Origin: Eledone cirrhosa
Lineage: Eukaryota
Direction of reading: 5' to 3'
Length of the DNA stretch: 64,000 bases
Assembly: GCA_964016885.1 (NCBI GenBank)
Contig: OZ024740.1
Location: 239,072,001 to 239,136,000, forward strand
The notes beneath the pieces were generated by a model. It was given only the letters and a program-made list of their open reading frames with translations. It had not been told where the DNA came from and ran no database searches. Both the position numbers and the translations under genes were made by a program. The stretch's first letter is position 1, and each line of letters begins with the position of its first letter. Shown here one piece after another: positions 1 to 64,000 of the stretch.

Positions 1-471
1 AGCATAGTTCAAAGAGAAAGAAAAAAATAAAAAATAAAAATATAACGTTAGAAAAAATATCAGTTGAAGATAAAAAAAAAAAAAAAAATCAGAAATAATG
101 GTACACGTATAGCGGACATTGGATATTTGATTGAGAAACGAAGCAAGTATGGCACAATGGAAGATTATATCAAGTTTCAACTGATTGTAGGAAAAGAAAT
201 CTATGTGGTTAGTATTATGAGACGCAGTCATAGTGATAGCGGTAACGGTGTGTGTGTGTGTGTGGGGGGGGGGGGGGGTTACTTCTAATACTTGCAATAT
301 ATATTTTCTTATACTTCACTTATTCAATATTTTCTTTTCATTTTTTTTTCTGGCAGCAGTGAATTAGTAGAGTTGTTACGGCGTCGGATTAAATCTTTCG
401 GAATTTTTTCTGGCTGAGTTCAAATCCCACCGAGGTCAATTTTGCCTTTCATTATTTTGAGGTTGATGAAG

Positions 472-660
472 GGTGGTGAATTGGCAGTATCGGTAGAGGG
501 TTGGACGCCATGCTTTCTAGCATAGTTACGTCCCTTTACAGTCTGAGTTCAAATCCCGCCGAGGTTAACTTTGCCTTTCATCCTTACGAGGTCGATAAAA
601 TAAAGTACCAGTAATGTACTGGGTAATTGCTGGCCCTGTGCCTAAAGTAGAAACAATTAT
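472..660 (+). mobile_element. tRNA-derived SINE, family A
   Basis: A-box-like TGGCAGTATCGG and B-box GAGTTCAAATCCC. The same body recurs many times, e.g. 1425-1640(-), 24940-25100(-), 27458-27660, 36250-36410, 59705-60030(-). Confidence 0.85.
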
Positions 661-829
661 TTTAAGGTTGATAAATAAAGTATCGTCCACTCTCAGCTGT
701 ATTCAGGCCTAGATTTAAAATGCTTCTGACAGCGCCCATACGACTCCAGGAGTTTCTTCTTCTTCTTCTTCTTCTTCTTCTTCTTCGCCCACTTATTCCC
801 GAGAGGGTTCAATCAGAAGCATCTGTATC

Positions 830-1000
830 CAAATGATTCGGTTAAGAAAAGAATCGCTGGACATATTTTACGGGCAAAGACAACCAGAAGAAAACCGAGA
901 GGTCGACTACGAGCAAGATTCTTGGATACAGATTCATAAGCTCGCGTGTGGGTCTAGCAGAATCATCTGGAGATGATTGCTTCTTTTATAACTTAGTCAA
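830..1000 (+). pseudogene. decayed RTE-type LINE C-terminal fragment
   Basis: Translates to IAGHILRAK..RRKPRGRLRARFLD, resembling the RTE GH..R / GRPR..D tail. Confidence 0.4.
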
Positions 1001-1424
1001 TGAAAAAGAACCAGAGGCAGTACGAATGACTTTTGCAGGTCTCTCTGAACTGGTTAAATTAATATAGTTGAGGTTCAGTAGTCGTACGGTGATGTCAGTT
1101 TAAAAAATAACAAAAATAATAAGCAACCGTGTGAGGTGAGGTAATTCTAAAAATCTATGAGGAATGGGAAAAACGTTTAGTGTGGGATTTTGAGGGTAAT
1201 ATAAAGTAGGACTGATGGGTAGATCACGTGGGACTGGATGGAGAAATAATGTATATAACAAGTTCAGAGGAGCAGAGGAAATTGTAATAATAATAATAAT
1301 AATAATTGTTTCTATTTTAGGCACAAGGCCAGCAATTACCCAGTACAATACTGGTACTTTATTTTATCGACCCCGTAAGGATGAAAGGCAAAGTTAACCT
1401 CGGAATAATAATAATAATGATAAT

Positions 1425-1640
1425 GGTTTCTTATATAGGTACAATGCCAGTAATTTGGGGGGAGGGGAAAGTCGATTAAATCGACCACAGTGCATGACTG
1501 GTACTTTATTTTATCGATCCCGTAAGGATGAAAGGCAAAGCTAACCTCGGCGGGATTTGAACTCAGAACGTAAAGGGCCGTAATTCAATGCCGCAAAGCA
1601 TAGTGTCCAACACTCTACCCATACTGCCAATCCCCCATCG
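1425..1640 (-). mobile_element. SINE family A (a partial tandem copy lies at 1305-1403)
   Basis: Reverse complement of the 472-660 body, including the B-box. Confidence 0.8.
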
Positions 1641-2374
1641 TTATAAACAAAAACGCAACCACTTATTTTTACCCTACCAGACAACCAACTGCAGTTATGG
1701 GAAAGTATAGAGGGAAAAAATACATGTCATGTTATTGTCAGGGATGTAGCTCAAACTAGTTTTGGGTAACGCAACAATGCTAATAAGGATAACATAAACA
1801 TATATACAACTTCTTAAGATTGTTGTCCACTTGCCAATTAACCGTATTATTACTCATATATCACAGCTAAGATACGCTAACCGTAATATATCACAACAAT
1901 ATTATACATCCCAATAGAGATCACAACTGTAGTATATATCATAGGCTTCCTTCGGTCACGAATGACTATGGATTTGAACCTAGAAAGTTTCCCTCTGAGC
2001 CAATACAGCTGAGTGAATTGGAACAACGTGAAATTAAGTGTCTTGCTCAAGGACACAACGTATTGCCCAGTTCTGTATTCAAACTCACAATTTCACGATT
2101 GTGAGCCCAACACTCTAATCACTAAGCCAAGCTTGCGGTATTCAGTCCGGCTCTCTTCGCTCTGAGTTCAAATACAGCTGAGGTCAACTTTGCTTTTCAC
2201 ACTTTGGGGTCGATACCAGTTCAATACTAGGGTCAAACTTTCCTCTCTTTCTCATTTTCCCTTTCTTGCTATCTGGAAGAACTCGGCTGTGTTCAGATCT
2301 GGAGTGCTTTAAAAATGCTCAAGACAAGCTGTTTGTCACGACAGCGGCCCTACGACTCCACTCGGCGTTATGGG

Positions 2375-2605
2375 TCTATACATACATACAAGATGGCTGC
2401 AACACGATTTCGAGTAATGCTATCGCATCACGGACGTGGCTCTTACTCTTGCTAGGCGCTTGCCTATGGCCACAATACCTTGCATTGCAACAAATGTCAC
2501 ATATCAAGCGATGCCTGTGCTTGAAGCTTTTTAAAGTGAGGAAAGGCTTTGCACGAGGCCAATCCCACTCTCTGAACATCGAATGCATTTTCCCCAAAAG
2601 AAGAA
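2375..2605 (-). mobile_element. old bipartite RTE-derived non-autonomous element
   Basis: 2510-2605 matches the RTE 5'UTR at 16208-16305. 2375-2420 matches the RTE 3' end (ACTCGAAA..GCAGCCATC + TATG repeats) seen at 35290-35400. Confidence 0.6.
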
Positions 2606-4417
2606 CTGGTCTACATGTGAAAATGGGTATAGCTTTCATTATGTAAAATCTCCCCATTTTGCCTCATTTCGTCCCGTTTTGGTGCCCTTTTTCATGGTAC
2701 TTCCCGTTTGGGTTTTTAGAGTTTGACGTGTCTGTAATTTGAACTTATAAGTAGAGTTATAACAAATAGTGTAAGGTATTTTGTCCAACGCTCTAACGAT
2801 TTTGCTAATCTTCCATCCCTGGGGTTAAATAGCAACACCAACAGGAGCGTTATTTTACCTAACTATGCTTCATAACAAAAATGTTTCACATGGCTTTTGC
2901 CTCATTGAATTTTAATAAAATCACCAACAAAAAGTAGAAATAACTTTTCTCAAATGAACACAGGAAGATGGTATAATGTCGATAGGTGATTGGGAATGGA
3001 CAAAAGAGGTGACAGTTGAGAAGCAGAATAATTAGAATTTCGAATAAAATGCCAGCGCTATTTAGTTACAGCCCTTTACGTTCTGAATTAAAATTCTGTC
3101 GCGGTCAACTTTTCTTTTAATCATTCCGGGGCCGATCAAATAAAATACAAGCCAAATACTGCGTCGATTCAATATTATTATAAAGCATCCTAGATAGAAT
3201 AGAAATATAATACAAGAGGAAGTCCAAGATCAAAATCGATCAATATCATATTAAGACAAATTCGATACATATAAAATTACGCTATGAAGAAGAAACAAAT
3301 ACAGAATTTAATATATTTAAATTCACAGAAAAAAACATACCTTTCTGAATATACCAATCTCCCGTTATATTTTCTCAAGCTGCTATTAGATGTAACGAGC
3401 TTTTAGTAGCAATCTAAGATCGTGGTCTGTCACGTTGGACATGTAATCTTCTAATGAGCCAACGATAGGATATAGTGTGCTTATATAAGGAACAATGTAA
3501 ACATTGACACTTGGGGAGGTAAGAAATCTGCTTGTTTACTTTGATACTTCTGTATGCAATCCCCAGGATCAGCCCACTCCAAACATACATCTCCACCCCA
3601 ACCTATTCCCCTATATTTCTCACCGTGTATGCTTAAACTAATTCAATTGAAACCTTCCCTGAATGTTCACACCCCAAGATTTGATATTTTCTCTAGAGAA
3701 AATTAATTAAATTTAAAAATGGCAGGGCTGGAAGCACTGTGTACACCTCTCTCAGTATAAACTTGTTTTACGATATATATATATATTCCAGTTTTTGAAT
3801 TTACCCACCCTACCGTGTTTTTCTCACTCAGCGGTCTTTCTCTATTTTGGAGGTCACACGTCATTCGACATAAAACTGCTAGATTCGGAAAGCTGGCAGC
3901 ATATGCAACTGTGTTCAGTTTAAGACCAAAGTGTTGAGTTTGGGCCACCCTGCTGATCAAATGCAATAGCCAGGTTGCCTAATATCTGCTGATATTTCGC
4001 AATTCTCTGCATATTGCAGTTTTAATAACAATCTTAGGATGAATATTGCATAGAAACGGAATTTGCCTAGGAGATACGTGAGCTATATTTACCAAAACAC
4101 TGCCATAGTACTCACTGAATAACTGTGTGTGCACTCTGAACTTTAAGATAGAGTTTCACAACCGCAAGTGACTGGGTCCTGGCCGGAAATCGCTGAAAAA
4201 AATACGTGGACTTTCGTATACTATATATTCTCATATATATATATATATATAGTAATAGTAATACATGTGAAAACTAAAATCCGAAGAGGGCTCAAAGATC
4301 CCGTTAAGGGTGAAAGCACCGCAGCTTTGCTTAAACTTTAATCTGTTATTTTAATATATATATATATATATATTTTTTTTCATACTTATACGCACACACA
4401 TACACACACACACACAC

Positions 4418-4452
<35 letters not shown>

Positions 4453-4455
<3 letters not shown>

Positions 4456-4835
4456 TAAATCCACCAATCAATGGTAGGGTCTAATCCGTATGAAGAACTC
4501 AATGTAATCCGTATGTAGAAGATGTCGTGAAGCAAAGTTTAAAATACAAAATTTTCAACGATATAATTCATTGGATACAGTCAAAAATAGAAATATTAAA
4601 ACAATGAAATTAAACAAAAAATGGTTAATTCATAGTAAAACTCATTATTTTACGATCGTTTCTGGGGGTAGCACCCCGTATGTCCATTCAATTATTGATC
4701 TATGTAAAATATATTACAAAATATCATAGTAAGAAAATATACACACGTCTTCACTACCCGCCGTCTTCAGAAAAAATCTTTTACTATGAGTTTTACTATG
4801 AATTAACCGTTTATGGTTTAATTTCATTGTTTTAA
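4453..4835 (-). mobile_element. short PLE 3'-end derivative with HHR, fold-back and tail
   Basis: Homologous to 47512-47862. Minus strand reads CTGAAGA (4770-4764)...GAAAC-GATC-GTA. Inverted repeat ~4595-4645/4786-4835; (AT)n on both sides. Confidence 0.75.
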
Positions 4836-4891
4836 TATATATATATATATACATATGTATATATATATGTATATATATATATATGTATATA

Positions 4892-5278
<387 letters not shown>

Positions 5279-5300
5279 AATTATATATATATATATATAT

Positions 5301-5762
5301 ACATGCACGCACCCCACCCCCTGTACACACCGGTTTCCCTTTTACCTGAATATGGAACCTCGTTCTTCCCCCAACTCTCACATTCACATCCACACACACA
5401 CACACACACACATACACAAACACCACCTTCAGCCCTCCCCGCTTGGACCCCCCGTCCCCCTCTCACCTCTCCAGCCCCCTCCACCCACTACCACCCCTAC
5501 ACGCCTCACAACCTTTCACCCCTTGTTTATGTTTATTTTTATTTGTACTTTAAAAAAATTGTTTTTCCTCCCTTTTCTCTCCCCCCCTTTTTTAAAAATC
5601 TCTTTCCACCACTCGCCCACACACCCTCGGAACTCTCTTCCTACCCACTGTTCTCCTGATGAAGGGCTTATGCCCAAACGTCCCCCCCTCTCAAGCGTGA
5701 AACTAAAAACCATATCATTTGTACTGCCTCTCTGTTTTTTGTTCTCTGTTCCTTTATTAAAC

Positions 5763-5765
<3 letters not shown>
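5301..5765 (+). mobile_element. PLE-type 3' end with degenerate HHR
   Basis: CTGATGA-A-GGGC-TTAT-GCCC-AAAC-GTC at 5656-5682 (G of GAAA missing). The downstream sequence resembles 39947-40055. Confidence 0.5.
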
Positions 5766-5859
<94 letters not shown>

Positions 5860-6882
5860 TACGTATATGCATACACGCGCACACACACATACACACAATA
5901 TATATAGGCATACACAAACATACAAACACTGTCAGTGGGCTTAAGTTCCGAACTCCCGACGTAAAGGAACGTGACTAAATACCGTAACATATTTCCATTA
6001 ATATTGATTAACTTAGGTACAATATCATACATTCTTTTAATTGCGGATTAAATCAACCCCAGTATATGACTGGCACATATTTTCATCGTCTCTTGGAAGT
6101 ATGGAAGCAAAAGTCGATCTCGGCGATATTTCAACTCAGAATGCAAAAGAACATAACTAAAACCCGGAATGTATTTTTTCCATCACTCTACCAGTTTTTT
6201 CTAATCCCCTCTTTAATCAAAATTAATAGATTAACTATAATAACTAATATACTTAATGCAAATAATACTGAAGATAAAGAGACCTAGACATAATGGGAAG
6301 TTTGCTTTTGGTTTTGATCCCTCAATGTTTAGTAGTTCTGAATTACAATAATCGATCAACTGCTCTCATTAACTTGGATTGTAATCAAAAACAGTATGTT
6401 GATATCGACATAATACATGTTATGTTGATAATGACATAATATATATTATATTGTGCAGTGATTATAAAATGTAATAAAAGTCAGTGGAATTTTGTCAAAT
6501 TATTACCACATCCTGGGCATAATAGAATACTTATAAGTTGAATGTATCTTCATCGAATTCTGACAGTGTGTAAATCAGATATGCATGGCTTGTAGACAAT
6601 CTAAAGAGTCACAAAATCGTAATACTTCCTCATCATGTTGGCTTTAAACCAAAACAAACTTCACAACAGTAAGTAAGCTTACAGACATATCATGTCATAT
6701 GCTGCGTGGAGAGGTATGATTTTAACGTAGATTCCACAAATACATACCAAGAAAATGTCTCATAGAAGAAAGATAAATCAAATGTAATACTTCGTCTTTG
6801 ATTATAATAAACGACATATCACACATTTTCGCTCTTATCATAATGATTTACCAATTACATTAAATACATACATACACACACA

Positions 6883-6943
<61 letters not shown>

Positions 6944-6962
6944 ATGTATATATATATGTATG

Positions 6963-7037
<75 letters not shown>

Positions 7038-7311
7038 ATAAATTATCGAGATTCGCATTTCGGCCCACGAAATAACGAAAAAACAACCTCCGAGATGTGC
7101 GGCAAGTGCTCAATGATTCAGATGAACCAGAGCTATAACAAACGTTAAAGGCCAAACACACTGAGACGATGGTTAAACAATCATTCGTATAGCCCCAAAA
7201 AACGATCAAGTAATTCGGGTATTGAAAATTTACCCGGATCCCTGGAAGGTTGGTAAAATCCAGTATATGGGTTTCTGCGGCTCCTAAATCAAGTACCGTC
7301 CGCCTACATAA

Positions 7312-7500
7312 ATAATTGTTTCTACTTTAGGCACAAGGCCAGCAATTACCCAGTGCATTACTGGTACTTTATTTTATCGACCCCGTAAGGATGAAAGGCA
7401 AAGTCAACCTCGGTGGGATTTGAACTCAGATCGTAAAGGGACGTAACTATGCTAGAAAGCATGGTGTCCATGCCCTCTACCGATACTGCCAATTCACCGC
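7312..7500 (-). mobile_element. SINE family A
   Basis: Full-length reverse copy; CATAAATAAT is repeated at both ends. Confidence 0.85.
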
Positions 7501-8148
7501 CATCATAAATAATGTCAGGCTTCTGGTAAGATGATTGAACAAGGAAGCCACTTTCTCAACAGGTTTTAGTTCAATGTTAATACAAGGACTGACTATTGCT
7601 GACCCCACGTGGGGATCGGCAAGGGAGGCAACCCCTATATCAGGCGAATGAATTCAGTTGTGTATATTTTTGCAAGAATGCAAAAACATCACAAATCGAA
7701 TAGAGTTCTCAACAGAGGGGTTAAAATTAACATAGGCTATTCATCAGTCAATAGAATCAACTAAAAAATTACCTGCATACCTCAATAGCTATATATATAT
7801 GATGTGCAGGTGGGAGAGAAGAATCAAGTTAACAACGTATACATTTTCATTCTCACGTGACGTGCGTTTCGCAATCGACCAACTCAATGTACGATCGATC
7901 ATAATCGATTGTGGATTCGAGATTCAAACTCGATCGTATTTTGAGCTGGTCGATTGTGAAACGCACGTCGCGCGAGAAAATATATGTATAAGATGTTAAA
8001 TGGATACTTCAGGCCCGCCTGCTTATTATTAACACTCAGCATATTACGGCTATTAATAACAACGACGATACAAACGACGAATCCTAAATTGGTAGCTTGA
8101 CGTAAAAGTATTGAGTGCTGAAACTCGTGCACCACCAGCAATTTTACG

Positions 8149-8179
<31 letters not shown>

Positions 8180-8239
8180 CATACATACATACATAAATAC
8201 ATACATACATGTTGATTGCTACTTCTATCAGAAGAGTGC

Positions 8240-8930
8240 CATCCCTTCATTGAACATTGTACGACCATGTGTACGCAGGTGACTTGTCAAACGAGCTTTT
8301 TTTTGCAAGCACATTCACAGATGTGACACTTGAACTATCTGTCTCCAGGTATTACCGGCTGGGGCGTATCTTCATGAATTCTACCTCTGCCCAGTCCACC
8401 AGCTGACTTGCAAATTAAGCCACACTATTTTCAAATGCACCGCTGAGGGCGTGGCGGTAGAAAGAAATACAAGTGGCTCGATTACTCTCTGACTCGTGTG
8501 AATTTATGTTTGACACAACCATCTCTTGATAGAAGAAATCGTCTACATACATCGCATCTCAATTCCTGCTGGATATTTGCAGACACTGCACTTGGCTCCC
8601 GCTTACAGAGTGAATGCTTCAAAGCAAATGTCCCACTCGCTTTTTCTCATAGACATCACATCCATACTTGATGATCATTCACCATGATGTACGGTCTTTA
8701 GCCAATGCCTCACAGTTCTTCATATCAATTTTCAAAGCTTTGAGATTGTCTTTTATAACATTCCTAAACCTCTTTTTTGGGTTACACTCTGGCCCTTTTC
8801 CTCTGGGCAGCTTCCCATAAAATAACTGTTTAGGCAGCCTTCCATCTTCCATTCTGATCGCATGACAAGCCCAATGTATCTGGTTCATAATAATCCGCTT
8901 TAGCATCACCTTTCGCATTTTATGTGAAAA
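8240..8930 (-). pseudogene. decayed RTE LINE 3' coding region
   Basis: ORF 8679-8918 (RMEDGRLPKQLFYG..PKKRF..DRTSW) is homologous to the end of ORF 12943-13941. Zinc-finger remnants follow, then an (ATGT)n tract. Confidence 0.75.
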
Positions 8931-9116
8931 CTAATGTAGGTAGAACATTCTTAGCTCTCCTAGACATTCACTTCCCTGTTGGCCATTGATACCGACAGAT
9001 ATTCAATCGCCGTACAGTGAAAATATGATACTCGTGTACCAATAACATTAAAACTCACATCCCCGGCAAACGCAAAAGCCCTCCAACGTACGGATGCTCA
9101 TGTAAAAGGCCAGAGA

Positions 9117-9626
9117 ATGCACATTAGACTAACAGTGCACATTAGACCGGCGGTGTTATATCAACCAGAAGTTACATCCACCAACCAAAATCACCAAACT
9201 GAAACCTGGACTTATGTCGGAATGTCCGAGAGCCGGTTCAAAAACCGATACCTGAACCATGAAACAACCTACAGATATCCTGACAAAAAACATGCCACTC
9301 AGCTCGCAAACCATGTATGGACCTTTAAAAATAACGGCACACCTTTTCCCATCAAATGGAGTATATTAGAAAAATCTACTCCATATGTTAAAGGGACAAA
9401 ATTTTGCCGAATATGTAACTCGGAAAAATGGAATATACTCGCTCAGCTGACTTCAGATAAACACTACTTAAATACATGCCTTGATTGCTTTAGCCGCTGT
9501 CCGCACGAAACGAAATACATTCTGATAAATGGTATAGACCTAACTAACCGCAATATCAAGGAATTCTTTGAATTACTAACTAATTTGTATGTCAAGGAAT
9601 TTGGATTCTTTGAGTTATTAATTTAG
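9117..9626 (+). pseudogene. PLE GIY-YIG endonuclease fragment
   Basis: VLY..TYVGMSESRFKNRYLNH..T.LA.HVW..CRICNSEK..LN..RCPH aligns with the C-terminus of ORF 52482-54842. Confidence 0.85.
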
Positions 9627-9809
9627 CATAACTTTCCCTACTCCTGATATTAGTTTTTCAATAGTTACCTCCCTTCAACCTATCTAACAATTTTGGTTAT
9701 TTATAGCTATTTATATCTATTTTAGAAATTACCTACTTTTTAAGAGCTCTCGGATAATCTTCCCCAAAGAAATTACATTCAACCACCAGACGCGATCTTT
9801 ATTTTCATA

Positions 9810-9859
9810 ACAGGCTGAATGAGTTAGGGTGCATAACCCAACGAAACTTAAGTACCTGT
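9810..9859 (+). ncRNA. type I hammerhead ribozyme (core with one extra nucleotide)
   Basis: ACAGG-CTGAATGA-GTTAGGGT/ACCCAAC-GAAAC-TTAA-GTA-CCTGT, downstream of the GIY-YIG ORF. Confidence 0.7.
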
Positions 9860-9900
9860 ATATGTCACTGATGTAACTAATTATATATATGTATATATAT

Positions 9901-10242
9901 AAAAGGAAAAAAGATGAAATCGAAAATGCAACTGGAGTCTTTTTAAGAATATTTATATGGTTCCTTTACCGGTTTCACAATTCTTATGCTTTTCAAAAGT
10001 AGAATTGAGATGGAGGGTTTGTGGTTTATTCGCATTTTTCTCGCACCCAGATGCGAGAAAAACCATAAACCCTCCATCTCAATTCTACTTTTGAAAAGCA
10101 TAAGAACTGCGAAACCGGTAAAGGAACCAAATAAATATTCCTTAAAAGACTCCAGTTGCATTTTCGATTTCATCTTTTTTCTCTTATACTTCCTTTCGTG
10201 TAGGACATCTCGTTTTTTTTCAATTTGAAAAAAAAACACCTC

Positions 10243-10252
<10 letters not shown>
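9901..10252. mobile_element. fold-back mini-element
   Basis: ~130-bp inverted arms (9907-10035/10050-10180), GAAAC-CG-GTA at 10111-10120, ~70-bp tail, inside an (AT)n tract. Confidence 0.7.
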
Positions 10253-10337
<85 letters not shown>

Positions 10338-10364
10338 GTTACATCATATATACACATGGACATA

Positions 10365-10505
10365 CTGGAAGAGGAAGACCGAGGTTAACATATGTTGATG
10401 CCCTAAGGACAGACTCTTGGAGACGCAGGATATGGCAGCGATAATGAGGGACAGAGACCGCTGGAGAGAACTCCTCCATGGATCTTGGGAATTTTACCCG
10501 CCCTA
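10365..10505 (+). pseudogene. RTE-type LINE 3' fragment
   Basis: GRGRPRLTYVDAL...MRDRDRWREL across a frameshift. Confidence 0.55.
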
Positions 10506-10510
10506 GACAC

Positions 10511-10542
<32 letters not shown>

Positions 10543-10574
10543 ATATCAACAGTCGATATATATATATATATATC

Positions 10575-10757
10575 AACAGTCGATCGACTGTTGCCAAATC
10601 GGACCGAGGAAACAATGTTTCCATTGGTCTTTCCAATTGCTAATACTATCTATCGGTCGCAACTCCAGGTAGAAGGAGCAACGTGAAATAAAGTGTCTTG
10701 CTCAAGGACATCGCCCGGTCCAGAAATCGAACTCACTACCTCACGATTGCGAATCCA

Positions 10758-10760
<3 letters not shown>
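10575..10760 (-). mobile_element. tRNA-derived SINE, family B
   Basis: Reverse match to 26761-26975 and 39411-39630. Confidence 0.75.
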
Positions 10761-10809
<49 letters not shown>

Positions 10810-10810
10810 A

Positions 10811-10887
<77 letters not shown>

Positions 10888-11228
10888 TCTTGATAAACGC
10901 TCACAAGCGAGAAACAGAAAGTCAGTCGATTACTCTCTGTTGTTTTTTGCCGAGAATAAGTAAGTGACATATTCACTACTTTAAAACTCACAGCGAATGG
11001 TCTTCAAAATGTTTTTAATTACAGTATATTGACAAATATACTATACATACATTCATGTATACATCGTTATTTCAGAGCACCAATACTAATACCATCTGTT
11101 AGACACGCAGTGACTAACAACAGAATGTTTTAATTCTGCGTGTCTGACATATATGCGTAGCTTGTGAATAACAAATTCAAGGGGTGTCGCTGGCCGTGAT
11201 GATCCCTGCCAAACATGTTTTGTAATGT

Positions 11229-11395
11229 ATCGTCTTATTGGCTAATTTCATCGTCTTATTGGATAATCAACGAGAGTAATTGTTGCTCAAAAGCATCCGC
11301 CATTTTGTTTGCACGTTTATTTATCTTTTCGCTTTCGAATCTTCCTCCTGTATTTCGTCGTTTATTATCAAAATATTTTTCTCGTTTTGGTAAGT
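11229..11395 (+). promoter_or_regulatory. candidate promoter and non-coding first exon
   Basis: Two reverse CCAAT boxes (ATTGG at 11237 and 11258), YY1-like CCGCCATTTT at 11297-11306, donor GTAAGT at 11390, then a very AT-rich tract. Confidence 0.35.
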
Positions 11396-11928
11396 TATAT
11401 TGTTTATTTATATATGATTTTAAAAATTTATATTAACTATTTTATTTTCAGTTCGTTATAACATGCTTATAATATTGGTTGTATCATATTTACTTGTATA
11501 TTTGTCCATATTATTGTTCGTTTTATGTTATATTATTTTATTATTATTATGTTAGATTATTTTTTTAATTATTATGTTAGATTATTTGTATATAATATTT
11601 AATTTTTATTAATTCAACTATAACAATTATTATGTAAAATATATTTATTTAATATTGATTGTTTTTTGTAGTTGTTTATATTAAAAGTCTGAAAATATTT
11701 TTATACATCTTACAATAATATTTATAAGATCATTTATAAAATAACAATTATATAATCTAATTACATTACAACGATAATTTATTATTAATATATATCATGT
11801 TTAACTAGAGTTATTACAAGCGTTGCCTTAAAAAATATTAAACTAGACCTGAAAAATGCGCAAGCTCAAAAGAGCCACAGAATGTTATAATAAAGTTTCA
11901 AAGTGTGGGCTTAGAGTTGTTACTCAAA

Positions 11929-12200
11929 AATATTGTAATCATTATCTATCGTACACTCTGTGGCATCCTTTTATAAAAAAGAGACTCATAACGAACTCAA
12001 GACGACACGATAATTATTTAAGTGAATTTATAATATAGAATTCGGTTTAAGTGCATTTCGTATTATTCATTACTAAACATCTAATATGAGATATTGAACA
12101 TTAGCTTAAATAATTATCGTGTCGTCTTGAGTTCGTTATGAGTCTCTTTTTTTTTTTATAAAAGGATGCCACAGAGTGTACGATAGATAAAGATTACAAT
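11929..12200. repeat. fold-back element
   Basis: ~95-bp inverted arms 11929-12022/12105-12200 ending in (AT)n. Confidence 0.7.
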
Positions 12201-12319
12201 ATATATATATATATATATGAATGTATGTATATATATATATATATATGATGGCTGCCCCCTCGTTATCGAGTATAGCCATTGCACGAGGAGAAAAAAAAAA
12301 AAAATAATAATAAATAAAA

Positions 12320-12371
<52 letters not shown>

Positions 12372-12548
12372 CATACACATATACACACACACATATACAC
12401 ACACACATACATTAATAACAATAATAATAATAATAACAATAACAACAACAATAACAACGACAACAACAATAATAATATACATATACATATATATATACAC
12501 ACACACGCACACACATAAGCATATCTACGCACACACACACGATAGCAA

Positions 12549-12995
12549 CTAACAGCGCTGCGATCGAATGTGGCTTTTTAGCCCAGCCAATGATCTAAAA
12601 TGTCTTGCACAGAGTCGGCAACCAAAACATTCACTGGGAATAGTCGGCTGTGGTTGGAGTTCGTGTACTTTTGCATGTCGCTTGAGCCCTCCTGCTGATT
12701 TACATTCTCTACCACATGTTTGGCAAGCATGATGAGTAGCATCTCCAACAGCAGCCTGGTAGTCAACCACTGGTCTTACTTTATGACTGTGAAGATGACT
12801 TTCGAGTCCAGCTTTGCTTAGGCAGAGTCTCGCACATACGCTGCATGTCAGCACCATAGGAGGACCCTCGCCGTCTGGAAGTGCAACAGCAATGCCCTTC
12901 CTCACATCCCGCTTTACTTTCTCGTATGCGATTCGAGATGCTTCAAAGGCAACTTTTCCCGCAAGTCTTTCTCCATTTATTACGATCAGCAGCAA
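12549..12995 (-). CDS. RTE C-terminus with three C2H2-type zinc fingers (frameshifted)
   Basis: CSVC..GLESHLHSH; CQTC..GLKRHAKVH; CRLC..GLKSHIRS. Confidence 0.75.
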   Translation of the reverse strand: MLLIVINGERLAGKVAFEASRIAYEKVKRDVRKGIAVALPDGEGPPMVLTCSVCARLCLSKAGLESHLHSHKVRPVVDYQAAVGDATHHACQTCGRECKSAGGLKRHAKVHELQPQPTIPSECFGCRLCARHFRSLAGLKSHIRSQRC

Positions 12996-13941
12996 TATTC
13001 TCCCATGTATCAGCAGAGATGTTAGCGTCTTTCAGAGAGGCTTTCAAGGAATCCTTATACCTCTTTTTTGGTTTAAGTGGCGGTCGTTTTCCTTTAACCA
13101 ACTCTCCATAAAAGAGTTGTTTTGGTATTCTAGAATCCTTCATCCTGGCAAGGTGAGCACTCCAACGGAGTCGTTGCTTAAGCACAAGATCTTCTATACT
13201 GTCACACATAGAGCTTTCCAAAATCTCGACATCACTGATGTAATCCCTCCAGTGAACGCCATGGATCCGTCTGAGACACATCTGATGGAAACACTCCAAT
13301 TGCTTAAGGTGGTGTCGATATGTGACCCAGGTCTCGCAGGCATAAAGAAGACAAGAGAGCACACATGCCCTGTACACCTTTACCTTTGTTCTCCTGCATA
13401 TGTCTCGCCGACCCCAGAGTCGCCTTTCTAGCTTTCCGAAAGCATCACTTGCTTTCCTAATCCTAAGTGAGATTTCACTGTCAAGGTTGCTGTATCGATT
13501 GACAGTGCTTCCCAGGTAGACAAACTGATCAACCACTCCAAGTCGTTTGCCATACACATAGATGTTTGGTTCAGTGTACTGCTTACCAGGGGAAGGTTGG
13601 TACATGACGACGGTTTTCTTGAGACTAACAGTCAGACCTAGGGCAGTGCAAGCGTCAGAAAATGCATTCAAAATGTGCTGCATATCACTCTCTGTGTGCG
13701 CTACAAGATCGCAATCATCTGCATACAAGAGGTCTCTTATGATTGATGTAAATACTTTTGTCTTCGCAGCAAAGCGCCTGATGTTAAATATGATGCCTGA
13801 GGTTCGATATCGGATGTAAACACCATGCTTGCAATTCCTGAATGCAATACAGAAAACCATTGCAAAGTATATGGCAAACAGGGTCGGTGCTGGAATATCC
13901 CCCTGTTTCACTCCATTTTTTACTGAGATAGGGTCCGACAT
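12943..13941 (-). CDS. RTE reverse transcriptase, C-terminal part (frameshifted)
   Basis: GVKQGD..APTLF, LLYADD, FVYLGS, RIPKQLFYG. Confidence 0.9.
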   Translation of the reverse strand: MSDPISVKNGVKQGDIPAPTLFAIYFAMVFCIAFRNCKHGVYIRYRTSGIIFNIRRFAAKTKVFTSIIRDLLYADDCDLVAHTESDMQHILNAFSDACTALGLTVSLKKTVVMYQPSPGKQYTEPNIYVYGKRLGVVDQFVYLGSTVNRYSNLDSEISLRIRKASDAFGKLERRLWGRRDICRRTKVKVYRACVLSCLLYACETWVTYRHHLKQLECFHQMCLRRIHGVHWRDYISDVEILESSMCDSIEDLVLKQRLRWSAHLARMKDSRIPKQLFYGELVKGKRPPLKPKKRYKDSLKASLKDANISADTWENIAADRNKWRKTCGKSCL

Positions 13942-13954
13942 GTTACCCCCGACA

Positions 13955-16084
13955 TTAACCCTTCATGTCGTCATGGAAAGACCTAACTAAAGCAAGGAAC
14001 TTATCAGGGCAACCAAGTTTCTGGAGAACCTTCCATAATGCATCTCTGTTAACAGTATCGAAAGATTTTGTCAGATCGACAAAAACCTGATACAGATCCA
14101 AGCCTTGTTCCATGCACTTCTCCTGGAGCTGTCTAGCTGAGAAGATCATATCAGTAGTGCCGCGTCCAGCACGAAAATCAGATTGACTTTCAGGAAGAAC
14201 ACAATCTGCAATGTGTGTCAGCAGACGGTCCAGAAGCACTCTACATAAAACTTTCCCTACGACAGAAAGCAATGATATACCTCTGTAGTTCCCACAATCG
14301 TTCCTGTTACCCTTTCCCTTGTACAAGACCACCATTACTGCATCTCTCCAGTCCTCAGGTACGGATTCATTAGCCCATATCCTGCCAAACAAAGAGTGAA
14401 GATGTTGCAGGAGTCTCTCACCACCATATTGTAGGAGCTCAGCATGTATGCCATCCATACCTGGAGATCTTCCACTGTTCAGCTTCGAAATAGCCACTGC
14501 AACCTCCACAAGCGTCGGAGGTTCTGCGAGAGCTACTTTCACAGGACTTTCTGGAATGAGATTGAGGAAATCTTCACTGACGACAGACGGCTGATTCAAA
14601 AGATCATCAAAGTGCTCTCGCCACCTTCGTAGAATTCCTTGTGAGTCACGAAGAAGTTCTTTGCCATCCTTGCTGCGAAGCGGTGTCACCAGAGAAGAAG
14701 ACGGTCCATAAACCTCACGCAGGAGACTGTACAACAGCTTTGTGTTATTGGAATCAGACGCAGTTTGTATCTCACCAGCCTTCTCACTCCACCACTGATC
14801 CTTCATCTGAGAAAGACTCCGCCTAACACGTGATTTTACATCCCTGAGTTCCTCATGCAACGTATTCCTCTCCTGTGGTTTTGCCGTCAAGTAGCGTGAC
14901 AGAGCACGCCTCTTATCAGCCAACAAGTCTTCTATATGTACATCATTCTCATCAAACCAGTCCTGATGTTTCCTCTGCACCAATCCCAGAACACGCCTGC
15001 CTACATCATAAACCGACTTTTTAAGGGTCGGCCAATCCTCACCAAGATCTGCAGCCTGCATCTCTTCTTCCAATGTCCTCTTCACATTTTTATCCCTAAG
15101 ACGAGCAGCATTCAATCTTTTGGGCAGGGCAACACCAGGAGCCCGGATTTTACGTTTAGTGATTAGTTTCACTTTTGCGCGTACCAGGCGGTGGTCCGTC
15201 CAACACTCAGCTCCACGAAGAACACGAACACACTGCACATCCTGTCTGTCACGCATCCTGACTAGGACGTAGTCCAAAAGATGCCATTCCTTAGATGCAG
15301 GAAGCATCCACGTGGTCTTGAATTTGTTCTTTTGTTGGAACATGGTGTTGGTAACACACAGATCCAGCTCCTCACACATCTGCAGCAGGAGCATACCATT
15401 GCTGTTACACTTTCCCACCCCATGCCTTCCGATTACATTCCATGTGTTAAAATCCCTACCCACTCTAGCATTAAAGTCACCAAGCACGATGACTTTGTCT
15501 GCCTGAGGGATATTTCTTAAAACACCTTTCAAGGCATGGTAAAAGGACACCTTTTCCTCATCGACAGAACTCATAGTTGGAGCATACACACTCACCAGGG
15601 TAGCATATCTTCCCTTGTCCAGCGGAACTCTCATGGACATAAGACGCTCACTAATCCCTACTGGGAATTCTTCTAATTTGTTCACAAGCACAGTCTTAAC
15701 AGCAAATCCTACCCCAGCCTCTCTTCTGGTTCCTTCATCTCTTCCTTTCCAGAAGAATGTATATTCTCCACAAAATTCCGTAAGATGACCATCTCCAGCT
15801 AGCCTCGTCTCAGATAAAGCCACGATGTCAAGATCGTAACGCCGAAGCTCCTTTGCAACAAGAGCGGTCCTTCGTTCAGGACGCCCCAAGGAATCCCTGG
15901 CAAGCAGCGTCCGTACGTTCCAGCAGCCAAGACTAAATGCCTTGTTTGGCTCTATTACAATGGCACGATGACGAGCGGGCCCAGGCTGTGATAACCTGGG
16001 GCCCCTGCCCTTATTGCCAATTATCTTTTTTGTTCCAGAACCTAAATTGCCAATTATCTCTTTTATACTGTTCTGGAACATCAT
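13955..16084 (-). CDS. RTE apurinic-like endonuclease + N-terminal RT
   Basis: WNVRTL, LSETR, VYAPT, GDFNA, LDYV, TDH; NYRGISLLS, FVDLTKSFDTV. Confidence 0.92.
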   Translation of the reverse strand: MMFQNSIKEIIGNLGSGTKKIIGNKGRGPRLSQPGPARHRAIVIEPNKAFSLGCWNVRTLLARDSLGRPERRTALVAKELRRYDLDIVALSETRLAGDGHLTEFCGEYTFFWKGRDEGTRREAGVGFAVKTVLVNKLEEFPVGISERLMSMRVPLDKGRYATLVSVYAPTMSSVDEEKVSFYHALKGVLRNIPQADKVIVLGDFNARVGRDFNTWNVIGRHGVGKCNSNGMLLLQMCEELDLCVTNTMFQQKNKFKTTWMLPASKEWHLLDYVLVRMRDRQDVQCVRVLRGAECWTDHRLVRAKVKLITKRKIRAPGVALPKRLNAARLRDKNVKRTLEEEMQAADLGEDWPTLKKSVYDVGRRVLGLVQRKHQDWFDENDVHIEDLLADKRRALSRYLTAKPQERNTLHEELRDVKSRVRRSLSQMKDQWWSEKAGEIQTASDSNNTKLLYSLLREVYGPSSSLVTPLRSKDGKELLRDSQGILRRWREHFDDLLNQPSVVSEDFLNLIPESPVKVALAEPPTLVEVAVAISKLNSGRSPGMDGIHAELLQYGGERLLQHLHSLFGRIWANESVPEDWRDAVMVVLYKGKGNRNDCGNYRGISLLSVVGKVLCRVLLDRLLTHIADCVLPESQSDFRAGRGTTDMIFSARQLQEKCMEQGLDLYQVFVDLTKSFDTVNRDALWKVLQKLGCPDKFLALVRSFHDDMKG

Positions 16085-16125
16085 TGAATTGGAAAAAAAA
16101 AAAAAAAAAAAAAAAAGTAATAATA

Positions 16126-16173
<48 letters not shown>

Positions 16174-17011
16174 GTACACTATTAATAATTATTAATGCAC
16201 TCGTGCAATGCCTGTGCGTGACGAATATTTTTAAAATGAGGAAAGACTGTGCACTGAGCCAATCCCACTCTCTGAGCGACAGTAGCTATAACCCGAAAAG
16301 AAGAAAAGGTCAACATCATCGGTAACTACTGAGCCACAGGTTTTATGTCGGAGTTAACCCAGTTTCCTGAGATGCCTTCTCCTAGAAGAATGCCTTGACA
16401 AGGGCTAGGGGTTCTTCACTAGGGGTTCTTCACTCCCAGTGCGCGATCGGGCATCCAGCCCGATTATTTCTAAAAAAAAACAAAAACACACACACACGCA
16501 CACAACACAACAACATCAACTGCCACCACCACCACTGCCGCCGCCGCCATCACCATCACCAGCGACCGGGCCTTAAGAAAACAACTTTAATAATAATTTT
16601 TCTGCTTTTGGCACGGATCCAGCGACTGGCCCAGCGTATCACTGGTACTCTCTTTTGTTGACTCCGTGGGGATGAAGGGCAGGGTTGACCTCGGCAGGAT
16701 TTGGGCTCAGAGCGTGGAGGGCCGTGACTCTATGCTGTAAAGCAATTATAATAATAGTGGACTGTAGTACGATCGGCTTCAACTATACAAACTCTTGAAA
16801 GTCAACAGTTGACATAATCTTGTAATCTTGTATCAGTAATGACGGTAATATATATATATATAGATATGTGTGTGTGCGTGTAAGTGAGTAGAGTAGCGTG
16901 TGTGTGTTTGTTTGTATGTATGAGTGTTGCTGTGTGCGCGCATATGTATGCGCGTGTGTGTATGTCGTACGTATAAGTGTCAATAAGTGATATATATATA
17001 TATATATATAT

Positions 17012-17073
<62 letters not shown>

Positions 17074-17164
17074 AAATATATATATAAATATATATCAAAG
17101 GTATATATTGAGTTAGGAACTCAAAATAGTCTCTTACAACAAAATAGCTCTAATATTATAATAT

Positions 17165-17218
<54 letters not shown>

Positions 17219-17317
17219 TATTGAAGTTTCCGTTGAAAATTGAAAAAGTCATAGGAGTGAAGAGTGCTCTATGTAAGTACCAGAGCTAAATTTAATGTTT
17301 AATAAACAATACAATAT

Positions 17318-17395
17318 AATTACCTCATTATCAGAGGTTTCCCGAATAAGACGAATACAAGAAACGTCCTCATTCGTTCGTCAGACAAGGCAATT
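17318..17395 (-). ncRNA. type I HHR (second copy 20702-20779 on +)
   Basis: AATTGCCTTGT-CTGACGA-stem II-GAAACC-TCT-G(G/A)TA-ATGAGGTAATT; 11-bp stem I with wobbles. Confidence 0.75.
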
Positions 17396-20072
17396 TAAAA
17401 CATAGTGAAATATTTGAAAAATCTCCTCAAGAAAGGCAAAAGTTTAACGGGCAAAAAAATATATAAATAAAAGTAATGCAAGAGATATATAAAAATAAAA
17501 TAAGGAAATATAGTTAGGTTATGTGTATAAATGTGTGTATATTCACTCACAAATGTACATATGTGTGTATGTACAAATGCTTGTGTATAGTGAAAAAATG
17601 TGTGCGTAAGTACATATATGAGGACAAGTATATCAGTGTTTTTGTGCCCACAAATACGTATATAATATATGTTGAAAAAGAAATTGTAAGATAATAGAGT
17701 TAACGTATATCCAGACTCAGGGACTAGCGATTGAAATATATACACATACAAGTATGAAAGCACGCGTATAAACACACACACACGCGCAACCACACACATG
17801 CGAGTGATATATACAGGGAAGGGAGTGTATCAGTAAAATCAGTGTCAGGCTGAAGGTCGATACATATATAAAAATGAAAAAATGAAAAAAATATATGAGA
17901 ATAAAAAATTAAATCAAAGAGAAAGTAAGAGAGAGGGGTTATCAATTATAAAGTAACACTAGAAAAAATAGAAAACAAACATAGGTTCGTACGTACACAT
18001 ATATATATATAAATATATATATAAATACGTACAGACAAAAGCAGATACATGCGTCCATACATACAAAGGCGCGCATACATACACGCGAAGCACATATATA
18101 TATACGTACATGTACATCTAATCACACGCACGCACGCGACTATATAAATATATACACACACATACATACACATACATATATATGTATATATATACATATA
18201 CATATACATATACACACTTTTCACATATATATAAGTATGTAAAAAACAGATATAAAAACACACACACATACACATATACACACACACGCGCACATACGAA
18301 TGCATTCGTATACATATACAAACACGCATACACACACATGCACGCTCACACGCATAGATACAATATAAAAACCAGCCGTATGAATAAATGAGTACAAATT
18401 ATACGCAAGTAAACATACATAAAAGCGGCTGAGAGACAACAGAATATATCTGGAGTTGAAAACGCAAGTGACATGTGATATCAGGTAGTGAAAGAAAATG
18501 GGGAAGTAAAATATGTAAAATTGTGAAGATATAAAGTAAGTGAATCAAAAAGCAGGGGGGGGGGGGTCACTGGTGGATGTGAAGTAAAAATAAAGTTAAA
18601 AATAAAAATAAAAGTAAATCAGAAAGAGAAGTCTGTAAAGAGGGTAATTTAAGGAAAGTGAAGAACAAGAGTTTATGGAGGATAAGTATCTGAAAGTGAG
18701 TTAAGTTTATATGAGCTGGAAAGCAAGTGTGATTTCATGTGTGGGCAACTGGTGAAAATTTCTGTTTTTGCATTTAGGCAGGTTTTTGATGATTTAAGGT
18801 TCTGTAAAATCCAATATTTTTCATTTATGCAGTTTCTTTAGATTGGTTTAAAATTGACCAATCTAATTTATATTGGATACCTTGGTCTTTCAAATCCCAT
18901 ATTCTGCTAGCCAGAGCTGTTGTAAATCTTTTTTCAGGATGTCGGAAATATGCGACATGTGAGTAATAACGCGTTTAGAATTTGTCTTGTGTCATACACA
19001 CATATCGTTCGCTGGTGGCTGGTAGGTTGTTGCTGGTGGTTGTCACTTTAGCCGCATATACAATGGCTTTGGTGTTGCATTTACCTTTTAATGGGCATTC
19101 ACTTTTGACTCTACAGGAGCAATTTTGATGTTTTCTGGGTATTTTCTTATTGAGGATATAAGATTTAATAGGGGGACCGCAGGAGTAGCTGATTTTGACA
19201 CAGTTTCTATTGAAGATCTTATAGTATCTATGTGTTCTAGGGAAATATTTATCTAAGAGCTCTAGGAATTTTTTGCCTACATTAGTTTTAACTGCTAAAG
19301 AGTAGGGGGTGTGAACCAGATTATTTTTCTTTTCCTATTATTATGTTTAAATCAGTTAGTATTGTTGGGTATGTACTTAATCGGTTAGCTAAATCCGCTA
19401 TTTTGAAGGGCTTTATTATAGTAGGGGGATGCCTTATTGAAAATAGCTTCTGAGGGAGAGAGGATGGAGATCCTACGGCTAATATTAGGGATAATATTTT
19501 TAAAAACTATAGGAGATGGCAAGAGCCTTTATTTATATATTTTAAATTTTCATTAGGTTTATGGTATGGTTTATAAGAAGCAGTAGGCAAATCTAGGTTT
19601 ATATATAGAAAATTAACATTGGAAAGGTTAGTGTCAATGGTAATTTTAAGATTAAAACTAGCGAAGGTTTTTATTAAGTCTTTCCTTAATCTATCTAAAT
19701 TATGGTCTATAGTGGTATGGGAAAGTATTAGACCGTCGTCGCGATAAAGCCCAAAGGTATGGTTAGGGAATTTCTCTTTAAGTATGTGTAGGAGGAATAG
19801 GCCGACTAAAGCACACACGTCAGCACTGCCTAAAGAACCCATTGAGACATCGAATGGGTTCTCTGGGTTAGATATTTTTACCCAAGTGTCATTATTAGTA
19901 AATAGTAAAGTGTTTCTCCCTCTTACTTTCTCTTTTATGTGTACGTACGAACCTATGTATGTTTTCTATTTTTTCTAGTGTTACTTTATAATTGATAACC
20001 CCTCCCTCTTACTTTCTCTTTGATTTAATTTTTTTATTCTCATATATGTTTTCATTTTTTCATTTTTATATA

Positions 20073-20232
20073 CGTGGTCGGGTCAATAATCTCTAATACT
20101 CGGTATGAAAAGAAAAAGCTAGAACATTCAAATGAATTTTATTTGAAAATACATTCAATACTAGTAAAGAAAACATTAATAAAGTTATTTTTCAATGTAG
20201 CCTCCATTGTTTACAACCATCTTTCGCCATCG
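20073..20232. mobile_element. mariner-like fragment inserted at TA
   Basis: Present only in the right arm and absent at the equivalent site ~17862. TA-flanked; resembles a mariner terminal region. Confidence 0.5.
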
Positions 20233-20859
20233 TATATATCGACCTTCAGCCTGACACTGCTTTGACTGATACACTCCCTTCCCTGTATATATCACTCGCA
20301 TGTATGTGGTTGCGCGTGTGTGTGTGTTTATACGCGTGCTTCCATACTTGTATGTGTATATATTTCAATCGTTAGTACCCGAGTCTGGATGTACGTTAAC
20401 TTTATTATCTTACAATTTCTTTTTCAACATATATTATATACGTATTTGTGGTCACACATACACTGATATGCTTGCCCTCATATATATACTTACGCACACA
20501 TTTTTTCCCTATATACATGCATTTGTACATACACACATATGTACATTTGTGAGTGAATATACACACATTTATACGCACACCCTAACTATATTTCCTTATT
20601 TTATTTTTATATATCTCTTGCATTACTTTTATTTATATTTTTTTGCCCGTTAAACTTTTGCCTTTCTTGAGGAGATTTTTCAAATATTTCACTATGTTTT
20701 AAATTGCCTTGTCCGACGAACGAATGAGGACGTTTCTTGTATTCGTCTTATTCGGGAAACCTCTGGTAATGAGGTAATTATATTGTATTGTTTATTAAAC
20801 ATTAAATTTAGCACTCTTCACTCCTATGAATTTTTTAATTTTCAACGGAAACTTCAATA

Positions 20860-20914
<55 letters not shown>

Positions 20915-21352
20915 ATATTTACATCTGTATTTTTAACCGCTGATCTATCAATGATAAATATTGATTGCTAAATAAATTAACTATGGAGATATAAAAGATA
21001 CAGAAGCGAAAACCAACCAAACAGTGAGTGTGTTCTGTTATTATTTCTGACAATATTATTACAACAATATGACCCTCCCCAAGTATAACAATATATAAAT
21101 ATATTTCGAAATCACTAGACGTATCTGAGGAACTTGCGAATCCAGAGTCAGGTTCGATCCACAAACAGATCGCACCTCGAACTGTTCGCCGGAGAAACAA
21201 TTGTAATACGTAATAAATTGTGTTTTGATGCATCACTGATTCTTCGTTTTCCATTTTATCATACTCTGCTCCGAAGGATCATGGAGTGCTCAACCGCCAT
21301 ACCGCCTATGGACGCATCCTAGCAACCATACGACATACATATATATATATAT

Positions 21353-21555
21353 ATTTGATATAGAAATGGCTTCTACAGGACTAGAACTGTTTCATTCGGG
21401 AGAAATCATCAGGGGCTTCCTGATGATTTCTCCCGAATAAAACAGTTCTAGTCCCGAAGAAGCCATTTCTATATTAAATAATTATACTCTGCTATGTATT
21501 GAGTACCTTACTTACTGTGGTGACCCCCGATTGAAGCAGGGAAAAACAGATATAG
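21353..21555. mobile_element. fold-back HHR mini-element
   Basis: Arms 21353-21413/21419-21479 both carry CTGATGA; composite HHR with GUA triplet; tail to ~21555. Confidence 0.78.
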
Positions 21556-22657
21556 ATATGTATGTATTGTCTACCAGTAGAATAAGATAAAGATAGTATG
21601 AGAGGTATAGAGATTTGTTAGGAATACGAATTAAGTGACTTGAAATAACGACAATGTGGAAATATTCAGGGACATTTTCTGTACGAAAACCAAAAGATAA
21701 GGTTTAAATGTTTAGTGTAGTGAACCAAGAAGATGACCGACTGCAAACGTAGATTAAACTTAAAAATTTGTTTGAGACATTATCATATTATTGTTTAGCC
21801 TCTGATACTAATCAAATAGAACTATGACCAAAGACGTTCCCACCTTGAACATCCCGTGGCTTTAGATATCCAAGATTAATTTTCCAACGTGTTCTTTTTT
21901 GAAGACAGTATGATGCGAATTGAGGGAGATTTGGTTGCTATCTCTAATAGTTTAAGTGACTACGTAGAGGATCACGCGTTGGCTGTTGTTAATGGCAAAG
22001 TTTTACAATCTTATACATAAATGACAAACCGAACATTTAAGCGAATATTTCCAGGATAGTGTTTTACGGTTCTAAGTATTCAGCTAATCTTTGAACAAAG
22101 GTTTAAAACCTCTTCTAGGGTATTTTGATGTTCTCGAACTTTCCAAAAAGACAGTACAAGTTGTGTCAGCATTTTGCAAAGCTGCAACAGCTGTCAACGG
22201 ATAAGAAGAATATATTTTCATACAAACTCCTTCGCTCATGTATCTACATATGCACATATATCCAACCAATACATCCGCCAAGACAATTTTACTTTCTTGT
22301 TTTTAGAATCCTCGTTTAGTAGATTTTATAAATAGATATGATTGATTGAGAACTTTAAAATTGTATGTCTGGTATAAGTTTATGTGGCATCGCCAAGAAT
22401 AGTATGCAATCAGAAATGGCATTAAGTGTACATTTGAGATGAAGAGTGACATTCGATTGTTTTGAGTAGTTTATATTTGCAATAATCCAATAAGATACGA
22501 TTTATATAGGTTTAATAAAAAACATTAGAACTTGAAAAATATTTGCATTTATTTCTATGAATATAGTTTTGGAACAAAAGATGTGTATAAATATACACAT
22601 GTACACACACATATGTTTATCTATCTAACTGATATATAATATGCATACCCCCCCTCC

Positions 22658-22720
<63 letters not shown>

Positions 22721-25700
22721 AATATATCAGAAACATAGAAATAAAGAATAAATTTAGACCGAACCAGGAATAAAAAATAACCGGTCAGACAATATTGGTA
22801 TTTACAAATATCTACTTAAATGTTGGAACCGTTATATAGATAAATTATCAGAGAACCCCGTGGTTCTTGGATTCTAAGAGTTATGAGACAATAACTTAAG
22901 AGTATTATAGTACAGAAACAAATATAAAAATAGTTTGGATTTGTTACAAGTGTAAACTACTTGATATTAAAACTCTGTTTACTCGTAAATATTATTTTAA
23001 ACGTAACGCTGGAAGTCCTATATTTACTGAGGATGTATTATGGTGTCGTCTATTTTTATTCACGATATGGTTTTTACGTACTGTAATATATATATATCAT
23101 GGTAGGAATATAATCTTCGTTTTATTACCTAAAAAACATGATTGTAACTGTACTTGCCTATATGACATTTACTAACACCACGATGGAGCCAAATTTTCTT
23201 TAAATAAGAAAAATAAGAAAAATAAGAAAAATAAGAAAAAACAAAATTATAATCCGAAGGAAAATGTTAACATATGCAAACCCCAGCCCACCATATGTAT
23301 AAGAATGAGGTTAATCTCTTATAAGCCACTCCAGTCTTTTTTACAACTCCCTAACAACTTCCAGCTGTTAGGAATTCAAATAAACTCGATGCAGAACATT
23401 CCACGTTATTGAAAACAACCAGATTTGTAGGCAACATGAAGCCAGCAATATAAAAGGAGAAGAAGTAAGAAGTTGTAAGGTACACTTTCTATTGCGTGTT
23501 AGTGAAAACAAGTTTCAAACGAGAAATTTTCGGTAAAGAATATTTTATTGATTCAAAATTTCACATTCAGTTGGACAGTAAATACCAACTGCACTCTGCA
23601 GACAACATGGTAAAAGTATTGCCAGGGAGAACAACCATCGGTACCACCTATATCAAGTATTCCACCTCACGGAGTTCCTTTCTCAGGCTAAAACGGCAAT
23701 CCAGGGACTGAGGATACAGAAAGTCTTCAGAGTAACCCGTTCAAAAAGGAAATAGTCAATCACTATCTGGTATTAATTGGATTTTTGTCTCAGTTATACT
23801 TGCAGAATTCCTTACAAACTTATGAACACCTCTATTTAAATTGTAGATATCATCATTAAAACTGCCAAATATTAGACGTGGTTGATATCGTATCATCTAA
23901 AAGAGTAAATTGTCGAAGATATGTATGAAGTTCTTCCATATCTAGTTGAAAGTCTCAAATCATCAACGGATTCGTGAGAACGAATCGATTGAGGAAATTC
24001 TCGAAATTGATGAAAATGTACTGTTTATTGATTTCTAACATTGACACAAGACTAGCGATTTTGGGAGATGGTATAGTTGAATAAATCGATATCAATACTT
24101 GATTAGTGCATTATTTTATTGACTCAGGAAGGATGACAGGCCAAGATGATCACAGCGGTATTTGAACGTAAAAATCTATGACTAAATATTGCAAGACTGA
24201 TACTCGATCCTTTTTGCCATTTGCCCAACTGATTAAAAAATGCCATAGAAATGCCGTATGTCAATGCGGCACCTCTACGACTTCCTCCAGTTTTTCTTCA
24301 ATATATCTTTCATATATTGCTCTTAAAACATTCTCTCAAATATTCTCCAATACTTCATTATATGATTTAAAAAGAGAATCTAATTCAATGAAATCCAATA
24401 GACTTTACAATACTCGACTATGCCATAGACGCAATTATTTTAAACGTTCTAAAAATATTAGAACAACTTGGAAGAAAGTATATTTAAAACTTGCGACTAA
24501 TTATTGGAAAATCAAGTATTACAATATCGACTAATGCATAAATTCACATAAACTAAAATAGCCGCCCAAAGACGAGGTTCATAGTCACTTGATCTGGTAG
24601 AAATAACAGCCAAAGCTCATTCAAATTATAATGCGCCATTATAAAAATAAAATTGCATTGAATAACAATAACAACACAATACCATTCCAGGCAAAAAGGC
24701 AAATAAATACTAAATTAGAGTAATTTTTATTCATCAAATTTTAAATAAATTATATAATATTTTGAATAAAAATAATTAAATATCAGCGACAACATTGTTT
24801 TAAATAAATAATTGTATGTATGTATGATCCTGTAACCCCTGATAGAGTCGAAGGGCGCGTTTCTTGGGCATTTTAAGCCTGGTGGAACCCATTCTCTCCA
24901 GACCTGAGTACAGCCGATTTCTTCTAGAGAGAGGAAGAATCGACCCCAGTACTAGACTGGTATTTTTTTTTTATCGACCACAAAAGGATGAAAGGCAAAG
25001 TTGACCTTGGCGGGATTTAAACTCAGAGAGCAGATAGCCGGAACGAATACCATAAAACATTCTATCCGACGTTCTAACCACTCTGCCACATTATCGCCAA
25101 GGCACAAGGCCAGCAAAATAAATAAATATATACTGAAAGTGAGGGAAAGGGGAAAGAGAGCAGCAGAAGACAGTATATTTTAGCTGCGCGAAAGAATTGC
25201 CTCGGAGAACAGACATTGACATCCACTCCATCTGTCAAACCAGCCCAGGTTTTTTTTTATCTGGCGGGATGCACTCCTCTTAATTTTGCGGAGGAAGACG
25301 GCTGTTCGAGAATTTAAGACACCAGAAGTCTTGACGGCGCCTGTCGTTAAATGGAAGGCGTCGCTCAAGCCCCGGTATTTGAAAATCTTTCGCTCTTCTG
25401 TGTAACAGCGATAAGCTGGTGGCGAAGAATATGTCGTAGCACACTGACGTTTATATACATCAGCGACCTTCACCGTCTGTACTTCACGACATAATGTTGG
25501 CAACAGTGAGGTGGACATGAGAAAATTGAACTGGTGGGTGTCATCACTTTATGATTTTTTTCTCCTTGTCTGCTGTCAATCTGGTTGACATGAGAATATT
25601 TCTTTTTAGTTAACTAACGTAAATTTATAAGAATTGTTTAAAAACATTTTTACGTATGTGTAGCATGTTTATGTGTCTGAGTGCATGCATGTGTGTATGT

Positions 25701-25736
25701 ATATGTGTGGTTGTGTGCGTACGTCTGTGTAGGCAC

Positions 25737-26528
<792 letters not shown>

Positions 26529-26718
26529 AAATTAAAAGTTGGTTAAAAAAGTTCCATATATTTTATTATGCGCATTTCAAAAACAAATATCATCCTGGAA
26601 CGATAATTGTGTTCTCATCAGATAAAATAAGGTAACATGATATGAGGCCTAAAAACACTTGTGAACAAGAAAGTGTCCAGTCAACACACACACACATATA
26701 TATATATGAATATATATA

Positions 26719-26758
<40 letters not shown>

Positions 26759-26760
26759 TA

Positions 26761-26975
26761 GTGAAGGCGTGTGGCTGAGTGGTTAGAGAATTGGATTCAC
26801 AATCTTGAGGTTGCGAGTTCGATTCCTGGACCGGGCGATGCGTTATGTCCTTGAGCAAGACACTTTATTTCACGTTGCTCCTTCTACCTGGAGTTGCGAC
26901 CAATAGATAGTATCAGCAACTGGAAAGGCCAATGGAAACATTGTTTCCTCGGTCCGATTTGACGAAAGTCGATCA
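26761..26975 (+). mobile_element. tRNA-derived SINE, family B
   Basis: A-box TGGCTGAGTGG and B-box GAGTTCGATTCC in a tRNA-like head. Related copies at 39411, 28040-28310(-), 28690-28980 and 2000-2130(-). Confidence 0.85.
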
Positions 26976-29194
26976 ATATATATGAATGTGTGTGTATCTA
27001 TACACATGTATCCACAAATACATGCACACATGTCCTCGAACATATCAGTAATGGCTGAATAGAAACCAAACCAAAGTCATCCGCTACTACATGTATTAGA
27101 TACACTAGTAACAAACACTTAATATATAGGCCAGCGAAGGAGGATGTACATATTAGAAATAGCAGATAAATCTCTTTCTATTCAACCATTACAGATATGT
27201 CTGAAATCACGTATGTATGCGTATGCACGCGCGCACACATATACATGAGAGAGACCCCATAAAAATGAATGTTCATCATGGCGGAATTTGACCTCAGAAG
27301 GTAATCTAAATCCCGCAAAGCGTTTTGTCAATCTGCCACCTCTGCAATCAATAAATGATGATTTCTAACACTGGCACAAATCTAGCACTTATTGGGTGGA
27401 AAGTCGGTTATATCGACCCCTGCACTTAACTGATATTATCTTTTATCGATCTCGAGGGCGGTGGATTGGCAGAGGGTCGGACACTATGCTTTGCATCATA
27501 GAGTTACAGCCCTTTGATCTGAGTTCAAATCCCGCCGAAGTTAACTTTGTCTCTCATCCTTACTGGGTCGATAAAATAAAGTACCAGTCATGCACTGGGG
27601 TCGATTTAATCGACTTTCCCCTCCCCCAAAATTGCTGGCCTTGAGCCTATATAAGAAACCATATTTTATCGATCGCGGAAGGATGAAAGGCAAGTTTGAT
27701 GTCCCCGAAATCTGAACCCAGAAGGTAAAGAGCACAAAAAAATACTGTTAAGCATTGTTCGGCGCTTTAACGATTCTGCCAATCCACGGCCCTCCTTGAT
27801 ATTAAAATTATAATAAGGATTTTGTTGATTAATCCTTTATAGGAGAACACTTCACTATCAGAAAAAAACACAAGGAAGAATAAAATAACGGCACTGTTAT
27901 TTGCAATCAATACATGATTTCTAACTTAAGCATAAGGCCAGCACCTTTAGAGGGAAGATTAAGTAGATTATATCGACTTCAGTACTTTACTGGTACTATG
28001 TTTTATTGACCTCAGAAGGATTCTAGTCTAAAGTCTGTCTTAAGTCAGAAGGCTAGTTAGGCCAGTGCTTATCCCGGTTTCATGGTGGGAAGCGACCGAG
28101 AGTACAAGACTTCCACCCTGGACAGGATGCCAGTCCATCGCAAGGTTAAACCTCCAGCTATTGCTGATACTTATTTTCAACTGGTATACTGGAGGAACGT
28201 GAAATGAAGTGTTTTGCTCAAGAAAGCAACACACAACCTAGCCCAGGAATCGAACCCTCAACTTTATGATCGTAAGTCCAATACTCTTACCACAAAACCA
28301 CGCGTCTTCACCTCCAGAAGGAAGGATTAAAGGGCATGATTTAAAATAAATTTATCTGCTATTTCTAACAGTTCGATCGAATACATACAGTTTCATTCAT
28401 TGGCCCAAATATTGAGTGCTTGTTCTTAGTGTATCTGGTACATACAGTAGTGTACTATTTGGGTTTCTATTCTGCCATTACGGATATGTTCGAGGTCACA
28501 TACGCGTGTGTGTATTCATGCAAGTACGTGTACATATGCGCGCACACACATATATGGAGAGAGACCGCAGAATATTGAAACTTGACCTCGGAGGAATTTG
28601 AACTCAGAATACCGCAAAACAGTTTGTCCCACCCTCTAACTCATCAGAGAGTACCATTTTTCTTCTTGGATAGCAGTCTTTATTTGTTTGGGTGTTTGTC
28701 TCACGATCGTAAAAGCACGAATTCAATTCCTGGCTGCAGGCTATGTCCTTGAGCAAAGTCCTTTATTTTTATATTTTTATATTGCTCCAGTCCACTCAGC
28801 CAGTAAAAATGAGTTGTACCAATATTTTAAAGGACCAGCCTTATCATACACAGCAGTGTCAGGCTGAGAACTACGATAAGGTTACACATGTTTGTGGAAT
28901 GCTTCACCACCTCAGTGTTAATATCACGAATAGGTTGTTCCGTGGTTCAAGCAATTGGAACGCTCATCATCAAAACTGACAGAGGTCCAGTCCACATACA
29001 CACATAAGCATATGACCGGACGGGCATACATAGAATCATACATATATGCATACACATATAAGCACACACAAACATAAATATACGAAAGTAGTAACACATA
29101 CACACAAGGAGCACATGTATGCATATACCAATAGACATACATACGCAAACAAACACACATATACACTTACACAAATACTACCGATACATGCACT

Positions 29195-29525
29195 CACACC
29201 ACCGCAACTACCATCATCAGCACTTGCACCACCACAATCACCACCACCACCACAATCACCACCACAATCACCACCACCACCACCACCATCAGCAGCACCA
29301 CCACCTCCACAAGCACCACCACCACCACCACCACCACCACCACCACCACCACCACCACCATCAGCAGCAGCACCACCTCCATAAGCACCACCACCACCAC
29401 CACCACCACTACCACCACCACCCCCAGCACCCCCAGCACCACCACAATCACCACCACCAGCAGCAGCAGCAACACCACCACCACCACAAGTACTACCAGC
29501 ACCATCACCACCGCCGCTGCCGGCT
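29195..29525. repeat. (CAC/CAG)n trinucleotide tract
   Basis: Read directly. Confidence 0.9.
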
Positions 29526-30095
29526 GATGTTGATGGTAATAGGGATAGTGGCATGATAATTTTATGCAGCATATATTTTGCTAATGTAAATTGTTTGTTG
29601 TGTCAATATATTTTCGGCACTGACCTAAAAAATTAGTTTGGGGAAATGATTTAGGTTTTGTTCTTAGCCTTTGTATAATGATCACTATTTAAGGTACAAG
29701 GCCACCAATTAAGGGGGAGAGGAAAGTCGATTATATCGACTCCAGCACCTGGCTGGTACTTTATTTTATCGACTTCGGAAAATGAAGGGCAAAGTTGACC
29801 TCAGAAAGATTTGAATTTAGAATCTAAAGGGATGTAACTATATACCACAAATCATCAACGATTCTGCTGACCCACAACTCTTGTTTAGTTTTTATATAAT
29901 GGTTTCTGATTTAGGCACAATACCGTTTAGTCTTTATATAATGGAACCTTTATTTACTGTTAGGTGACGGCTTCCTTTTTATTTCTAAAAAAACAAAAAA
30001 ACAACAAAAAAAACAAAAATAAAAACAGCAACACAGCACTATGAGTGCATCTCATTAAAAATTAGAATCTTTACCCTAATACTGCAAATAAATTT

Positions 30096-30280
30096 CAGAG
30101 CTGCTAACCTCTAAAAACCCAAACCACGAACAAAGTGTCTCAAAACGGGGAGAAATAAGGCAAAATGGGGAGATTTTACATAATGAAAGCTATACTTATT
30201 TTCACAAGAGAAGACATCTCTCACCCACCCCAAAGTGGGTGGGGGATCTCACTGTCGGACGGGGTGAGTTGACAGGTCTG
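30096..30280. mobile_element. MITE with CAG...CTG termini
   Basis: Imperfect TIR CAGAGCTGCTAAC/GTTGACAGGTCTG with AAATTT duplicated. Copies at 32983-33166 and 2620-2735. Confidence 0.65.
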
Positions 30281-30287
30281 AAATTTT

Positions 30288-31908
30288 CACAATGACCTGT
30301 CCATTAGTAAAGATACATTTGAATTAACAAACCTGCTTTTAGATATATTCAGCTAAATCATTACAGCATGGCTTAAATATATTTAACATAAGATAAGTGA
30401 TATTAATACTAAAAAACATGGAATGGTTAAAAATTAGGTTTAATAATCACTTTTATTTTTGTGAACACTTTCATCTTTACTAACCAGAGACCAGATACAG
30501 TCGCCCATCATGGCAATATCTTCGCTTCAGTATTGCAATATCTCGCTGAAATCTTCCACCAGGCTCCTGGCATTAACTACGTTTTTACAGAAAAAATTGA
30601 AGATGTGTATACAAAGAATACACTTTTAAAAACACACGGTAACCTAGGTTCAAATAAATTGCAATAAGCCATGCCACCAGCTCACCGTAGTTAGAATCTT
30701 TTTGAACCCCACAAAGCACCCCATGCACCATTTTTCATTCTGCTAATACTTTTCATTTATGTTTTTCTGATTCCAACATCGAATTTACTTGAGGTCCAAA
30801 AATACACCACGCTTAACTTTGGCATCGAAGAGTTTTGAAAACATGACAGAATTCTCAAAAAGCTTAATTTCCAAAATCTAAGGCTTCTACATATAAGTTT
30901 ACTAATCACAATTTTATCTAAAGTGGGGTGTAAGAAGCCTATCAGATCTCACAAGCGACTGCCTGAGAATATTTAACGTTTCTGTAATTTTTGTCATGGA
31001 GCTACTGAACATTTTATTAATGATTACTAACAGCCCTGCTATCCCATAAACAATACAAACGTATATATATATTTCGTATATCCACCCTCCAAATTAAAGA
31101 CAAGCATATTGAAATCCCCCTACACATGACATTCTACATACGAGTCTTTAACAGGAAGCGGTTTACCATTTTCATAGTCTTCTTTCATTTTTACAGAGTG
31201 GGCAAGTGATAAAGAAGATTGGTCTCCTTAATGAAGTTAATGAAGATTTTTAGATAATGAAGCTTTTAAGCTCATCTTACAAGTTTTTAGTAATTCAAAG
31301 TACAAGATATATGATAACATAATTACAAGCAATATTAATTACGTTTGCTGTTAGTTGTAGTATTGATAAACCTTACGATGGGGAACAGATGCTATAAAAG
31401 AGAATGTATCTAAATACTGCATTCCTTTAAGTTTTTTGCACTTTCAACAGCAAGCATGCAGAAATAGTTACCATAGGTTTTGTTCTACTCTACCCATATT
31501 CTGAGAATATTTTATTTAAATCGACAACCCCACATATATGATGGGCCCAAGGCTTATTTTGGTTCCCAAAAGACATTAAAAAAATACACTCTGTATGCAC
31601 TCTAGAATTTGGTATCGTGTACAATTTTGTTTTATATCGTGTTTGTTCCCACGAAATATCTGCAAACAGATTGCATCTAGCAGAGGTTTGTATTTTCTGT
31701 TGGAAACAATCTGAAATAGAAAGTTATGATTTTAGATGTGGTTTTAGGTGTGTAGGTGAAAGGAGCTATTGACTATAGTATATGACTTCACCCAACTCTG
31801 TAACGGTTGATGTAACCTTTTGAGTCAGCGTTCTAAATTTAGTAATAAGCGGTAAATAACTATCAATAATTAAAAAAAAAAAATGTTTGCAAAATTTGTA
31901 ACGTAGTG
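30288..31908 (-). mobile_element. decayed Chapaev3-like (CMC) DNA transposon
   Basis: Broken frames give GNQNKPWAHHIC, AHSVKMKEDYEN, WDSRA, DAKVKRGVF, GGRFQRDI..RRY and MMGDCIWSL in Chapaev3 order. CAC...GTG ends; a terminal fragment also lies at ~46592-46680. Confidence 0.7.
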
Positions 31909-32011
31909 TAATTTACAAGTTGATTACTAGCAAGATTTTTACAATGTACCACACACATATTAGAGTTACAGGCCATTTGGAAATTTTTTTAAAATATTGA
32001 GTTATATGTCC

Positions 32012-32099
<88 letters not shown>

Positions 32100-32102
<3 letters not shown>

Positions 32103-32297
32103 GGTTTGAGGTTCACCACTGGATAGAGCTGGTCCATTCCGTATGGTCAATCTCAATGTATTTTATCTATTACATTCACTTATTATATTTCGAATACCTG
32201 ATGATATCACCGGATTCATACGGAACCCGGTCATTGAAATGATCATAGTATAATAAACCTTTCAAGGATTTACACAAATCCAGCCTCCTGTCATTTC

Positions 32298-32300
<3 letters not shown>
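32100..32300 (+). mobile_element. HHR mini-element in (AT)n
   Basis: ATAC-CTGATGA (32198)-stem II ACCGG/CCGGT-GAAAT-GATC-ATA-GTAT (32251). Confidence 0.72.
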
Positions 32301-32344
<44 letters not shown>

Positions 32345-32346
<2 letters not shown>

Positions 32347-32661
32347 AGTATATGTTGGTTGTATACCAACACCTCAGTATGCAGGCTGGAGCACTCGACG
32401 AAGTGCGCAGGTTGGTTTGGTTACTCCGGAGTAATGTAAAATAAAGTTAAATAAAAAGTCAAATGTTTAAAATTTAGCTTCGTTTATTACAGCTATATAT
32501 ATTTCAGTGACAGCCATCTTTAGCTGTGACCTCTTCAGGCAGTTTGAATTAGTGTGGTATAGACAAGTACAGAGGTCACAGCCAAAGATGGCTGTCACTG
32601 AAATATATATAGCAGCAATAAACGAAGCTAAATTTTAAACATTTGACTTTTTATTTAACTT

Positions 32662-32668
<7 letters not shown>
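32345..32668 (-). mobile_element. fold-back HHR mini-element
   Basis: CTGC-CTGAAGA-GGTCACAGC/GCTGTCACT-GAAAT-ATAT-ATA-GC(A/T)G at 32542-32490; arms 32437-32534/32571-32668; tail 32345-32436. Confidence 0.78.
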
Positions 32669-32749
<81 letters not shown>

Positions 32750-32982
32750 CTACTGTAGTGGACTACTACCAACACGCTCCTAACTGCAGTAGCATATCAA
32801 AAACAAAACATAAAAACTTTGCACCTGTCTGATAATGACTGAGAATGTGATAGACATGTTCACCTTTAATACAATTCTCAGGAAATTTCAACCTAACACA
32901 GTTCCTAACAAGGCTGACTCTTTAAATTACATGTACAATTCATTTTTGACTGCTGAGTGAACTGTAGCGATGTGAAATAAAG

Positions 32983-33166
32983 TAGACCTGCCAAACTCTA
33001 AAAACCCAAACGGGGAGTACCATGAAAAAGACGGGGAGAAATGAGGCAAAATGGGGAGATTTTACATAATGAAAGCAATACTCATTTTCACAAAAGAAGA
33101 CATCTCTCACACATCCCAAAGGGGGTGGGAGATCTCCTTGTCGGACGGGGAGTGTTGACAAGTCTG
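32983..33166. mobile_element. MITE (same family as 30096) inserted in a SINE B
   Basis: AATAAAG(T) duplicated on both sides; SINE B sequence resumes afterwards. Confidence 0.7.
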
Positions 33167-34336
33167 AATAAAGTGTCTTACTCAATGATATAATGCACCT
33201 CCTGGAATCAAGCTCACCACCTTTCGATCATGAGTCGAACACCCTAACCATTAAACCACATACATTAACTATGTGCTTCTATGCAATTACACATGTACAT
33301 ACTATTGGATAGCAGTAGACAGAACTGAGTTCATTTCACATTTTGAAAGGTTTCGTTTTTCATCCCGCAAGATGTCCAGTAATCATTCGCTTTAGCAAAT
33401 GGTTGTCGGTTTAATTGACGACAGCTCGACCTTGCACATCAAGTACTTGCTTACATAATTATCAGTTACAGATCTCTGGTAATCATATCCCTCACGTCTC
33501 TCACTCTCTCTCTTTCTCTCTCCAGCCCCCACGCACAAACAGAAATACACACACACACACATACACGCGCGCACGCACACACACACACATATATATATAT
33601 ATATACATGCACATATTAGTACAAGGGGAGAGTACACACTTTATGGTCATTAAACAATAAGAGCAATGTATAATTAACAAGTATTTCTTTAGTTTGCTAT
33701 AGAGCACGCATGGGTAAATGTGATGGAAAGATATACAAGTACTCAGCCATCGACTAAAGCTCCTTGATCTCTCAATGTTTTGGGCAACCGTGGTAGATAA
33801 AATATTTGATATAGTCGATGGACTTTTGTTTCTGGTTCTAACTGCCTGTGTCAGTTTATTAATCAATGTAAAGTAGAAGTACATATTGAGCAGTGTCTAA
33901 GAAAAACAAAACATACCATTAAAGAGAACAGAAGTAAACGAAAATGAAAAAGAGAAAAATAAAAGGAAAGAGATCAAGCAATGAAAGGGAGAGGGTGAGG
34001 GACAGTCAGTTCATTCCAGTCTGAGCGGTGCTTCAGCCGCGCCCCGCGAACAAAATGGCAAAAGCGTTACCGCGGAGAATGGCCAGAGACACCCACTGCA
34101 ACAGCCACCCTCCACCTCACGGGGCTCCGTCCTCAAGTGGGCCGCCGACTTTACGAAGGAAATCAGCAATACGAGGGATATGTATCCAACACTATTTCAC
34201 ACTAAGCTCACAATACACAATAGTCATCAGCAATGAATGCACGACCTCAGATTAAATAACGAACATTTTTATAGACATCCAGTGTTAGCACGCGAAACAG
34301 TTTAAACGAGAATTTGCCAAGCAGCTTAGGCATGTA

Positions 34337-34367
<31 letters not shown>

Positions 34368-34429
34368 TGTATGTATGTATGTATGTATGTTATGGATGTG
34401 AATTTAAAGATGGCTAAACTTAAGAAACC

Positions 34430-34610
34430 AAAAAGAACCTTTTTTTGCCAACGGCACACCTTGGAACACATAAAAATATAGCGGCACACCTGGCTAAATA
34501 TATATGAAAAATATTTGAATTTTACAAAATAAAAATTGGGATCACGTAGTTTTTCGCATTTTCTTAGAGTGCCGTTCAAAATTTCGCGGCAAACTGGTTG
34601 AGAATCACTG
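34430..34610. mobile_element. hAT-like terminal fragment
   Basis: Ends in GGTTGAGAATCACTG (reverse CAGTGATTCTCAACC) with subterminal CGGCACACC repeats. Confidence 0.45.
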
Positions 34611-34708
34611 ATCTAAGGGGAGGAGGCTACGATATGGAAATATGGAAAAAAATAATAAAAAAACACACCTTGTATGTATGTATGTATATATATATATATA
34701 TGTATTTA

Positions 34709-35404
34709 TGTCAGGTCACCAGTTGGTGCTACTGGTAACATGTATCCCAGTACAACCTGTCCCATGGTCGGGTCGTTGGCGACTAAACTGGCAACCCCAC
34801 CAAGGTTTCTTGGTGAGGAGGGTGACTTTGGACATCCTGCAGGACTAAAAACAAAACCTGTCAAAGGGCAAAGGAGCTCTTAAGAGTCAATGGCCATCCA
34901 AAATCACCGGGAGAGATGACCCCTTAGCCTTTGTCAAGGCAGAATTCTAGGAGAAGGAAAACTCTGATATAACACCTGCAACCCTGATGGTATCCAATGA
35001 TGTTGACTTGTTCTTCTTTTTGGTAAATATCATCTTGGTTAAGAGAGTGGGACTGGCTTTGTGCAGTGCCTTTGCTCACTATAAAAGCTTCACGGCACAG
35101 GCATTGCTTTATATCTGGAGATCTCTCTGCACTTGTCGTCACATGGTACCATGGGCCCAGCACTATGTGTCAGTAATTGTCACAAGTGTAGTGTTTGTAC
35201 CAGAGTTTTCAAGTCGCTGGCTGGACTAAAAAGTCACACTCGTTCAGCGCATCGGTAGGGGTTCTCCTACATGGATATAAAGTAGTGGCCGTACTCGAAA
35301 ACGAGTTGGCAGCCACCATGTATGTATGTATGTATGTATGTATGTATGTATGTATGTATGTATGTATGTATGTATGTATGTATGTATGTATGTATGTATG
35401 TATG
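34709..35404 (+). mobile_element. bipartite RTE-derived element (5'UTR + last zinc finger + 3' end)
   Basis: RTE 5'UTR homology, CSVCTRVFKSLAGLKSHTRS, RTE 3' end, (ATGT)n tail. Confidence 0.75.
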
Positions 35405-35916
35405 TCGAGTCACTCTTGAGTGCTACTGGTAACATGTAACCCAGTACAACCTGTCGCATGGTCGGGTCGTCGGCGGCTAAACCGGCAACCCCACCAAGTT
35501 TACTTGGTGAGGAGGCGGATTTTGGACACCCTGCAGGACAAAAAACAAAACCTGACAAAGGGCAGAAGAACTCATAAGAGTCAACGGCCATCCAAAAGTG
35601 TGTAAATATGCGGTTAAACCACTGGGAGTGAAGGACCCCTGGCGTTTGTCAGGGCATTCTTCTAGGAGAAGGCAACTCAGGAAACTGGGATAACTCCGAT
35701 ATAAAACCTACGGCTCAGTAGTTACCGATGATGTTGATTTTTTCTTCTTTTCGGGTTATAGCTACTGTCGCTCAGAGAGTGGGATTGGCTCAGTGCACAG
35801 TATTTTCTCACTTTAAAAAATATCTTCACGCACAGGCATTGCACGATAGAATTAATTAATAATGGTATATCGTCCAATGGCCATACTCGATAACGAGGGG
35901 GCAGCCATCATGTATG
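35404..35916 (+). mobile_element. bipartite RTE-derived element (5'UTR + 3' end)
   Basis: 35620-35850 matches 16200-16440; 35868-35910 matches 12245-12287. Confidence 0.8.
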
Positions 35917-36019
35917 TGTGTGTATTGCATATTATTGCATCTTATCTATCTATATTACCTAGTTATTATTGATTTGGGAAAAACCTATGGCTGCATCATG
36001 GGCGGTGACATAGAAATAA

Positions 36020-37706
36020 TAGGGCTGGATAACCAATCGCGTAGTTAAGCCACTGGGAGTGAAGGACCCCTAGCCCTGGTCATGGCATTCTTCTAGGAGA
36101 AGGCAACTCAGATAACTCCGACATAAAACTTTCTTCTTTTCGGGTTTTAGCAATTGTCGCTCAGAGAGTGGGATTGGCTCAGTGCACAGTCTTTCCTTAC
36201 TTTAAAAAAAATCTTCATGCGCAGGCATTGCACGAAAACATTAATATAGAGGGTCAGACATGCTTTCCAGCATAGTTACGTCCCTTTACGATCTGAGTTC
36301 AAATCCTGCCGAGGTTAACTTTGCCTTTCATCCTTACGAGGTGGTTAAAATAAAGTACCAGTAATGTACTGGGTAATTGCTGACCTTGTGCCAAAAGTAG
36401 AAACAAGTAATTAATAATTATTTATGATGTTATTATTTATAAGATCTCAACTAAATGGCTGGCTGTAGCCATAAAAAGCAACCAATCAATGATGTCCCAA
36501 AACAGCATAATAGTAAATGGCAATGAGGGCTCTGGACCACACCAGGTCAAAGGGTCTGGCCCGGCAGGGGCCCCAGGGCATCACAACCTGAACTCGGCAT
36601 TCATCGTGCCACTGTGATAGAACCATTAAAACTTAGAGCAAACAAAACATTGAATATTGGCTGTTAGAATGTACGGACACTGCTTGACAGGGATTCCTGA
36701 GAACGTCCTGAACGAAGGACCGCTCTTGTTGCGAAGGAGCTTCATCGTTGTGATCTTGACATCGTTGCTTTATCTGAGACGAAGTTAGCTGGAGATGGTC
36801 ATTTTACGGAATATTGTGGATATACATTCTTTTGGAAAGGGAGAGATGAAGGGATTAGAAGAAAGGCTGGAGTAGCATTTGTTGTTAAGACTGCTCTTAT
36901 GGATAAGTTGGAAGAATTCCCAGTGGGGATTAGTGAGCGTCTTATGTCCATGAGAATTCCGTTGGACAATGGAAGGTATGCGACCCTGGTGAGTGTGTAT
37001 GCTCCAACTGAATTATGTTGATGAGGAAAAAATATCTTTCTACCACGCTTTGAAAGGTGTTATAAGAATATCCATCAGGCAGATAAGGTCATCGTGGTGG
37101 GTGACTTTAATGCTAGAGTGGGTAGGGATTTTAACACATGGACTGTAATCGGAAGGTGGGAAATTGTAACGGCAATGGTATGCTTCTGCTGCAGATATGT
37201 GAGGAGCTGCATCTGTGTGTTACCAACACCATGTTTTAGCAAAAGAATAAGTTTAAGACCACATGGATGCATCTTGCATCTAAAGAATGGCATCTTCTGC
37301 ACTACATCCTTGTCAGGGTGTGTGACAGACGGGATGTGCAGTGTATTCGTATTCTTAGTGGGGCTGAGTGTTGGACGGACCACCACCTGGTGCGTGCAAA
37401 AGTGAAATTAACTACAGAGCATAAAATCCGGGCTGCTGGTGTTACCCTGCCCAAAAGACTGAATGCTGCTCGTCTTAGGGATAATAGTGTGAAGAGGACA
37501 TTGCGAGAAGAAATGAATGTTGCAGATATTGGTGAGGATTGGCTGACCCTTAAAAAGTCTGTTTACGATGTAGGCAGGCGTGTTCAGGGATTGGTAAAAA
37601 GAAAATATGAAGACAGTTTTAAAGAAAATGATGAGCATATAGATGAATTGTTGGCTAAGAGGCGTGCTCTGTTACGCTAAGGAACTCAAGGATGTGAAAT
37701 CGCGTG
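36020..37706 (+). mobile_element. decayed RTE LINE 5' half (5'UTR + APE) with a nested SINE A
   Basis: Collinear with 14830-16450(-); several stops and frameshifts. Confidence 0.85.
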
Positions 37707-38563
37707 TCTTCAGGCGGCCAAGGGCTTGACTGGCCTTGCAGGTCCTGGCGTTTATCTCATTGTCGAGGCTTCCATCGCTGCTGATGACACTGCCGAGGTA
37801 CTTGAAGTCGTCCACCGACTTTAGCTGGGTGCCTCCGATGGAGATGGAAGGAGAGTGGGCGACGGAGGCAGGTGCAGGCTGGAACAGGATTTCAGTCTTG
37901 CCAAGGCTAATTGTGAGACCGAAGAGGCAGGAGGCCTCCACGAACTTGTTGACGATGACTTGGAGGTCATACTTCCTGTGGGCCATGACGGCACAGTCGT
38001 CAGCAAAAAAGTGCCTCCAGGACGATCCTCTGCACGGTCCTTGTCTTGACTGTCAGGCGCCGCAGGTCAAACAGAGAGCCGTCCAGTCTGTATCGCAGAT
38101 ACACTCCGTGCTCGAGGTCCCTGACGGCATGTTTGAGCACGCAGGGGAAGAACAGGTTGAAGAGGACGAGAGCCAGCACGCATCCTTGCTTGACGCTGTT
38201 GGTGATTCCGAACGGCTCCGATGCCTCTCCGCCCGAGTGCACCTGCCCGGTCATGTCGTCATGGAATTGCCGTATCAGGTTCACGAACTTTGTCGGGCAT
38301 CCAAACTTCGACAGGATCGACCAGAGAGCCTCCCTGTTGACAGTGTCGAAGGCCTTCGTCAAGTCTATGAAGACGGCAAAGAGGTCAATGTTTTGCTCGA
38401 CACACTTCTCCTGCACCTGGCGTACAGAGCAGATCATGTCGATCGTGCTGCGGTTTGGGCGGAACCCTCACTGGGCCTCAGGCAGGTTGTCCTCCGAGAT
38501 GTTGGCGATGAGGTGGTTGAGCATGACCCGAGCCAGGACCTTCCCAGCGATGGACAGGAGAGA
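37702..38563 (-). pseudogene. GC-rich RTE RT fragment of a different family
   Basis: FIDLTKAFDTVNRE, VKQGCVLA..LF, FKYLGSVIS; markedly more GC-rich than its surroundings. Confidence 0.85.
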
Positions 38564-38576
38564 AATGTATATATAT

Positions 38577-39400
38577 AAAAACCTTATAGCGCTATTTCAT
38601 ACCTGGAGAGTGTAGCTCAGATACACTTCAGAGGTTTATTCTCACTATTCTAAGGGAAATATAGAATGAAGATGGTAAATAAAACAATATACCTGCCAAT
38701 ATCCGCAGCTAAGTCCAACGCTACCGTCATGCTGAGAAGCACATGGTGAAATCACGTTAAACCCAAGGCAAATAGATATCAACAAGGTGGACGTTAACTC
38801 CGCTAGAAATAGGAGCGGTGATTATAGCCGCCGAGCTCAACAAGTTAAGAGGTTTGGAGCCGTTAATTTACAAATAATTGTTTCTACTATTGGCACAAGG
38901 CCAGCAATTAGCCAGTACATTACTGGTACTTTATTTTATCGACCCCCGTAAGGATGAAAGGCAAAGTTAACCTCGGTGGGATTTGAACTCAGAATGGCAA
39001 AGGGACGTAACTATGCTGGAAAGCATGGCGTCCGACCCTCTACCGATACTGCCAATCATCCACCGTTAATTTACAAATAATGAATCAAAACATATCAAAT
39101 ATGTTTAGAACTTTGTGTTTCTCAATAAGGAAGCTCTCGATTACATAGATTGATTTTGAACTACATTCTCCAGGTATGAAATAGCGCTATAAGGTTTCAC
39201 TAATGAATCCATCTGTGTACATATTCTTCTATAGAATATGTATTTGGTATATATACAATATGCCGTGTTTTTTATACGATATATGGCTCTTTCTCTCTCT
39301 CTCTATATATATACATATATCTTTTTCAATAATGTCTATTGAGCGTGCTTATTGACAAACACAAAATTCTAAACATATTTGATGTTTTAATTCAGTATAA
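38577..39400 (-). mobile_element. fold-back HHR element with nested SINE
   Basis: AAACCT-CTGAAGT-GTATCTG/CAGGTAT-GAAA-TAGCGCTA-TA-AGGTTT at 38637-38579; inverted arm 39157-39197; second inverted repeat ~39082-39147/39332-39394. Confidence 0.68.
38875..39063 (-). mobile_element. SINE family A with 18-bp TSD
   Basis: CCGTTAATTTACAAATAA at 38860-38877 and 39063-39080. Confidence 0.9.
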
Positions 39401-39410
39401 ATATATAGTT

Positions 39411-39715
39411 GTGAAGGCGCGTGGCTGAGTGGTAAGAGAATTGAACTCTCAATCGTGAGGTTGTGAGTTCGATTTTTGGACCGGGCGATGCGTTATGTCC
39501 TTGGGCAAGACACTTTATTTCACGTTGCTCCTTTTACCTGGAGTTGCGACCGATAGATAGTATTAGCAATTGGAAAGACCAATGGAAACATTGTTTCTTC
39601 GGTCCGATTTGACGAAAGTCAATCGACTAAAATCCAAAGAGGGCTCGATAAGGATAAATATATATAAGGGTGAAAGCAGCGATTCTTTGCTTAAACTTTA
39701 ATCTGTTATTTTAAT
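39411..39715 (+). mobile_element. full-length SINE family B
   Basis: tRNA-like head; the 3' end matches 4270-4355; (AAAT)n tail. Confidence 0.85.
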
Positions 39716-39725
39716 AAATAAATAA

Positions 39726-39761
<36 letters not shown>

Positions 39762-39796
39762 TCGTTATATATATGCATACACACACACGCGCGCGT

Positions 39797-39863
<67 letters not shown>

Positions 39864-39869
39864 AATATA

Positions 39870-40049
39870 TATTCGTTTTTATTTTTACTTGTTACCTTTT
39901 AGTTTCTGAATTTATCATTTGTGATTCTGCCTCTATTTTTGTGCTTCTGAAGAAGGGCTAAAGCCCGACACGTCGAAGTTTCTTTCTCCTTTTCCATATA
40001 AAGCCTGAAAGTAATAAGACTTTTGTACATCTGTTTTGTCGCCTCCTTG

Positions 40050-40055
<6 letters not shown>
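39870..40055 (+). mobile_element. PLE-type 3' end with degenerate HHR
   Basis: CTGAAGA-A-GGGC-TAAA-GCCC-GACAC-GTC at 39947-39974. Confidence 0.5.
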
Positions 40056-40136
<81 letters not shown>

Positions 40137-40141
<5 letters not shown>

Positions 40142-40743
40142 ATACTTTGGGAGGGTCATGTTGCCAATAAGAAACACACGCACCAGTTGCTTTCACTTCA
40201 ATTTATTATAATAAATTTATAATAAATTTATAAATTTATAAATTTCTGGTTGGTTGGTTGGTTCCACAACCAGATAGTTGTTTATATATTGTCATAGTTC
40301 TTTCGTCACACACTCTATTACAATTAAGGACAAAATGAAAACACACACACACATAGAACAAACAACCAACCAGTAACATGTAAATAAACAAATAAATAAA
40401 TGAACATAAACACACACAGACACCCGGATGTGGCGCATGCGCAGACTGAGCACACAACACACACACAGAAACAAAATGGCGTAGGACAGAACAAAGGAGA
40501 GGCACAAAAACAAAGAAAGGAATCGCCAGTCACTGAAGAGGTCACAGAGTGTGTGACGAAAGAACTATGAAAATATATAAACAACCAGAAATTTATAAAT
40601 TTATAAATTTATTATAATAAATTGAAATGAAAGCGTCTGGTGCGTGTGTTTCTTATTGGCAACATGACCCTCCCAAAGTATAACAAAATCGATTTCAACA
40701 CACGATTTCAGATAAAGAATCTTGCTAAACAAATTCAGAAACG

Positions 40744-40744
<1 letters not shown>
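40137..40744 (+). mobile_element. fold-back HHR mini-element (multi-copy family)
   Basis: GTCA-CTGAAGA-G-GTCACA/TGTGAC-GAAAG-AA-CTA-TGA at 40529-40570; inverted arms; tail 40687-40744. Confidence 0.8.
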
Positions 40745-40777
<33 letters not shown>

Positions 40778-40934
40778 ATATATGTATATATGTATATATA
40801 TATATATATATAAATATAGACATAGAATATTCGAAAATATTCTGTATGTTTATAATAAACATTTTGAAGACCTAATCGCTATAGAATAGAATACGTCACG
40901 TATTACAATTAGATTCTCGATAAAAGCAAGGGAA

Positions 40935-40977
40935 GTAATCTACGCGTTTCATTCTCGTTAGAAATCATCAGGACTAC
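40935..40977 (-). ncRNA. type I HHR, first array unit (repeats every 310 bp)
   Basis: Reverse complement of the motif at 45550-45592. Confidence 0.85.
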
Positions 40978-43900
40978 ATATCCAGTGCTTTTATCGAGAA
41001 TGACACAGCTAGAGACTTATAGAATACTTAGCTGTGTACAGGAACTGGTTTGAAAGAGCGGTTGCCGGTCCGGCAGAAATTAGAAATTGGAATAAATGCT
41101 CTGAAATAGCGATATATATGTGAATATAGACATAGAATATTCGAAAATATTCTGTATGTTTATAATAAACATTTTGAAGACCTAATCGCTATAGAATAGA
41201 ATACGTCACGTATTACAATTAGATTCTCGATAAAAGCAAGGGAAGTAATCTACGCGTTTCATTCTCGTTAGAAATCATCAGGACTACATATCCAGTGCTT
41301 TTATCGAGAATGACACAGCTAGAGACTTATAGAATACTTAGCTGTGTACAGGAACTGGTTTGAAAGAGCGGTTGCCGGTCCGGCAGAAATTAGAAATTGG
41401 AATAAATGCTCTGAAATAGCGATATATATGTGAATATAGACATAGAATATTCGAAAATATTCTGTATGTTTATAATAAACATTTTGAAGACCTAATCGCT
41501 ATAGAATAGAATACGTCACGTATTACAATTAGATTCTCGATAAAAGCAAGGGAAGTAATCTACGCGTTTCATTCTCGTTAGAAATCATCAGGACTACATA
41601 TCCAGTGCTTTTATCGAGAATGACACAGCTAGAGACTTATAGAATACTTAGCTGTGTACAGGAACTGGTTTGAAAGAGCGGTTGCCGGTCCGGCAGAAAT
41701 TAGAAATTGGAATAAATGCTCTGAAATAGCGATATATATGTGAATATAGACATAGAATATTCGAAAATATTCTGTATGTTTATAATAAACATTTTGAAGA
41801 CCTAATCGCTATAGAATAGAATACGTCACGTATTACAATTAGATTCTCGATAAAAGCAAGGGAAGTAATCTACGCGTTTCATTCTCGTTAGAAATCATCA
41901 GGACTACATATCCAGTGCTTTTATCGAGAATGACACAGCTAGAGACTTATAGAATACTTAGCTGTGTACAGGAACTGGTTTGAAAGAGCGGTTGCCGGTC
42001 CGGCAGAAATTAGAAATTGGAATAAATGCTCTGAAATAGCGATATATATGTGAATATAGACATAGAATATTCGAAAATATTCTGTATGTTTATAATAAAC
42101 ATTTTGAAGACCTAATCGCTATAGAATAGAATACGTCACGTATTACAATTAGATTCTCGATAAAAGCAAGGGAAGTAATCTACGCGTTTCATTCTCGTTA
42201 GAAATCATCAGGACTACATATCCAGTGCTTTTATCGAGAATGACACAGCTAGAGACTTATAGAATACTTAGCTGTGTACAGGAACTGGTTTGAAAGAGCG
42301 GTTGCCGGTCCGGCAGAAATTAGAAATTGGAATAAATGCTCTGAAATAGCGATATATATGTGAATATAGACATAGAATATTCGAAAATATTCTGTATGTT
42401 TATAATAAACATTTTGAAGACCTAATCGCTATAGAATAGAATACGTCACGTATTACAATTAGATTCTCGATAAAGCAAGGGAAGTAATCTACGCGTTTCA
42501 TTCTCGTTAGAAATCATCAGGACTACATATCCAGTGCTTTTATCGAGAATGACACAGCTAGAGACTTATAGAATACTTAGCTGTGTACAGGAACTGGTTT
42601 GAAAGAGCGGTTGCCGGTCCGGCAGGAATTAGAAATTGGAATAAATGTTCTGAAATAGCGATATATATGTGAATATAGACATAGAATATTCGAAAATATT
42701 CTGTATGTTTATAATAAACATTTTGAAGACCTAATCGCTATAGAATAGAATACGTCACGTATTACAATTAGATTCTCGATAAAAGCAAGGGAAGTAATCT
42801 ACGCGTTTCATTCTCGTTAGAAATCATCAGGACTACATATCCAGTGCTTTTATCGAGAATGACACAGCTAGAGACTTATAGAATACTTAGCTGTGTACAG
42901 GAACTGGTTTGAAAGAGCGGTTGCCGGTCCGGCAGAAATTAGAAATTGGAATAAATGCTCTGAAATAGCGATATATATGTGAATATAGACATAGAATATT
43001 CGAAAATATTCTGTATGTTTATAATAAACATTTTGAAGACCTAATCGCTATAGAATAGAATACGTCACGTATTACAATTAGATTCTCGATAAAAGCAAGG
43101 GAAGTAATCTACGCGTTTCATTCTCGTTAGAAATCATCAGGACTACATATCCAGTGCTTTTATCGAGAATGACACAGCTAGAGACTTATAGAATACTTAG
43201 CTGTGTACAGGAACTGGTTTGAAAGAGCGGTTGCCGGTCCGGCAGAAATTAGAAATTGGAATAAATGCTCTGAAATAGCGATATATATGTGAATATAGAC
43301 ATAGAATATTCGAAAATATTCTGTATGTTTATAATAAACATTTTGAAGACCTAATCGCTATAGAATAGAATACGTCACGTATTACAATTAGATTCTCGAT
43401 AAAAGCAAGGGAAGTAATCTACGCGTTTCATTCTCGTTAGAAATCATCAGGACTACATATCCAGTGCTTTTATCGAGAATGACACAGCTAGAGACTTATA
43501 GAATACTTAGCTGTGTACAGGAACTGGTTTGAAAGAGCGGTTGCCGGTCCGGCAGAAATTAGAAATTGGAATAAATGCTCTGAAATAGCGATATATATGT
43601 GAATATAGACATAGAATATTCGAAAATATTCTGTATGTTTATAATAAACATTTTGAAGACCTAATCGCTATAGAATAGAATACGTCACGTATTACAATTA
43701 GATTCTCGATAAAAGCAAGGGAAGTAATCTACGCGTTTCATTCTCGTTAGAAATCATCAGGACTACATATCCAGTGCTTTTATCGAGAATGACACAGCTA
43801 GAGACTTATAGAATACTTAGCTGTGTACAGGAACTGGTTTGAAAGAGCGGTTGCCGGTCCGGCAGAAATTAGAAATTGGAATAAATGCTCTGAAATAGCG

Positions 43901-45525
43901 ATATATATGTGAATATAGACATAGAATATTCGAAAATATTCTGTATGTTTATAATAAACATTTTGAAGACCTAATCGCTATAGAATAGAATACGTCACGT
44001 ATTACAATTAGATTCTCGATAAAAGCAAGGGAAGTAATCTACGCGTTTCATTCTCGTTAGAAATCATCAGGACTACATATCCAGTGCTTTTATCGAGAAT
44101 GACACAGCTAGAGACTTATAGAATACTTAGCTGTGTACAGGAACTGGTTTGAAAGAGCGGTTGCCGGTCCGGCAGAAATTAGAAATTGGAATAAATGCTC
44201 TGAAATAGCGATATATATGTGAATATAGACATAGAATATTCGAAAATATTCTGTATGTTTATAATAAACATTTTGAAGACCTAATCGCTATAGAATAGAA
44301 TACGTCACGTATTACAATTAGATTCTCGATAAAAGCAAGGGAAGTAATCTACGCGTTTCATTCTCGTTAGAAATCATCAGGACTACATATCCAGTGCTTT
44401 TATCGAGAATGACACAGCTAGAGACTTATAGAATACTTAGCTGTGTACAGGAACTGGTTTGAAAGAGCGGTTGCCGGTCCGGCAGAAATTAGAAATTGGA
44501 ATAAATGCTCTGAAATAGCGATATATATGTGAATATAGACATAGAATATTCGAAAATATTCTGTATGTTTATAATAAACATTTTGAAGACCTAATCGCTA
44601 TAGAATAGAATACGTCACGTATTACAATTAGATTCTCGATAAAAGCAAGGGAAGTAATCTACGCGTTTCATTCTCGTTAGAAATCATCAGGACTACATAT
44701 CCAGTGCTTTTATCGAGAATGACACAGCTAGAGACTTATAGAATACTTAGCTGTGTACAGGAACTGGTTTGAAAGAGCGGTTGCCGGTCCGGCAGAAATT
44801 AGAAATTGGAATAAATGCTCTGAAATAGCGATATATATGTGAATATAGACATAGAATATTCGAAAATATTCTGTATGTTTATAATAAACATTTTGAAGAC
44901 CTAATCGCTATAGAATAGAATACGTCACGTATTACAATTAGATTCTCGATAAAAGCAAGGGAAGTAATCTACGCGTTTCATTCTCGTTAGAAATCATCAG
45001 GACTACATATCCAGTGCTTTTATCGAGAATGACACAGCTAGAGACTTATAGAATACTTAGCTGTGTACAGGAACTGGTTTGAAAGAGCGGTTGCCGGTCC
45101 GGCAGAAATTAGAAATTGGAATAAATGCTCTGAAATAGCGATATATATGTGAATATAGACATAGAATATTCGAAAATATTCTGTATGTTTATAATAAACA
45201 TTTTGAAGACCTAATCGCTATAGAATAGAATACGTCACGTATTACAATTAGATTCTCGATAAAAGCAAGGGAAGTAATCTACGCGTTTCATTCTCGTTAG
45301 AAATCATCAGGACTACATATCCGTATTCTATTCTATAGCGATTAGGTCTTCAAAATGTTTATTATAAACATACAGAATATTTTCGAATATTCTATGTCTA
45401 TATTCACATATATATCGCTATTTCAGAGCATTTATTCCAATTTCTAATTTCTGCCGGACCGGCAACCGCTCTTTCAAACCAGTTCCTGTACACAGCTAAG
45501 TATTCTATAAGTCTCTAGCTGTGTC

Positions 45526-45614
45526 ATTCTCGATAAAAGCACTGGATATGTAGTCCTGATGATTTCTAACGAGAATGAAACGCGTAGATTACTTCCCTTG
45601 CTTTTATCGAGAAT
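45526..45614 (+). ncRNA. type I HHR with extended stem I
   Basis: GTAGTC-CTGATGA-T-TTCT-AACG-AGAA-T-GAAAC-GC-GTA-GATTAC plus a 16-bp distal helix ATTCTCGATAAAAGCA/TGCTTTTATCGAGAAT. Confidence 0.87.
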
Positions 45615-45745
45615 CTAATTGTAATACGTGACGTATTCTATTCTATAGCGATTAGGTCTTCAAAATGTTTATTATAAACATACAGAATATTTTCGAATAT
45701 TCTATGTCTATATTCACATATATATCGCTATTTCAGAGCATTTAT

Positions 45746-45797
<52 letters not shown>

Positions 45798-45798
45798 G

Positions 45799-45852
<54 letters not shown>

Positions 45853-45855
<3 letters not shown>

Positions 45856-45931
45856 GGTGTCCGAAAAAATTATATACATGCTTCAACAGCATTCTAATCA
45901 ATGTGTATATACATGTTTTTGGGACGCACTG
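45853..45931. mobile_element. Tc1/mariner-type MITE
   Basis: TIR CAGGGTGTCCGAAAAA / TTTTTGGGACGCACTG, preceded by TA. Confidence 0.6.
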
Positions 45932-46298
45932 TTTAGATAGATATATTAGTGTTTGCATGTCAGCTGAATGAAACTAACATATTAATAGCGAGAAGTGGTT
46001 CTAACCGGTTTGAATAGTCGTTAGATGTGTTAACTGACACCTTGAGAGGTTTCATTGTAAACATCATGAATTGGCATCACTCCCATACGGTCAATGTTTA
46101 CAAATTGTAATATTCATACAATGTGATATATAGTTTGTTCCTGACCTATAAATCTATATTATCACTTACTATTCTCTTCAACAGTAAGTTTTCTAATTTT
46201 AGAACAATTATTATTTTAAAAGCACCAGTAATGCACTGGGGTTAATCTGATCGACTTCCCCTCCTCTTAAATCAGAAACCATTATTTTAAAAGCTAAT

Positions 46299-46482
46299 GG
46301 TGGGTTGGCAGTATCGGTAGAGGGTCGGACGCCATGCTTTCCAGCATAGTTACGTCCCTTTACGATATGAGTTCAAATCCGGCCGAGGTTGACTTTGCCT
46401 TTCCTCCTTACGGGGTCGATAAAATAAAGTACCAGTAATGCACTGGGTAATTGCTGGTCTTGTGCCTAAAGTAGAAATAATT
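46299..46482 (+). mobile_element. SINE family A with TSD
   Basis: ATTATTTTAAAAGCTAAT duplicated at 46281 and 46480. Confidence 0.9.
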
Positions 46483-46868
46483 ATTTTAAAAGCTAATATC
46501 GTCGCTTAATGCTCTGTACTACATGAGACCGCATTTGTAAAACTTCCATGAAAAGAACAAAATCCGTCTTTGCTCTAATACCGCACTTGCCACAAAGATC
46601 TGGCCATTAATAAAGATACTATAAGCACTTGAATTAACAAAGCTTATTTTTAGATATTTTCTGCTAAATCCTTTCAGGATGTTAAAAGTTATTCATTATC
46701 TATCGTGGACTGACTGGAGGGAAAATCATACAAAGGTTTAAGGACTGATTTTCTTATCATGCATACCAGTGCATTTTGATTGGTCAGACATATGATCAAA
46801 GTCATTCTAAGCGTGATCGACCCACATTTTAGGGATATGTAGGACAACATTATTTCATCTGCCCAATT

Positions 46869-47056
46869 GGCAGTATTGGCAGTATCGGTAGAGAGTCGGA
46901 CGTCATGCTTTGACGCATAGAGTTACGGCCCTTGCCATTCTGAGTTCAAATCCCGCCAAGGTTAACTTTGCCTTTCATGCTTACGGGGTCGATAAAATAA
47001 AGTACCAGTAATGTACTGGGTATTTGCTGGCCTTGTGCCAAAAGTAGAAACAATTA
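46869..47056 (+). mobile_element. SINE family A with TSD
   Basis: TTATTTCATCTGCCCAATT duplicated at 46850 and 47054. Confidence 0.9.
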
Positions 47057-47444
47057 TTTCATCTGCCCAATTCTTATTCAAAATGGTAGAATCGGCCGCT
47101 ATTTCAAGAGATACCTGCAACCATGCATATGTTCCTTCTTGGAACAATGGATCAGATAAATGCGCATGATAGGATTAAATGATATGGTACTAGAAAGTCG
47201 GTGAAACACTGTTAACCTATTTGATAAGGTTTTGAATAAAAGCTAAAAGCTCTAGTGAGGAATGGAATGTACTAGTGTCTAAGGTGTCAAAATAGGTATT
47301 AGTGATGTTGTCTACATGTGGTAATTCTTGAGACGAATTAAATCCTTTTGAAGCCCTAAAAACTTAAAATGTTACAGTACCTCTCTTCTCTTGATGTCGT
47401 AAGTATGTGTTTATTTTGTTTAATGGTTAATCCGACTCAAGGTG

Positions 47445-47514
<70 letters not shown>

Positions 47515-48494
47515 GATAAATCTACCAAGAGTTTACGGTAGTGTCCAATCCGTATGAAGAACTCAATGTATTCCGGATATCATGGAAAGAAGAGATGTAA
47601 TGAAAAATCACTTTCGGTGAAAGATAAACGGAATACAGAGTCAAGATAAAATATTAAACAAATAATGAATAAAACAATGAAACAGTTCCTTATATTAAAC
47701 AAAAAAGTTCATTATTTAACGATCGTTTCTAGGATATATATGTGTTAGAATTGGCATGCATATTCAACAGATCTATGTACAAAATTATACAAAATTATAC
47801 AAACTATCAAGATTAAATATACATACCAAACACACATATATGCCGTCTTCAGAAATAATGAAATATATTTATTGATAATAACAACAATTCAAAATTTCAG
47901 GTCCGTTTGGGAACGGAGTTCAAAATTGACCAATGAAAATACAAAAAGTTTTATGCAGTTTGGTGTGTGTATATACATGTAACTAACCCCGTACACATAT
48001 TTATACAAAGATATATGCTCAACATGCATACGCATGCCAAAAAGATGTATGCAAATACAAAAAAATTTAAGGCTAATGTCTCTGTAAGTTTATAATCCAC
48101 AGATAAAATGCGTATAGACACATAAATATGAAATAAGTGTATACACATATTCTCATACTCACACATATCCATACACTCACACACACGCGCGCGTATATGC
48201 ATAAACATACACATAATTACGAACATACATACACACACACACCCCCACACACATATATATGTGGATATAATATTATCATAAGCACATGGATATTAATTCA
48301 CTCACATAAACACTGCCACACACATTTAGATCAAGATACAGAAATTAGGTGGGAGGGGGGGAGAGGTCAGTATTCAACTGTTTGGGCAGACTGCTTATTT
48401 ATAGATGTATCTATAAACTTCGAAATAAAAAGAAAAGAAAAAGAAAAAAGAAAAAAGAAATATATCAAGAAAATATATATATATATATATACAC

Positions 48495-48572
<78 letters not shown>

Positions 48573-48615
48573 CTACACATACAACACACACACACACACA
48601 TATATAAACATATAC

Positions 48616-48646
<31 letters not shown>

Positions 48647-49055
48647 TACATATATATATATACATATATATACACACATATATACACATATATACACACA
48701 CATATATAGACACGCATATATATACACATACACGCACATATACATACACATACATACTTATATACATACAGACATACACATACATACATATATATACACA
48801 CATATACATACAGACATACATACATACATACACACATACACACATACATACACACACATACATACTCATACATAGACATAGAAATATATTCACCCACACA
48901 TACGTACTTATATATACGCATATATATAAATACTTACGCATCCATATATCGGTATATACATACAAAACACCACTACACTCTCACACAACTCAGACATACA
49001 AAGAAAAAGGTATATACATATACACATATACACATACAACTAGAGATACATATAC

Positions 49056-49086
<31 letters not shown>

Positions 49087-49705
49087 CACATACATATATA
49101 TAAATACATACGCATCCATATATGCGTATATACATACAAACACCACTACACTCTCACACAACTCAGACATACAAAGAAAAAGGTATATACATATACATAT
49201 ATACACACATTAATAGAGATACATATACACATATATATATATATATATACACATACATTTATATATATACCCACACACACATACAACCATAAACACACAT
49301 ACAAACACATACATACACACATATATATACATATATATACACACACACAAAAACACACATACACATATATATTTTTACACATACATATACATATATATAC
49401 ATATACACACCTTCACATATATATATATACACATAAGTTATATTATAATAATAAATAATATATATATATACACATACGAATACATATATATACACACATA
49501 GATATACACATTCATATATACACACACACACACACACTCACATATATATGTGCGCACACGTACATATATACACATACACACATATAGACATAAACATATA
49601 CATGTGCATACATGTACATACACACATATACACACATAGATACGAAGATAGACATATATATAGAGAGACATACATATACATACACATATATACATACACA
49701 TACAT

Positions 49706-49788
<83 letters not shown>

Positions 49789-50581
49789 TACATGCCCACA
49801 CATATATACACATATACACACATATATATATATACATACACATATATATACACATGTATATATACACACATATATATACATACATATATATATACACACA
49901 ATCATACATTCTTATTTGCATGCGCATATATGTATTTTTATACTCAGATATAAACACCCAAACATATATACACCTACCTACATATATATTCATACATACA
50001 CGCTTACAAACACAAATGATAATAGTATGGGGGAAAAGGGGGGGGGGTGGTGGAGAAGGGGATTATAGTAAATATATGTTTCAAGAAACATAGAATATTA
50101 ATCTGTATTTGGATCTCAATATATGTTTTTACATAGTTTCAGTGTTAGGAAATGCAAGAAATAAGGCAAAATTATGCATTTCAAAATAAGTATACCATTA
50201 ATTATATGTTAACTAAACTAAAGAAAGTTAACATATTGATTTCTAAGGTGTAAATTAGTTAGGTTTATAATATTTGAAGCAGAATTTTGAAGTTAAATAG
50301 TAGTAGAGTATTAATTATAGTATAACTAAATTAAAGTTATTAACGTTATGGTATCAATATTAGGAAATGAATTTAGTAATAGGGAAAAAACAAATAAAGT
50401 ATTACATCGGTAGTAGAATATAAATTATAGGTTAACTAAATTAAAAATTATATATTAATTTCTATAGTATATGTTAATTAGGTATATAATAAATAAAACA
50501 GATATTGTATTTTATCAATAGCAGAATATAATTATATGCAAATAGAAATCAAAATTAATACATATACACATACATATACAT

Positions 50582-50634
<53 letters not shown>

Positions 50635-51136
50635 AACATACATACACATACATATACATACATACATATACATATTTTTTCAAAAATTGCAAAGAATATA
50701 TTAACTAGGTATACATCCAAAACACATCCCATTCTATGATTACATGACACTCTGCAATCCGTCTGTATTAGGATACTAATTTTAAGCCAATTAAATTAAA
50801 TTTTTAGGTTGACTAAATTTAAAACCAAATTATAAATATATTTCTAAAATGTATATTAATTAGGTCTATAATACTAAAAATTATTTCTCTGTCATTGGAT
50901 ACACGATATTTTGTTATATTTTATCTGTAAAGGAATTTTAATAAAGGGTTAAATAAATTAAAATTAATCTATAAATTAAATTACTAAGTATATATTAGTA
51001 ATATTTAAAGGTTTTTCACAATTTATGATTACACAATATTTTATATTCTCATCTGTAGTAGAATTTTAATTAAATTAAATTTATAGGTTAACTAACATTT
51101 AAATTAAATTATATATTAATTTCTAAAATAATGTTA

Positions 51137-52510
51137 TTAATTAGGTTTATAATATTTAAATGTTTTTTTTAGTTTATGATTACACGATATAATTAATTCC
51201 TGTCGTTTATTTAATAGGATATCCTTAGATTTCATTATTTCAAATAGTTCTTGGGAACATAATCTACATTCATTTCTATTATTTTGATAAGGGGTGGCTC
51301 TTTTGAGCACACTCCAGGTCAAATCATATTCTATATTCTTATTTTTATAACTATTGATTTTTTCTGCTAGAGATGTTGTATTAGCCAGTGCGGCATTTTT
51401 AAAACTATGCTTGTGGGTATTAAACCTTGTCTTAAAATTGTTAGAAGTAGCTCCTATATATGAGCAAATAGAATCTTTAGTTTTAACATTACATTTATAG
51501 ACTATGTTGTTAACAAGACAATTCCCTTTTAATGGGCAGTTTGCTTTGTTTCTACAGTTACAACCTTTCGTTAATTCTGTATTTGAGGAGATATTATGGT
51601 TAATTTGATGTATTGGTGGTATACCTATGGTTTTCTTACATTTATATGCATTATAGGCACTTATATTTTGTTTTATGTTATTTGTTGTTGAGTATGAGAA
51701 TTTAACTGTAGACCTATTTAAGATTTGATGGTATTTGTGGTTTGGCGGGAAGTTTTTCTCTAGGATATAAAAAAATTTTTTAGCAATATTATCCTTAATT
51801 TGTAAATTAAATGGAGCATTATACCAAGTAACCCGTCTATTACGGTTTCTATGTTGTTTATTATTTTTATTATTTTTATAGGTTGTATCGTGATGTTTAC
51901 TAGGAGGATTAATGTTAATGATCTCACCACAACCATTTTTAGTTATATTTGTAGATTTAGGTGTTTTATCTTTTTTATTAGGAGTTTTATTATTAATATT
52001 TATTAGAGTTGTATGATGAGTAGTTTTTTGAGAGTTACTATATTTTATATTAGAAGATTTGGTATTTTGGGGTATAGTGTGGGTGGCATTTAGGTGTGTA
52101 CTTTTCATTTGGTGTTTGTTGGTAATATTAGGTTGTATGCTTTTAGTATTTTTAGTAGAAGGTATATATTCTAATCTATTTTTGTGGCCACTTCTATCTA
52201 GAGCTTCGTTATAGAAGGTCGCATTTTTATCAAATACATCTTGGTTAGAAGAAAGGTTAGAAATTCTAAGTGATATATTATATGCAAGGTTTTTAATGAT
52301 AGATTTAGGGTGATTAGATTGTGAGTGTATGTAATGTAAGTTTTGGTTTGGTTTATGGTAAGGTTGGTAGATACCCGTAGCTAAATCTAAAGTTATATCT
52401 AGGAAATTTACTACTTTACTTGTTTTTTCAAAAGTAATATGAAGATTATAATAGTCTTTAAGGAAAGTTCTAATATGTTTTTTGTTTTTTTCTATTTCTG
52501 AAAGGCTAAG
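51137..52510 (-). pseudogene. inverted partial copy of the PLE ORF (RT end, linker, GIY-YIG)
   Basis: ORF 51137-52108 is identical to the last 323 aa of ORF 52482-54842. Confidence 0.9.
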
Positions 52511-54842
52511 ATGGAGGGCCTACCACTTCGATAAAAAATCTAAACAAGCAGATCGGAAATATATGTATGATTTCAATACTTACAAGAATCCACCACACAA
52601 CTTTTTACTTGAAGACTTCGAGAAAGACCTTTTTAATTTAATTAAACACCTCAAATTTAAAAAGTATAAATCCGTCTTTCAAAAGGACCTTGATTCTACC
52701 CTATTGGACCTAAAAAAGTCTAAAAAAATCCATGTCCACTCGGACAAAACTGGTAACTTGTATCACATGGATATTGAACATTATAATGAGTTCATATATA
52801 AAGAACTCAGAAAAAATTATAAAAAATCTAATAATGCGTCACTCACCAACATCAACAACAAAACACACAACATAGTAAAAAAACTAAACATTGAAGATAG
52901 AACTGAACCCTTGGCATTGAAAAGACCACACTTCAACCTGAAGGATCATAAATCAAACTTTAACTCAAATCCTTCTATAAGACTTATATGTCCCTCCAAA
53001 TCAGATATTGGAATAATTAGCAAACAAATTTTGGATAGAGTCATCCCACAAATAAGAAAACACGTTATTTTACCACTCTGGGAAAACACCTCCCAGGTAA
53101 TTAACTGGTTTAAAAATATTAGATGTAAATCTTCTGCTTCATTTCTACAATTTGATATAGATAATTACTATTCTTCTATATCACCTATACTCCTGAACAA
53201 AGCATTGATATTTGCTAAAAATAGATCTAACTTAACTTTGGATGACATTAATATTATTACACATGCTAGACTAACACTTATTGAATTTCAGAATGAATAC
53301 TGGACCAGAAACACATATAGTAATCTATTTGATATTACTATGGGTTCAAGCGATTCCGCCCAAATTACTGATCTTGTGGGCCTCTTTCTCCTTTTCAACA
53401 TAAATGCCTCCTTTCCCCACCTTAAAGGTGGTTTATATCGTGATGACTGTCTTCTTCTTTCTAACAACCTTAGCCTTTCAGAAATAGAAAAAAACAAAAA
53501 ACATATTAGAACTTTCCTTAAAGACTATTATAATCTTCATATTACTTTTGAAAAAACAAGTAAAGTAGTAAATTTCCTAGATATAACTTTAGATTTAGCT
53601 ACGGGTATCTACCAACCTTACCATAAACCAAACCAAAACTTACATTACATACACTCACAATCTAATCACCCTAAATCTATCATTAAAAACCTTGCATATA
53701 ATATATCACTTAGAATTTCTAACCTTTCTTCTAACCAAGATGTATTTGATAAAAATGCGACCTTCTATAACGAAGCTCTAGATAGAAGTGGCCACAAAAA
53801 TAGATTAGAATATATACCTTCTACTAAAAATACTAAAAGCATACAACCTAATATTACCAACAAACACCAAATGAAAAGTACACACCTAAATGCCACCCAC
53901 ACTATACCCCAAAATACCAAATCTTCTAATATAAAATATAGTAACTCTCAAAAAACTACTCATCATACAACTCTAATAAATATTAATAATAAAACTCCTA
54001 ATAAAAAAGATAAAACACCTAAATCTACAAATATAACTAAAAATGGTTGTGGTGAGATCATTAACATTAATCCTCCTAGTAAACATCACGATACAACCTA
54101 TAAAAATAATAAAAATAATAAACAACATAGAAACCGTAATAGACGGGTTACTTGGTATAATGCTCCATTTAATTTACAAATTAAGGATAATATTGCTAAA
54201 AAATTTTTTTATATCCTAGAGAAAAACTTCCCGCCAAACCACAAATACCATCAAATCTTAAATAGGTCTACAGTTAAATTCTCATACTCAACAACAAATA
54301 ACATAAAACAAAATATAAGTGCCTATAATGCATATAAATGTAAGAAAACCATAGGTATACCACCAATACATCAAATTAACCATAATATCTCCTCAAATAC
54401 AGAATTAACGAAAGGTTGTAACTGTAGAAACAAAGCAAACTGCCCATTAAAAGGGAATTGTCTTGTTAACAACATAGTCTATAAATGTAATGTTAAAACT
54501 AAAGATTCTATTTGCTCATATATAGGAGCTACTTCTAACAATTTTAAGACAAGGTTTAATACCCACAAGCATAGTTTTAAAAATGCCGCACTGGCTAATA
54601 CAACATCTCTAGCAGAAAAAATCAATAGTTATAAAAATAAGAATATAGAATATGATTTGACCTGGAGTGTGCTCAAAAGAGCCACCCCTTATCAAAATAA
54701 TAGAAATGAATGTAGATTATGTTCCCAAGAACTATTTGAAATAATGAAATCTAAGGATATCCTATTAAATAAACGACAGGAATTAATTATATCGTGTAAT
54801 CATAAACTAAAAAAAACATTTAAATATTATAAACCTAATTAA
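52482..54842 (+). CDS. PLE reverse transcriptase + GIY-YIG endonuclease, 5'-truncated
   Basis: FDIDNYYSSI, TMGSSDSAQITDLVG, LYRDD, FLDI, SNHP; CNC..CPL, IVY..YIG..FKTRF..H, CRLC..E, LN.R.E..CNH. The first ~9 codons come from the inverted arm. Confidence 0.93.
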   Translation: MFFSISERLRWRAYHFDKKSKQADRKYMYDFNTYKNPPHNFLLEDFEKDLFNLIKHLKFKKYKSVFQKDLDSTLLDLKKSKKIHVHSDKTGNLYHMDIEHYNEFIYKELRKNYKKSNNASLTNINNKTHNIVKKLNIEDRTEPLALKRPHFNLKDHKSNFNSNPSIRLICPSKSDIGIISKQILDRVIPQIRKHVILPLWENTSQVINWFKNIRCKSSASFLQFDIDNYYSSISPILLNKALIFAKNRSNLTLDDINIITHARLTLIEFQNEYWTRNTYSNLFDITMGSSDSAQITDLVGLFLLFNINASFPHLKGGLYRDDCLLLSNNLSLSEIEKNKKHIRTFLKDYYNLHITFEKTSKVVNFLDITLDLATGIYQPYHKPNQNLHYIHSQSNHPKSIIKNLAYNISLRISNLSSNQDVFDKNATFYNEALDRSGHKNRLEYIPSTKNTKSIQPNITNKHQMKSTHLNATHTIPQNTKSSNIKYSNSQKTTHHTTLININNKTPNKKDKTPKSTNITKNGCGEIININPPSKHHDTTYKNNKNNKQHRNRNRRVTWYNAPFNLQIKDNIAKKFFYILEKNFPPNHKYHQILNRSTVKFSYSTTNNIKQNISAYNAYKCKKTIGIPPIHQINHNISSNTELTKGCNCRNKANCPLKGNCLVNNIVYKCNVKTKDSICSYIGATSNNFKTRFNTHKHSFKNAALANTTSLAEKINSYKNKNIEYDLTWSVLKRATPYQNNRNECRLCSQELFEIMKSKDILLNKRQELIISCNHKLKKTFKYYKPN

Positions 54843-55344
54843 TAACATTATTTTAGAAATTAATATATAATTTAATTTAAATGTTAGTTAACCTATAAAT
54901 TTAATTTAATTAAAATTCTACTACAGATGAGAATATAAAATATTGTGTAATCATAAATTGTGAAAAACCTTTAAATATTACTAATATATACTTAGTAATT
55001 TAATTTATAGATTAATTTTAATTTATTTAACCCTTTATTAAAATTCCTTTACAGATAAAATATAACAAAATATCGTGTATCCAATGACAGAGAAATAATT
55101 TTTAGTATTATAGACCTAATTAATATACATTTTAGAAATATATTTATAATTTGGTTTTAAATTTAGTCAACCTAAAAATTTAATTTAATTGGCTTAAAAT
55201 TAGTATCCTAATACAGACGGATTGCAGAGTGTCATGTAATCATAGAATGGGATGTGTTTTGGATGTATACCTAGTTAATATATTCTTTGGAATTTTTGAA
55301 AAAATATGTATATGTATGTATGTATATGTATGTGTATGTATGTT

Positions 55345-55393
<49 letters not shown>

Positions 55394-56181
55394 ATGTATA
55401 TGTATGTGTATATGTATTAATTTTGATTTCTATTTGCATATAATTATATTCTGCTATTGATAAAATACAATATCTGTTTTATTTATTATATACCTAATTA
55501 ACATATACTATAGAAATTAATATATAATTTTTAATTTAGTTAACCTATAATTTATATTCTACTACCGATGTAATACTTTATTTGTTTTTTCCCTATTACT
55601 AAATTCATTTCCTAATATTGATACCATAACGTTAATAACTTTAATTTAGTTATACTATAATTAATACTCTACTACTATTTAACTTCAAAATTCTGCTTCA
55701 AATATTATAAACCTAACTAATTTACACCTTAGAAATCAATATGTTAACTTTCTTTAGTTTAGTTAACATATAATTAATGGTATACTTATTTTGAAATGCA
55801 TAATTTTGCCTTATTTCTTGCATTTCCTAACACTGAAACTATGTAAAAACATATATTGAGATCCAAATACAGATTAATATTCTATGTTTCTTGAAACATA
55901 TATTTACTATAATCCCCTTCTCCACCCCCCCCTTTTCCCCCATACTATTATCATTTGTGTTTGTAAGCGTGTATGTATGAATATATATGTAGGTAGGTGT
56001 ATATATGTTTGGGTGTTTATATCTGAGTATAAAAATACATATATGCGCATGCAAATAAGAATGTATGATTGTGTGTATATATATATGTATGTATATATAT
56101 GTGTGTATATATACATGTGTATATATATGTGTATGTATATATATATATGTGTGTATATGTGTATATATGTGTGGGCATGTA

Positions 56182-56242
<61 letters not shown>

Positions 56243-56863
56243 ATGTATGTGTATGTATATATGTGTATGTATATGTATGTCTCTCTATATATATGTCTAT
56301 CTTCGTATCTATGTGTGTATATGTGTGTATGTACATGTATGCACATGTATATGTTTATGTCTATATGTGTGTATGTGTATATATGTACGTGTGCGCACAT
56401 ATATATGTGAGTGTGTGTGTGTGTGTGTATATATGAATGTGTATATCTATGTGTGTATATATATGTATTCGTATGTGTATATATATATATTATTTATTAT
56501 TATAATATAACTTATGTGTATATATATATATGTGAAGGTGTGTATATGTATATATATGTATATGTATGTGTAAAAATATATATGTGTATGTGTGTTTTTG
56601 TGTGTGTGTATATATATGTATATATATGTGTGTATGTATGTGTTTGTATGTGTGTTTATGGTTGTATGTGTGTGTGGGTATATATATAAATGTATGTGTA
56701 TATATATATATATATATATGTGTATATGTATCTCTATTAATGTGTGTATATATGTATATGTATATACCTTTTTCTTTGTATGTCTGAGTTGTGTGAGAGT
56801 GTAGTGGTGTTTGTATGTATATACGCATATATGGATGCGTATGTATTTATATATATGTATGTG

Positions 56864-56894
<31 letters not shown>

Positions 56895-57305
56895 GTATAT
56901 GTATCTCTATTTGTATGTGTATATGTGTATATGTATATACCTTTTTCTTTGTATGTCTGAGTTGTGTGAGAGTGTAGTGGTGTTTTGTATGTATATACCG
57001 ATATATGGATGCGTAAGTATTTATATATATGCGTATATATAAGTACGTATGTGTGGGTGAATATATTTCTATGTCTATGTATGAGTATGTATGTGTGTGT
57101 ATGTATGTGTGTATGTGTGTATGTATGTATGTATGTCTGTATGTATATGTGTGTATATATATGTATGTATGTGTATGTCTGTATGTATATAAGTATGTAT
57201 GTGTATGTATATGTGCGTGTATGTGTATATATATGCGTGTCTATATATGTGTGTGTGTATATATGTGTATATATGTGTGTATATATATGTATATATATAT
57301 ATGTA

Positions 57306-57336
<31 letters not shown>

Positions 57337-57379
57337 GTATATGTTTATATATGTGTGTGTGTGTGTGTTGTATGTGTAG

Positions 57380-57427
<48 letters not shown>

Positions 57428-58062
57428 GTGTATATATATATATATATATTTTCTTGATATATTTCTTTTTTCTTTTTTCTTTTTCTTTTCTTTTTATTTC
57501 GAAGTTTATAGATACATCTATAAATAAGCAGTCTGCCCAAACAGTTGAATACTGACCTCTCCCCCCCCCCTCCCACCTAATTTCTGTATCTTGATCTAAA
57601 TGTGTGTGGCAGTGTTTATGTGAGTGAATTAATATCCATGTGCTTATGATAATATTATATCCACATATATATGTGTGTGGGGGTGTGTGTGTGTATGTAT
57701 GTTCGTAATTATGTGTATGTTTATGCATATACGCGCGCGTGTGTGTGAGTGTATGGATATGTGTGAGTATGAGAATATGTGTATACAGTTATTTCATATT
57801 TATGTGTCTATACGCATTTTATCTGTGGATTATAAACTTACAGAGACATTAGCCTTAAATTTTTTTGTATTTGCATACATCTTTTTGGCATGCGTATGCA
57901 TGTTGAGCATATATCTTTGTATAAATATGTGTACGGGGTTAGTTACATGTATATACACACACCAAACTGCATAAAACTTTTTGTATTTTCATTGGTCAAT
58001 TTTGAACTCCGTTCCCAAACGGACCTGAAATTTTGAATTGTTGTTATTATCAATAAATATAT

Positions 58063-58217
58063 TTCATTATTTCTGAAGACGGCATATATGTGTGTTTGGT
58101 ATGTATATTTAATCTTGATAGTTTGTATAATTTTGTATAATTTTGTACATAGATCTGTTGAATATGCATGCCAATTCTAACACATATATATCCTAGAAAC
58201 GATCGTTAAATAATGAA
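58063..58217 (+). ncRNA. type I HHR with a 116-nt stem II region (mirror copy 47708-47862 on -)
   Basis: TTCATTATTT-CTGAAGA-[58080-58195]-GAAAC-GATC-GTT-AAATAATGAA; perfect 10-bp stem I. Confidence 0.75.
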
Positions 58218-58271
58218 CTTTTTTTGTTTAATATAAGGAACTGTTTCATTGTTTTATTCATTATTTGTTTA

Positions 58272-58700
<429 letters not shown>

Positions 58701-59169
58701 CCAAAACACCACCCAAATGAAAACAATAGACCTGTTATAGTTTGGTGGGATAAAAACTATGTACTATTATTGAGGTCAGCTTTGTGAATGGGAGCATTTC
58801 ATTTAAAATTAGTAAGAAAATGAACCTTTACAGTCAACTGCTTCGAAACATACAGCTTTTCCATCAAGATTAATAATTTACCACCCGTAATTATTGGTCC
58901 ACTAGGTTACGTTACTGCTAAAATTATACGATGGAAAAACCAGAATTTTCTGGCAAAAAAGGGAGAAGTCTAACTTATTCTCCCAGTTCAATATGTAAAC
59001 GAAATAGAATACCTTTCTTAAATTCATGATATAAATCTATTTTTATTGCTATTAAATTACAATAATGGAGCTTTGTTATCCTTATCAGAAACGATAATTT
59101 TTATGGAATAATTCAACGGATTACAAAAGGGACAAACGTATATTTCAATCCTCTTTTTCGCAGTCAGAT

Positions 59170-59340
59170 CTGTTAACATTTAAAACGTACCAGGCACTGA
59201 ATAGGACTATGTTGGCTTCGAACGGACCATATACTCTTAATCTACACCAAGAACAGGTCGTATAGAAACAGCACCATGTCCTTGTGGAGACTCTCCAAAA
59301 AATTCTGACATTATTTGTTCCAATGTAAAAACTAACAGTC
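59170..59340 (+). pseudogene. I-group LINE C-terminal relic
   Basis: LRTDH...APCPCG...HYLFQC across frameshifts resembles the LRTGH/CCHC tail. Confidence 0.4.
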
Positions 59341-60612
59341 TGAGAGAGAGGACATCTTGAAGCTGATCTTTAAAAAACTATCAAGATGGGAGGTGTAATA
59401 TATTGTCAACGATCTACCAACCTTAAACAAGATTTTCCAACACATGGAGGCAAGGAAACAATTTAACAATAGAAACATAGCTGTCTTTCATTTTCACTTT
59501 TTTTTTTATTTTGCTTCCTTTGCCTTCTCTTTCTTCTTTATTTTTCTCCTTGCATCTATCTTGTTTTTGTTTCTTAATTATAATGGGTATTAGCTACCTC
59601 TACTAGTATGTCATGACTTATTAGCTCTATACGGACGTTTAGATTGTTAAATCTATCAATAAATATATGTATAATAATTGTCAATAAATATATGTATAAT
59701 AATTGAAAGGCAAAGTTAACCTCGGCAGGATTTGAACTCAGAATGTAAAGGGCCATAACTCTGTGCTGCAAACCATGGTGCCTGACGCTCTACCAATACT
59801 GCCAATCCATCGTATAATAATGATTTCTAGTATAGGCACAAGGCCAGTAATTTGGGGGAGGGGAAAGTCGATTAAATCGACCCCAGTACGTTACTGGTGC
59901 TTTATTTTATCGAGCCCGTAAGGATGAAAGGCAAAGTCAACCTCGGAGGGATTTGAACTCAGAACGTATAGGGCCATAACTCTATGCTGCAAACGATAGT
60001 GTCTGATGATCTAACAATACTTCCAATCCACCGTATAATAATACACATATGTACATTCACATATTTTCGGTTGTATTTATAGTCTAATTTCCTCATCTAC
60101 CTACACGGTTGCAAGGTTACAAGAAAGCTGTATTCTGTATTGCCCTCCCCACTAACGTACCATTCTATAAAAGATCTGAGAATGTTTACCCTTACTACTG
60201 GGGCTGGGTACCATTTATTTTGGATTACGAGCTCGTCACAAACGGGTTGATATACGATCTGTTGCTCTGATAAAGATTAGGGTATTCCTAAAATATATTG
60301 AGTGGCGCTGAAGTTAATACATATCAACGATTGATTCAAAATCGGCTTTGATGCTGGAGCCCTATGATAAAAAGTATTCGAGCCATGTCCCCCGCCGTCT
60401 TTGCTTTGCAGAAAAAGCGTAAACCCAACTGTAACCTCTGACTATATCAACCAATGTGTGTTTTTTAAAGATTTTACCAATATTGTGTCTATCTATATAT
60501 ACTTGTATGTTTTTATATTTGTATGTCTTTATGTATATGTAAACGTGACTACCTATATGTGGTATATATGTATTTATGTTTGTATTGTGTTTGCATATAT
60601 ATATATATATAT

Positions 60613-61196
60613 CAACTAGAAATGGATTGACATATATATATCTAAAATAAACATATGAAACAATCACGGAATAATTTGTAAAAGTGTGTAAGCACACATA
60701 GCTATGTAGGTGACTAATTAAAGTTTAACTAGAACTTTAAAAATAGATACCTTAAATATTGATTAATCTTCCTTGTATATATTTCATTAAAGAAATATAT
60801 TTCACCATCAATCGATCGGCTACTATTTCTAATTGTCGATAACCCTATTCGCGCCACTGGGATGAAGCTGGTACGATGTGTGTATTTTAAAAAAATGCAA
60901 CACGTGCTGCTAGTCATTCGCAGATTTGGATTTGCTGTGTAAACACAGATAGTTAAGTCTTCTTCCTTGTTGAAAATCTAGGATTTGGCTACTGTGGTTT
61001 ACCGATCGATTGATAGTGAAATATATATCTTTAATGAAATATATACAAGGAAGATTAATCAATTTATAAGGTATCTATTTTTAAAGTTCTAGTTAAACTT
61101 TAATTAGTTACCTACATAGCTATGTGTGTTTACACACTTTTACAAATTATTCCCTGTGATTGTTTCATATGTTTATTTTAGATCAATTTCTAGTTT
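60613..61196. repeat. fold-back element
   Basis: ~180-bp inverted arms 60641-60819/61002-61181 with a ~180-bp spacer. Confidence 0.8.
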
Positions 61197-61330
61197 ATAT
61201 AAAATGCTCGGATCTATTAATTGGAATCTTGGAGCATATTCTACAGGGGATATGACGCATGTCTCTCTGACATGACACCCTTAATTTAATTTTGGATATA
61301 TATATATATATATCCAAGTATATATATCAT

Positions 61331-62295
61331 ATAAGTATCAGCCGTACTAAGAGTGAGAAATAAAATTTCGTTTCATTCTTTTTCCATATATATATGGAAA
61401 AAGAATGAAACGAAATTTCATTTCTCACTCCTAGTACGGCTGATACTTAAATATAAGTATGTATACGTACATACATATATGTATACAGACGTACAATAGT
61501 ATGTATATATATACACATACATGCACACACATATATATATATATATGTACGTATGGGTTTACCGAACATTTATTATAATGTTCGGTTTGTTTGTAAACAA
61601 ACAGCCCAAATTAAGCCGTACAGTGTTCGGAAACCATCGTTGCCTTTTGTTCAACACTGACACAGGAACGATGAACTAGTTTCAAGCTTATTAGCTATCG
61701 TCAGCATCGTATACCTTCCTGTCATATGATTGAACGTTTGAAAGTATATACTTTCCTTATGCATATTAACGGCTGAGCAGCCTAATTTGCATATCGAGTG
61801 AGTTAATCGGCCGGGCGTACTGAAAACGATAAATGGAAAAAGAATGAAACGAAATTTCATTTCTCACTCTTAGTACGGCTGATACTTAAATATAAGTATG
61901 TATACGTACATACATATATGTATACAGACGTACAGTAGTATGTATATATATACATACATGCACACATATATGCAAATTAGGCTGCTCAGCCGTTAATATA
62001 CATAAGGAAAGTATATACTTTCAAACGTTCAATCATCTGACAGGAAGGTATACGATGCTGACGATAGCTAATAAGCTTGAAACTAGTTCATCGTTCTTTT
62101 GTCAGTGTTGAACAAAAGGGCAACGATGGTTGCCGAACACTGTACGGCTTAATTCGGGCTGTTTGTTTACAAACAAACCGAACATTATAATAAATGTTCG
62201 GTAAACCCATACGTACATATATATATGTGTGCATGTATGTATATATATACATACTACTGCACGTCTGTATACATATATGTATGTACGTATACATA

Positions 62296-62300
<5 letters not shown>
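61331..62300. mobile_element. partial-tandem + inverted HHR element, ~440-nt unit
   Basis: 61395-61535 is repeated at 61833-61970; 61460-61795 is inverted at 61966-62300; HHRs at 61668-61710(-) and 62052-62094(+). Confidence 0.8.
62052..62094 (+). ncRNA. minimal type I HHR
   Basis: ACGATG-CTGACGA-T-AGCT-AATA-AGCT-T-GAAAC-TA-GTT-CATCGT. Confidence 0.85.
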
Positions 62301-62341
<41 letters not shown>

Positions 62342-62897
62342 CACACATATATATGATATTTATATGTAAATATGTAATCATTATCGTCTTGTTTACCTAC
62401 TATTTATTTTTATTCTTAGTTTCTATATTTTACTGCTCATTTGTCGTTGCCGTGGTATACATTACCTAATACCTTATCCTTCTCTTATACACTTGTTTAC
62501 TAAGAAACATTTTTACATATTTACATACTTCTAACGTTCTTTTATATAATTATGCCTCATTCTTTACACGCTCCTTACTATTTTCTAATAATCTTATTGT
62601 CTCTTTCTGTCACTCTATAGATATGAAAACATTCGGTGTTAGCATTGTTTCGAGCGTATTTTAACCGTAAACAACACGTAACATAGTTTAATTGTAAAAT
62701 ACATACTTAGAACTTGGCAACGTGTAAGCATCTTATTTTATTCAACCTTTTACTTACACTAACCTTCACAAATACTACTTTCCATCTTGTCATATAAAAA
62801 GTATAACCAGAAAATTTTAGTCTTTAAAGAATTTCACACAGAATTAATTATAATATTAATAGCCAAAACCTAATTACCTAATTAACAATGAATAATT

Positions 62898-63225
62898 TTG
62901 TTATACTTTGGGAGGGTCATGTTGCCAATAAGAAACACACGCACCAGTTGCTTTCACTTCAGTTTATTATATATTTATAAATTTATAAATTTACAAATCT
63001 ACAAACTTATAAATTTCTGGTTGGTTGGTTGGTTCCACAACCAGATAGTTGTTTATATATAGTCATAGTCCTTTCGTCACACACTCTGTGACCTCTTCAG
63101 TGACTGGGGATTCCTTTCTTTGTTTCTGTGCCTTTCCTTTCTTCTATCCTACGCCATAGTATAACAATATCGGTTTCAACACACGATTTCAGATAAAGAA
63201 TCTTGCTAAACAAATTCAGAAACGA
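62898..63225 (-). mobile_element. copy of the 40137 HHR mini-element family
   Basis: AGTCA-CTGAAGA-G-GTCACA/TGTGAC-GAAAG-GA-CTA-TGACT at 63105-63061; tail on the opposite strand at 63158-63225. Confidence 0.8.
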
Positions 63226-64000
63226 AATGAATAATTTCATTCACGTAATCCTTTGCATCGAAACCAAATAAGTCCAATATTTCCATTTCTTAAAATTTCA
63301 TTATTTTGTCTAGAGCTATAAATTTCATTGGCTGATTTTCAATGTTGTTTCATTATGTTGTTGTATTTCTGGGGTTGTGGTGTGGTACGTTGTCTATGGC
63401 TAAATTTTCATTGGTTGGTTTCCAAAGTTGTTTTGTTAAGTCGTTCTTTTATAATGCTGTGTGTGATTGTTATCGTTTCATTTTTTAAATTCGTAGTTTG
63501 TATGATGTCTTCATTGGTCGTGTTTGGTGTTGTGTATCTATGTCGTTTTGTTGTGTTTTCTTGTTTATCTGGTTAAAGTTACGATCATAGTTGACAACAA
63601 TATCTGTATTAATGCCTTTTACCATACTCCTTGTATTTTTTCTTCTCATGTACTGCGACACCAACCCGTGGGCAGGTAAACGAAGCACCAGCAGGGTATG
63701 TCACCCTACCTCACCTCGTCCTCAATCGTAAAGACCAGGTACACAGATACTTACCTGTTAAATATCAACCACGATCTCTTACGACTGCTCTTTCGAAGGA
63801 ATAAGAAAGCCTCTAGGATAAACAAAATACGACACTTACCACTTTGCCTTTTTTATTGAAGAATTTATTAGGTAAGAAGGCAATATCTTTTGTGACATAT
63901 CTCTAACATGCTTGGTTGAGACCAGACCCATGTTCACTGTCTCTCTCTCGCTTTCGTTACTGTTGCTTTTGTTATTAACGTTAAACAATCTACCTGTACT

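Follow-up and report, generated by a model that had tools for sequence, protein, structure and literature searches.

How did two opposed runs of near-identical repeats come to be written into a microsatellite of the Eledone cirrhosa genome? Within the window (the whole 64 kb stretch of DNA that was analysed) the locus consists of two back-to-back runs of 310-base non-coding units set in an AT microsatellite. The long arm (40813..45322, ribozyme sense on the minus strand) contains 14.55 head-to-tail 310-nt units, the short arm (45322..45751, plus strand, 430 nt) contains 1.39 units, and TRF returns the array with period 310, 14.6 copies and 99% matches. Counting from 40813, 15 anchors are spaced 310 bp apart with one spacing of 309, 13 of the 14 full units are identical, unit 6 carries three differences and the partial unit ends at 45322, in agreement with the 14 near-identical units plus a partial one described in the first-pass annotation. 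The arms meet in an inversion junction with one shared base at 45322 (unit positions 268 and 46, numbered from the predicted hammerhead cut), next to the strand switch proposed near 45323. The outer end of the long arm lies at unit position 128, the 'short' start site, and that of the short arm at 165, the 'tail' start site; in unit coordinates the right end runs 37 nt past the left, where about 40 nt had been estimated, and this one-sided extension forms a PLE-type tail at 45715..45751 (plus strand, unit positions 129-165). Both ends lie in (AT)n, as had been noted, the unstranded target tracts being (AT)n at 40744..40812 on the left and (AT)n/(AC)n at 45752..45852 on the right. At 310 bp the unit falls within the 150-450 bp of head-to-tail non-coding retrozyme repeats and its GC content of 34.5% lies below their bound of 50%. 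The longest stop-free stretch on either strand is 59 aa, which bears out the reported lack of an open-reading frame and leaves the unit without the RT and GIY-YIG of an autonomous PLE.

Judged from its sequence, each unit carries a complete type I hammerhead, predicted on the plus strand of the short arm at 45526..45614. Stem I comprises a 6-bp part (GUAGUC 45550-45555, GAUUAC 45587-45592) and a 16-bp extension (45526-45541, 45599-45614), followed by the core CUGAUGA (45556-45562), a 4-bp stem II (UUCU/AGAA) with a U.U closing pair, and GAAACGCGUA (45577-45586), with self-cleavage predicted after GUA at 45586; stem III is the palindrome ACGCGU. The Rfam check suggested for this motif gave no hammerhead match at gathering score or E<=10, only AT-repeat miRNA noise, so the assignment is based on inspection, which recovers the stems first described, and on covariation in relatives rather than on an Rfam model. 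Sister families show compensatory changes in the hammerhead: in one of them 55 of the 56 cores carry U3-A8, with covariation also in stems II and III. Within the present family the 11 invariant core bases show zero locus-fixed changes, while N7 and loop II vary. The exact 31-nt hammerhead core occurs 4,226 times genome-wide (reversed control, 0). Folding the unit as a circle, as had been proposed, gave -67.8 kcal/mol, a z of -3.9 relative to 150 shuffled sequences. A further hairpin, AGAAUAUU-UUCG-AAUAUUCU (45684..45703, plus strand), lies upstream of both start sites, is retained with compensatory changes in sister families and probably belongs to the site that the RT recognises.

The repeat is dispersed, multi-locus and mobile. 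Pattern searches counted 17,832 units genome-wide, confirming that this is not a single-locus satellite, and we estimate ~2,100 young insertions. The loci fetched for closer study were picked by end or core patterns, all from the initial 277 Mb of a single contig; among them, 98 of 111 separate insertions have two head-to-head arms with the RNA 3' ends outward, one further two-arm locus being classed as 'other' solely because the fetched sequence stopped inside it. The least biased set, selected by the hammerhead only, was two-armed in 9 of 10 cases. Wherever both ends of a two-arm insertion were in view (87/87), one lay at 125-139 and the other at 157-172, and exact tail/(AT)n junctions number 1,006 genome-wide against 0 in the control. 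(TA)n flanks were partly built into the selection patterns, yet are found at hammerhead-selected loci too. A possible 9-13 bp target-site duplication was seen at one locus (L032), inside a compound microsatellite, duplications being unreadable in pure (AT)n. Dispersed arrays with permuted ends had been anticipated; the dispersal is borne out, but the outer ends fall at two fixed sites and it is the inner junction that is random, with ends scattered over the unit and just 2 of 188 falling 3 nt or less from the predicted cut. An assembly fold-back or expansion, or an ordinary single-locus satellite, is extremely improbable as an explanation: near-perfect repeats and palindromes pose problems for assembly and the exact unit numbers are those of the assembly, but the units occupy thousands of dispersed sites, the two arms differ in register and stop at separate fixed sites, and like anatomy is present in a sister family with 5-6% divergence between copies and in protein-coding PLEs.

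The insertions show the hallmarks of PLEs, namely an inverted 5'-truncated partner, a 30-40 bp tail at one end and a (TA)n target. According to the accessible text of Craig et al. 2021 (PMC8557442), EN+ Hydra-clade PLEs combine these same features with a type I hammerhead and tandems, and the Poseidon PAc protein cleaves both strands and extends them, with the tail defined by two internal sites at which reverse transcription starts (Frangieh et al. 2024, PMC11167929). The two-arm structure with its short and tail ends therefore matches both PLE anatomy and the two-site priming of PAc. Compared with the EN+ PLEs described there, the present family has no open-reading frame, a 310-nt repeat unit and arms that are both long clonal multimers: the longest reach 17.7 units, and both arms hold at least 2 units in 54 of 87 insertions. 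A fold-back origin, with one arm copied from its partner, was discarded: neither arm is consistently the longer (the tail arm is in 51/87), and both ends are precise. As inner ends show no accumulation at the cut, the template would have had no free 5' end there, and together with locus-fixed variants in both arms this favours two target-primed rolling-circle cDNAs from one monomeric circle. The genome-wide anatomy supports the initial reading of a PLE-mobilised retrozyme copied from a circular template, with the correction that the single reverse transcription first envisaged is replaced by two, from both target strands, joined 3' end to 3' end.

Variants differ between loci and are clonal within them. 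The 99 loci carry 35 haplotypes (L058 and L074 left out), and opposite arms are concordant in 61 of 64 loci, where shuffling gave a mean of 8.7 and a maximum of 18. Twenty-four of the 35 haplotypes are confined to a single locus yet fixed there, for example 88A>T in 24/24 units. At the 92 loci with at least 4 units, 276G occurs in all units of 7, in none of 84 and in a mixture at 1, against 32.6 mixed loci expected if units were independent. Private substitutions amount to 113 in 932 units (289 kb), ~0.12 per unit; these counts exclude L136 and L138, whose arm boundaries were over-extended through self-complementary stems (three true private changes were re-added), and three adjacent calls at L073. 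Tandem repeats expand by unequal crossover or gene conversion, and a short PLE-type two-arm insertion could have been expanded and homogenised later in this way, by the local amplification that Li, Clavereau and Pollet (2026) discuss; the arms of an older sister family are indeed shorter, in loci that were cut to about 3.3 kb. We regard such DNA-level expansion as very unlikely, since the near-identity of the units leaves it little time, the opposite arms share a private haplotype and it gives no reason for the strand-specific A>G excess described below.

A stronger challenge to the single circle, though still an unlikely one in our assessment, is PLE twin priming on a long uncleaved linear array transcript, in which the cDNAs start in one unit and copy the upstream units once. 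In vitro, unprocessed RNA suffices for insertion by PAc, hammerhead cleavage being dispensable (PMC11167929), which counts against the circle model, and uncleaved RNA also predicts no pile-up of inner ends at the cut. At L064, L074 and L099 both arms carry a non-fixed variant in the matching unit, counting inwards from each outer end, as a linear template would give and a pure monomer circle does not predict; the 276G mosaic at L058 likewise counts against a single circle. A linear transcript would, however, need a separate route to the long clonal array of each single-locus haplotype, and the all-or-none distribution of 276G speaks against it. Source arrays carry on average ~0.12 private substitutions per unit, yet the mirrored pairs that involve a single base number just 2, while 60 other testable calls were unmirrored (the L058 mosaic not counted).

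The locus-fixed changes are skewed towards A>G in RNA stems. A>G makes up 10 of 31 locus-fixed changes, as against 10 of 113 unit-private ones, and the ratio of A>G to C>T is 10:2 among fixed but 10:20 among private changes (p=0.006), C>T being the commonest private change. These fixed A>G changes are possibly ADAR edits. Selection for pairing or a mutational hot spot is a serious competitor on this sub-question, to which we give somewhat less than an even chance: of the 10 distinct sites with a fixed A>G, 9 belong to A-U pairs, whose change to G.U is tolerated and preserves the stem, and the contrast between A>G and T>C at distinct fixed sites reaches only p=0.049. Against this competitor, C>T in G-C pairs would be equally tolerated, yet it shows the opposite ratio. 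In addition, 276A>G (UAG context) occurs on at least 5 different linked-marker combinations, several with markers 8-19 nt away, and A>G at 259 and at 20 on three combinations each. G makes up 4.7% at position 276 genome-wide, and a spanning tree assigns 13-14 of 41 changes to A>G, a conservative count since it polarises position 276 as one A>G and four G>A.

Which enzyme would have done the copying? Intact Hydra-type PLEs are present in the genome, and one of them has 25 of 28 nt of the hammerhead core and stem II in common with the unit, the remainder of its pLTR aligning to the unit no better than shuffles do. The intact PLE family within the window showed no match to the unit, and at none of 30 sister-motif loci did a PLE open-reading frame run into the motif, two short fragments in the flanks being all that was seen; another set of 30 loci was scanned for long frames and hammerheads. 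No autonomous PLE with the start-site module of the unit was found among the window PLE, the 30 sister-motif loci and the hammerhead-sharing pLTR, and Pfam assigned no family to the 795-aa PLE frame. The mobilising enzyme was probably a Hydra-clade PLE acting as a dimer.

Taken together, we consider it likely that a PLE RT/GIY-YIG enzyme wrote the young array, with priming from both strands of the target and rolling-circle copying of a single 310-nt circular RNA. Arrays would be transcribed, adjacent hammerheads would associate by way of their palindromic stem III and cleave at GUA, and a host ligase would close the 310-nt monomer into a circle. A borrowed PLE protein, probably a Hydra-clade dimer, would then nick both (AT)n strands; the first 3' end would start at unit position ~130-139, where the RNA AUAUAUAU can pair with the target, and the second ~35 nt further 3', at 165-172. 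Both cDNAs would circle the template, for a median of 3-4 turns and up to 17.7, before their 3' ends were joined at random positions through short overlaps or filler. Sequencing runs containing the unit include none recorded as RNA, the four that were examined consist of contigs of unknown kind, and the 310-nt back-joint in those contigs is not used as evidence because tandem DNA gives it too. The fuller proposal, that every insertion represents many turns of copying, on two strands and by a Hydra-type PLE dimer, of one individual circle, that ~2,000 circles are preserved with their A-to-I edits and that ADAR editing is a source of heritable variants, is more tentative and falls a little short of an even chance.

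Non-LTR retrozymes are a known metazoan class, in which cleavage and circles have been demonstrated and rolling-circle reverse transcription by PLEs has been proposed (Cervera and de la Pena 2020, PMC7229834). The family resembles those in the accessible text of that paper in its 150-450 bp non-coding tandem units with one type I hammerhead each, GC below 50% and thousands of copies, while its weak palindromic stem III recalls axolotl HHR_Amex1 and the U.U pair closing stem II recalls HHR_Amex2. It adds an insertion footprint at about 100 loci, with cleavage and circle predicted only, and the terms 'inverted', 'tail' and 'microsatellite' are absent from the main text there. Li, Clavereau and Pollet (bioRxiv 2026.07.22.740005), in the accessible text, argue from co-occurrence and pLTR homology, mostly in vertebrates, that retrozymes are non-autonomous PLE derivatives, and discuss their local DNA amplification. 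Their retrozymes and the present family share a dependence on PLEs and are alike in unit size and repeat number, but in the present family the pLTR homology extends over just 28 nt, in the hammerhead of one PLE; in the same text 8 of 9 Xenopus retrozyme dimers were uncleaved in vitro, which counts against the cleavage step, and two-arm anatomy, tail and editing go unmentioned. Chlamys elements such as MRC1, in the accessible text of PMC8557442, are likewise non-autonomous PLE dependants with multicopy head-to-tail insertions, mostly without hammerheads and with 3' sequence in common with autonomous partners. We found no such insertion signature of a retrozyme family in the literature searched, in which subscription journals are thinly covered, and it is apparently undescribed there.

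The re-entry of animal retrozymes and the rolling-circle copying of circular RNA by PLEs have been proposed since 2014-2020, without demonstration in the literature examined. This family provides a precise footprint of such a process, with two start sites, both strands, many turns and one template. Its 310-nt substrate and its target are both defined, and the same genome has intact candidate enzymes, making the model testable in a single in vitro assay. If the A>G skew does reflect editing, the family would represent a path by which RNA edits become heritable in DNA.

The array at window positions 40813-45751 is built of 310-bp units in two oppositely oriented arms. The long arm (40813-45322) comprises 14.55 units whose ribozyme lies on the minus strand, and the short arm (45322-45751) has 1.39 units carrying it on the plus strand. 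As the first-pass annotation had described, the units are near-identical (13 of the 14 full units have the same sequence), the strand switches, (AT)n adjoins both outer ends and no open reading frame is present, the longest stop-free stretch in the unit being at most 59 aa. The circular fold it had proposed gives -67.8 kcal/mol (z -3.9). The type I hammerhead it placed in every unit was recovered with all core bases. Stem I has 6 bp plus 16 bp, and stem II has 4 bp with U.U as its closing pair; the palindromic stem III (ACGCGU) is unable to close within a single copy, and its pairing as a homodimer is predicted at -7.5 kcal/mol. The suggested Rfam search gave no score for this hammerhead. Unit positions are numbered from the predicted cut, after 45586. 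The array was inserted into the (AT)n at the right end of a separate inverted hammerhead-like remnant of Penelope-like element (PLE) type (40138-40743, between two (AT)n tracts), and at 10886-11093 a decayed sequence related to the 310-mer, with a 69% match over 165 nt, ends near the tail position.

The 310-bp family is young and dispersed. Its 31-nt core has 4,226 exact copies in the 3.0-Gb genome, and the genome-wide search, using a pattern admitting variants, returned 17,832 units (about 0.18% of the genome); as sampled insertions average 8.4 units, this corresponds to roughly 2,100 insertions. In its size and its microsatellites the genome probably resembles those of octopuses. The sample comprised 111 insertions (932 units), selected by core or end patterns and all lying on contig C1 within its first 277 Mb; substitutions private to one unit were scarce (113 in 289 kb). 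Separately, 90-100% of the unit's sampled words were present in six sequencing runs (X1-X6; four organism labels, DNA or RNA unrecorded).

The predicted ribozyme is under constraint; no locus-fixed variant (one carried by all units of an insertion) falls on the 11 invariant core bases, N7 and loop II are variable, and 287T>A converts the U.U pair to A-U. Older sister families with units of about 320 nt (loci L163-L192; L193-L222; L033 4354-4732; L126 2819-3314) are 65-72% identical to the unit and, like it, have the hairpin, the two end sites and a layout in two arms; their tail motif has 4,369 exact matches genome-wide. U3-A8 replaces C3-G8 in 55 of 56 cores of one sister family, a natural covariation already known in PLE hammerheads (PMC4209133), and stem II was seen as GUAC/GUAC, GCAC/GUGC, ACGC/GCGU and AUAC/GUAU. 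Sister-family hammerheads alternate between C3-G8 and U3-A8. Several different repeats with hammerheads occur in the window alone, further type I motifs of other families lying at 21340-21560, 26621 (-), 62058 (+) and 63100 (-).

Two head-to-head arms, RNA 3' ends outward, were found in 98 of 111 insertions, with one arm visible in 13 (including three not judgeable). By selection set, two arms were present in the window insertion and 9/10 others picked by hammerhead, in 56/60 picked by tail and in 12/20 picked by short end without an exact tail partner; 20 others, having been selected as pairs, say nothing about this frequency. The first-pass annotation had expected permuted array ends, but outer ends lie in two fixed zones, 125-139 (short end) and 157-172 (tail end), combined in each of the 87 two-arm loci for which both ends were retrieved, and only the inner ends spread across the unit (chi-square p=0.11; 2/188 at most 3 nt from the cut). 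Exact tail/(AT)n junctions number 1,006 genome-wide. Median arm lengths are 3.0 and 4.2 units (maximum 17.7), with at least two units in each arm in 54/87. Among 59 inspected arm junctions, classed without a null comparison, the arms overlap by 0-5 nt at 38 and are 1-21 nt apart at 15, and six junctions show longer apparent overlaps in self-complementary sequence. This anatomy matches PLE features recorded in PMC8557442 (a truncated partner copy in inverted orientation, a tail of 30-40 bp on one side, (TA)n targets) and the behaviour of PAc, a Poseidon-type PLE protein, which cuts and extends both target strands from two internal RNA start sites that define the tail (PMC11167929), so insertion was very likely the work of a PLE RT/GIY-YIG, with two cDNAs per insertion. 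The earlier proposal of one reverse transcription by such an enzyme thus keeps its PLE, on the tail, inverted arm and (TA)n, and loses its single cDNA to the two arms.

Locus-specific variants are fixed through all units of both arms. There are 35 haplotypes among 99 loci, arm haplotypes agree in 61 of 64 loci (shuffle mean 8.7), and the 276G variant (840 units genome-wide) occupies all units in seven loci, none in 84 and a mixture in one, against about 33 mixed loci expected if units were independent. We infer one monomer template per insertion, which fits rolling-circle copying, in which the RT would read a single ligated monomer circle many times; such copying predicts repeated reading of one monomer without a free end at the cut. 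A linear uncleaved RNA as template stays the main rival because PAc in vitro needs no hammerhead cleavage (PMC11167929). A pure monomer circle also leaves unexplained three loci (L064, L074, L099) whose non-fixed variants recur in the two arms at an equal number of units from the outer end (reading inward, each arm of L074 has two units of one haplotype followed by another haplotype), and the 276G mosaic, L058; under circular copying these would call for templates that are now and then multimeric, for a joint switch of template or for conversion at a later time.

In ribozyme sense, A>G accounts for 10/31 distinct locus-fixed substitutions vs 10/113 private ones (p=0.002; against T>C, p=0.049; tree-based counts, p=0.001-0.013), and nine of the ten fixed sites are in A-U pairs. 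The change 276A>G, in stem I and a UAG context, appears repeatedly, on at least five combinations of markers, and those at positions 20 and 259 each recur on three. UAG is given as the ADAR-preferred triplet in PMC11334849, and coleoids as having the highest known ADAR editing in bioRxiv 2025.12.15.694494. Tolerance of G.U pairs does not fully account for this bias, since fixed changes show no like enrichment of C>T (A>G:C>T 10:2 fixed vs 10:20 private, p=0.006); we lean towards editing of the RNA template by ADAR as a somewhat probable source.

Two PLEs are candidate enzyme sources. The first, two-armed between (TA)n tracts at window 47512-58280 with a 134-nt one-sided extension, has an N-truncated 795-aa frame (52455-54842) and belongs to a young family (57 scored copies at 98-100% identity) in which many copies have an 830-aa open frame and some form 6.65-kb tandems; it has no sequence in common with the unit and no clear hammerhead by pattern search. 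The second family (6,044 pattern matches) includes an intact 758-aa frame on the minus strand at L253 3965-6238 (G000:C1:14205000-14211700), with a hammerhead pLTR directly upstream, a period of 5,966 bp and a tail of about 67 nt. This hammerhead equals the unit's at 25/28 bases, stem II included, closer than those of the unit's own sister families; outside it the pLTR gave no alignment to the unit. The RW[R], DKT and CxCX5C motifs are present in both proteins, which by motif fit the Hydra clade, (TA)n-targeting according to PMC8557442. Another locus, L256 1426-4332 (-), holds a 969-aa RT plus GIY-YIG frame whose cysteine linker differs, flanked by two hammerhead ends of the second family and likely a nested member of another PLE clade. 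Broken endonuclease plus RT frames at window 12943-16285 (-) and 36701-38615 resemble RTE-type LINEs.

Publications already cover non-LTR retrozymes, the circles they form and a PLE-driven cycle proposed for them (PMC7229834; bioRxiv 2026.07.22.740005; PMC4209133). The 310-bp repeat, known here from sequence, matches them on every testable sequence feature and on that footing is a non-LTR retrozyme, also in its apparent mode of working. Inverted arms, the tail and ADAR go unmentioned in the main text of PMC7229834 and the accessible main text of bioRxiv 2026.07.22.740005, and our literature searches, supplements of both retrozyme papers aside, found no description of the two-arm/tail anatomy. 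What the family would add is a direct footprint of insertion, evidence for a single template and a possible record of editing.
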